This document shows, in pieces, positions 1 to 64,000 of a stretch of 64,000 nt of DNA. A program made the translations under genes and the position numbers. How positions within the stretch are numbered: the stretch's first letter is position 1; each line of letters opens with the position of its first letter. The notes under the pieces are model-generated. The model was not told the DNA's origin, searched no databases, and was given only the letters and a program-made list of their open reading frames with translations. The DNA comes from Pristiophorus japonicus (Eukaryota), in NCBI RefSeq assembly GCF_044704955.1, contig NW_027254445.1, positions 310,001 to 374,000 of the forward strand, given 5' to 3'.

Positions 1-80
1 TGATCTTGTTGAATGGCGGAGCAGGCTCGAGGGGCTAGATGGCCGACTCCTGTTCCTAATTCTTATGATCTTATTATGAT
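1..80 (+). mobile_element. CR1 LINE 3' end
   Basis: ...gcaggctcgaggggctagatggcc..ctcctgttcctaattcttatg tail, matching other CR1 3' ends in the window (e.g. 11940-12010). Confidence 0.75.
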
Positions 81-109
81 CTTATTTCCTCCCCAACCCC
101 CTCCTTTCT

Positions 110-1470
110 AATGATGAAAGCAATGGCCAGATTGCACGTGTGGTGGCCCAGTATCGATGCGGACTTAGAGTCCTGTGTGCACAAATGTAATACATGTTCA
201 CAGTTAAGCAGTGCATCCAGGGAGGCGCCACTAAGTTTATGGTCCTGGCCCTCCAAACCGTAGTCTTGGGTCCACGTCGACTGTGCAGGACCATTCTTGG
301 GAAAAATGTTTTTAGCGGTTGTAGATGCGTACTCCAAATGGATTGAATGTGTGATAATGTCGGCAAGCACGTCTGCAGCCAGCATTGAAAGCCTACGGGC
401 AATGTTTGCCATGTACGGCCTGCCTGATGTCCTTGTAAGTGACAATGGGCCGTGCTTTACCAGTGCCGAATTCAAGGAATTCATGACCCGCAATGGGTTC
501 AAACTGACAAGTCTGCCCCGTTTATGCCAGCGTCCAATGGTCAGGCAGAACGAGCAGTTCAAACAATCAAGCAGAGCTTGAAAAGGGTAACTGAAGGTTC
601 ACTGCAGACTCGTTTATCCCGAGTCCTGCTTAGTTAACACACAAGACCCCACTTGCTCACTAGGGTCCCTCCCACTGAACTGCTCACGAAAAGGGTCCTT
701 AAGACAAGGCTCTCATTAGTCCACCCTGATCTACACGAACAGGTAGTGAGCAGGCGGCTTCAACAGAATACATATCATGATCGCGCAAATGTGTCATGCG
801 ACATTGAAGTAAATGACCCGGCATTTGTGTAACTATGGACAAGATCCCAAGTGGCTTGCTGGCACTGTTTTGGCCAAAGAGGGGAGTAGGGTGTTTGTGG
901 TCAAACTTGCAAATGGAATCACCTGCAGAAAACACTTGGACCAAACCAAACTCAGATTTACGGTCTATCCAGAACAACCCAAAATAGACTCTACCTTTTT
1001 CGACCCTCCAACAAACACACAAGTGGCAACCGACCCAGCGGTTGACCACAAAGCAGAACCCATCACCCGCAGCAACCCAGCAAGGTTCACCACCCCCAGC
1101 AGCCCAGCAAGGCCAGCTGCGCAGCAACCCAGCGAGGGCCCAACAAACGACTCACCAAGACCAGCATTTACACCGAGACGATCAACCGGGGAAAGGAAGG
1201 CCCCAGATCGACTCACATTGTAAATAGTGACACTATTGACTTTTTGGTGTGGGGGGGGGGAAGTGTTGTTATGTATGTAAACCTGTAAATACCATGTCTA
1301 ACCACCAGGGGGCTTATCCCCTGGAGTCCCAAGGGATCCCCTTGGGAGCACCTGTATATAAGGAGGTCTCACAGGCTGGAGAGGCACTCTGAGACCTGTA
1401 ATAAAAGACTACAGTCACATTAACTTTGAGCTTGCAGTATCTAGTCTGACTCTTTATTCAAGACATAACA
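110..1470 (+). mobile_element. Gypsy LTR retrotransposon remnant: integrase, PPT and 3' LTR (1267-1470)
   Basis: Integrase motifs VVVDAYSKWIE, LVSDNGPCFTS, ASNGQAERAVQ with frameshifts. G-rich PPT around 1246-1263. LTR bounded by inverted TGTTATGT...ACATAACA, with TATATAA and AATAAA inside. Confidence 0.85.
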
Positions 1471-1479
1471 GATATAATT

Positions 1480-4400
1480 TCCAAACCTGCCACATTGCTG
1501 CCACAATTTCTGATCTATGAGGGGGACCCGCATGAATGTCCATTACCCCTGATTAACTTTGAGACCCATCCTGTGCAGAGAGAGCCCATACAGGGTGCGC
1601 CAGATGTCTACATCGATGGGGCCTCATATCACATTGAAGGATCCCCCACACCGGGTATGCTGTGGTATTGCCAGAAAGAACCATCCAGCGAAGATGCAAC
1701 AGGCAATCCTCACAATATGCAGAAATCGCTGCACTTCTAATTGCTGTGAAGGAGACCTCAGATAGACCGGTGAATATTTGGTCTGATAATGCCTATGCAT
1801 AAACACCATGTTCTCCTTGCCCCTATACCACAAAAATGACTATCGTACGATATATGGCAAGGCCCTGGTCCATGGGCCCTGGTTACGCCTGCTCTGGTCA
1901 TACCTTGGATAGCGATCCCAGCCCTGCTTCATAGGAAAGGTAGCAGCCCATAGAAAAGGGGGTCCACATAGCGAGGCAAATTCCAGAGCAGACAGAGCCC
2001 CCAAGGATGCTGCAATTGATGGGGAGATAGAGGATATAGTTGTTGAGCCCTGCAATGCAGTTAGCAAGGGCTCCCCACAGATCACCTAGATTTAAAATCC
2101 CTGCAGCAGCAATACTGGTCATAAGCACCTGGCACGAGGAAGGCAGACCCCTTCCTCAACCAACAGCCTGGGCTCCCAATACCAGACTAGCCACTGACCC
2201 TGACTCAGATGAGAAGTTGCTGATGTTCCAAAGAAAGCCGAACGCCTGCCCATGGTGTGTGTTCCACCAGAGATGGGTCAGGAACTGCTCTCCCTCTTTC
2301 ACTCCCACCCCACAGCAGAGCACTATTCGGCCCTGGTAACCTTCTATAAGGTAGCATCCAGAGCTTGGTGACCTTCCATGAGGGAAACAATCGACCAATA
2401 TGTGGCACGATGCCTACCATGCCTGCAACACAATCTTCCCGCGTGTACTAACTGAACCTTGCTTCAAAGCGCGCCTCCACCTCAAGGGCCATGGACTCAC
2501 CTCCAAGTAGACTTCATTGGGCCACTTGTACAGGTGCAAGGTAATTTCAGCATGCCCTAGTGGTGCTGGATCAATTCACTAAATGGATCGAAGCATTCCC
2601 CTGCCTCTCCAACACCACAATCACAGCAGCCAACACACGACTGAATCATGTGTTTTGTAGGTAGGGAGTACTGGTACAAGTGGACAGCGATCAAGGTTCA
2701 CACTTTACCAGTAGGATTTTTACCCACCTGTTGGAAATGTTGGGGTAAAACACAAACTACATATTGCTCACCGCCCCCAGTCGCCCGGAGGGGTTAAAAG
2801 GGGGAACAGCGACAGTGCACTGGAAATACGGGAAGGGGAGGGTCTCTGCTGGAGATGTTATTGTACTGTAGTGAACCCCTGATGTGTGGCGTACACCTTA
2901 CGAGGTGTACAATGTATCAGGCCCAGTATGTGTATACAAGTCATGGGGAACATTGTGTGACAACCAATGCCAAGACGACGAGGCATGGGACTTAGGAATA
3001 ACCTATTAAGTCGTCCACCTTTTGTTTCACGCCAACCGCCCCAACTGTATTGGGTGACTATCGGCTGCTCCCGGTAAGCATTCATAACATCACCGACGTC
3101 AGGGTAGTGTTTCTAGAACAAGCAGAGGCCCTGAGAGTGGTGGATAACTTTGGCCGTCCACTTTCCCCTCTCTCTCTCCAAGCTTAAAATCCATTCTACA
3201 GCAGTCATCCACCTCACACAAACATTTAATACAATGAGACAGAACAATGCCATAAACAGCAGAGCTATACAAAAGCTAAGAGTCAGCCCATGGTGGAAAA
3301 CAGTGTATGATGGAGGACAACACCCCTGGCTCACGACCCTCTCTCTCAATGTTTATGATATCATCATAAGGAAAATGAGGAAGAGGATGAGACAAATAAG
3401 GAGGATTTTAATTTGGAAATAAGACAATTTTTACGTGACATAATTGGTGACCATTAGGATCTGCTACGTGAGAAAACTCCTGAGAAAGCTGAACCACCAT
3501 ATGCGAGCCCTGTGGAGATAAACCAAATGAAGGGTCAATTAGGATATTTCTGCCTCGAGGCAGGACATTTGTAAGAATAAAGATATATATTAATGATAGA
3601 ATTGATATGGAATGTATGTAATAACGGTGAATTGTGTGTGTGTGTATAACTGTCGAAAGTGCAGATTACAGACAGGTTGCAGTTCAAGAGACAAAATACA
3701 TCCAGTTAAAGCCTCCTCTTCTGCGTGGAGCTTAAGGAACAAAAGGAATATGATTTTTGGGTGGGCAGGCCCATCAAAACTCACCAAACTAGAAAAGGTG
3801 TTAATGGGAAAACGATTAACCTAATCAAGGAGCAGTTCCAATTCCTGCAGACAGTCACATGGGTGAGGAGAGCCAATAAAGAACTGCCTTGGAACCAAGA
3901 CCCAATTCTGGGGCTTTACCAACGAAACTCCAGTGAATACAGACCCAGTCGATCCAGTCTCTCCTCATATATCAGTCCCGCCATCCCGGGAATCAGTCTG
4001 GTGAACCTTCGCTGCACTCCCTCAATAGCAAGAACGTCCTTCCTCAGATTAGGAGACCAAAACTGAACACAATATTCCAGGTGGGGCCTCACCAAGGCCC
4101 TGTACAACTGCAGTAAGACTTCCCTGCTCCTATATTCAAATCCCCTAGCTATGAAGGCCAACATGCCATTTGCCTTCTTCACTGCCTGCTGTACCTGCAT
4201 GCCAACCTTCAATGACTGATGTACCATGACACCCAAGTCTTGTTGCACCTCCCCTTTACCTAATCTGCCACAATTCAGATGATATTCTGCCTTCATATTT
4301 TTTCCACCAAAGTGGATAACTTCACATTTATCCACATTGTACTGCATCTGCCATGCATTTGCCCACTCACCTAACCTGTCCAAGTCACCCTGCAGCCTCT

Positions 4401-4844
4401 TAGCGTCCTCCTCACAGCTCACACCGCCACTCAGTTTAGTGTCATCTGCAAACTTGGAGTTATTACACTCAATTTCTTCATCTAAATCATTGGTGTATAT
4501 TGTAAATATCTGGGGTCCCAGCACTGAGCCCTGCGCACCCCACTAGTCACTGCCTATCATTCTGAAAAGGACCCGTTTATCCCGACTCTCTGCTTCCTGT
4601 CTGCCAACTAGTTCTCTATCCATGTCAATACATTACCCCCAATACCATGTGCTTTAATTTTGCATACCAATCTCTTGTGTGGGACCTTGACAAAAGCCTT
4701 TTGAAGGTCCAAATACACCACATCCACTGGTTCTCCCTTGTCCACTCTACTAGTTACATCCCCAAAAATTTCTAGAAGATTTCTAAACTTGGTTGAAATA
4801 CAGAAACTCCAACATGAAACATACCCAATCAAGGTTACCTTACA
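1480..4844 (+). mobile_element. Decayed endogenous retrovirus-like element: RNase H, integrase, env-like remnant and 3' LTR (3570-4844, split by CR1)
   Basis: RNase H motifs VYIDGAS and KVAAH..NSRAD; integrase motifs GPWTHLQVDFIGPL, DQFTKWIEAFP, VDSDQGSHFT. A Cys/Trp-containing env-like segment lies at about 2850-3420. LTR termini TGTAAG (3570)...CTTACA (4844). Confidence 0.65.
3921..4780 (-). mobile_element. CR1 LINE RT fragment inserted in the ERV LTR
   Basis: ORFs 3916-4524 and 4608-4832 carry KFADDTK and LVRPHLEYCVQFWSP. Confidence 0.9.
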
Positions 4845-5264
4845 GAGAAATCTTCAACTGAAGAGGAGAGAGTAATAGAACATTGTACGAGGAACATGTG
4901 TTTGAAACACAGCTAATCTGTGTTTTCAGCATGAGTTGGCGGATCGTGTTTCGCAATGGTTGAGCGGTAAGTAGCTGAACCAGTGGTTCTGGGTCAGGTG
5001 ACCACTCCCGGGGAGGTCAGGATAAACTCAGTCTGGATCGACAAGGTCCTGCAGCTGCCCTCAGTGTTCTGAGTTCGGTGAGAATGAGCAAGGCTCCCAC
5101 TCCTTATCGTTATGTAGTGACCATACTAGAAATGCAAATGTGCAGCTAACGGAGAGGGCAGCTCTTTAACTCCTCCCACGGTCTAATCCTGCCAACACTC
5201 ATCGTCAAGGCTCATGTGTGACTCATTTGGCCAAAACCCAACAGGCATCCGGCACTTGTGGAAG

Positions 5265-5670
5265 TGTATCCCACTCCTTTTATACTTCCCTCTGTGCTCT
5301 CTGGTCTCTCACTGTATCCCGCTCCTTTTGTACTTCACACTGTGCTCTGGTCTCTCACTGTATCCCGCTCCTTTTGTACTTCCCTCTGTGCTCTGGTCTC
5401 TCACTGTATCCCGCTCCTTTTGTACTTCCCTCTGTGCTCTCTGGTCTCTCACTGTATCTCGCTCCTTTTGTACTTCCCTCTGTGCTCTCTGGTCTCTCAC
5501 TGCATCCCACTCCTTTTGTACTTCCCTCTGTGCTCTCTGGTCTCTCACTGTATCCCACTCCTTTTGTACTTCCCTCTGTGCTCTCTGGTCTCTCACTGTA
5601 TCCCGCTCCTTTTGTACTTCCCTCTGTGCTCTCTGGTCTCTCACTGCATCCCACTCCTTTTGTACTTCTC
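5265..5670. repeat. 48-bp minisatellite, about 8-9 copies
   Basis: Unit tgtatcccgctccttttgtacttccctctgtgctctctggtctctcac; ORFs show 16-aa periodicity. Confidence 0.95.
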
Positions 5671-8600
5671 TCTCTAATGTTGATATGTCCTTACTATTCA
5701 GTATAAATGCACACAAGGCCCATACTTGAGAGAAGGTCACTCTGTGACCAGTAATCTTTATTAGCCAGCACTCATGACGAAGGTGGGTGGAGCTTCCCTT
5801 TTTATTCCTGGAAGTCCAGGTTAGGAGTGTCTCCCACAAGTTCACCACCTAGTGGTCAGTGTTCACATGGTGTAGAACTTAGGTCAGTTTATACATGGGT
5901 TACAATGACAGTTGAATACATGACATCACCTCTCCCCCAAAGTCTTATTGGGATCACAGGTTAAGTCTCTCTGGTGGTTTATGCTCCCTTATAGAGCGCC
6001 TGAGTTGGGGCTCCGGTTGTTGGGCGCTGGCCTGAGTGTCTGCTGTTTGCGGTGCCTCAGGCCTGTCCGGACTGCCCACAGTGACTGGGCTCTCCTCCAC
6101 TTGGTTCCGATGTTCAGTCACCTGTGGTGGAGTGAACTCTACATCGTGTTCTTCCTCTGCTTCTTCTATGGGGTTGCTGAATCTCCTTTTTGTTTGATCC
6201 ATGTGTTTGCAGCAGATTTGTCAATTGGTAAGTTTAACGAATAGAATCCTATTCCCCTCCTTGGCAACCACAGTGCCTGTTAGCCATTTAGGCCCTTCAG
6301 CGCAGTTGAGGACAAAGATAGTGTCATTGACATCAATACATCGTGCCCTCGCATTTCTGCCATGGTAGTCACATTGTGACTGGCGCCTGCTCTCACCAAT
6401 TTCTTTCATGGTGGGGTGTATAAGGGATAACCTGGTTTTGAGCGTCCTTTTCATTAGCAGCTCTGTGGGTGGGACCCGTGTTAGTGAGTGTGTCGGGATC
6501 TATTGGCCAACAGGAGGCGTGATAAGCGGCTTTGTAGGGAACCCCCTTGCATTCTGAGCATCCCCTGTTTGATTATCTGCACTGCTCGTTCCGCCTGGCC
6601 ATTTGAGGCCGGCTTGAACGGTGCCGTTCTGACATGGTTGATACCATTTCCTGCCATGAAGTCCTGGAATTCAATGCTTATAAAGCACGGGCCATTGTCG
6701 CTGACCAAGACGTCTGGTAGACCATGGGCGGCGAACATTGCCCGTAGACTTTCTACCGTGGCAGAGGATGTGCTTGAATTGAAAATGTCACACTCGATCC
6801 ATTTGGAGTAGGCATCTACTACAACCAAAAACATTTTTCCCATGAAAGGACTTGCGTAGTCCACATGGATGCGTGACCTTGGCTTGGCGGGCCAGGGCCA
6901 GGAGCTAAGGGGGGCTTCCCTGGGTGCATTGCCCAGCTGGGCACACGTGTTGCACCTGCGAACACAAAGTTCCAGATCTGCATCTATCCCTGGCCACCAA
7001 ACGTATGACCTGGCAATTGCCTTCATCATGACAATGCCCGGGTGCTCATTGTGGAGTTCTCTGATGAACATCTCTCTGCCCATCTGGGGCATGACTACTC
7101 GGTTACCCCATAGTAGGCAATCGGCCTGAATCGAGAGTTCATCCTTGCGCCTGTGAAATGGTTTGAATTCCTCAGGGCATGCCCCGTACATGGCTGCCCT
7201 GTCCCCATTCAGGACACATTTCTTAACTAAAGAAATGTAGCGGGTCTCTGTTTGTCCAGACTTTGATCTGACAGGCTGTCACGGGTGAGCCTTCGCTTTC
7301 GAAAGCTTCAACAGCCATGACCATCTCAGCAGCATGCTCGGTTTCCCCCTCAGTGGTGGCTAGTGGGAGCCTGCTGAGTGCACCGACGCAGTTTTCAGTG
7401 CCCGGTCTGTGCCGAATTGTGTAGTCATAGGCGGCTAACATGAGTGCCCACCTTCGTATGCAGGCCGACGCATTTGCATTTATGGCCTTGTTGTCAGCCA
7501 AAAGGGACATTGGGGTTTTGTGATCTGTTTCCAGCTCAAATTTCCTGCCAAACAAGTACTGGTGCATTTTTTTTACTGCATATACACATGCAAGGGCTTC
7601 CTTTTCTACCATCCCGTAGCCCCGTTCTGCCTGGGACAGACTTCTGGAGGTATAAGCTACCGGCTGTAACTGACCCTTGGCATTGACATGCTGCAACACA
7701 CACCCGACCCCATAGGACGACGCATCACACGTTAAAACAAGTTTCTTACTTGGGTCATATAGCATGAGCACATTGTTGGAGCATAACAAATTGCGTGCTC
7801 TATCAAAAGCCCTTTCCTGGCTGTCCCCCCAGACCCATTCGCAACCTTTGCGTAGGAGCACATGTAGCGGCTCTAACAGCGTGCTCAATTTGTGAAGAAA
7901 GTTACCAAAATAGTTCAGGATCCCCAGGAACGAACGCAGCTCCATCGTGTTGCGCTGTCTAGGTGCTCTCTGGATCGCTTCCATTTTGGACGCAGTAGGT
8001 CTGATCCCGTCTGCTGCTACCCTCATCCCCAGGAATTCTACCTCTGGAGCTAGGAAGATGCACTTTGCCTTTTTCAGTCGCAGCCCTACCTGGTCCAGTC
8101 TGCATAGCATCTCCTCCAGGTTGTGGAGGTGCTCTTCAGTATCGTGACCCGTGATGAGGATGTCGTCTTGAAAAACCACCGTCCTTGGAATCGACTTGAG
8201 GAGGCTTTCCATATTCGGCGGCCGAGTGAATCCCGAACGGACATCTGTTGTACTCAAGCAATCCCTTGTGTGTCGTGATGGTGGTCAACTTCTTTGACTC
8301 ACTTGCCAGCTCCTGGGTCATGTAAGATGAGGTCAGGTCCAATTTTGAAAAAAGTTTGCCACCTGATAGCGTCGCAAAGAGGTTCTCCGCTCTCGGTAGC
8401 GGGTACTGGTCTTGGAGTGACACCCGATTGATGGTGGCCTTGTAATCGCCACATATCCTGACCGACCCATCCGCCTTGAGCACTGGCATGATCGGGCTCG
8501 CCCAGTCACTGAATTCGACTGGCGAGATGATGCCTTCCCTCAGCAGGCGGTTCAATTCTCATTCTATCTTTTCCTGCATCACGTACGGCACCGCTTTGGA

Positions 8601-9759
8601 CTTGTGGTGTACTGGCCTGGCGTCCGGATTTATGTGAATCACTACCTTGGCCCCCATGAAAGTGCCAATGCCGGGTTGAAATAATGAGTCAAATTTGTCC
8701 AGGACTTGTGAGCATGATACTCGCTCCACAGAAGAAATTGCATTGACATCGCCCCATTTCCAGTTCATGACAGCAAGCCAACTCCTCCCCAGTAGTGCTG
8801 GACCATCCCCCGGGACAATCCAGAGTGGCAATCTGTTCTCCGAATCTTTGTGGGTCACGACGACCGTGGCGCTGCCTAGCACCGGAATGATCTCCTTTGT
8901 ATATGTCCGTAGCTGTGTGTCAATCGGCAATAATTTTGGCCTCCTGGCCTTCGACGCCCACAACTTGTTGAACTGTTTGATTCTCATCAGGGGCTGGCTG
9001 GCCCCCGTGCTTAGCTCCATTGATACTGGGATGTCATTGAGGAGCACTTTCATAATTATCGGTGGCGTCCTGGTGTATGAACTGTATATGTGCTCCACAT
9101 GAACTCGCTGAACTTCAGCTTCCAGCGATTTCCCCCAGTGTTCATTTGGCCTCGTAGAGCTGACATCGGGCCCGTCCTTCTCGTACATCAACCTGGCTGC
9201 AGGCTTCCTGCACATACGTGCCAAGTGACCGCTCACGTTGCAATTTCTGCAGGTATATTGCTGATACCTGCAAGCTCTGGCTGGGTGTTTGCCTCCACAC
9301 CTCCAACATGAGCTGTTGTTGGAAACAAAAGGTCCATTACCAGTCGATTGTCTCTGACTGTCTCTGTAACTGCTCTTAAGCGCACTATTGACAGGTGTTG
9401 ATGGCCCCATTACTGGCCGCATTGTCCCTTGCGATGGCATGAATCGCCGTTCAGCTAGCCATTGTCTCTGTTGAATTCCCCCTTTGGGTTCGACTACCTG
9501 CTCGGGCATGTCCGATTGCCCCTGACTGCCTGGAGAACTGTGTGCCACGTTAACAATGTTGACTTCCTATCCATTTGCTGCATTTCAGCCAAGATTTTTC
9601 TAAATATCATTCTGATCTCTTCCTCTCCTGAGAGAAACGTCTGGGCCATCAAAGCCGCCTTTTCCAGGGTCAAGTCTTTGGTCTCAATCAGTTTCCTGAA
9701 AACCCCTGTGTGCCCAATGCCCTCAATAAAAAAGTCTCGCAGCATCTTTTGATGAAGAA

Positions 9760-12010
9760 GTAGTGTGAGGAAGTAGTGTCTCAAACGAGCGTACTATGCT
9801 TAAACAAAGGGGACGACAGTGGGATGAGGACAGAGTTGGCTAAAGTAGACTGGAAACACAGACTAAACGGTGGCACAATTGAGGAACAGTGGAGGACTTT
9901 TAAGGAGCTCTTTCATAGTGCTCAACAAAAATATATTCCAGTGAAAAAGAAGGATGATAAGAGAAGGGATAACCAGCCGTGGATAACCAAGGAAATAAAG
10001 GAGAGTATCAAATTAAAAACCAATGCGTATAAGGTGGCCAAGGTTAATGGGAAACTAGAAGATTGGGAACATTTTAAACGACAGCAAAGAATGACTAAGA
10101 AAGCAATAAAGAAAGGAAAGATAGATTACGAAAGTAAACTTGTGCAAAACATAAAAACAGATCGTAAAAGCTTTTACAGATATATAAAACGGAAAAGAGT
10201 GACTAAAGTAAATGTTGGTCCCTTAGAAGATGAGAAGGGGATTTAATAATGGGAAATGTGGAAATGGCTGAGACCTTAAACAATTATTTTGCTTCAGTCT
10301 TCACAGTGGAAGACACAAAAACCATGCCAAAAATTGCTGGTCATGGGAATGTGGGAAGGGAGGACCTTGAGACAATAACTGTCACTTGGGGGGTAGTGCT
10401 GAACAGGCTAATGGGACTCAAGGTAGACAAGTCCCCTGGTCCTGATGAAATGCATCCCAGGGTATTAAAAGAGATGGTGGAATTATAGCAGATGCATTCG
10501 TTATAATCTACCAAAATTCTCTGGACTCTGGGGAGGTACCAGCGGATTGGAAAGCAGCTAATGTAACGCCTCTGTTTAAAAAAGGGGGCAGACAAAAGGC
10601 AGGTAACTATAGGCCAGTTAGTTTAACATCTGTAGTGGAGAAAATGCTTGAAGCTATCATTAAAGAAGAAATAGCAGGACATCTAGATAGGAATAGTGCA
10701 ATCAAGCAGACACAACATGGATTCATGAAGGGGAAATCATGTGTAACTAATTTACTAGAATTCTTTGAGGATGTAATGAGCATGGTGGATAGAGGTGTAC
10801 CGATGGATGTGGTGTATTTAGATTTCCAAAAGGCATTCGATAAGGTGCCACACAAAAGGTTACTGCAGAAGATAAAGGTACGCGGAGTCAGAGGAAATGT
10901 ATTAGCATGGATAGAGAATTGGCTGGCAAACAGAAAGCAGTGAGTTGGGATAAATGGGTCCTTTTTGGGTTGGAAATCGGTGGTTAGTGGTGTGCCACAG
11001 GGATCGGTGCTGGGACCACAACTGTTTATAATATACATAGATGACCTGGAAGAGGGGACAGAGTGTAGTGTAACAAAATTTGCAGATGACACAAAGATTA
11101 ATGGGAAAGTGGGTTGTGTCGAGGATACAGAGAGGCTGCCAAGAGATTTAGATAAGTTAAGCGAATGGGCTAAAGTATGGCAGATGGAATACAATATCGG
11201 AAAATGTGAGGTCATCCACCTTGGGAAAAAAAACAGTAAAAGGGAATATTATTTGAATGGTGAGAAATTACAACATGCTGTGGTGCAGAGGGATCTGGGG
11301 GTCCTTGTGCAGGAATCCCAAAAAGTTAGTTTGCAGGTGCAGCAGGTAATCAGGAAGGCGAATGGAATGTTGGCCTTCATTGCGAGAGGGATGGAGTACA
11401 AAAGCAGGGAGGTCCTGCTGCAACTGTACAGGGTATTGGTAAGGCCGCACCTGGAGTACTGCGTGCAGTTTTGGTCACCTTACTTAAGGAAGGATATACT
11501 AGCTTTGGAAGGGGTACAGAGACGATTCACTAGACTGATTCCGGAGATGAGGGGGTTACCTTATGATAATAGATTGAGTAGACTGGGTCTTTACTCGTTG
11601 GAGCTCAGAAGGATGAGGGGTGATCTTTTCGAAACATTTAAAATAATGAAGCGGATAGACAGGATAGAGGCAGAGAGGTTGTTTCCACTGGTCGGGGAGA
11701 CTAGAACTAGGAGGCACAGCCTCAAAATACGGGGTAGCCAATTTAAAACCGAGTTGAGAAGGAATTTCTTCTCCCAAGGGTTGTGAATCTGTGGAATTCT
11801 CTGCCCAAGGAAGCAGTTGAGGCTAGCTCATTGAATGTATTCAAGTCACAGATAGATAGATTTTTAACCAATAAGGGAATTAAGGGTTATGGGGAGCGGG
11901 TGGATAAGTGGAGCTGAGTCCACAGCCAGATCAGCCATGATCTTGTTGGATGGTGGAGCAGGCTCGAGGGGCTAGATGGCCTACTCCTGTTCCTAATTCT
12001 TATGTTCTTA
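9760..12010 (+). mobile_element. 5'-truncated CR1 LINE nested in the Gypsy gag
   Basis: Frameshifted ORF2 pieces ([27 protein letters not shown]) and a (TTCTTATG)n tail. Confidence 0.92.
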
Positions 12011-12015
12011 TTAAT

Positions 12016-12342
12016 ATTGGGGAGGTTTGGAACCAGGGGTCACAGTCTGGGGATAAGGGGTGGGCCATTTAGGACCGAGATGAGGAGAACCTTGTTCACC
12101 CGGAGAGTGGTGAACCTGTAGAATTCTCTACCACAGAGAGTTGTTGGGGCCAATTCACTGGATATATTCAAAAAGGAGTTAGATGTAGTCATTACTACTG
12201 GGGGGATCGGTGGGTATGGGGAGAAAACAGGAATGGGGTACTGAAGTTGCATGTTCAGCCATGAAGTCATTGAATGGCGGTGCAGGCTCGAAGGGTCGAA
12301 TGGCCTACTCCTGCACCTATTTTCTATGTTTCTATGTTTCTA
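12016..12342 (+). mobile_element. CR1 3' fragment with excess A-to-G changes
   Basis: Matches the 3' end of the 29010-30930 family, with A>G swaps (ctaagg>ctgggg, gtaagcc>gtgggcc, cactaaat>cactggat); (TTCTATGT)n tail. Confidence 0.8.
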
Positions 12343-13001
12343 TCTCCGCTCTGCATGCATTTGGGAACTTACTTCGGCTCGCCAGTCACCGGAGGTCTGC
12401 CACGAAGTCTGGAACACTATGCCCTTCTCGTTGCCGGTGCGTGTAAAACCGGTGTCTCGCCATGTGCATGCTGCTTGCCGACTTAAAGTGTTCCCTGATC
12501 AACTTACTGAGCTCTTGAAAAGTCTTGTCTGCCGGCTTCTCTGGCGCTAGGATGTACTTCATCAGGGAATACGTCCTGGATCCACAAACCGTCAGGAGAT
12601 GAGCCCTGCGTTTGTCGGCCGACTCCTGTCCCAACCATTCCTTAGTGACGAAACTTTGCTGTAGTCTCTCAATAATGTCGTCCCAATCATCACCAACACA
12701 GTACCTCTCTTCTGTGCTGCTCGTGACCATGCTCGCGTGGTTTAAATCCCAGTTTCTCGTCGCCAATGATATGCCCTTATTATACAGTATAAATACACAC
12801 GAGGCCCATACTTGAGAGAGGGTCACTCTGTGACCAGTAACCTTTATTAGCCAGCACTCAAGTGATGAAGGTGGGTGGAGTTTCCCCTTTTATACCTGGA
12901 AGTCCAGATTCGGAGTGTCTCCCACAAGTTCACCACCTAGTGGTCAATGTTCTCACGGTGTATACATGGGTTACAATGACAGTTGAACACATGACAAATG
13001 T

Positions 13002-14600
13002 AACGTGAAATTCTGTCGTATTATGATCACTCTGCCCCACAGGATCCTTTACGATGAGATTGCTAATTAACCCTGTCTCATTGCACAATACAAGATCTAA
13101 AGTAACCTGTTCCCTGGTTGGTTCCATGACGTATTGTTCTAGGAAAGTGTCCCGAATGCATTCCATGAACTCATCCTCCAGACTACCTTCACCAATTTGA
13201 TTTATCCAGTCTATATGAAGATTAAAGTCCTCCACGATTATTGCATTACCTTTGTTACAAGTTCATACTATTCTTGATTAATATTCTGTCCAACAGTATA
13301 GCTAGTGTTAGGGGGCCTATATACTACTCCCACCAGTGTTTTCTGCCCCTTGTTATTCCTTACCTTCACCCAGACTGATTCTACTTCCTGATCGTCTGAC
13401 CCAAAATCCTGTGGCATCGAAACTTCCCCTTCCCTTAAGGCCTGTTACCGCTGGAAATCAGCGGCCACACTGCGGTATCCCGGCGGTGACCCGCTCCCCA
13501 CCCAGCGTTCTGCTGCTGCCGACCCGTCCTAAGCCCGATCTTCCCACCTCCCCGTGGGTGAAATTCAGCCGGAAATATCTTGCTCCCGCTGCGCGGTGCC
13601 AAAAGCTGCTTTTTTCTGCTGGTGCAGTGAGGCTGTAGTCCTTGTAAAATGGTGGTGTGTCTCCCATTAAAGGGGAGGACCCACTGCCGCTGCCACCATG
13701 CTTTTTTTCTGTCAGCCGACTGCCATGTCAGGCCGACAATTATGTCCCGGGTTCGGCCGGGCCACCAACAGGCAGCCTGGCACGCACTCCTTCTTGGGTG
13801 CCAGGCCGCTGGCCCGGCCGAAACCCTCCTGGTGGCCCAGTGGACTGAACTTAAAGAATCGCAGCGGCCCTCCCCTTTACCTGAAGGTGGGAGCCGAGGT
13901 GATGTGGCACCGTGATGACGTTATCTGCGTCACGCTGATGACTGACAGCGCCGGTTACTCTGCCCGCCCCCAACTTCCACTCCTCAAGTCCGAACTTCCG
14001 CTCATTGCCGCATAACCCTCATTATTACCGACTTCTTGTCCGCCGGAAAAACACAAAAACATTGAATTTTGCTCGAGGCCACCGCATTCACTTCGCCGGT
14101 AAATACAAGAGAAGCAGGGCAGGTGTGCCCCGTTTCCAGCAGTGGGTATTTTAGTCCCTTTCTCTCTTGTGTCCTTATATCATCCTTTATTATCAGGGTT
14201 ACCCCCACTCCTTTACCATTCAGCCTGTCTTTTCAAAACGTCAAGTACCCTGGGTCATTTAGTTCCCAACCTCGGTCACCTTGCAACCATGTCTCTGTAA
14301 TGGCTATTAGATCAAACCCATTTATCTCTATTTGTGCCACTCCTTCATTTATCTTATTATGAATGCTCCATGCATTCAGATAAAGAGCCTTTAATGTAAT
14401 TTTTTACCGTTGTTCCCTGCTTTGACCTTATTCTCTGCTGCACTGCTACCATTCAACTCTGTCCTTTCCTGTCACACTCTGCTTATTTTTACCCAAATCG
14501 TTACACTGCTCTATTGCATCTTTCTCTTTAGATCTCTAAATTTCCCCTCACATGACTCCTGCCCCCACTCCCCGCCATTTTTTAGTTTAGTTTGAAGCCC
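13002..14600 (-). mobile_element. Old CR1 endonuclease-region fragments split by a GC-rich insertion (about 13410-14160)
   Basis: ORF 12930-13235 carries the APE motifs DFNLHIDW...PTREQVTLDLVLCN..SDHN. CR1 sequence resumes at about 14160. Confidence 0.75.
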
Positions 14601-15135
14601 TATTTACAGCCACTTGTGGAGGAAGTTAAAGCAAACCCAGAACAATACTTTCAGATATAACCAGGGCAGGAGGGCACAGTCAGGATTGTAAAGGCCAAGT
14701 TCAGGACTCAGTTATTTGAAGACGGTGATCAAAAGCTGGAACAGGTTCCCAGGCGAGGCCAGAACACGGGACAGGTTTACAAACCGCTGGACGCTGCAAT
14801 GGGACGATGGTAGTATTGGAATTCTGGAAGGATGAGATGAAGTGGACTGAGATGCTTCTGTATCTGAACCCACATCAGAATCTTGTGTTGGGTATCGCAC
14901 AATATTACTAAAACTGGCAGCTTTTTACCTGATTTTCTGATCCTTGTTGTACCAACCTCCGTGGTAAAGGCAGCAAAGAACATATCCACAGCAGGAGTTC
15001 TGAGTTCAGTTGCAGTGTGTGTGTTTTTGGGCTGCCTGTTCACAGTGGGATTGTTGGTCAGTACAGGGCAATGTGGGACAGCTAAGCTCAGGATATGTTT
15101 GAACAACTCGGCTACAAATTACTGATGATACACAT

Positions 15136-15741
15136 TGGGGCAGATATCCCGGCCTCCCTGAGTCTGTACGGAGTGTGTACGGACCGGGGAAGGCATCACA
15201 AAAGCAGGTTTTCGGTGTGCAATGCGCATGTGCAGAAAACCAGCTTTGAAACATACAAAAACATGTAACAATAACATTTCAAAAGCACATTTTAATGTTA
15301 AAAACACTGTCCACTAAGGGAAGTTTATTTTAAACCATAATGAAAAATCTTTTAAAAAAAAGTTTGAAAAATAATATTTTTTTCGAAGACATTTATTAAC
15401 TTTAATTTAAATTAATCTTAAATATGTGATGTGTTTTTTCTATTTTTTACTTGTGTTTGGATGTTGGGGGGGAGTGTTTCTCAATCATAATGAGAACTCC
15501 TACTGACCGAGTTCCCATTATTATGAATGAGAAAATACTTGACCTGGATTGGCTGCCCAGTGTCATGTCACTCCAGCTCCAACATACATCCGTCCTGACA
15601 GACACACGCTCCGATGTGCAGGGAGAGTAGGCCTCAGGACCGGGATCTCTGGTGGGCGCAGCAGGAAAAGGTCGGTGCACATCTTTTTTACCATTTTCTG
15701 TCGAGCGCCCGCAGGAAACAGAGGAGTGGGATTTCAGACCA
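15136..15741. mobile_element. Putative non-autonomous DNA transposon (MITE-like)
   Basis: Imperfect terminal inverted repeats tggggcagatatccc ... gggatttcagacca around an AT-rich core; no coding capacity. Confidence 0.4.
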
Positions 15742-15848
15742 ATATCCATTCGCAAACACACAGGAGATTTTATAATCACTTCGGTTTCAACTTATTACTT
15801 CATGTTGTTCCTCATCTGTTCTGATCCTCAGTTATTTACTATTCACAG

Positions 15849-16202
15849 GTCGAAAGACAAGTCCGGTTCTTATCCAGTCCCCAGAAGTTGTGACGGTGCC
15901 CGAGGGTGGGACGGTGCAGTTTGGGTGTACCCTGGAGAGCAGCAATGTGAATGACCGTGTGGATAAATATGACGTACACTGGTACCTCTCACAGGATAGG
16001 AAACACAAAATATTTTCTCATTATGTAGGTGGCAGGATTTACCGATCACACGGTGTCTCTGAGCGGTTTCAGCTTTCCAGAGATGATGCCAGTAACAGCT
16101 ACATTCTGACCATCAGAGGCGTGGAGCGCAGAGACAGCGCGGTCTATATCTGTGGTATTTGGGGAAAAATCTATGGAAATGGAACCCGGCTGACTGTAAC
16201 CA
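15849..16202 (+). CDS. Exon V1: germline-joined VJ-type Ig V-set domain of a putative multi-V immune receptor
   Basis: Acceptor tactattcacAG|, donor ACC A|GTAAGT, phase 1-1, 354 bp, no stops. Translation RKTSPVLIQSPEVVTVPEGGTVQFGC...DVHWY...ERFQLSRDDASNSYILTIRGVERRDSAVYICGIWGKIYGNGTRLTVT has the B-strand Cys, C-strand Trp, D-x-A-x-Y-x-C and a J-type G-x-G-T-x-L-x-V. Confidence 0.92.
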
Positions 16203-16817
16203 GTAAGTATATTCTACATTATATTGGTTTGATATCTAATAATGTTACAATACCAACATCTCATGTGTAAGTAAATGTTGTACAACGTTGTCACTTTTAC
16301 AGTAACAACACTGAGTGGAAATTCTAAGTACAGAATGGAGGGTGAAATCTGGGACAAACTCCATTTGTTTTTAATTTGTTTAAGTGAGCACATGGTGGGA
16401 CAAAACCTCACACACAGGATTCAACGGGAAAATACATGTTGAGGGAAAAGTGCAGTAATAGGAATAATGGTGACATACCTGGTTAAATCAGGATATTGAC
16501 AGGGTATATATATAAAACAATGCATCTCTGAGTGACTAAATCTGCACTCATCAATGCAAACAAATGAGCCCTCGACCCTTTCCAAGCTGCAATAAACCAT
16601 CCTTCAGCCTGTTAATGTAATTCAGGAATGTGCAATCCGCTTTCAGAATGGCTGGGCGGCAAAGTAATGCATCTCGTTTTGGAGTTGAAAGCCAGAAAAT
16701 ATTTAATAATAGAGTCCCATAGAAACATAGAAACATAGAAAATAGGTGCAGGAGCAGGCCATTCAGCCCTTCTAGCCTGCACCGCCATTCAATGAGTTCA
16801 TGGCTGAACATGAAACT

Positions 16818-19724
16818 TCAGTACCCCCTTCCTGCTTTCTCGCCATAACCCTTGATCCCCCGAGTAGTAAGGACTTCATCTAACTCCCTTTTGAATATAT
16901 TTAGTGAATTGGCCTCAACTACTTTCTGTGGTAGAGAATTCCACAGGTTCACCACTCTCTGGGTGAAGAAGTTTCTCCTCATCTCGGTCCTAAATGGCTT
17001 ACCCCTTATCCTCAGACTGTGACCTCTGGTTCTGGACTTCCCCAACATTGGGAACATTCTTTCTGCATCTAACCTGTCTAAACCCGTCAGAATTTTAAAC
17101 GTTTCTATGAGGTCCCCTCTCATTCTTCTGAACTCCAGTGAATACAATCCCAATTGATCCAATCTTTCTTGATAGGTCAGTCCCGCCATCCCGGGAATCA
17201 GTCTGGTGAACCTTCGCTGCACTCCCTCAATAGCAAGAATGTCCTTCCTCAAGTTAGGAGACCAAAACTGTACACAATACTCCAGGTGTGGCCTCACCAA
17301 GGCCCTGTACAACTGTAGCAACACCTCCCTGCCCCTGTATTCAAATCCCCTCGCTATGAAGGCCAACATGCCATTTGCTTTCTTAACCGCCTGCTGTACC
17401 TGCATGCCAACCTTCAATGACTGATGTACCATGACACCCAGGTCTCGTTGCACCTTCCCTTTTCCTAATCTGTCACCATTCAGATAATAGTCTGTCTCTC
17501 TGTTTTTACCACCAAAGTGGATAACCTCACATTTATCCACATTATACTTCATCTGCCATGCATTTGCCCACTCACCTAACCTATCCAAGTCACTCTGCAG
17601 CCTAATAGCATCCTCCTCGCAGCTCACACTGCCACCCAACTTAGTATCATCCGCAAATTTGGAGATACTGCATTTAACCCCCTCGTCTAAATCATTAATG
17701 TACAATGTAAACAGCTGGGGCCCCAGCACAGAACCTTGCGGCACTCCACTAGTCACTGCCTGCCATTCTGAAAAGTACCCGTTTACTCCTACTCTTTGCT
17801 TCCTGTCTGACAACCAGTTCTCAATCCACGTCAGCACACTACCCCCAATCCCATGTGCTTTAACTTTGCACATTAATCTCTTGTGTGGGACCTTGTCGAA
17901 AGCCTTCTGAAAGTCCAAATATACCACATCAACTGGTTCTCCCTTGTCCACTTTACTGGAAACATCCTCAAAAAATTCCAGAAGATTTGTCAAGCATGAT
18001 TTCCCTTTCACAAATCCATGCTGACTTGGACCTATCATGTCACCATTTTCCAGATGCACTGCTATGACATCCTTAATAATTGATTCCATCACTTTACCCA
18101 CTACTGAGGTCAGGCTGACCGGTCTATAATTCCCTGTTTTCTCTCTCCCTCCTTTTTTAAAAAGTGGGGTTACATTGGCTACCCTCCACTCCATAGGAAC
18201 TGATCCAGAGTCAATGGAATGTTGGAAAATGACTGTCAATGCATCCGCTATTTCCAAGGCCACCTCCTTAAGTACTCTAGGATGCAGTCCATCAGGCCCT
18301 GGGGATTTATCGGCCTTCAATCCCATCAATTTCCCCAACACAATTTCCCGACTAATAAAGATTTCCCTCAGTTCCTCTTCCTTACTAGACCCTCTGACCC
18401 CTTTTATATCCGGAAGGTTGTTTGTATCCTCCTTAGTGAATACCGAACCAAAGTACTTGTTCAATTGATCCGCCATTTCTTTGCTCCCCGTTATGACTTC
18501 CCCTGATTCTGACTGCAGGGGACCTACGTTTGTCTTCACCAACCTTTTTCTCTTTACATACCTATAGAAACTTTTGCAATCCGCCTTAATGTTCCCTGCA
18601 AGCTTCTTCTCGTACTCCATTTTCCCTGTCCTAATCAAACCCTTTGTCCTCCTCTGCTGAGTTCTAAATTTCTCCCAGTCCCCAGGTTCGCTGCTATTTC
18701 TGGCCAATTTGTATGCCACTTCCTTGGCTTTAATACTATCCCTGATTTCCCTAGATAGCCACGGTTGAGCCACCTTCCCCTTTTTATTTTTACGCCAGAC
18801 AGGAATGTACAATTGTTGTACTTCATCCATGCGGTCTCTAAATGTCTGCCATTGCCCATCCACAGTCAACCCCCTAAGTATCATTCGCCAATCTATCCTA
18901 GCCAATTCACGCCTCATACCTTCAAAGTTACCCTTCTTTAAGTTCTGGACCATGGTCTCTGAAATTACTGTTTCATTCTCCATCCTAATGCAGAATTCCA
19001 CCATATTATGGTCACTCTTCCCCAAGGGGCCTCGCACAATGAGATTGCTAATTAATCCTCTCTCATTACACAACACCCAGTCTAAGATGGCCTCCCCCCT
19101 AGTTGGTTCCTCAACATATTGGTCTAGAAAACCATCCCTTATGCACTCCAGGAAATCCTCCTCCACCGTATTGCTTCCAGTTTGGCTAGCCCAATCTATG
19201 TGCATATTAAAGTCACCCATTATAACTGCTGCACCTTTATTGCATGCACCCCTAATTTCCTGTTTGATGCCCTCCCCAACATCCCTATTACTGTTTGGAG
19301 GTCTGTACACAACTCCTACTAACGTTTTTTGCCCTTTGGTGTTCTGCAGCTCTACCCATATAGATTCCACATCATCCAAGCTAATGTCTTTCCTAACTAT
19401 TGCATTAATCTCCTCTTTAACCAGCAATGCTACCCCACCTCCTTTTCCTTTTATTCTATCCTTCCTGAATGTTGAATACCCCTGAATGTTGAGTTCCCAG
19501 CCCTGATCATCCTGGAGCCACGTCTCCGTAATCCCAATCACATCATATTTGTTAACATCTATTTGCACAATTAATTCATCCACCTTATTGCGGATACTCC
19601 TTGCATTAAGACACAAAGCCTTCAGGCTTGTTTTATTAACACCCTTTGTCCTTTTAGAATTTTGCTGTACAGTGGCCCTTTTTGTTCTTTGCCTTGGGTT
19701 TCTCTGCCCTCCACTTTTCCTCAT
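16818..19724 (-). CDS. CR1 ORF2: APE endonuclease plus reverse transcriptase (968 aa)
   Basis: EN motifs CLNARSI, ITETW, MGDFN, SDH; RT motifs [26 protein letters not shown]. Confidence 0.96.
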   Translation of the reverse strand: MRKSGGQRNPRQRTKRATVQQNSKRTKGVNKTSLKALCLNARSIRNKVDELIVQIDVNKYDVIGITETWLQDDQGWELNIQGYSTFRKDRIKGKGGGVALLVKEEINAIVRKDISLDDVESIWVELQNTKGQKTLVGVVYRPPNSNRDVGEGIKQEIRGACNKGAAVIMGDFNMHIDWASQTGSNTVEEDFLECIRDGFLDQYVEEPTRGEAILDWVLCNERGLISNLIVRGPLGKSDHNMVEFCIRMENETVISETMVQNLKKGNFEGMRRELARIDWRMILRGLTVDGQWQTFRDRMDEVQQLYIPVWRKNKKGKVAQPWLSREIRDSIKAKEVAYKLARNSSEPGDWEKFRTQQRRTKGLIRTGKMEYEKKLAGNIKADCKSFYRYVKRKRLVKTNVGPLQSESGEVITGSKEMADQLNKYFGSVFTKEDTNNLPDIKGVRGSSKEEELREIFISREIVLGKLMGLKADKSPGPDGLHPRVLKEVALEIADALTVIFQHSIDSGSVPMEWRVANVTPLFKKGGREKTGNYRPVSLTSVVGKVMESIIKDVIAVHLENGDMIGPSQHGFVKGKSCLTNLLEFFEDVSSKVDKGEPVDVVYLDFQKAFDKVPHKRLMCKVKAHGIGGSVLTWIENWLSDRKQRVGVNGYFSEWQAVTSGVPQGSVLGPQLFTLYINDLDEGVKCSISKFADDTKLGGSVSCEEDAIRLQSDLDRLGEWANAWQMKYNVDKCEVIHFGGKNRETDYYLNGDRLGKGKVQRDLGVMVHQSLKVGMQVQQAVKKANGMLAFIARGFEYRGREVLLQLYRALVRPHLEYCVQFWSPNLRKDILAIEGVQRRFTRLIPGMAGLTYQERLDQLGLYSLEFRRMRGDLIETFKILTGLDRLDAERMFPMLGKSRTRGHSLRIRGKPFRTEMRRNFFTQRVVNLWNSLPQKVVEANSLNIFKRELDEVLTTRGIKGYGEKAGRGY

Positions 19725-19801
19725 CTCCTTTCTGTCTTTTGCTTTTGGCTCCTTTTTGTTTCCCTCTGTCTCCCTGCATTGGTTCCCATCCCCCTGCCAT
19801 A

Positions 19802-20749
19802 TTAGTTTAAATCCTCCCCAACAGCACTAGCAAACACTCCCCCTAGGACATTGGTTCCAGTCCTGCCCAGGTGCAGACCGTCCGGTTTGTACTGGTCCCA
19901 CCTCCCCCAGAACCGGTCCCAATGCCCCAGGAATTTGAATCCCTCCCTGCTGCACCACTGCTCAAGCCACGTATTCATCTGCGCTATCCTGCGATTCCTA
20001 CTCTGACTATCACGTGGCACTGGTAGCAATCCCGAGATTACTACTTTTGAGGTCCTACTTTTTAATTTAGCTCCTAGCTCCTTAAATTCGTTTCGTAGGA
20101 CCTCATCCCTTTTTTTGCCTATGTCGTTGGTACCAATGTGCACCACGACAACTGGCTGTTCTCCCTCCCATTTCAGAATGTCCTGCACCCGCTCCGAGAC
20201 ATCCTTGACCCTTGCACCAGGGAGGCAACATACCATCCTGGAGTCTCGGTTGCGGCTGCAGAAACGCCTATCTATTCCCCTCACAATTGAATCCCCTATC
20301 ACTATCGCTCTCCCACTCTTTTTCTTGCCCTCCTGTGCAGCAGAGCCAGCCACGGTGCCATGAACTTGGCTGCTGCTGCCCTCCCCTGATGAGTCATTCC
20401 CCTCAACAGTACCCAAAGCGGTGTATCTGTTTTGCAGGGGGATGACCGCAGGGGACCCCTGCACTACCTTCCTTGCTCTACTCTTCCTGCTGGTCTTCCA
20501 TTCCCTATCTGGCTGTGGACCCTTTCCCTGCGGTAAGACCAACTCACTACACGTGATACTCACGTCATTCTCAGCATCGTGGATGCTCCAGAGTAAATCC
20601 ACCCTCAGCTCCAATTCCGTAACGCGGACCGTCAGGAGCTGGAGGCGGATACACTTCCCGCACACGTAGTCGTCAGGGACACCGGAAGTGTCCCTGAGTT
20701 CCCACATGGTACAGGAGGAGCATAACACCCGACCGAGCTCTCCTGCCAT
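19802..20749 (-). CDS. CR1 ORF1: Cys-finger/coiled coil plus SGNH esterase domain (315 aa)
   Basis: CSSC...CGKC; SGNH blocks VIGDSIVRG, HIGTND, DGLHL. Confidence 0.92.
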   Translation of the reverse strand: MAGELGRVLCSSCTMWELRDTSGVPDDYVCGKCIRLQLLTVRVTELELRVDLLWSIHDAENDVSITCSELVLPQGKGPQPDREWKTSRKSRARKVVQGSPAVIPLQNRYTALGTVEGNDSSGEGSSSQVHGTVAGSAAQEGKKKSGRAIVIGDSIVRGIDRRFCSRNRDSRMVCCLPGARVKDVSERVQDILKWEGEQPVVVVHIGTNDIGKKRDEVLRNEFKELGAKLKSRTSKVVISGLLPVPRDSQSRNRRIAQMNTWLEQWCSREGFKFLGHWDRFWGRWDQYKPDGLHLGRTGTNVLGGVFASAVGEDLN

Positions 20750-20933
20750 GTCTTAACCCTTAGATACACTTAAACTGGTAATAACAATGTTAAAAGTTAC
20801 TGACCAATATAAGAAGAAAAAGAAAAACTACTCACCAATCACCAGCCAATCACTTACCCCCTCGGCTGTGACGTCACCTTTGTTTTTTTTGCCTTCTCCC
20901 TGCAGCTGCCGTGAGAAACTCGTCCGTGGGCCC

Positions 20934-21825
20934 GGAATGTACCCAATACACACAGACTGTAGTGGGTCTGGAATGTGTCCAATACACACAGACTGTAGTG
21001 GGTCTGGAATGTACCCAATACACACAGACTGTAGTGGGTCTGGAATGTACCTAATACACACAGACTGTAGTGGGTCTGGAATGTACCCAATACACACAGA
21101 CTGTAGTGGGTCTGGAATGTACAATATACACACAGACTGTAGTGGGTCTGGAATGTACCCAATACACACAGACTGTAGTGGGTCTGGAATGTACCCAATA
21201 CACACAGACTGTAGTGGGTCTGGAATGTGTCCAATACACACAGACTGTAGTGGGTCTGGAATGTACCCAGTACACACCGACTGTAGTGGGTCTGGAATGT
21301 GTCCAACACACACAGACTGTAGTGGGTCTGCAATGAACCCAATACGCACAGACTGCAGTGGGTCTGGAATGTACCCAATACACACAGACTGTAGTGTGTC
21401 TGGAATGTACCCAATACACGCAGACTGTAGTGGGTCTGCAATGAACCCAATACGCACAGACTGCAGTGGGTCTGGAATGTACCCAATACACACAGACTGT
21501 AGTGTGTCTGGAATGTACCCAATAGACACAGACTGTAGTGGGTCTGGAATGTACCCAGTGCACACAGACTGTAGTGGGTCTGGAATGTACCCAATACACA
21601 CAGACTGTTGTGGATCTGGAATGTACCCAATACACACAGACTGCAGTGGGTCTGGAATGTACCCAATACACACAGACTGTAGTGTGTCTGGAATGTGTCC
21701 AACACACACAGACTGTAGTGGGTCTGGAATGTACCCAATACACACAGACTGTTTTGGGTCTGGAATGTACCCAATACACACAGACTGCAGTGGGTCTGGA
21801 ATGTACCCAATACAAACAGACTGTT
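20934..21825. repeat. 36-bp minisatellite, about 25 copies
   Basis: Unit ggaatgtacccaatacacacagactgtagtgggtct; explains the 12-aa periodic ORFs on both strands. Confidence 0.97.
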
Positions 21826-22129
21826 GACGGTTTGGGAGGGTGTGACCCAGAGAGAGAACATGGCCAACCTGGTAGGAAGCCTGAGGTCTGTGAACTAACA
21901 ATTTATGATTTAAACAAACACATCGATGTACGACTATAGTGTGACTGTAAAGGAGTAATGTTGGAAGCCTCGCCCACTGGGACAATATATGGAAGGTTCA
22001 GCAGATGCCGCCCACGATTTTCCGACTATCTGGCAGCGAGATTCCTGGCAGAGCTCTGGTCTCCTGAAATTATCTTTTTTGCCTTCTCAAAAAAGTCGAT
22101 GCAAATAAATTGTTTCCTCGTGTCCAATG

Positions 22130-22500
22130 CCAGGTACCACTTCGAAAGGCAAGTGCACACTTTGTATAAGCACCACTTGGAGAAAGGACTGAGGGTAGCA
22201 AGGGCACAGAATGTACTCTGGCTAGGCAGCTTCAATGTCCATCACCAAGACTCGGGAGTACCAGCACTGACCGAGCTGGCCGAGTCCTGAGGGACATTGC
22301 TGCCAGACTGGGCTTGTGGCAACTGGTGAGAGGACCAACATGAGGGAATTACTGATCTGGCTCTGTCCTCCCCAAGCTACAACAACTTGTATTTATACAG
22401 CGCCTTTAACATAGTAAAATGTCTCAAGGAGCTTCACAGGAGCGTTATCAGACAACATTTGACACCGAGCCACATGAGGAGATATTAGGGCAGGTGACAC
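22130..22500. mobile_element. Old LINE endonuclease fragment (+) followed by an L2/SINE-like 3' tail (-)
   Basis: HHLEKGLRVARAQNVLWLGSFNVHHQ resembles the APE GDFN region; aacaacttgtatttatacagcgcctttaac is an L2-type tail. Confidence 0.55.
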
Positions 22501-23550
22501 ATGTTGTAACTTCTATGTATATCAGAGCCATTGAAGATGTTGCTGGGGCCGAGGGGATTCGCCTATGAATCTAAAACTTTAGAAGCTGAAGGATCCAGAG
22601 CAAGAGACCCAAGAATATAACAGGTCCAACTGTGTCACAGACTTTCATGTGTGGCAGAAGGGGCAAATGCAGGTCTCCACGGACTTGGCCAACTAGGTGT
22701 GCCAGGGCCAATTCCAAGTGGCTGCCAGGCACCTGAGGTACAAGTCCATCACTCATTCTGCCCCCTCCCTGAACTCCTCTTCCACCTCCAAATCCACAGG
22801 AGCCACTGGCAAGGCCCAGTGAGCCTCCGTGCAGAGCAGTATGGTTAGAGAAGAGATTCACAGCTTGACAGCAACAATACAGTGGCAAAAAGGAAACATC
22901 AGAAAAGAACTATTGCACGGACAACGATGCAGAAACAGCGGTACAGGAGATGGAGGGGAAAAAAACAACTTTCCAAAATCGGTCCCTCTGTCCCAGCTTC
23001 GAGTGGACATTCTGCGGTGAGCAGTTGGGAAGACCACAAGTGTCCATTATAAACGGGCAAGCAAAAGGCACCAAGTGAGGACACGTGGGGATTCACCATG
23101 GGACTGAGTGACATCTATTTACATATTTCTCAGGGTATAATGAATCCACGCAGGCTTTCAACACAACCTGAAAATATTTCAGATGTCTTCTCCGGCTGCA
23201 TCTGTTGCACCCAGACCGCCTGCCCCATCCCGCGCTGCTTGTGCACTTGCTGCGGAGCACCGCCCCTCCAGTCTGACATTGAGTCAGTGTGACAGTGATT
23301 TCAGTGGGAATTAGATCGACATAAAGGCAGCGCAGGTGGAAGACAACAAACACTTGCATTTACAAAGCTCCTTTCACATAATTGTCTCAAAGTGCTTCAC
23401 AACAATGGAACTAGGGCGACAGGCACCAAGCCGTCAAGGAAGAAATTGGTACAAGTGTCGGAAATGCTGGTCAAAATGATGGGTTTTTGTAACGGTTTCT
23501 AAAGTTGGAGAGAGAAGTAGAGAGTTGGAGGGTTCATTGAGCAGTCTGCA

Positions 23551-26500
23551 ATAGAAACATAGAAAATAGGTGCAGGAGTAGGCCATTCAGCCCTTCGAGC
23601 ATGCACCGCCATTCAATGAGTTCATGGCTGAACATGCAACTTCAGTACCCCATTCCTGCTTTCTCGCCATACCCCTTGATCCCCCTAGTAGTAAGGACTA
23701 CATCTAACTCCTTTTTGAATATATTCAGTGAATTGGCCTCAACAACTTCCTGTGGTAGAGAATTCCACAGGTTCACCACTCCCTGGGTGAAGAAGTTTCT
23801 CCTCATCTCGGTCCTAAATGGCTTACCCCTTATGCTTAGACTGTGACCCCTGGTTCTGGACTTCCCCAACATTCTTGGGAACATTCTTCCTGCATCTAAC
23901 CTGTCTTAAACCCGTCAGAATTTTCAATATTTCTACGAGATCCTCTCTCATTATTCTGACCTCCAGTGAATACAAGCCCAGTTGATCCAGTCTTTCTTGA
24001 TATGTCAGTCCCGCCATCCCAGGAATCAGTCTGGTGAATCTTCGCTGCACTCCCTCAATAGCAAGAATGTCCTTCCTCAAGTTAGGAGACCAAAACTGTG
24101 CACAATACTCCAGGTGTGGCCTCACCAAGGCCCTGTATAACTGTAGCAATACCTCCCTGCCCCTGTACTCAAATCCCCTCGCTATGAAGGCCAACATGCC
24201 ATTTGCTTTCTTAACCACCTGCTGTACCTGCATGCCAGCCTTTAATGACTGATGTACCATGACACCCAGGTCTCGTTGCACCTCCCCTTTTCCTAATCTG
24301 TCACCATTCAAATAATAGTCTGTCTCTCTGTTTTTACCACCAAAGTGGATAACCTCACATTTATCCACTTTATACTTCATCTGCCATGCATTTGCCCGCT
24401 TACCGAACCTATCCAAGTCACTCTGCAGTCTCATAGCATCCTCCTCGCAGCTCACACTGCCACCCAACTTAGTATCATCCGCAAATTTGGAGATACTACA
24501 TTTAATCCCCTTGTCTAAATCATTAATGTACAATGTAAACAGCTGGGGCCCCAGCACAGAACCTTGCGGTACCCCACTAGTCACTGCCTGCCATTCTGAA
24601 AAGTACCCATTTACTCCTACTCTTTGCTTCCTGTCTGACAACCAGTTCTCAATCCATGTCAGCACACTACCCCCAATCCCATGTGCTTTAACTTTGCACA
24701 CTAATCTCTTGTGTGGGACTTTCTCGAAAGCCTTCTGAAAGTCCAAATACACCACATTAACTAGTTGTCCACTCTACTGGAAACATCCTCAAAAAATTCC
24801 AGAAGATTTGTCAAGCATGATTTCCCTTTCACAAATCCATGCTGACTTGGACCTATCATGTCACCTCTTTCCAAATGCGCTGCTATGACATCCTTAATAA
24901 TTGATTCCAACAAATTCCCCACTACCGATGTCAGGCTGACCAGTCTATAATTCCCTGTTTTCTCTCTTCCCTCCTTTTTTAAAAAGTGGGGTTACATTGG
25001 CTACCCTCCACTCCATAGGAACTGATCCAGAGTCTATAGAATGTTGGAAAATGACTGTCAATGCATTCACTATTTCCAAGGCCACCTCCTTAAGTATTCT
25101 GGGATGCAGATCATCAGGCCCTGGGGATTTATCGGCCTTCAATCCCATCAGTTTCCCTAACACAATTTCCTGACTAATTAGGATTTCCCTCAGTTCCTCC
25201 TTCTTATGAGACTCTCTGACCTCTTTTATATCCGGAAGGTTGTTTGTGTCCTCCTTAGTGAATACCGAACCCAAGTACTTGTTCAATTGGTCCGCCATTT
25301 CTTTGTTCCCAGTTATGACTTCCCCTGATTCTGACTGCAGAGGACCTGCGTTTGTCTTTCCTAACCTTTTTCTCTTTACATATCTATAGAAGCTTTTGCA
25401 GTCCATTTTAATGTTCCCTGCAAGCTTCTTCTCGTACTCCATTTTCCCTGCCCTAATCAAACCCTTTGTCCTCCTCTGCTGAGTTCTAAATTTCTCCCAG
25501 TCCCCGGGGTCGCTGCTATTTCTGGTCAATTTGTATGCCACTTCCTTGGCTTTAATACTATCCCTGATTTCCCTTGATAGCCACGGTTGAGCCACCTTCC
25601 CTTTTTTATTTTTTCACCAGACAGGGATGTACAATTGTTGTAGTTCGTCCATGCGGTCTCTAAATGTCTGCCATTGCCCATCCACTGTCAACCCCTTCAG
25701 TATCATTCGCCAATCTATCCTAGCCAATTCACGCCTCATACCTTCAAAGTTACCCTTCTTTAAGTTCTGGACCATGGTCTCTGAATTAACTGTTTCATTC
25801 TCCATCCTAATGTAGAATTCCACCATGTTATGGTCACTCTTCCCCAAAGGGCCTCGCACAACGAGATTGCTAATTAATCCTCTCTAATTACACAACACCC
25901 AGTCTAAGATGGCCTCCCCCCTAGTTGGTTCCTCGACATATTGGTCTAGAAAACCATTCCTTCTGCACTCCAGGAAATTCTCCTTCACTGTATTGTTTCC
26001 AGTTTGCTTAGCCCAATCTATATGCATATTGAAGTCACGCATGATAACTGCTGCACCTTTATTGCATGCACCCCTAATTTCCTGTTTGATGCCCTCCCCA
26101 ACATCACTACTACTGTTTGGAGGTCTGTACACAACTCCCACTAGCGTTTTCTGCCCCTTGGTATTCCGTAGCTCCGCCCATACCGATTCCACATCATCCA
26201 AGCTAATGTCTTTCCTTACAATTGCAGTAATTTCCTCTTTAACCAGCAACGTTACCCCGCCTCCTTTTCCTTTCTGTCTATCCTTCCTAAATGTTGAATA
26301 CCCTTGGATGTTGAGTTCCCAGCCTTGGTCATCCTGGAGCCAACCACATCGTATCCGTTAACTGCTATCTGCACAGTTAATTCGTCCACCTAATTCCGAA
26401 TACTCCTCACATTGAGGCACAGATCCTTCAGGCTTGCCTTTTTAACCCACTTAGACTCTTTAGAATTTTGCTGTAAAGTGGTCCTTTTTGTTTTTTGCCT

Positions 26501-27733
26501 TGGGTTTCTCTGCCCTCCACTTTTACTCATCTCCTTTCTGTCTTTTGCTTCTGTCTCCATTTTGTTTCCCTTTGTCTCCCTGCATTGTTTCCCATCCCCC
26601 TGCCATATTAGTTTAACTCCTCCCCAACAGCACTCGCAAACACTCTTCCTGGGACATTGATTCCAGTCCTGCCTAGCTGCAGACCGTCCGGTTTGTACTG
26701 GTCCCACCTCCCCCAGAACCGGTTCCAATGCCCCAGGAATTTGAATCCCTCCCTGCTGCACCACTGCTCAAGCCACGTATTCATCTGAGCTATCCTGCGA
26801 TTCCTACTCTGACTAGCACGTGGCACTGGTAGCAATCCCGCGATTACTACTTTTGAGGTCCTACTTTTTAATTTAGCTCCTAGCTCCTTAAATTCGTCTC
26901 GTCGGACCTCATCCCTATTTTTACCTATATCGTTGGTCCCAATGTGCACCACGACAACTGGCTGTTCGCCCTCCCTTTTCAGAATGTCCTGCACCCGCTC
27001 CGAGACATCCTTGACCCTTGCACCAGTGAGGCAACATATCATCCTGGAGTCTCGCTTGCAGCCGCAGAAACGCCTATCTATTCCCCTTACAATTGAATCC
27101 CCTATCACTATCGCTCTCCCAATCTTTTTCCTGCTCTTCTATGCAGCAGAGCCAGCCACGGTGCCATGAACTTGGCTGCTGCTGCCCTCCCCTGATAAGT
27201 CTTCCCCGTCAACAGTACTCAAAGCGATGTATCTGTTTTGCAGGGGGATGACCGCAGGGGATCCCTGCACTACCTTCCTTGCACTGCTCTTCCTGCTGGT
27301 CTTCCATTCCCTATATGTCTGTGGACCCTTTACCTGCGGTAAGACCAACTCACTAAATGTGCTATTCACGTCATTCTCAGCATCGTGGATGCTCCAGAGT
27401 GAATCCACCCTCAGCTCCAATTCTGCAACGCGGTCCGTCAGGAACTGGAGGCGGATACACTTCCCGCACACGTAGTCGTCAGGGACACGGGAAGTGTTCC
27501 TGAGTTTCCACATAGTACAAGAGGAGCATATCACGTGTCCGAGCTCTCCTACCATGACTAAACCCTTAGATTAACTTAAATTGGCAACAACAATGCTAAA
27601 AGTTACTCACTGATCTCGAAGAGAAAAAAGAAAAACTACTTACCAGTCACCAGCCAATCACTTACCCCCTTGGCGGTGACGTCACCTTTCTATTTCTTAC
27701 TTCTTTTTTGCTCTCTCCCTGTAGCTGCACAAG
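23551..27733 (-). mobile_element. Second near full-length CR1 of the same family as 16718-20930, disabled
   Basis: Collinear ORF1 and ORF2 broken into several ORFs by stops and frameshifts; 3' tail at 23551. Confidence 0.95.
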
Positions 27734-28662
27734 CCTCTCGCAGACACTGCCCGACTCCTTGTCTCATGGCCTTTTGTAGGTCTCTCCACATACCCCGGAC
27801 TGTCTCCTCTCGCAGACACTGCCCGACTCCTTGTCTCGCGGCCTTTTGTAGGTCTCTCCACACACCCCGGACTGTCTCCTCTCGCAGACACTGTCTGACT
27901 CCTTGTCTCATGGCCTTTTGTAGGTCTCCACACACCCCGGACTGTCTCCTCTCGCAGACACTGCCCGACTCCTTGTCTCACAGCCTTTTGTAGGCCTCCA
28001 CACACCTCGGACTGTCGCCTCTCGCAGACACTGTCCGACTCCTTGTCTCGCGGCCTTTTGTAGGTCTCTCCACACACCCCGGACTGTCTCCTCTCGCAGA
28101 CACTGCCCGACTCCTTGTCTCATGGCCTTTTGTAGGCCTCCACACACCCCGGACTGTCTCCTCTCGCAGACACTGCCCGACTCCTTGTCTCATGGCCTTT
28201 TGTAGGTCTCTCCACACACCCCGGACTGTCTCCTCTCGCAGACACTGCCCGACTCCTTGTCTCATGGCCTTTTGTAGGCCTCCACACACCCCGGACTGTC
28301 TCCTCTCGCAGACACTGTCCGACTCCTTGTCTCATGGCCTTTTGTAGGTCTCTCCACACACCCCGGACTGTCTCCTCTCGCAGACTCAGTCCAACTCCTT
28401 GTCTCGCGGCCTTTTGTAGGCCTCCACACACCGCGGACTGTCTCCTCTCGCAGACACTGTCTGACTCCTTGTCTTGCGGCCTTTTGTAGGCCCCCACGCA
28501 CCGCGGACTGTCTCCTCTCGCAGACACTGCCCGACTCCTTGTCTCATGGCCTTTTGTAGGCCTCCACGCACCCCGGACTGTCTCCTCTCGCAGACACTGT
28601 CTGACTCCTTGTCTTGCGGCCTTTTGTAGGTCTCTCCACACACCCCGGACTGTCGCCTCTCG
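27734..28662. repeat. 70-72-bp minisatellite, about 13 copies
   Basis: Unit cctctcgcagacactgcccgactccttgtctcatggccttttgtaggtctctccacacaccccggactgtct, with 2-bp indel variants. Confidence 0.95.
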
Positions 28663-28664
28663 CC

Positions 28665-31600
28665 GATGGAACCAATCAGGAGGCAGGCGATCTTAGATCT
28701 GGTCCTGTGTAATGAGACAGGATTAATAAACAATCTCCTAGTAAAGGATCCCCTTGGAATGAGTGATCATAACATGGTTGAATTTCAAATTCAGATGGAG
28801 GGTGAGAAAGTTGGATCTTAAACCAGCGTACTAAGCTTAATTAAAGGAGACGACAAAGGTATGAGGGCAGAGTTGGCTAAAGTGAATTGGGAAAATAGAT
28901 TAAAGTGTAGAACGGTTGATGAACAGTGACGTACATTTAAGGAGATATTTCACAGCTCTCAAGAAAAATATATTCCAGTGAGGAGGAAAGGGTGTAAAAG
29001 AAAGGAAAAGCGTTTGATTAGGGCAGGGAAAATAGAGTACGAGAGGAAGCTTGCAGGGAACATTAAAATGGACTGCAAAAGCTTCTATAGATATGTAAAG
29101 AGAAAAAGGGTAGTAAAGACAAACTTAGGTCCCCTGCAGTCAGAATCAGGGGAAGTCATAACTGGGAACAAAGAAATGGCAGACCAATTGAACAAGTACT
29201 TTGGTTCGGTATTCACGAAGGAGGACACAAACAACCTTCCGGATATAAAAGGGGTCAGAGGGTCTAGTAAGAAGGAGGAACTGAGGAAAATCCTTATTAG
29301 TCGGGAAATTGTGTTAGGGAAATTGATGGGATTGAAGGCCAATAAATCCCCAGGGCCTGATGGTCTGCATTCCAGAGTACTTAAGGAGGTGGCCTTGGAA
29401 ATAGCGGATGCATTGACAGTCATTTTCCAACATTCCATAGACTCTGGATCACTTCCTATGGAGTGGAGGGTAGCCAATGTAACCCCACTTTTTAAAAAAG
29501 GAGGGAGAGGGAAAACAGGGAATTATAGACCGGTCAGCCTGACATCGGTAGTGGGGAATTTGTTGGAATCAATTATTAAGGATGTCATAGCAGCGCATTT
29601 GGAAAGAGGTGACATGATAGGTCCAAGTCAGCATGGATTTGTGAAAGGGAAATCATGCTTGACAAATCTTCTGGAATTTTTTGAGGATGTTTCCAGTAGA
29701 GTGGACAAGGGAGAACCAGTTGATGTGGTGTGTTTGGACTTTCAGAAGGCTTTGGACAAGGTCCCACACAAGAGATTAATGTGCAAAGTTAAAGCACATG
29801 GAATTGGGGGTAGTGTGCTGACATGGATTGAGAACTGGTTGTCAGACAGGAAGCAAAGAGTAGGAGTAAATGGGTACTTTTCAGAATGGCAGGCAGTGAC
29901 TAGTGGAGTACCGCAAGGTTCTGTGCTGGGGCCCCAGCTGTTTACACTGTACATTAATGATTTAGACGAGGTGATTAAATGTAGTATCTCCAAATTTGCG
30001 GATGACACTAAGTTGGGTGGCAGTGCGAGCTGCGAGGAGGATGCTGTGAGGCTGCAGAGCGACTTGGATAGGTTAGGTGAGTGGGCAAATGCATGGCAGA
30101 TGAAGTATAATGTGGATAAATGTGAGGTTATCCACTTTGGTGGTAAAAACAGAGAGACAGACTATTATCTGAATGGTGACAGATTAGGAAAAGGGGAGGT
30201 GCAACGAGACCTGGGTGTCATGGTACATCAGTCATTGAAGGTTGGCATGCAGATACAGCAGGCGGTTAAGAAGGCAAATGGCATGTTGGCCTTCATAGCG
30301 AGGGGATTTGAGTACAGGGGCAGGGAGGTGTTGCTACAGTTGTACGGGGCCTTGGTGAGGCCACACCTGGAGTATTGTGTACAGTTTTGATCTCCTAACT
30401 TGAGGAAGGACATTCTTGCTATTGAGGGAGTGCAGCGAAGATTCACCAGACTGATTCCCGGGATGGTGGGTCTGACCTATCAAGAAAGACTGGATCAACT
30501 GGTCTTGTATTCACTGGAGTTCAGAATAATGAGAGGGGATCTCCTAGAAACGTTTAAAATTCTGACGGGTTTAGACAGGTTCGATGCAGGAAGAATGTTC
30601 CCAATGTTGGGGAAGTCCAGAACCAGGGGTCACAGTCTAAGGATAAGGGGTAAGCCATTTCGGACCGAGATGAGGAGAAACTTCTTCACCCAGAGAGTGG
30701 TGAACCTGTGGAATTCTCTACCACAGAAAGTTGTTGAGAGCAATTCATTAAATATATTCAAAAAGGAGTTAGATGAAGTCCTTACTACTTGGGGAATCAA
30801 GGGGTATGGCGAGAAAGCAGGAATGGGGTACTGAAGTTGCATGTTCAGCCATGAAATCATTGAATGGCGGTGCAGGCTCGAAGGGCCGAATGGCCTACTC
30901 CTGCACCTATTTTCTATGTTTCTATGTTTCTGCAGCCATCCGTGGCAAACTAAAAAAATAAAGGACGGTATCCAATTAAAAACAAGGGCATACAAAGTGG
31001 CCAAAACTAGTGTGAGGACAGATGATTGGGAAGCTTTTAAAAGCCAGCAAAGAATGACTAAAAAATGATTAAGAAAGGGAAGATAGACTATGAAAGTAAA
31101 CAAGCACGAAATATAAAAACAGAAAACAAGAGTTTCTATAGGAATATAAAAAGGAAAAGAGTGGCTAAAGTAAATGTTGGTCCCTTAGAGGACGAGACCG
31201 GGGAATTAATAATGGGGAACATGGAGATGGCGAAAACTCTGAACAAATATTTTTAGTTAGTCTTTACGGTATTTTTATAGAACAAATATTTTTAGTCAGA
31301 CTAACAATATCCCAATAGTGGATCGACAAGGGGCTATATGGGGAGAGAAACTTAACACAATCACAATCACGAAGGAGGTGGTACTCAGTAAGGTAATGGG
31401 ACTAAAGGCAGATAAATCCCCTGGAACTGATGGCTTGCATCCTGGGGTCTTAAGAGAGGTAGCGCCAGGGATAGTGGATGCATTGGTTATAATTTACCAA
31501 AATTCCCTGGATTCTGGGGAGCTCCCAGCAGATTCGAAAACTGCAAATGTAATGCCCCCATTTAAAAAAGGAGGCAGACAAAAAGCAGGAAACTATAGAC

Positions 31601-32995
31601 CAGTTATCCTAACATCTGTGGTTGGGAAAATGTTGGTGTCCATTATTAAAGAAGCAGTAGCAGGACATTTAGAAAAGCATAATTTGGTCAGGCAGAGTCA
31701 GCATGGATTTATGAAGGGCAAGTCATGTTTGACAAATTTGCTGGAATTCTTTGAGGATGCAACGAACAGGGTGGATAAAGGGGAACCAGTGGATGTGGTG
31801 TATTTGGACTTCCAGAAGGCATTTGACAAGGTGCCACGTAAAAGGATACTGTACAAGATCAAAGTTCACTGGGTTGGGGGTAATATATTAGCATGGATCG
31901 AGGATTGGCGAACTAACAGAAAACAGAGAGTCGGGATAAATGATTCATTCTCAGGTTGGCAATCAGTAACTAGTGGGGTTCCGCAGGGATCAGTGCTGGG
32001 ACCCCAACTATTTATAATCTATATTAATGACTTGGAAGAAAGGACCGAGTGTAACGGAGCCAAGTTTGCTGATGATACAAAGATGGGAGGAAAAGCAATG
32101 TGTGAGGAGGACACAAAAATCTGCAAAAGGATGTCGACAGGCTAAGTGAGTGGGTAAAAATTTGGCAGATGGAGTATAATGTTAGAAAGCGTGAGGTCAT
32201 GCACTTTGGCAGAAAGAAATCAAAGAGCAAGTTATTATTTAAATGGAGAAAAATTGCAAAGTGCTGCAGTACAGCGGGACCTGGGGGTACTTGTGCATGA
32301 AACACAAAAGGTAGAATGCAGGTACAGCAAGTGATCAGGAAGGCCAATGGAATCTTGGTCTTTATAGCAAAGGGGATGGAGTATAGAAGCAGGGACGTCT
32401 TGCTACAGTTATACAGGGTATTGCTGAAGCCACACCTGGAATACTGCGCACAGTTTTGGTTTCCATATTTACGAAAGGATATACTTGCTTTGGAGGCAGT
32501 TCAGAGAAGTTTCACTAGGTTGATTCCAGAGATGAGTAGGTTGACTTATGAGGAAAGGATGAGAAGGTTGGGTCGCTACTCATTGGAATTCAGAAGAATG
32601 AGAGGTGATCTTATCAAAACGTATAAGACTGTGAGAGGGCTTGACAAAGTGGATGCGGAGAGGATGTTTCCACTGATAAGTGAGAGTAGAACAAGGGGGC
32701 ATAATCTTAGAATAAGGGGCCGCCATTTAAAACTGAGATGAGGAGGAATTTCTTTTCTCAGAGAGTTGTAAATCTGTGGAATTTGCTGCCTCAGAGAGCT
32801 GTGGAAGCCGGGACATTGAATAAATTTACGACAGAGATAGACAGTTTCTTTACCGATAAGGGAATAAGGGGTTATGGGGAGTGGACAGGGAAGTGGATCT
32901 GAGTCCATGATCGGATCAGTCATGATCGTATTAAATGGCGGAGCAGGCGCGAGGGGCCGTATGGCCTACTCCTGTTCCTATTTCTTATGTTGTTA
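28665..32995 (+). mobile_element. CR1 (second subfamily) with a nested CR1 of the first subfamily at about 29010-30930
   Basis: Outer ORF2 breaks at ...RKGCKRKE and resumes at SHPWQTK (30933). The inner copy has its own (TTCTATGT)n tail at about 30910-30930; the outer tail is at about 32980-32995. Confidence 0.9.
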
Positions 32996-33035
32996 TGTAA
33001 TGTATGAACCTGTGAGCAGGTTTGTATAGCTGTTG

Positions 33036-33301
33036 TCGATGGGTGCCGGAGGGACTGGAATGCATCATCACCCCCGGCAGCAAATTTTAATTTGATCTTA
33101 ATGTCCAAAGTTTAATTTGTTTAAGTTTGTCGGTTTTAGTGCCCCCTCCCTTTTAGCCAGGGGGCAATTGTATAATTTGTGTTTTGGTGCCCTCAGGAAA
33201 AAAACCCACAGGGGGCACCATAAATGTTTTGGAGTGTTCCCCCCCCCCCTTTAATCAGGGGGCACTTGATTGTTTTCTATAAAATAGTTGCTAATATATT
33301 T
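33036..33301 (+). mobile_element. 5'-truncated Tx1 3' end
   Basis: RWVPEGLECIITPGS plus 3'UTR, homologous to 40075-40200. Confidence 0.8.
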
Positions 33302-33309
33302 AGCTGTTG

Positions 33310-33962
33310 TGGGAGTGTTTCAGCCACTTGTGAGTTGGGAGCCTGTGGAGAAGGAGCTGCTACAACTATCTGTCTGCCTGCCACCAGAGTCTCTCGGAGA
33401 GGAGGAAGAGGCCTGCTGGATTAACACCTTGAGAGGGAGGAGGACCAAGAGCTGCTAGCTTCAACACCCCTGCGACAGAGTTGGAGAGAGGGGAAGAGAA
33501 CAAACTACAAACTGTCACACCATCATCTGTGTGAAAGGAGGCAGAGCCATTTACAACACCGACAGGTGGCTGCACTCTCCAAAAAATACTTTAGTTTGTA
33601 GGTGGGGGGAGGAGAGACCATTTAGGCCGGAACATTGTGGGGGTTTGTGTGTGTGTAAGGGTGTGGGGTTCTTGTGAATAACTAGGCCCCACACACCACT
33701 AAAACACCCCTCTCCCCATTGCCTGGCCCAGGACAGCTCGAGCTGCCTGGGTAATTAACTCCCTTAATTAACATCATTAAGACCTGGTGGAGGATGGTAC
33801 CTGGGTAGTTCCAGCTATCCTGGGTGAAGACATCTTCCCCCACCTGAAGACCATCGATAAAGACTTTGTTTACCATCGAAGAGTGCACCCCTGCCAGCAC
33901 CCACCCAACACTGAGGGGTGACCCTGCCCTCACAGCTTCCCTCTTTCCCACCCCTCTCACTC

Positions 33963-34026
<64 letters not shown>

Positions 34027-37000
34027 GCCCCTCTTTCCTACTCTCAATTGCAATTACTATTATTAATTAAAACTACCCAGCAGAGAGAAAGAGGCCCCTC
34101 CCCAATTGTTAAACACGCAGGGGAGAGGTGTGCCTAATTAAGAGCTCCCGCTGCTCAATTAAAGAGGCCCTGAAGGCCTGTGACATTGGGGTGGGTGTGG
34201 CCTTTAAAGGGACCCTGATATGGCGAGTCCACCTTCGCCGGGGGCGGGGCCAGCAAAAACATGCGCACGTGGTGGTCACTGCTGCCCTGCTGCCCTGCCA
34301 CCTTTTACATTATTGACCAAAAAGAATGGGGTCAAGAGCTACACCCACCCCAACATGACGATTGTGGAGTGCGTGAGGGCAATGGCTGGGGTAGTCAGCC
34401 CCTTGGCCATTCTCGCCACCTCAAAAATGCACATGAAGGCTATGTTCTTCCTGGGGTCAGAGCAGGGAGTGTCCCTGGCCCTGAATAAGGGGCTCACGGT
34501 GGGTGGGACTCGAGACCACCGCACAGAGAATTGTCATCTCCAACGTTCCGCCCTATGTTCCCGGTGTGTTCCTCCTCCCCCACCTACGTCAACTGGTGGA
34601 GGTGAGGGCGGGGATAATGCCGATCCCGCTCGGATTCAGGGAGGCCAGCCTCCCTTGTGTTCTCCGTCCGGCGCCAGCTTTTTGTTCAGCTGGTCCGGGA
34701 GGAGGTAACAGAAGGTGCATTCAATGTGGTCCACGAGGGGACAGCCTACCGCTTCTTCTGGACAGCATGTGGTGCCATGCCTGTAGAGAGGTGGGGCATG
34801 TCCGCAGTGAACTGCCCCGCCTCCAAGGCCGCCAAAACACCTAAAGTGGCCTCGGCTGGTGCCGCCGCCAGTCCTCCCCCCGTTACCGTCCGCGTGTGAG
34901 GAACCAAAGATGCGCGGGCATCGTCGGGGGCCAATGCCATCTCGGCCTCTGGCAGGTTGGAGGGAGAGCGTCCGCGCGGAAGGAAGGCGCGGAAGAAAGA
35001 CAAACACCTTCAGCCGAGTCCCCTCAGTGGGCTAAACAGCCCTATCACTGCGCTTAGCCCCAACTTACCACCGGCGAGCGTGGGGCATTCTGTGCCCAAG
35101 CCCTTGACCATACCCGCATCTGCGGAGAGTTTGCCACCTGCGGTCGGGCGCGGGCAAGAAACCCGGAAGGAAGGAGTGGGGGCAGAGGCCTCGGCAGATA
35201 TGGAGGTCTCCCAGCTTCCGCGTCCCTCCAGACAGAAAAGGAGGCACCGCTCCACGGAAAGGGAGGAGGACCAAGATCCCTCCGTGGAGAAGTTGGTGCC
35301 TGGCGACGGTCCCGCGTCCCCCACCAGCGCTCCCAACATGTGCCGAAGGCGGGGGGAGTCTGTCCCTCAGGGGGGTGAGACAGCCAAGGCTGTCTAGCCT
35401 GAGCCTCCTGGGGATGGGGAAGAAGAACTGTCTGTTGCGGAGGCCACGGGGCAGCAAAAAGAAAGTATCGCCGCAGGATCGAGTGTCCTGGGGACTGAGG
35501 CGGGCAAGGCCGAAGAGTCCGAGCTCGCCCAGTCAAACATCAGCATCCCCCGGGATCTGCTCGACCCGGCAGAAGAGTATCACAAGAACCCCCGCCCGCT
35601 GGGTCAGAGGGTGGTGGTGGGGAGGGTGAGGAACACCAATCTCTGTCCCTGATGTTGGAGCCGGGGTACTTGGAGAACCTGGAGCAGTTCTTCAGCCCGG
35701 TCTCTCCGTGCTCCCCGGTGCCTGGGGCGGAGGGGGACCCCCGTCCGCTGCCACTTCCCGACCCGGTATTCCAGGAAGAGCCCAGGGGGGACTGCTCTGC
35801 CAATGATCCTGGGGGTGGGATTGTGACAGAGGTAGGGCCGGATGGTGCGGCCGGGCCGTTCACCGTACCCTGTGCGGTCGACGGACTGGCCGCTGGTGGC
35901 AACCTCCCGGAGGAGGACGGGGACTCGGTGGTGGACGCGGGAGAGGATTTGGAGTCCATCGGCAGTGAGGCAATGGATCTCCTTGTGCCCGCCGCTGAGT
36001 CCACCCTCATTCCTGCCAAGGAACTCCGGGATTTTTTGGTGCAATGCCAGGGTCACCGCAATAGAGCCCACCTGTCCCTGGACCAATGGTCCAAGTCGGT
36101 GCTGCTCATCAGGTCCGTCCGCCGTCAGAACCATGGGCGCGGACAGGACCTGACCAAAAAAAGTCATCTTCAGCTGCACCGGCTCAGAACGTTCCTCACT
36201 GGGTTGCTGAGGGAGTGGAGGTCATCTCATGACTCCGCTCCCTCCCCACAGTACGTTATTTAGAGGTTGCACTATGCTCTTGGCTCTTGTCATGAAGATA
36301 ACCGTAGCCAGCCTCAACATCAATGGCGGCAGAGAGGCACGCTGAGAATTTAATAATTTTCCGCTCCTTCGGGAGGGGAAATATCTGGTGTGCTTCCTGC
36401 AAGAAACCCACACCGTGCCGGGAGATGAGGCCATGTGACTCCTGGAATGGCAAGGAGAGGTTCGCATGAGCCACCTCACTGCCACTTCTTGTGGGGTGGC
36501 TATCTTGCTGGCCCCACATTTTCAGCCGGAGATCTTGTGGGTCGAGAAGCCTGTGCCAGGCCACTTGCTCCATGTCACGGTTCGCCTGGGGGACGTGCCG
36601 CTCCATTTAGTAAGCAAGTGCGTTTCCGAGAAGAAGTGTCCACTCTTCTAGGCTCCGTCAACGTCGGCGACTGCATTGTCCTCGGGGCAGGATTTTAATT
36701 GCACCCTCGAGGCGAGGGACCACTCCGGTGCCTTGCAGAGCTTGTTGGTGATAGAAACGTTGAGGGATCTGGTCGGGTCCTTCGACTTGGTGGACGTCTG
36801 GCGAAATCTCCATCCCGACTCCAGCACCTTCACTTGGGTGAGGCCTGGAAGAGGAAGGTCCGGAATCGACTGCCTGTACATTTCCCGGGCGTACGTCTCC
36901 TGAGTTCCCCAGCTTCCATGCGGCCGGTGCCGTGCTCGGACCACCACCTGATGTGGGCGGAGCTTGCTTCGCTCCGTGCGCGGGTGGGGTCCGCGTACTG

Positions 37001-40000
37001 GCATTTTAACAACCTGCTGCTGGGGGACAAGCGGTTCCAGGATTTGTTCCGTCGGTTCTGGTCCGACTGGAGAAGGAAGCAGGGGGGCTTCTCCTCCTTG
37101 AGGTTATGGTGGGACGTGGGCAAGGCTCACTTCCGTCTCTTCTGTCAAGAGTACGCGAAGGGGTCGACCAAGAGGCGGGAGGCCAGGGTGGGGCGCCTGG
37201 AGAAGGAGGTGCTCAACCTGGAGTCCCATCTCGGTCAAGTCGTGGAGGACCCGGCCCTGTAGACCGTGTACAAAGCGAAGAAGGCCGCGCTGAAGGACCT
37301 GCAGCTCATCGGGTCCCGAGGCACATTCGTGAGGTCACGTATCTGGTTCCTCCAGAACCTGGACCACGGCTCCCCCTTCTACTCGCTGGAAAAAAGACGA
37401 GGTCCGTAAGCAGCTCTTCACGCTGCTGGCCGACGACGGATCTCTGGTCTCAGATCCGGAGGGCATCAGCAACAGGGCCTGAGACTATTACGGGGCTCTG
37501 TTCTCCCCGGATCCGTCCAGCGAAGAAGCGTGTAGAGTTTTGTGGGAAGACCTGCCGAAGGTCGGGCTGGATGGTGCCGAGAATCTGGACAATCCGCTAG
37601 GCCTGGCGGAGCTGACCGGTGCCCTCGACCAGCTCTCGAGGGGAAAGTCCCTGGGGCTGGATGGGCTGACCGTGGAGTTCCACAGGGCATCCTTGGGGCC
37701 GACTACGTGCGGGTCCTGGGGGAAAGTCCGGTGACCGGGGAGATGCCCCTCTCTTGGTGCAGGGCAGTCATCGTCCTGCTGCCTATGAAGGGCGATCTCC
37801 GCCAACTTAAGAACTGGTGCCCGGTCTCCCTCCTCAGGACGGATTACAAAATTTTTGCCAGGGCTGTGTCTGCTCGCCTTGGGGCCGTGCTAGACCACAT
37901 GATCCACCCGACCAGTCCTGCACTGTCCCGGGCCGGGCAATCCACGATAACATCTATCTGGTCCAGGACCTGGTCCACCATTCCCAGGAGGCTGGTCTGT
38001 CGATTGCCTTCCTTTCCCTCGACAGGAGAAGGCGTTCGACAGGATGGATCACGAGTATCTGTTCGGAACTATGCACACTGTCAGGTTCGGGACGCATTTC
38101 GTTGCCTGGATCTGACTTTTGTATGTGGCCGCGGAGTGTCTGATTAAGGTTAATGGATCTTTGACGGCACCCCTTCGCTTTGGGAGAGGTGTGCGCCAGG
38201 GATGCCCCATGTCCAGCCAGTTATATGCCATATGAGTGGAGCCTTTCCTGCGCCTCTTGCGGAAGAGGTTGACGGGACTGGCTCTACAAGGGCCGGACGT
38301 GGAGGTCGTCCTCTCGGCTTACGCCGATGATCTGCTCCTCATGGTCGAGGATCCTATTGAACTACGGAGGATGCGTGAGTGCCAGGAGATTTACTCAGCC
38401 GCATCCTCCGCCAGGATCAACTGAGAGAAATGTTCCGGACTCCTGGTGGGTGAGTGGCAGGTGGACTCCCTGCCGGAGGAGCTCAGGACTTTTGCCTGGA
38501 GCACGACCCATCTCCTCTATCTGGGAGTCTACCTTAGCCTTGCCGAGGAAGCCTGGCCGGTGAACTGGCAAGAGCTGGAGGCCAAATTGCCACTTGCCGA
38601 GGGCGCTGGACAGGACTGCTCCGAGTGCTGTCCTACAGGGGTCGAGCGCTAGTCATAAACCAGCTGGTGGCCGCTATGCTGTGGTACTGGCTGGTCACTT
38701 TGACCCCTCCCCCTGCATTTGTCACTAAGATGCAGAAAAAGCTGGTGGACTTCTTCTGGAACAACAGGAAGCACTGGTTCTCTGCTGCGGTTCTGAGTCT
38801 CCTGCTGAAGGAGGGCAGGCATTGGTGTGCATCAGCACCCAGCACGCGACTTTCCATCTTCAGACCCTGCAGAGATAGCTGTATGTTGAGCCCCCTCCGA
38901 GGTGGTGTGTGCTGGCGATGTATTTCTTCCGCCAGCAGTACAGCCTCAATTATGATACGCAGTTCCTGTTTGTGAGCCTGGGGGGTGTCAGGACCACCAT
39001 GTGGGGGCTGCCCACCTTTTACCAGGAACTCATCAGGGTCTGGAACAGAGTCACCACCAAGCGCAGCTCTCCCCCGTCTGGAGTGGCGGCTGTCCTTTGG
39101 GAGCCGCTGCTCAGGAATCTGTACCTCCACCACCGCGGTTTTCGGTGGCAGGCGGACGAGAGGGCTGTGTCTGGCGAGGTGACCAGGGTCAGGGACCTGC
39201 TCGATGGCGAGGAGCGTGCTGGATGGTGCCTGAAGAGCTGGCACGGCACCTACCCTGGTCCAGCGTGTGGCCAATGCCATCGAGTCGCTAAAAACGGCAC
39301 TGGGCCCTGACTCCGTTAGGTGTGTCGAGGATGCTCAAGCACGAGGGGCGATCCCGTCCAAACTGACCCCCGTCCGGACGGAATTCCTCATCGGCACCAA
39401 GCCTCGAAACCTCCTTCAGGAGCCGGCGCCTCACAATTTGAGCCTCTTCCGGGAAATCCCCTCTGTGCCTTTCGGTTCTGCGCGGAGGGATTTCCTGTAT
39501 GGGCTGCTCCTGCACACTCTCTACCTTGCCATTCTCGTCTGCCGTCTGGACATGCAATGGTGCACCATCTTCCCGTCCGGATGAGGCGGGGGTCCCCAAT
39601 GGAGTGCACTCTATGCAGGAGTCCTCCCTTTATTTATTGGGGACTTGGCCTGGAGGGTGTTGCACAGAGCAGTCCCGTGCAATCGATTTTTAAGTCAGTT
39701 CACGGACTCCCAGGCCGCCTGTAATTTCTGCGGTCTGGAGGAGTCCGTGTTCCATATTTATATTGAGTGTGTGAGGTTGCAGGCCCTGTTCCAATATTTG
39801 AAGGGGCTGCTCCTCAAATTCTGGTTGCACTTCAGTCCTACAGTCCTGATCTTTGGGCACCTTGTGCAGAGGGGAGCGGGCAGGTCGGAGGGCCTCCTCA
39901 TAGGACTGCTCCTGGGCATGGCCAAGGAGACCATCAGCATGTCCAGGCAGCGGGCGGTCGACGGGGTCGTTCAGCCCGACTGCCTGCCTCTCTTCCGCGG

Positions 40001-40238
40001 TTACATCCGAGCCAGGGTGTCCCTGGAGATGGAGCACGCAGTGTCCACCGGTACGCTCACGGCCTTCCACAAGAGGTGGACCCCAGAGGAACTGGAGTGT
40101 ATCATCACCCCGAGCAACCAAATTTTAATTTGATCGTTAAAGTTTAAAAGTTAATTTGTTTAATTTGCCGCTTTTAGTATCCCCCGTTAACAAGGGTCAC
40201 TTGATTTATAGGTTCACAAAAATAATTGTGGAGCTGTT
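33310..40238 (+). mobile_element. Near full-length, decayed Tx1-clade non-LTR retrotransposon
   Basis: ORF1 remnants at about 34220-36263 with a CHAC..GH knuckle. ORF2 runs from ATG 36292 (MKITVASLNING, FLQETH, SDH) through RT (RQGCPMS, AYADD) to a C-terminal CNFC..ESVFH..C at 40133; many frameshifts. (CT)n at 33966-34023. Confidence 0.9.
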
Positions 40239-40519
40239 CCAGGAACTTGATTTAAAGTTTCTACTCAAAATAGTGTAGAGCTGTTGCATTGTGAGTGGCT
40301 TAGCCAGTCATGTGATGTTGACAAGACTCAATAAAACCCCAATCAGTTGGGCCCAGGTCATCCACGATGAGGTATGCAGTTGTGAGCCTCGTGGATGAAC
40401 TGGTAATGTGTAGTGGGATTGTTAAACCTTTGTTAATAAACCAACTAGTTCTTGATAGCAATGTGTTGCTATGAATTCTTAAAGCAAAGAACCCAAGAAG
40501 TAAATGCATTACAGAGGGG

Positions 40520-41128
40520 TTTAGCGAGGGAGCTCGAGGGAGTCGGGCTGAGGCAATGAAAGGCTTTTCCACCAATGGAGGGAGGGGAAGGGGGAGTGAA
40601 TGCACAGTTAAAGAAGCAAAGAGTGCCGGGGTTATCGGCCTGGAGGAGGTTACAGAAGGTTGGAGGTGGGACAAGGCCAGTCAGAGATTTGAAGCTGAGG
40701 ACAAGAGTTTATATTTAGTGCATTGAGGGACAGGGAGCCTCTGTACGATGACAGTGAGGAGGATTTCCTGTGGGACAGGATATGAGCGACTGTATTTTGG
40801 ACAAATCAGTCGAGTTCACTGAGGATGTGAGGCCAGCAATGAGAGCATTGGAGCCATCAAGACCAGAGGTGACAGGAGCATGGATAAGGATGTCAGTGTT
40901 GTAGGGTATCAGGTGTGACCTTGGGCAGGACCACTTCAATGCTGTGAGCTGGAATTGGACTGGACAGATTGGAACAGGCAGCATTGAGAGGGTTGGGCTT
41001 GGAGTTTAGGTGAAGATGGGTCAGCAGGCAGAGAGGACAGGCGGGTGGGTGGCTTGTTTGAGGAGGGGATTGATGACTGGTTTTGAATGTTTGAGGAAAG
41101 TCACTAGTAGTGTGAGCTACACAGTAAA
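40520..41128 (-). mobile_element. Old L2 LINE fragment (continues at about 43855-44030 beyond the Gypsy insertion)
   Basis: LIHAPVTSGLDGSNALIAGL resembles the L2 C-terminus LIHAFVTSRLD seen at about 60760. Confidence 0.6.
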
Positions 41129-43854
41129 TGTTATGTCTTTTTCGATGCTCTGATAATGACTCCACGAGGCAGTGTGTTGTACTTGAACTGTAGTGACCTT
41201 AGTCCTTTATTGATAACTCCAGCGTGAGGATTACACCTGGTGGCCTGCCTTTTATACTGGGCCAGGCACACCTGTACAGGTAACCTACAAGTCTCCCACT
41301 GCAGTGCCCTCTGGTGGCACACCTTGTAATAGTGCAAGCAGTAACCATGTAGGGTACATGACATCGCTCTCCCCCAAGCCTTTAGTGCAAATCGCCTCTG
41401 CATTGACTGTGCTCTGGGCTTAGCTCTATCTGGTTGACCCTTGGCGGGTCGTTTCTATTTTGGGTGAGTGGTTGGTGTTTCGTTGGCAGTAGAGTGCTGG
41501 TGGTTACTGTTTGTGTGTGTGTCCATGACCATTTCATTCTCCCCCCCCCACATATAGATTATGCCGGAGGTTCATTGCATTCATATACATTCAAGTCCAG
41601 AAAAACAAGTTTGCATTACATTTGAGGTGACACGCCATGGTGCACAACTCTGGCCCCAGGGACGCAGGCTACTACATTGGGTAGCTCACTGGACCTGTGT
41701 GCTCCCGATTGGTGTCTGCCCACTGCATTGGTTGAGTGCAGTTGAAATCCTACATCGCACAACGTTTCATTACTCATTATAAATAACTTGTAGCTCCGAT
41801 CGTGATCACGCACCTTTTCTTTGTTTATTGCATGTACACAACGCTGATCATCAATTTCACATCTTGCATCTGGCTCACCGTTGACTTTACATTGTTTGAA
41901 AATGTGGAACAGTCCCTTTAAGTGTGGTGGGTTGCAGGCCTCCTTTAAGAGAGCTTTGCCATCTTTACCCCAATCCTCTTCTCTGGTGCCACGTGTTGCT
42001 CCATCAGCGCAGCACCTCGTGGTCTGGCCGTCGCCATCTTTTTCTTCGGTGCATCACCTCGTGGTTTGGGCGCCATCTTCCCTCCATCCACGATGTCGAC
42101 TGCGGTGATCCTCTTCTTCCCGGGATCTGCCACCGAAGCTGGGAAGTCGCCTTCGGATCCAATTTTCTTCCTCCGGAGTCCTGCCACTGGAGCCTGGAAG
42201 GTGTGTTCGGGTTGTCTCAGCTGGATCATCTCCACATGCTGAGCGGTCTGTGCCTCGGGTGCTGTGCTGGTCTGCTTGCTGATGCCGGGTCCACCCTCAA
42301 GTGAGGGCTTGCTGTGCCTCCGAGCGCGGAGGATGTCGATTGCTGGAGGGATGAAGTCCTCCCACTTGCAATGGATCTTCTCCATCCACCTTCTTCCGAG
42401 TAGCATTGGTGCATCACCTGCAACAATCCACAGAGGTAACTTGTGCACCACGCCATCATGGAGTACCTTTACATTCGCAGTACCAACAACTGGGATAAGT
42501 TCATCGGTGCAGGTGCGCAGCTTTGCCTGAACCAGGACCAACTTGGTTCATTCAGCCTGATTGTCCCATAACCTCTCAAAGGTTTCTTGATTCATTACTG
42601 ACTGGCTCGCCCCTGTGTCCACTTCCATGAAGACTGGAACACCATCTATCTCAACTTCCATCCTCAATGGGGAACCTTCGGTGATGTAGGTAAACGTGCT
42701 ATACAGCTCATCATGGGGCTAAGCTGCCTCTCTGCCTATCGTTTCATAATCTACGCTGGATTCATGGCCATCTGCAGACTCTTCATCGACACAGTGAGTC
42801 ATATTTCTCTTACACATTCGCTTGAGGTGGCCCTTTGTGCTGCAGCCTTTACACACAGTCTTTAAAACGGCACTGGTGAGCCCTGTGATTCCCTCCACAA
42901 CGCCAGAATGGAGCTACTCGGTTAGTGCCCCTCGGCGAACTCTGAGTTAAGGGCCTCAGGGGTCTGTTCTCTCTTCCCTGAGAAGGTTCACGTTCTACAG
43001 TCCAGCCTCTAAAAGACGCCACTCTGTGCATAGTACTTGCAGGGTTTGAGTCCTGAGGATGGGCCATCTGCCTAGAAACGCAGGTCGAGGTCATGAATGT
43101 CTGGCTCACAGAGATGGCCTTCTGCAGTGTGACTGTGGTATCCGCAGACAGTAGCTAATGAAGAAGGCTCTCATGGCCGATTCCAATGACAAAAATGTCT
43201 CGCAGCGCTTCAGTGATGTGGTCGCCAAAATCACACGGTGCCACCAGCCTCCTGAGGTCTGCAGCATATTTTGCAATTTCTTGGCCGTCGGTGGGTGCTG
43301 AACCAGTGTCTGGCTGTGAGGATGCTCTCCTTGGGCTTCAGTTGCTCTTGGATCAGCGTTACAAGCTCCTTGTACGTCTTGGTCGTTGTCTTCGCTGGTG
43401 CCAGCAAGTCCCTGACGAGGTCATAGATGATGGGCCCACAACTGGTTAGCAGGATAGCTCTGCACTTATCAGCCAGTGTGGCCGGGTTTCTCCTGCCAGG
43501 TCTTTGCTGTGAAGAAATGATCGAGCCTCTCCACAAAGACATCCCAATCATCAGCATCGGCAAACTGCTGCAATGTACCAAGGGTAGCCATTTTCACGTG
43601 AAGGTTCCTAATCTCGTCGCCAATTGTTGTCTTTAGATACGCTGACAATGATTGCATGAGGCAATGTGTTGTACTTGAACTGTAGTGACCTTAGTCCTTT
43701 ATTGGTAACTCCAGAGTGAGGATCACACCTGGTGATCTGCCTTTTATACTAGGTCAGGCACACCTGTACAGGGAACCTGCAAGTCTCCCATTGCGGTGAC
43801 CTCTGGTGGCACACCTTGTAATAGTGTAAGCAGTAACATGTCAGACACATGACA
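41129..43854 (-). mobile_element. Non-autonomous/internally deleted Gypsy element (gag and protease only)
   Basis: LTRs at 43625-43854 and 41129-41363; near-TSD GTAAA/GTAAG; PBS TGGCGACGAG; PPT. Gag (LLTSCGP, WRCGGNH) and protease (MEVDTGA) are present; no RT, RNaseH or IN. Confidence 0.85.
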
Positions 43855-44203
43855 GTAAGGGATAAAGAGGAGTCAGGAGGTGTATGGAGAAGAAATCACT
43901 TGGCCAGGGTGTGAGCATCATTTGGGAAATAAGTGAAGAGAAGGCATGGGAGGGAGATTGGGGAAAATCTGCAGTGATGGGGATCAGGGAGGAAGACTCG
44001 GGGAGGTTGTGGAGGAAGTGGCAGAGGCAGCTGTATGCATGAAGCAAAGAAATCCTGGAGCTTTTCATATCAGGCCATATAATGATCAGTTGTTTAGAAT
44101 TTACTGAAGCTCAGGTGAGCTGCCTGCAGTTTTCATTGAAACATTTCAGACATTTATCAACCTTCAGACCGGTTTTTAAGTGATTGATATTTTCCCATTA
44201 AAG

Positions 44204-44548
44204 GTGCAGTTGTCCCTGTCCTGACCCAGTCTCCGAGCCTGGAACGTGTCACAGAGGGTCACACGGCGAGGTTACAGTGCACCATGCGGAACGCCAGAGT
44301 GAGTGACACCGATGTCCACTGGTACCGGCAACTACCGGGGCAAGATATGGAGTGGGTTTTAACACATGAGGCAAGTGGCAGCACACGAGGGAGCCCAGGT
44401 TCCACTGACCGTCTCCAGCCTTCCAGAGACACCTCCAATAACAGCTTCATTCTGACAGTCACAGACGTGCAGCCCAGTGACACTGCCGCCTATTACTGTA
44501 AAGTGTGGGGCGATATCAGCGGGAACGGAACCCAGCTCAATGTAACCA
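44204..44548 (+). CDS. Exon V2: VJ-type Ig V-set domain
   Basis: Acceptor tttcccattaaAG|, donor ACC A|GTAAGT, phase 1-1, 345 bp. AVVPVLTQSPSLERVTEGHTARLQC...DVHWYRQLPGQDMEWV...DRLQPSRDTSNNSFILTVTDVQPSDTAAYYCKVWGDISGNGTQLNVT. Confidence 0.93.
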
Positions 44549-45164
44549 GTAAGTATAAGTTACATTTGGTTTTATTCATAATAGCATTACTACAGAGAGG
44601 GTAATTTTACAACAATACACTCCCAGTCGAGAGGCACACACACACTGGGAGCATGGACTGGAGAATTGGGGCTGTGATGTTGTGGCCCTATATCTGACCC
44701 ACATTCCATGGGACTGTAGCTTCTCACTGGGAGCACGGCATTGTGGGATCCCTCTTATACACACTTCACTTCTCAATAGAACACAGGAGCTTCCCAAACT
44801 TGATGGAAATATATTGTTTCGCCTAAAGTGTGATTTCACTTATACTGACAGGGATTAGGAATTCTAAGGCGATTTGATTCTTTTAAAATTCAACATTACT
44901 AAACGTTAAAGTGCCAGTAATCCGTCACAGTGCAACTCAGCAGCAGATAGTTTTGCAATAATTTCTCACATTTATCTGCACCTATTTTCTCCTCGTGATG
45001 GTCCAGTCCACAGGCCCTGACTCCTTGCCCAAGTTACCATTCACACCCACACATATCCCCATCAGTGTTACCCTGCATTTGCTTTTTGATGCGTGGTCCC
45101 TTTAACGGGCGGCGCGGCCCATTCAAAGTTTCACATCGGGAAAGCTGAACCCGGGCTGTGCTGA

Positions 45165-45725
45165 TCTCCCCCTCCCCCACGTCCCCCACCCCCCCACATC
45201 CCCCCACCACATCACCCCTCCCCCTCCCCCACGTCCCCCCCACCCACATCACCCCTCCCCCTCCCCCACGTCCCCTCCCCCATCCAATCACCCCTCCCCC
45301 TCCCCCACGTCCCCTCCCCCACACACATCACCCCTCCCCCTCCCCCACGTCCTCTCCCCCACCCACATCACCCCTCCCCCACGTCGTCCCCCACCCACAT
45401 CACCCCTCCCCCACGTCCCCCCCCAACCACATCACCCCTCCCCCTCCCCACGTCCCTTCTCCCTCCCCCACGTCCCCTCCCCCACGTCCCCTCCCCCTCC
45501 CCCACGTCCCCTCCCCCTCCCTCACGTCCCCTCCCCCACCAACGCCCCCTCTCCCCCACCCACATCCTGCTCCCCCACGTCCCCTCCCCAACCCACTTCC
45601 CCCCTCCCCCACCCACATCCCCCCTCCCCCACGTCTCCTCCCCCACCCACATCCCCCCTCCCCCACCCACATCCCCATGTCTCCGCACATCCCCTCCCCT
45701 CCCCCACCCACATATCCCTCCCTTA
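45165..45725. repeat. C-rich low-complexity tract
   Basis: Degenerate cccctcccccacgt/cccacatca units. Confidence 0.9.
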
Positions 45726-46099
45726 CCCTCGATTTAATTCCTAAGTTGATTTTTATGCTGCTCCTTTCCGCTCCCGACAGGATTTGTTCATTCTTTGTAA
45801 ATTCACCTGAAATAATGATTTGTGGTTAATTCTATAAAAATTGTTTGGCTGGATTTGCGATGTTCTGGGCAGAGGATGTGTTCCCCCTCGCACCAAGTGC
45901 AGTTATTGAAGTAGGGCAGGGATGACCATCACTGGTATAACATTGAGACAAACACCATGCGCTGTATATTTTAGGTACTTGCTGTCTCACAATACAAGCT
46001 GTTCTCGCTCCACAGTCCCATTGACCAGTTTTATGCTCCGACTTCCTTCTGTTTGAATCAAACTTTGATAAAGTTTACACTTGTATTATCCAAGCTTTT

Positions 46100-46990
46100 A
46101 TATAAATCTTACAGCACAGAAAGAGGCCATTCGGCCCATCGTGCCCATGCTGGCTCTTTGAAAGAACGATCCAATTGTTCCCACTGCCCCTGCTCTTTCC
46201 CCACAGCCCTGCAATTTTATTCCTTTTCAAATATTTATCCAATTCCATTTTGAAAGTTACTATTGAATCTTCCACCGCCCTTTCAGGCAGCGCATTCCAG
46301 ATCACAGCAACTCGCTGCGTAAAAAGGAATTCTCATCTCTTTCCCCCCTCCCCCCTGGTACTTTTGTTAATTATCGTCAATCTGTGTGCTCTGGTTACTG
46401 ATCCTCCCCACACTGGAAACATTTCATCCTCATTTACTCCAGCAAAACCCCTCAGAATTTTGAACGCCTCGATTAAATCCCCCTGTGACTTCACTGCTCT
46501 AAGGAGAACAATCCTAACTTCTTCAGTCTCTCCACATAACTGAAGTCCCTCATCTCTGGTCTCATTCTAGTAAATTTCCTCTGCACCCTCACCAAGGCCT
46601 TGACATTGTTCCTAAAGTGTGGTGCCCAGAATTGGACACAATAGTCCAGCTGAGGTCTAACCAGTGATGTATGGAGGTTTAGCATCACTTCCTTGCTTTT
46701 GTACTCTACACCTCGATTTATAAACCCAGGGTTTTTTAGCTCTTTTAAAGCCTCATCAACTTGTCCTGCCACTATGAAGATTTGTATGTGAACCTCCAGG
46801 GCTCCCTGTTCCTGCACCCACTTTATAATTGCACCATTTAGTTCATATTACCGTTCCTCATTTTTCCTTCCAAAATGCATCACTTCACACTTCTCTGCAT
46901 TAAATTGCATCTGCCATGTATCTGCTCATTTCACCAGTCCTCCTGGAGGCTGCTGCTTTCCTCCTCATCTGCAAACTTTGAAATTATGCC
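46100..46990 (-). mobile_element. Old CR1 3' fragment
   Basis: LVRPQLDYCVQFWAP; WNALPERAVE. Confidence 0.8.
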
Positions 46991-47099
46991 CTCTATACCC
47001 CAGTCTATTTTCAGCATTTAAAAAACCTGCTTCATGTCCTCTCTCAATGAAATATCCCTGCTCCAGTGAGAACTAATCTAATTCTATCATCACACTTCT

Positions 47100-50000
47100 A
47101 CACAGGGTATGGTGAGGCCACACCTGGAGTACTGCGTGCAGTTTTAGTCTCCGTATTTACGGAAGGATAGACTTGCATTGGAGGCTGTTCTGAGAAGGTT
47201 CACCAGGTTGATTCCGGAGATGGGCAGGAAAGTGGAGCTGAGTCCATGATCGGATTAGCCATGATCTTATTGAATGGCGGAGCAGGCTCGAGGAGCCAAA
47301 TGGCCTACTCCTCCTCCTACATAAGAACAGAAGAACATAAGAATTAGGAACAGGAGTAGGCCATCTAGCCCCTCGAGCCTGCTCCGCCATTCAACAAGAT
47401 CATGGCTGATCTGGCCGTGGACTCAGCTCCACTTACCTGCCCGCTCCCCATAACCCTTAATTCCCTTATTGGTTAAAAATCTATCCATCTGTGACTTGAA
47501 TACATTCAATGAGCTAGCCTCAACTGCTTCCTTGGGCAGAGAATTCCACAGATTCACAACCCTTGGGAGAAGAAATTCCTTCTCAACTCGGTTTTAAATT
47601 TGCTCCCCCGTATTTTGAGGCTGTGCCCCCTAGTTCTAGTCTCCCCGAACCTCTCTGCCTCTATCTTGTCTATCCCTTTCATTATTTTAAATGTTTCTAA
47701 TAAGATCACCCCTCATCCTTCTGAACTCCAACGAGTAAAGACCCAGTCTACTCAATCTATCATCATAAGGTAACTCCCTCATCTCCGGAATCAGCCGAGT
47801 GAATCGTCTCTGCACCCGCTTCAAGCTAGTAAATCCTTCCTTTAGTAAGGTGACCAAAACTGCACGCAGTACTCCAGGTGCGGCCTCACCAATACCCTAT
47901 ACAGTTGCAGAAGGACCTCCCTGCTTTTGTACTCCATCCCTCTCGCAATGAAGGCCAACATTCCATTCGCCTTCCTGATTACCTGCTGCACCTGCAAACT
48001 AACTTTTTGGGATCCATGCACAGGACCCCCAGGTCCCTCTGCCTAACAGCATGTTGTAATTTCTCCCCATTCAAATAATATTCCCTTTTACTGTTTTTGT
48101 TCCCAAGGTGGATGACCTCACACTTTCCGACATTGTATTCCATCTGCCAAAGCTTAGCCCATTCGCTTAACCTATCTAAATCTCTTTGCAGCCTCTCTGT
48201 GTCCTCTACACAACCGCTTTCCCACTAATCTTTGTGTCATCTGCAAATTTTGTTGCACTACACTCTGTCCTCTCTTCCAGGTCATCTATGTATATTGTAA
48301 ACAGTTGTGGTCCCAGCACCGATCCCTGTGGCACACCACTAACATCGATTTCCAACCTGAAAAGGACCCATTTATCTCGACTCTCTGCTTTCTGTTAGCC
48401 AGCCAATTCTCGATCCATGCTCATACATTTCATCTCACTCCGCGTACCTTTATCTTCTACAGTAACCTTTTGTGTTGCACCTTATCGAATGCCTTTTGAA
48501 AATCTAAATACACCACATCCATCGGTACACCTCTATCCACCATGCTCGTTATATCCTCAAAGAATTCCAGTAAATTAGTTAAACATGATTTCCCCTTCAT
48601 GAATCCATGTTGTGTCTGCTTGATTGCACTACTCCTATGTAGATGTCCTGCTATTTCTTCCTTAAAGATAGTTTCAAGCATTTTCCCCACTACAGATGTT
48701 AAACTAACCGGCCTATAGTTACCTGCCTTTTGTCTGCCCCCTTTTTTAAACAGAGGCGTTACATTAGCTGCTTTCCAATCCGCTGGTACCTCCCCAGAGT
48801 CCAGAGAATTTTGGTAGATTATAACGAATGCATCTGCTATAACTTCCGCCATCTCTTTTAATACCCTGGGATGCATTTCATCAGGACCAGGGGACTTGTC
48901 TACCTTGAGTCCCATTAGCCTGTCCAGCACTACCCCCCTCGTGATAGTGATTGTCTCAAGGCCTCCCTTCCCACATTCCCGTGACCAGCAATTTTTGGCA
49001 TGGTTTTTGTGTCTTCCACTGTGAAGACCGAAGCAAAATAATTATTTAAAGTCTCAGCCATTTCCACATTTCCCATTATTAAATCCCCCTTCTCATCTTC
49101 TAAGGGACCAGCATTTACTTTTGTCACTCTTTTCCGTTTTATATATCTGTAAAAGCTTTTACTATCCGTTTTTATGTTTTGCGCAAGTTTACCTTCGTAA
49201 TCTATCTTTCCTTTCTTTATTGCTTTCTTAGTCATTCTTTGCTGTCGTTTAAAATTTTCCCAATCTTCTAGTTTCCCACTAACCTTGGCCACCTTATACG
49301 CATTGGTTTTTAATTTGATACTCTCCTTTATTTCCTTGGTTATCCACGGCTGGTTATCCCTTCTCTTACTGCCCTTCTTTTTCACTGGAACATATTTTTG
49401 TTGAGCACTATGAAAGAGCTCCTTAAAAGTCCTCCACTGTTCCTCAATTGTGCCACCATTTAGTCTGTGTTTCCAGTCTACTTTAGCCAACTCTGCCCTC
49501 ATCCCACTGTAGTCCCCTTTGTTTAAGCATAGTACGCTCGTTTGAGACACTACTTCCTCACCCTCAATCTGTATTACAAATTCAATCATACTGTGATCAC
49601 TCGTTCCGCGAGGATCTTTTACGAGGAGATCATTTATTATTCCTGTCTCATTACACAGGACCAGATCTAAGATAGCTTGCTCCCTTGTAGGTTCTGTATC
49701 ATACTGTTCTCAGAAACAATCCCATATGCATTCTATGAATTCCTCCTCCAGGCTACCCCGTGCGATTTGATTTAACCAATCGATCAGTAGGTTAAAATCC
49801 CCCATGATTACTGCCATTCCTTTTTCACATGCCTCCATTATTCCCTTGATTATTGCCTGCCCCACCGTGAAGTTATTATTTGGGGGCCTATAAGTGACTT
49901 TTTCCCCTTACTATCTCTAATCTCCACCCACAATGATTCAACATTTTGTTCATCAGAGCCAATATCGTCTCTCACAACTGCCCTGATATCATCCTTTATT

Positions 50001-50512
50001 AACAGAGCTACCCCACCTCCTTTCCCTTCTTGTCTATCTTTCCGAATCGTCAGATACCCCTGTATGTTTAATTCCCAGTCTTGGTCTTGCAACCACATTT
50101 CTGTATTGGCCACCAAATCATACCCATTTGTAATGATTTGTGCCGTCAACTCATTTACTTTATTTCGAATGCTGCGTGCTTTTAGGTAGACTGTTTTAAG
50201 ACTAGTTTTTAAAACATGATTTTTAGTTTTGACCCTTCCTCCAGCCCCTTTATATTCAGTGGCCCTTTTTGTTTTTTGCCTTGAATTTCTCTGCCCTCCA
50301 CTTTTACTCATCTCCTTTCTGTCTTTTGCTTTTGTCTCCTTTTTGTTTCCCTCTGTCTCCCTGCATTGGTTCCCATCCCCCGCCATATTAGTTTAACTCC
50401 TCCCCAACAGCACGAGCAAACACTCCCCCTCGGACATTGGTTCCGGTCCTGCCTATGTGCAGACCGTCTGGTTTGTACTGGTCCCACCTCCCCCAGAACC
50501 TGTTCCAATGTC
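47100..50512 (-). mobile_element. Decayed CR1 (47320-50512, ORF1 end to tail) plus a small opposite-strand CR1 piece (47100-47320)
   Basis: ORFs 48457-48930, 48930-49589 and 49850-50386 are CR1 ORF2 pieces; tail acataagaac. Confidence 0.9.
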
Positions 50513-50669
50513 CGTAACTTCTTATGTTCTTATCCACAGCTCTCGGCCACTCTGCTGCTATAACTCTGCCTGGAGTGCATGGGAGGGCTGCAAATTATTC
50601 CTGGACCCGGATATGCCTGGTCCCAGCCTTCCATTGGCCTTTTGGAGGCATCAGGGATAGACACTAAGA

Positions 50670-51470
50670 GAAAGAACCTGCACTTCTATAGTGCCTTTCA
50701 GTCTCGGGATGTCCCAAAGCACTTTACATAAGCCAATGAAGTACATGTGAAGTGTAGTCTCTGTTGTAATTTAGGAAACACACAAGGTCCCACAAACAGC
50801 GATTAAATAAATAGCCAGATCATGTGTTTTAGGTATAAATGTTGGCCTGGACACTGGGAGAACTCCCCTGCTAATCTTCGAATAATGCCGTGAGATCTTT
50901 TACATCCAACTGAGATGCCAATCTTGGTTTGACATCTCATTTCAATAACAGCACCTCCAACAGTGCAGCACACCCTCCATACTGCACTGGAGTGTCTAGA
51001 TATGTGCTGGGATCTCTGGAGTGGGACTTGAACCCACGACATTGTGACTCTGAGAAAGAAAGATTTGAATTTCTACAGTGCTTTTCATGACCTCATGATG
51101 TCCCAAAGCACTTTACAGCCAATGAAGTACTTGTTGAAATGTAGACACTGTTGTAATGTAGGAAACATGGCAGCCACTTTGCACACAGCAAGCTCCCATA
51201 AACAGCAATGTGATAATGGCCAGGGCACTGGGGATAACTTCCCTGCTCTTCTTCAAAATAGTGCCGTGGGATCTTTTACATCCACTTGAGAGAGCAGACG
51301 GGGCCTCGGTTTAACAACTCATTCAAAAGCTGGCTCCTCGGACAGTGCAGCGCTCCCTCAGCACTGCACTGGGAGTGTCAGCCTACTGCACTCCATACTG
51401 CACTGGAATGTCTAGATATGTGCTGAAGTCTCTGGAGTGGGACATGAACCCATAACCTTCTAACTCCAAA
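50670..51470 (-). mobile_element. Two tandem tRNA-derived SINE copies with L2-type tails
   Basis: Two related units of about 400 bp, each with a cagtgcagc..cctc..actgcactgg core and ggagtgggacttgaaccc (B-box-like on the - strand). Confidence 0.7.
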
Positions 51471-51548
51471 TGTTATAAATTGTTAAACTTTGAAAGCTTG
51501 GAGAAATATATTTCTTTGTGTTAAGCTCCATATATTTCCCATGTACAG

Positions 51549-51896
51549 ATCCATTGGCTGATCCGGTCCTTGTTCAGCATCCAACAGTCAGCAAGGTCCC
51601 AGAGGGTGAAACCGTGCAGTTACAATGTGCCATGTACAATGCCAGTGTGAGTGACGCTGATGTCCACTGGCACTGCCAGCGACCCGGGAACAACAGCGAG
51701 TGGGTGATGAGCCAGTTTGTGAATGGCACCATTACCAAGTCCTGGGGTTTCCACGACCGTTTTCTGCCTTCCAGGAACATCACCAGTAACAGTTACATTC
51801 TGACCATCATGAATGTGTCCCTTAGTGATACTGCTGCCTACAGCTGCAGTGTGTGGAGCTACATCTATGGAGCAGGGACCCAGCTCAATGTAACCG
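51549..51896 (+). CDS. Exon V3: VJ-type Ig V-set domain (membrane-proximal, many N-glycosylation sequons)
   Basis: Acceptor tatttcccatgtacAG|, donor ACC G|GTAAGT, phase 1-1, 348 bp. PLADPVLVQHPTVSKVPEGETVQLQC...DVHWHCQRPG...DRFLPSRNITSNSYILTIMNVSLSDTAAYSCSVWSYIYGAGTQLNVT. Confidence 0.93.
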
Positions 51897-52461
51897 GTAA
51901 GTCAATGTTAGCTCACACTGGCAGGGTCACAGTAACAGCTCCTTACTGGGAACATGTGTAACCTTCACACAGTGGGGTGGACCAGTGGAAATATACCGTC
52001 AGACACAGTGGTTACTGTCTTGCTGTGGAACAGAGAGTGGGAATGTTGTTAGTGATGTGCGAAATGCCAGAGTTGAATAGTGGCGATGTAAGAATGGATC
52101 AAAACTCTGGAACAACAACAGAACATACGGAATGTCTCGGCCAGTCTGTTTTTTGTGGAGAAAACGGAGGAGTTGACATTTTGGGTGTGGGCCACTCAGA
52201 ACAAAAGAGAAGGGAGAGTGGAAAACAGACATGGGAAAAGAAATGGGCACACTTATTTGTACTGCAAAAATGGCCGCCATGCTCCACTCTTTGTCAATGA
52301 TTGGTCCTTGTGGAGGATAAGCCACACCCTGAAGTTTCACTGGAATGTGTAACTGGAACCGCCCATCCCAAGGTCTCACTGACTTTGCAAATTGTAATTC
52401 GATCCACTTTGACTTCCTGAAGCGACAGAGGACAGAGCTCCCCAGAAGACAGCAAGGGCCT

Positions 52462-52804
52462 GACCCCAGTCCAGGTATATCCCTCCCCCAGCCAAAGTAC
52501 CTTACCCCAGTCCAAGTATATCCCTCCCCCAGTCAAAGTACCTTACCCCAGACCAAGTATATCCCTCCCCCAGCCAAAGTACCTTACCCCAGTCCAGGTA
52601 TATCCCTCCCCCAGCCAAAGTACCTTACCCCAGTCCAAGTATATACCTCCCCCAGTCAAAGTACCTTACCCCAGTCCAGGTATATCCCTCCCCCAGCCAA
52701 AGTACCTTACCCCAGTCCAGGTATATCCCTCCCCCAGTCAAAGTACCTTACCCCAGACCAAGTACATCCCTCCCCCAGCCAAAGTACCTTACCCCAGTCC
52801 AAGT
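52462..52804. repeat. 42-bp minisatellite, about 8 copies
   Basis: Unit ccccagtccaggtatatccctcccccagccaaagtaccttac. Confidence 0.92.
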
Positions 52805-53346
52805 GCATAGCTAGAGGATTTGAGTATAGGAGCAGGGAGGTCTTACTGCAGTTGTACAGGGCCTTGGTGAGGCATCACCTGGAATATTGTGTTCAGTTTT
52901 GGTCTCCTAATCTGAGGAAGGACATTCTTGCTATTGAGGGAGTGCAGCGAAGGTTCACCAGCCTGATTCCAGGGATGGCTGGACTGACATATGAGGAGAA
53001 ACTGGATCAACTGGGCCTTAATTCACTGGAGTTTAGAAGGATGAGAGGGGATCTCATAGAGACGTATAAGATTCTGACGGGACTGGACAGGTTAGATGTG
53101 GGAAGAATGTTCTCGATGTTGGGGAAGTCCAGAACCAGGGGACATAATCTTAGGATAAGGGGTAGGCCATTTAGGACTGAGATGAAGAGAAACTTCTTCA
53201 CTCAGAGAGTAGTTAACCTGTGGAATTCCGTGCCAAAGAGAGTTGTTGATGCCAGTTCATTGGATATATTCAAGAGGGAGTTAGATATGGCCTTTACGGC
53301 TAAAGAGATCAAGGGGTATGGAGAGAAAGCAGGAAAAGGTTACTGA
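52805..53346 (+). mobile_element. CR1 ORF2 C-terminal fragment
   Basis: IARGFEYRSREVLLQLY...GYGEKAGKGY*. Confidence 0.92.
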
Positions 53347-53356
53347 GGGAACTTAA

Positions 53357-53618
53357 CGGTTGTGCTTATTATTAAACCTGGTTTTAATGTTATACCGAGG
53401 GAGAGCTGCCTGTCTCGGTTGTGCTTATATTAAACCTGGTTTTAATGTTATACCGAGGGAGAGCTGCCTGTCTCGGTTGTGCTTATATTAAACCTGGTTT
53501 TAATGTTATACCGAGGGGGAGTTGCCTGTCTCGGTTGTGCTTATATTAAACCTGGTTTTAATGTTATACCGAGGGAGAGTTGCCTGTTTCGGTTGTGCTT
53601 ATATTAAACCTGGTTTTC
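53357..53618. repeat. 58-bp minisatellite, about 4.5 copies, just upstream of the TM exon
   Basis: Unit cggttgtgcttatattaaacctggttttaatgttataccgagggagagctgcctgtct (period 53416 to 53474). Confidence 0.93.
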
Positions 53619-53696
53619 TGAAGGACAGGAATCCGAGTCTTTACTCGATTCACCTTACTGCTATTGAACTATACGTCACCTTTTGATATTTTACAG

Positions 53697-53841
53697 AGTT
53701 ATCTGAAAAGTGGTCTCTGAATATCATCATCAGCATTGCAGTCTGTGCCCTGGTATTAGCCGCCTTACTCTGCATCTTCATAGCCGCAGTATTCTACGTG
53801 AAAAAATGGGCATGTTTTCAAAGCAGATTAAAAGCGGAAGG
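53697..53841 (+). CDS. Transmembrane exon of the V-V-V receptor (this frame is not in the ORF track)
   Basis: Acceptor ttttgatattttacAG|. The phase-1 join with V3 (G+AG=Glu) gives ELSEKWSLN-IIISIAVCALVLAALLCIFIAAVFYV-KKWACFQSRLKAEG: an uncharged hydrophobic stretch followed by a KK stop-transfer. Donor GG|GTAAAT, phase 2. Confidence 0.88.
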
Positions 53842-54117
53842 GTAAATACAATTTCATTTCCTGTCTCATTTCAGTCTGATATTGATTGGTGCAGGGGATG
53901 GAATCAGCCCAAGAATGGGGGCAGACTAGCTGGGGACTGAGGGTTTTCTCTTGCTGTACGGATAAATAAATGCAAACATAAACAGCATTAAATCACCCAG
54001 TTATAAAATACACTGCAATTTCTCAGGTGATTATAAAGGAGTTTTGTGTTTTACACCCTCTCTTTCAGTGTTTCTCTCCTTCTCCTTCTGCCTCTCTCTG
54101 TCCATCTGTATCGCCCG

Positions 54118-54148
<31 letters not shown>

Positions 54149-54541
54149 CCACACACTCTCATTGTCCCACCTGTTTTCTCCATGTGACTGTATCTCAACC
54201 TTTGCCTCCCTTTCTCTTATTGTCCTTCTGTATCTCTGTCCCGTGCTCTTGTTGTTGTGTTTTCTCTCTCTGCCCTTCCCTCCTTCTGCACCTTTGAAAT
54301 TTTACGGCTGGAATTTTCCAGGGTGTAGCGCTGCTTCAGGCTGTGCGCTCAGCCGGGGGTCCATGTGCTCACAGCCTTGTGTCTTCCATATAACTGCCAA
54401 TGTAAAGCGTCTATCTGTCTGTAACTCATCTACTCCTTTTATCACTTTGAACATCTCGATCAAATCCTCCCTCAATCTTCCTGTTTGAAGAAAATTCCAT
54501 CCCAGTCGCTCTAGCCTATCCTTGTAACACAGACCCCCTCA

Positions 54542-57115
54542 CAGAAACATAGAAACATAGAAAATAGGTGCAGGAGTAGGCCATTCGGCCCTTCTAGCCT
54601 GCACCGCCATTCAATGAGTTCATGGCTGAACATTCAACTTCAGTACCCCATTCCTGCTTTCTCGCCATACCCCTTGATCCCCCTAGTAGTAAGGACCTCA
54701 TCTAACTCCTTTTTGAATATATTTAGTGAATTGGCCTCAACAACTTTCTGTGGTAGAGAATTCCACAGGTTCACCACTCTCTGGGTGAAGAAGTTCCTCC
54801 GCATCTCGGTCCTAAATGGCTTACCCCTTATCCTTAGACTGTGACCTCTGGTTCTGGACTTCCCCAACATTGGGAACATTCTTCCTGCATCTAACCTGTC
54901 TAACCCCGTCAGAATTTTATATGTTTCTATGAGGTCCTCTCTCATTCTTCTGAACTCCAGTGAATACAAGCCCAGTTGATCCAGTCTTTCTTGATAGGTC
55001 AGTCCCGCCATCCCGGGAATCAGTCTGGTGAACCTTCACTGCACTCCCTCAATAGTATTAAAGCCAAGGAAGTGGCATACAAATTGGCCAGAAATAGCAG
55101 TGAACCTGGGGACTGGGAGAAATTTAGAACTCAGCAGAGGAGGACAAAGGGTTTGATTAGGGCAGGGAAAATGGAGTATGAGAAGAAGCTTGCAGGGAAC
55201 ATTAAGACGGATTGCAAAAGTTTCTATAGATATGTAAAGAGAAAAAGGTTAGTAAAGACAAACGTAGGTCTTCTGCAGTCAGAATCAGGGGAAGTCATAA
55301 CGGGGAACAAAGAATTTTATATGTTTCTATGAGGTCCCCTCCTCAGGTTAGGAGACCAAAACTGTACACAATACTCCAGGTGTGGCCTCACCAATGCCCT
55401 GTACAACTGTAGCAACACCTCCCTGCCCCTGTACTCAAATCCCCTTGCTATGAAGGCCAACATGCCATTTGCTTTCTTAACCGCCTGCTGCACCTGCATG
55501 CCAACCTTCAATGACTGATGTACCATGACACCCAGGTCTCGTTGCACCTCCCCTTTTCCTAATCTGTCACCATTCAGATAATAGTCTGTCTCTCTGTTTT
55601 TACCACCAAAGTGGATAACCTCACATTTATCCACATTATACTTCATCTGCCATGCATTTGCCCACTCACCTAACCTATCCAAGTCGCTCTGCAGCCTCAC
55701 AGCATCCTCCTCACAGCTCACACTGCCACCCAACTTAGTGTCATCCGCAAATTTGGAGATACTACATTTAATCCCCTCATCTAAATCATTAATGTACAGT
55801 GTAAACAGCTGGGGCCCCAGCACAGAACCTTGCGGTACCCCACTAGTCACTACCTGCCATTCTGAAAAGTACCCATTTACTCCTACTCTTTGCTTCCTGT
55901 CTGACAACCAGTTCTCAATCCATGTCAGTACACTACCCCCAATCCCATGTGCTCTAACTTTGCACATCAATCTCTTGTGTGGGACCTTGTCGAACGCCTT
56001 CTGAAAGTCCAAATATACCACATCAACTGGTTCTCCCTTATCCACTCTACTGGAAACATCCTCAAAAAATTCCAGAAGATTTGTCAAGCATGATTTCTCT
56101 TTCACAAATCCATGCTGACTTGGACCTATCATGTCACCTCTTTCCAAATGCACTGCTATGACATCCTTAATAATTGATTCCATCATTTTACCCACTACCG
56201 ATGTCAGGCTGACCGGTGTATAATTCCCTGTTTTCTCTCTCCCTCCTTTTTTAAAAAGTGGGGTTACATTGGCTACCCTCCACTCCATAGGAACTGATCC
56301 AGAGTCAATGGAATGTTGGAAAATGACTGTCAACGCATCCACTATTTCCAAGGCCACCTCCTTAAGTACTCTGGGATGCAGTCCATCAGGCCCTGGGGAT
56401 TTATCGGCCTTCAATCCCATCAATTTCCCCAACACAATTTCCCGGCTAATAAGGATTTCCCTCAGTTCCTCCTCCTTACTAGACCCCCCGACCCCTTTTA
56501 TAACCGGAAGGTTGTTCGTGTCCTCCTTCGTGAATACCGAAGCAAAGTACTTGTTCAATTGGTCCGCCATTTCTTTGTTTCCCGTTATGACTTCCCCTGA
56601 TTCTGACTGCAGAGGACCTACGTTTGTCTTTACTAACCTTTTTCTCTTTACATATCTATAGAAACTTTTGCAATCCGTCTTAATGTTCCCTGCAAGCTTC
56701 TTCTCATACTCCATTTTCCCTGCCCTAATCAAACCCTTTGTCCTCCTCTGCTGAGTTCTAAATTTCTCCCAGTCCCCAGGTTCACTGCTATTTCTGGCCA
56801 ATTTGTATGCCACTTCCTTGGCTTTAATACTATCCCTGATTTCCCTTGATAGCCACGGTTGAGCCACCTTCCCTTTTTTATTTTTATGCCAGACAGGAAT
56901 GTACAATTGTTGTAGTTCATCCAAAAGTCTCTAAATGTCTGCCATTGCCCATCCACAGTCAACCCCTTAAGTATCATTCGCCAATCCATCCCAGCCAATT
57001 CACGCCTCATACCTTCAAAGTTAGCCTTCTTTAAGTTCTGGACCATGGTCTCTGAATCAACTGTTTCATTCTCCATCCCAATGCAGAATTCCACCATATT
57101 ATGGTCACTCTTCCC
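54542..57115 (-). mobile_element. 5'-truncated CR1 with an internal inverted self-duplication (55051-55315)
   Basis: ORFs 55317-56924 and 54640-55011. The + strand ORF 54976-55332 repeats SIKAKEVAYKLARN...ITGNKE from about 56570-56830. Confidence 0.9.
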
Positions 57116-57499
57116 CTGGTAACTCTGGGAATATCTGGTGCCATAGTTCCCAGTCAGTGGGTCATAACGGAATGGCACCTGGGCCAGGAAATAGTGCGGG
57201 GAATCCTGTTAGACCGCTCTAACGCACGTGTAGAAAATGTGCAGGAGCCCATTTTACATCTTGTAATCTGTGGAAATGAATGCTAATGGTGGCTAGCAGC
57301 ATTCCCCAGTTTTCCCAGGAGCAATGTCCATTGTGCTCTGCTCACCCACATAAAGTGAGCCAGTGCTTTCAGCAGGTCGGTACGCAAAGGGCTTCTGGCT
57401 TTTCCACAGCAGCGTTTTTGATGATGGACGTGGGATTTGAGAGCTGCGGCTGGTGATTGTATTTTTTAAAGTGCAGTTTTGTTTTATTTGTTGTGATGC

Positions 57500-58640
57500 A
57501 CTGCATTGGAATTATTCCACATCACAGGATTCGCCAAAGTCCAAGACATTGTTGTTGGTATCCGTGCCCACCTTGGACCCTACACATTACACCACGGTCT
57601 TCCTGAACTCCGGGGGTTTCTAACCCCCTCAATGTGCAGTTCAGTGACCAGCTCATCATACGGTGAATGTTCTGATCCCTCCATTTTAAGACCATCCACT
57701 GTGCCTAAACTCTTTCAAGGAGAAGGCAGACTGGGATCATGGCTCCTGAAAGACAAAGGCTATCCTCTGAGCTCTGGTTCCTGACATCATTGTGACAAGC
57801 GGGATCAAAGACACAACATGATGCACGCAGTCACCGGGATCATTCATCTCCAAGATGCACCAATGCTTTTCTAGTCCTGACCCCATCTACAAAATACACT
57901 GGCCCAATACACCCTTACCAACATAGACCTCTGCACTAACTCAACTACCACAGCGGCCCAGCCTATTGCCTGCTAATACCTAATTCTGCACTGTCAGATG
58001 GAAACTGTCTGCATCACAGGTTGGGCCTCTACTCATTGGCATTCAGAAGAATGAGAGGTGATCGTTTCAATACGTATAAGATTCTGAGATCCGTGACCGT
58101 CTCATCAGAGTTCCATCCCACTTCCCGGTTCCTTTGGACGTCCCCATGACCACATCCATTTTCCCTTCCATTCCAAAGCCCCAAAACTGAAATGAGAGAC
58201 AACAGCAAAGATTAAAAATTCCAATCCAAATTTATATCAGAACAACATAATATATTTACTAATCACCCTTGTGCATTTCCTTCTATCCCCTTTTTGCTTT
58301 AACTAGTCTAGCGTTCCTCCGCTGAGGCACGGCTGGTGGAAGACTGCTGCGTGTCAGGGCCAGATACTACAGAAGGCCTTGCAGGACACCCTCGACCAGC
58401 TCTGGGCCTGGAAGGCTCGGCTGTAGACTCCACCACCTCAGGCTGGGCAGCAGCAGTCTGGGCTGGCTGGATGACGGCCAGCGACAAGTGCAATGGCGGA
58501 GTGGCAGTGGTGGGATCAGGATAGCTGTCATTCTGAGAAAGGACAGCAGGTTCCTGCTCCACTGACCCAGTGCCACTCCCCCGGGGCAGCACCTCAACAT
58601 CCCCAACAATTTGCTGGAGCACAGTTTGGTGGGCTGCTGC
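57500..58640. mobile_element. PIF/Harbinger DNA transposon remnant
   Basis: Degenerate HARBI1-type transposase motifs on + (FHITGFAKVQ, LNVQ, ILRPSTVPKLF, WLLKDKGYPL). The convergent decayed ORF at 58308-58675 may be the second (Myb-like) gene. Confidence 0.6.
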
Positions 58641-58641
58641 G

Positions 58642-59512
58642 AACTTGGATAGGTTAGGTAAGTGGGCAAATGCATGGCAGATGAAGTATAATGTGGATAA
58701 ATGTGAGGTTATCCACTTTGGTGGTAAAAACAGAGAGACAGACTATTATCTGAATGGTGACAGATTAGGAAAAGGGGAGGTGCAACGAGACCTGGGTGTC
58801 GTGGGACATCGGTCACTGGGGGTTGGCATGCAGATACGGCAGGCGGTTGGGAGGGCGGGTGGCGTGTTGGCCTTCATGGCGGGGGGATTTGAGTGCAGGG
58901 GTGGGGAGGTGTTGCTGCGGTTGTGCAGGGCCCTGGTGAGGCTGTGCCTGGAGTGTTGTGTGCAGTTTTGGTCTCCTGACTTGAGGGGGGACACTCTTGC
59001 TGTTGAGAGGGTACAGCGAGGGTTCACCGGATTGATTCCCGGGATGGTGGGACTGACGTGTCTGGGTGAGCGGGGGGAGCTGGATCGACTGGGCTTGTAT
59101 TCGCTGGAGTTCGGAGGAGTGAGAGGGGATCTCATGGAAATGTTTCGGGTTCTGGCGGGTTTGGACAGGTTGGATGCGGGAGGGATGTTCCTGGTGTTAG
59201 GGGGGTCCGGGACCGGGGGTCACGGTCTAGGGATGGGGGTGGGCCATTTGGGGCCGAGATGGGGGGGAAACTTCTTCGCCCGGGGGGTGGTGGACCTGTG
59301 GAATTCTCTACCACGGAAAGTTGTTGAGGCCAATTCACTAAATGTGTTCGGGAAGGAGTTAGATGTGGTCCTCGCTATTGGGGGGTATGGCGGGGGAGCG
59401 GGAGTGGGGTGCTGGAGTTGCATGTTCGGCCATGAACTCGTTGAATGGCAGTACGGGCTCGAGGGGCCGAATGGCCTACTCCTGCACCTATTTTCTATGT
59501 TTCTATGTTTCA
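58642..59512 (+). mobile_element. CR1 3' fragment, A-to-G hypermutated over about 58800-59460
   Basis: Collinear with 30060-30930, but K/N/Y/Q codons are turned into G/R/C (VGMQIRQAVGRAGGVLAF vs VGMQIQQAVKKANGMLAF). Confidence 0.92.
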
Positions 59513-59850
59513 ATGGTAGCTGTGGATGTACTGGATGACATGATTATACACTATATCCACTTGGAATATGCATCCACCACAACTAAAAACATCTTTCCCA
59601 GGAAGAGACCTGCAAAGTCAATGTGGATCCTGGACCGTGGTTTAGATGGCCACAACCACAGACTCAGCGGCGATTTCGCTGATGCTTTAATTAGCTGCAT
59701 GCAAGTGTTGCACTGATGCACACATGATTCCAGATCAGAGTCAATTCCAGGTCATCATACATGAGATCTGGCAATGGCTTTCATCATGACAATACCGGGA
59801 TGAGTGCTATGTAGATCATGTACAAATTTCTCTCTGCCTTTCTTAGGCAT
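59513..59850 (-). mobile_element. Gypsy integrase fragment
   Basis: The minus strand reads HIDFAG..LGKMFLVVVDAYSKWI and HSTHPGIVMMKAIARS. Confidence 0.8.
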
Positions 59851-61167
59851 AGTCTAAGGATAAGGGGTAAGCCACAGTCTAAGGATAAGGGGTAAGCCAT
59901 TTAGGACCGAGATGAGGAGAAACTTCTTCACCCAGAGAGTGGTGAACCTGTGGAATTCTCTACCACAGAAAGTTGTTGAGGCCAATTCACTAAATATATT
60001 CAAAAAGGAGTTAGATGTAGTCCTTACTACTAGGGGGATCAAGGGGTATGGCGAGAAAGCAGGAATGGGGTGCTGGAGTTGCATGTTCAGCCATGAACTC
60101 ATTGAATGGTGGTGCAGGCTCGAAGGGCCGAATGGCCTACTCTTGCACCTATTTTCTATGTTTCTATGTTTTTCTATGACAAGGTGGATGCAGAGAGGAT
60201 GTTTCCACTGATACAGGAGACGAGAACTAGGAGGCATAATCTTAGTATAAGGGACCGCCCATTTAAAACTGAGATGAGGAGGAATTTCTTCCCTCAGAGG
60301 GTTTTAAATCTGTGGAATTCGCTGCCTCAGAGAGCTGTGGAAGCTGGGGCATTGAATATATTTAAGACAGAGATAGACAGTTTCTTAACTGATAAGGGCA
60401 TAAGGGGTTATGGGGAACGGACAGGGAAGTGGACCTGAGTCCATGATCGGATCAGCCATGATCATATTAAATGGCGGAGCAGGCTCGAGGGGTTGTATGG
60501 CCTACTCCTGCTCCTATTTCTTATGTTTTTATGTTCATTGTTTTCGGTCCCTGCCACAAACTCCGTTCCCTAGCCACTGACTCCATCCCTCTCTCCAACT
60601 TCTGCCTGAGGTTGAACCAGACTGTTCACAATCTTGGTGTCATATTTGACCCTGAAATGAGCTTTCGACCACATAGCCACAGCATAACTACAACCGCCTA
60701 TTTCCACCTCCGTAACATCACCCATCTCCGCCCTTGCCTCAGCTCATCCGCTGCTGAAACCCTCATCCATGCCTTTGTTACCTCTAGACTTGACGATTCC
60801 AAAGCACTCCTGGCTGATCTCCCATATTATACCCTACGTAAACTAGAGGTGATCCAAAACTCGGCAGCCCGTGTCCGAACTCGCACCAAGTCCTGCTCAC
60901 TCATCACCCCTGTGCTCGCTGACCTTCTGTTGCCTGGGCCCCAAGCTCTGGAACTCCCTGCCTAGACCTCTCCGCCTCTCTACCTCTCCTTCCTCCTTCA
61001 AGACGCTCCTTAAAACCTAACTCTTTGAACAAGCTTTTGGTCACCTGCATCAATTTCTACTTATGTGGCTCAGTGTCAAATTCTTTATCTCAAATAATAC
61101 TCCTGTGAAGCACCTTGGGACATTCACTACGTTAAAGGCACTATATAAATACAAGTTGTTGTTGTTA
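59851..61167 (+). mobile_element. Stack of LINE 3' ends: CR1 (59851-60175), second CR1 subfamily (60178-60535), L2 (60536-61167)
   Basis: Two CR1 tails; L2 C-terminus NLGVIFDPEMSF...ETLIHAFVTSRLD with tail tataaatacaagttgttgttg. Confidence 0.85.
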
Positions 61168-61291
61168 TGTATAGGAGACAAACATAACCCACTTCAATCA
61201 GGAGTCGATCGAACATCAACCAAACGGTCATGACTTGTGCAGAATTTCATTTTAAGAGAGAGACGTTCTTTGAAGCTTCTGTGCTCTTTCC

Positions 61292-62622
61292 TGCTCACAG
61301 CAGTCCCAGTGTGAAGTTGTACAGAAACATTCACTGATATTTATGCTCACAGCAGTGCCAGTGTGAAGTTGTACAGAAACATTCACTGATATTTATGCTC
61401 ACAGCAGTGCCAGTGTGAAGTTGTACAGAAACATTCACTGATATTTATGCTCACAGCAGTGCCAGTGTGAAGTTGTTGTACAGAAACATTCACTGATATT
61501 TATGCTCACAGCAGTGCCAGTGTGAAGTTATACAGAAACATTCACTGATATTTATGCTCACAGCAGTGCCAGTGTGAAGTTGTTGTACAGAAACATTCAC
61601 TGATATTTATGCTCACAGCAGTGCCAGTGTGAAGTTGTTGTACAGAAACATTCACTGATATTTATGCTCACAGCAGTGCCAGTGTGAAGTTGTACAGAGA
61701 CATTCACTGATATTTATGCTCACAGCAGTCCCAGTGTGAAGTTGTACAGAGACATTCACTGATATTTATGCTCACAGCAGTGCCAGTGTGAAGTTGTTGT
61801 ACAGAGACATTCACTGATATTTATGCTCATAGCAGTGCCAGTGTGAAGTTGTACAGAGACATTCACTGATATTTATGCTCACAGTAGTGCCAGTGTGAAG
61901 TTGTACAGAGACATTCACTGATATTTATGCTCACAGCAGTGCCAGTGTGAAGTTGTTGTACAGAGACATTCACTGATATTTATGCTCACAGCAGTGCCAG
62001 TGTGAAGTTGTACAGAAACATTCACTGATATTTATGCTCACAGCAGTGCCAGTGTGAAGTTGTTGTACAGAGACATTCACTGATATTTATGCTCACAGCA
62101 GTACCAGTGTGAAGTTGTACAGAGACATTCACTGATATTTATGCTCACAGCAGTGCTAGTGTGAAGTTGTACAGAGACATTCACTGATATTTATGCTCAC
62201 AGCAGTACCAGTGTGAAGTTGTACAGAGACATTCACTGATATTTATGCTCACAGCAGTGCCAGTGTGAAGTTGTACAGAGACATTCACTGATATTTATGC
62301 TCACAGCAGTGCCAGTGTGAAGTTGTACAGAAACATTCACTGATATTTATGCTCACAGCAGTGCCAGTGTGAAGTTGTTGTACAGAAACATTCACTGATA
62401 TTTATGCTCACAGCAGTGCCAGTGTGAAGTTGTACAGAAACATTCACTGATATTTATGCTCACAGCAGTGCCAGTGTGAAGTTGTACAGAGACATTCACT
62501 GATATTTATGCTCACAGCAGTGCCAGTGTGAAGTTGTTGTACAGAAACATTCACTGATATTTATGCTCACAGCAGTGCCAGTGTGAAGTTGTTGGACAGA
62601 AACATTCACTGATATTTATGCT
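61292..62622. repeat. 52/55-bp minisatellite, about 25 highly homogeneous copies
   Basis: Unit gctcacagcagtgccagtgtgaagtt(gtt)gtacagaaacattcactgatatttat. Confidence 0.97.
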
Positions 62623-62665
62623 GTAAATGAATCATTGACTTTCTGTTTCTGCACCATCTCCCTAG

Positions 62666-62709
62666 GCCCCCCGCTGGAGAGTTTAACACGGTGTATGCAA
62701 CAGTCAGTG
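62666..62709 (+). CDS. Cytoplasmic mini-exon carrying an ITSM (TVYATV)
   Basis: Strong acceptor ttctgtttctgcaccatctccctAG|, donor G|GTAAGA. The phase-2 start matches the TM exon donor and reads GPPAGEFNTVYATVS; TVYATV fits T-x-Y-x-x-V/I. Confidence 0.78.
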
Positions 62710-63319
62710 GTAAGAAACCCAATTCATTACTCATTCCGCTGATTAGTCCGAATAATGTTTATTGTTTTGTGATGTTTCTAAAAATCAATCGGATGAATCT
62801 TCTACTTATTGTTATCTCTGAAAAATGGAATACTTTCCCATTTCAAGCACTCAATAGCTGCATCAAGCTGGTGAAGATATAGGAGAGTCAGCTGTGGAGT
62901 AAAGCTCCCTCTGTCGGGCATCACTAATGTGCCTCACCCTCAGACTTGGAACAGAGCTCACCACTGGAACAATTTCGACTTCAATTCTTGCCACCTCTCT
63001 CAGCAATGTTGATGTTTAGTGCCCAGTGAGGGATGTGTTGTACTGAGATCTGTAAGAGCCACGTGGAGACGGACACACAGACACAATCTCCATCCCTCCA
63101 GCCACGGCCGATTTCAAACCCACTCCCACTGGTGAGCAGACAGAGTTCAGTTACCCCCATTGGAACGTTAACCTTGGAGTTGGTGCTGTGTAGATGTGTT
63201 GCAGCTCACTGCTCCCAGGTGAAGCAATGGACACAGGGTCAAGCTACTTCATATGTAAACATTTAATGCTGCATTTATACCACACAAACCGGACTCATGA
63301 TGTAGTACACTTGGGGAGC

Positions 63320-63625
63320 GACGCAGTGTGTGTGGGGAGCGACACTGTGTGTGTGGGTGTGTGTGTGTGTGTCGGGGGGGGAGTGTATGTTTGGGGAGTG
63401 TGCACGCGTGTGGGGAGTGTGTGTGTGTGTATGGTGTGAGTGTGTGTGTGTGCGGGGAGTGTGTGTGTGTGCGGTGAGTGTGTATGTGTGTGCGGGGAGT
63501 GTGAGTGTGTGCGTGGGGGGGAATGTATGTTTGGGGAGTGTGCACGCGCGTGGGGAGTGTGTGTGTGTGGGGAGTGTGTGTATGTGTATGGGGTGTATGT
63601 GTGTGGGGAGTGTGTGTGTGTGGGA
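63320..63625. repeat. (TG)n/GGGGAG low-complexity microsatellite
   Basis: Visible TG runs interspersed with ggggag. Confidence 0.9.
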
Positions 63626-64000
63626 AGTGCTGCAGTGTAGGATAGGCAAGCAGAGTTATGGATGAGCTAAAGTTTATGTTCGGCGGAGGATGTGAGGCCA
63701 ACCAGGAGAGCACTGCAATAGTCGAGTCTTAAAGTGATAAAGTCAGGGTGAGAGTGTCTGCAGCAGGTGGCCAGAGATGGCCGATGATTTTTTAATCGTT
63801 CACAAAGAGCATTTATTGCCCTTGGGAAGGTGCAGCCCGTGAGGTGATGCTACTCCCACAGTGAGTATATTTCTTGGTCGCAGTTTGTTACAACTGTGTG
63901 TCTTGCTCGGTCATGTCAGAGGGCAGTTAGAACTCAACCACATTGCTGTGGTCTGGAGTCACATATAGGCCAGATTTCATTCCCCAAAGGACATTGGGGA

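Follow-up and report, generated by a model that had tools for sequence, protein, structure and literature searches.

The window, by which we mean the whole 64,000-nucleotide stretch of Pristiophorus japonicus DNA analysed here, carries at 58643–59511 (plus strand) a 5′-truncated copy of a CR1 LINE, made up of a C-terminal ORF2 fragment, a 3′ UTR, and a tail of octamer repeats. A near full-length, unedited sister at 16721–20909 (minus strand) provides the coordinate frame used below (R1–4189): its ORF1 (19802–20752) encodes a predicted esterase (PF13472, in 19805–20752), and its ORF2 (16818–19826), open over 1002 aa, encodes a predicted APE endonuclease and reverse transcriptase (PF03372, PF14529, and PF00078). 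Esterase-type ORF1 proteins are typical of vertebrate CR1, and judging from the predicted domains of both ORFs the family is a CR1-type LINE, with the 3′ stem-loop, short tandem-repeat tail, lack of poly(A), and 5′ truncation of the clade. The stem-loop of the sister copy has a predicted fold of −23.7 kcal/mol (z −2.6). The closest known elements, CR1-clade LINEs and the shark element HER1 (named in a table of PMC3747384), likewise combine an esterase ORF1, an endonuclease–reverse transcriptase ORF2, and a tail of stem-loop and short repeats. Elsewhere in the window, two different minisatellites (36-base and 70-base, at 20926–21824 and 27734–28663) abut the 5′ ends of the two near full-length CR1 copies, and pieces of an LTR retrotransposon encoding a zinc knuckle, reverse transcriptase, RNase H, and integrase lie at 6481–9566 (minus strand).

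By BLAST, the truncated copy is 82–84% identical to its sisters, and its protein is 69% identical to residues 745–986 of the intact ORF2; the three in-window sisters that cover its full span are 92–95% alike among themselves. Substitutions were scored against the per-column majority of the in-window sisters. The truncated copy reads G at 94 of its 244 A positions, with 24 other substitutions (8 G>A, 8 C>T, 4 T>C, and 4 transversions), whereas the three full-span sisters have only 5–6 A>G changes apiece against the same majority. This one-directional, rather than symmetric, spectrum agrees with an earlier note on this DNA, which had reported dozens of changes, nearly all of them A>G, and both of the example changes quoted there are present in the sequence.

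None of the 50 A's in 58643–58792 is changed, and a change point (edited fraction 0.00 to its left, 0.49 to its right) separates an unedited 5′ block (58643–58800, plus strand) from a hyper-edited block (58801–59463, plus strand) in which 94 of 194 A's are edited (Fisher p = 7e-13 for 94/194 against 0/50). In 94 columns, at least 12 of the 14 paralogs described below read G. The second half of the tail stem-loop and the octamer repeats (59464–59511, plus strand) are again spared, with none of seven A's changed. Within 58643–59511, an A preceded by G is edited less often than any other A (19/58 against 75/133; p = 0.003), and an A followed by G more often (42/66 against 52/125; p = 0.004). Both the sparing of A's after G and an unedited first stretch of about 160 bp had been recognised in the earlier note. 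An apparent 9-nt insertion within the edited block is a G run (59062–59079, plus strand) whose length differs among paralogs and which is near-pure G in the chromosomal paralog L011; we infer a purine tract that was edited and that expanded later. In the ORF2 fragment, 56 codons are recoded by edits. One edit changes the ORF2 stop at 59413–59415 to Trp, within an open frame of 333 aa (58537–59538) that bears no sign of function.

Copies and flanks of the edited insertion

A search of the 5.92-Gb genome, in which 40 of 9,749 candidates were scored, revealed that the edited copy is not unique: 14 loci are 95–100% identical to it and have identical flanks throughout, over 2–8.5 kb, and a left-flank search and a pattern of private changes each return the same 14 loci. 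These common flanks indicate one insertion that was later segmentally duplicated, not a subfamily, so that the many copies of an ordinary G-rich subfamily against which the earlier note had cautioned resolve here into segmental duplicates. Thirteen copies of the surrounding block (57114–62622) stand on short unplaced contigs (97.6–99.3% identity), and part of it is present once on a 317-Mb contig; none of the Rfam families in the window accounts for these 14 copies. The paralogs have since diverged through a 9-nt deletion in six of the 14 and through variable lengths of the G run where edits had removed the A's of the purine tract. Four of them (L044 and L047–L049) carry unedited letters at window positions 59447–59463 that resemble the neighbouring copy at 59873–60171, possibly through gene conversion erasing edits.

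The left flank (58086–58642) is an older repeat, cut at the CR1 junction, whose 16 relatives continue differently past 58642; compared with them, none of its 115 A's shows A>G. Neither a target-site duplication nor an empty site was seen for 58643–59511, whose left and right flanks are different repeats, and a genome search for an unedited source, using three private non-A>G changes as the pattern, returned only the 14 paralogs.

The contig that carries the window is short and unplaced, and the block is multi-copy, a setting that would favour a sequencing or assembly artefact. Yet the edited alleles recur in short-read contigs from runs X1 and X2, which may be the assembly's own sample, with 0–1 differences over pieces of 51–162 bases, as a check on raw reads proposed in the earlier note had envisaged, and the diverged paralog on the 317-Mb contig has them too. 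Decay is also superimposed on the edits: CA>TG is found at 39 of 675 edited sites against 31 of 2,529 unedited ones (p = 1e-10), and this excess at edit-made CpGs indicates that editing came before DNA methylation decay. We therefore regard an artefact as extremely improbable. Run X24, which carries another organism label, yielded no contig on the edited core, which is not proof of absence. Runs X21 and X22, whose record type is unstated, contain 149 and 91 short contigs matching edited words, and relative to unedited bins they hold 7–18 times more edited sequence than X1 in two bins. This excess would fit RNA, but it was set aside as evidence because depth is no valid measure here.

Edited CR1 copies across the genome

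All 26 remaining matches of the search (40 minus 14) are A>G-skewed as well. Two were dropped as probable duplicates on near-identical counts, their flanks uncompared, leaving 25 copies including 58643–59511, all of them chosen by likeness to the G-rich query. Pooled, these copies have 2,584 A>G changes among 9,691 A's, with 158 G>A, 129 C>T, and 48 T>C, and the most heavily changed one has 227 changes. The edited fraction depends on the 5′ neighbour (T 0.62, A 0.55, C 0.37, and G 0.20) and on the 3′ neighbour (G 0.49, A 0.44, C 0.33, and T 0.30), a pattern that recurs in 15 copies retrieved in a different way and that matches the neighbour preference of the metazoan ADAR motif given in the cited section of PMC9989829. 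Across the 300 pairs of copies, edit sets overlap with a median Jaccard index of 0.26 and a maximum of 0.61, 1.5-fold over uniform chance, a modest overlap of the kind that shared site preference would give.

Motif searches extended this picture. An unmutated 23-mer of the family occurs 104,551 times in the genome, the same 23-mer with four forced A>G changes 42 times, and the control with four forced G>A changes not at all. APOBEC would have produced G>A, as the earlier note had argued, and this control, together with the 8 G>A against 94 A>G changes at 58643–59511, bears the distinction out. Antisense patterns gave 6 matches with three forced T>C changes and 5 at another site. Of the 42 A>G-pattern matches, two were already known and 40 were newly fetched; 35 of the 40 passed the skew threshold and five missed it. 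Leaving out the paralogs of 58643–59511, four probable duplicates, and matches with more than 3% transversions, 76 family matches remained, of which 53 are edited (40 ordinary and 13 chimeric), 21 unedited, and two between. The A>G-skewed CR1 copies for which the earlier note had suggested scanning the genome thus include 40 that were separately edited, each with its own edit set. Among them are 3,193 A>G changes at 14,317 A's, 248 G>A, 221 C>T, and 80 T>C, against 98 A>G changes at 8,502 A's in the 21 unedited copies. Overlap of the other copies with the edit set of 58643–59511 reaches a Jaccard index of at most 0.48 (median 0.29, n = 39).

A G-rich CR1 subfamily, or a G-rich ancestor whose sisters were changed G>A by APOBEC, could be read into the 14 near-identical copies, into the overlap of edit sets above uniform chance, and into two small groups (L177 with L178, and L169 with L172 and L173) that have most of their edits in common. 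The common flanks of the 14 copies go against this, as does the A state of the 104,551 exact motif copies and of the intact 1002-aa ORF2, which opposes the reverse polarity. Moreover, other edited copies carry different G sets, and the 40 copies show no codon-position bias (edited fractions of 0.24, 0.22, and 0.24 at positions 1–3, with 1,944 codons hit non-synonymously and 638 synonymously). Either form of this explanation is in our judgement very improbable.

Reverse transcription itself offers another source of A-specific change, and the reverse transcriptases of diversity-generating retroelements are error-prone at A. If a skewed nucleotide pool made the CR1 enzyme misread A, or if the enzyme was error-prone at A, changes would be tied to retrotransposed sequence and would lie in blocks, as they do. 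It would also have to account for A>C and A>T remaining at background level (56 and 90 in the 40 copies) beside 3,193 A>G, for an avoidance of 5′ G and a preference for 3′ G that are those of ADAR, and for sharp switching on and off inside a single cDNA that coincides, in one locus described below (L082), with an inverted arm. We consider such misreading improbable, by a shade more so than the deamination of DNA discussed with that locus.

Since the edited copies were picked with G-rich queries, they establish that the class exists and not how frequent it is, and both their number and their sense-strand excess are ascertainment-biased. The motif recaptured three of 25 edited and 10 of 17 unedited copies, which suggests some 350 edited copies among about 178,000, near 0.2% of the family, an estimate that is rough and probably low. 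Background divergence is similar in edited (2.8%) and unedited (2.2%) copies.

The tail is spared beyond the copy in the window. Among the copies with edits close to their 3′ end (25 in all), 10 of 142 A's without a 5′ G are edited in the last 49 nt, against 412 of 857 in the comparison, and for A's after T the figures are 6 of 94 against 147 of 267. This terminal region folds as a stem-loop. Stringent LINEs are thought to recognise a 3′ stem-loop (PMC3747384, in the part cited). This sparing would fit selection that keeps the tail usable, shielding by a bound protein, or missing pairing, and the spared tail could serve as a map of what the CR1 reverse transcriptase may need.

A second edited piece in the window, at 12013–12341 (plus strand), is the 330-nt tail of a chimeric family, with 14 A>G changes among 95 A's, 3 G>A, and 3 C>T. 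The second-family CR1 fused directly upstream of it (9762–12009, plus strand) is unedited, with 4 A>G changes among 739 A's. Of the 40 A>G-pattern matches, 14 begin at the same base as this tail, mostly right behind a second-family CR1 tail. The junction motif has 1,134 matches in the genome; among the first 100 listed, 12 have G at one of five A's (counted by eye), and among the first 32 chimeric copies listed, four carry edits, with 8, 10, 26, and 39 A>G changes, and 17 are without any A>G. Heavily edited members differ in pattern, except that L169, L172, and L173 carry nearly one pattern. RNA of a single master copy might thus have been edited repeatedly. A common inverted arm was looked for up to 4 kb upstream in 40 chimeric-family copies, and none was found.

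Inverted repeats and the substrate of editing

Among the 11 antisense-pattern matches, six (L080, L176, L081, L082, L177, and L178) are edited on the antisense strand and five (L083, L084, and L179–L181) show no skew. In four of the six (L081, L082, L177, and L178) a sense copy lies beside the antisense piece, and the edits of both fall on one strand. In the composite insertion L082 (G000:C9:114786064-114789087), three pieces stand in a row: a sense copy, a 197-nt piece from a related family in inverted orientation, and a tailed copy without edits. Both arms of its inverted repeat carry A>G on one strand, and in the sense arm 14 of 47 A's are edited within the paired span against 4 of 344 outside it (p = 4e-11).

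L177 and L178 have a 72-nt inverted arm, with 5 and 8 of its 13 T's changed, directly 5′ of an edited sense copy. Their sense edits extend over R3596–4093 and the retained antisense arm covers R3875–3946, so that the edits reach well past the arm and the arm alone is insufficient to explain them. These two loci (650–1555 and 1469–2357, respectively) lie on different contigs and have the same structure, with 34 edits in common and 12 and 8 private ones; either one source was edited twice or an edited founder was re-edited. L176 (1357–1630, with 38 of 64 T's changed) and L080 (1475–1666, with 31 T>C and no A>G) are antisense-edited CR1 pieces, and no edited sense partner was found inside the stretches fetched for them. 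Confinement of edits to double-stranded RNA thus fits L082 well and L177 and L178 partly, and no pairing partner was found for 58643–59511. Human editing depends mostly on intramolecular folds, according to the cited portion of PMC13445718. Within the window, a self-inverted CR1 fragment (47222–47442; 81% over 224 bases) is a possible hairpin source.

ADAR also acts on DNA in RNA:DNA hybrids. Adenines might have been deaminated in DNA, either while the element was being inserted or later, by ADAR or another deaminase that attacked second-strand DNA or the DNA strand of such a hybrid, and the edits described here are known from DNA alone. However, deaminated first-strand cDNA would give T>C when read on the sense strand, and A>G outnumbers T>C by 3,193 to 80 in the 40 copies. 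The flank of the insertion is unedited, and the confinement of the L082 edits to the paired span is not what a DNA substrate would predict. Deamination at the DNA level is, in our estimation, improbable.

A probable route from RNA editing to inherited sequence

The dense one-strand A>G change, with 5′ G disfavoured and 5′ U or A and 3′ G favoured, has the traits of an ADAR product, and from this observed signature we infer the enzyme; a duplex and mobilisation in trans are probable further parts of the explanation. We conclude, with a probability of roughly 0.86, that ADAR deaminated a double-stranded stretch of CR1 RNA and that the inosines were read as G by the CR1 reverse transcriptase and in this form entered germline DNA. 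A transcript with a CR1 3′ tail would have formed a duplex with a CR1 copy in inverted orientation, most likely one within the same molecule, while the transcript's unpaired 5′ part and folded tail escaped editing. About half of the A's in the duplex would then have been deaminated by ADAR, with the neighbour preference seen in the copies, after which an ORF2 protein, probably acting in trans, may have used the intact tail for priming and inserted the cDNA in 5′-truncated form. The duplication of this insertion with its flanks to 14 copies, the decay of edit-made CpGs, and the change in length of the G run form the last step, which is directly observed.

The 56 recoded ORF2 codons and the edited inverted arms of the composite insertions make a fold-back template likelier than an active LINE mRNA, and the template was probably a read-through or intronic fold-back RNA with a CR1 tail. 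The earlier note's proposal that an edited CR1 RNA was reverse-transcribed into the germline is therefore supported, while its further suggestion that the RNA was that of an active LINE is weakened by the same two observations. More broadly, and with distinctly less assurance, we lean towards viewing ADAR editing as a recurring heritable mutagen in this genome, in which the editing of CR1-tailed fold-back transcripts, and their insertion in trans into germline DNA, would have happened hundreds of times. In the chimeric lineage, roughly every eighth offspring would be edited, each differently.

To our knowledge, RNA editing is normally not inherited. On the reading favoured here, LINE reverse transcription makes edits a lasting part of the germline sequence, at a rate that can be measured, and the edited copies form a fossil read-out of germ-cell ADAR activity, neighbour preference, and duplex boundaries. 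This makes it testable whether ADAR restricts LINEs by recoding. If this interpretation is correct, the genome preserves a dated record of RNA duplexes in the germline and of the specificity of ADAR, and editing is a way for RNA modification to become inherited sequence.

Several systems invite comparison, each taken from those parts of the papers that bear on it. In a preprint on cultured cells (PMC11702581), 3 of 235 pseudogenes made by L1 carry ADAR-type clusters; as here, clustered one-strand ADAR-type changes were fixed in DNA by a LINE reverse transcriptase, there restricted to inverted repeats, whereas the present copies are germline and inherited, affect LINE sequence itself, reach 227 changes per copy, and probably represent hundreds of events. 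The avian retroviruses RAV-1 and avian leukosis virus (PMC8586724) likewise had an edited RNA template recorded in DNA by reverse transcription; unlike these hypermutants, the present elements are non-LTR and endogenous, with many independent events in one genome. APOBEC DNA-editing fossils (PMC4866542 and PMC3880073) are a comparable frozen record of strand-biased hypermutation by a host deaminase, but consist of G>A changes from cDNA deamination, in contrast to the A>G changes, ADAR context, and RNA-duplex limits seen here. ADAR hyper-edited clusters in repeats (PMC9989829 and PMC5625713) have the same density and neighbour preference and exist only in RNA, whereas the present ones are in genomic DNA. 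PMC13648404 was considered as a precedent and rejected, the editing in its cited part being in RNA only. Counting against the proposal, the cited part of PMC5224506 reports that human L1 RNA is not edited by ADAR1 in cells and that L1 restriction is editing-independent.

No report of germline-fixed, ADAR-hyper-edited LINE copies was found in the largely open-access literature searched. The genome screen for edited retroelements of PMC4866542, as described in its cited part, retained clusters of G>A and applied a filter against alignments dominated by A>G, and an A>G-edited class could have been passed over for this reason. In the present genome, exons of the adenosine-deaminase domain (PF02137) fall into six clusters, which could belong to ADAR, ADAD, or ADAT genes.
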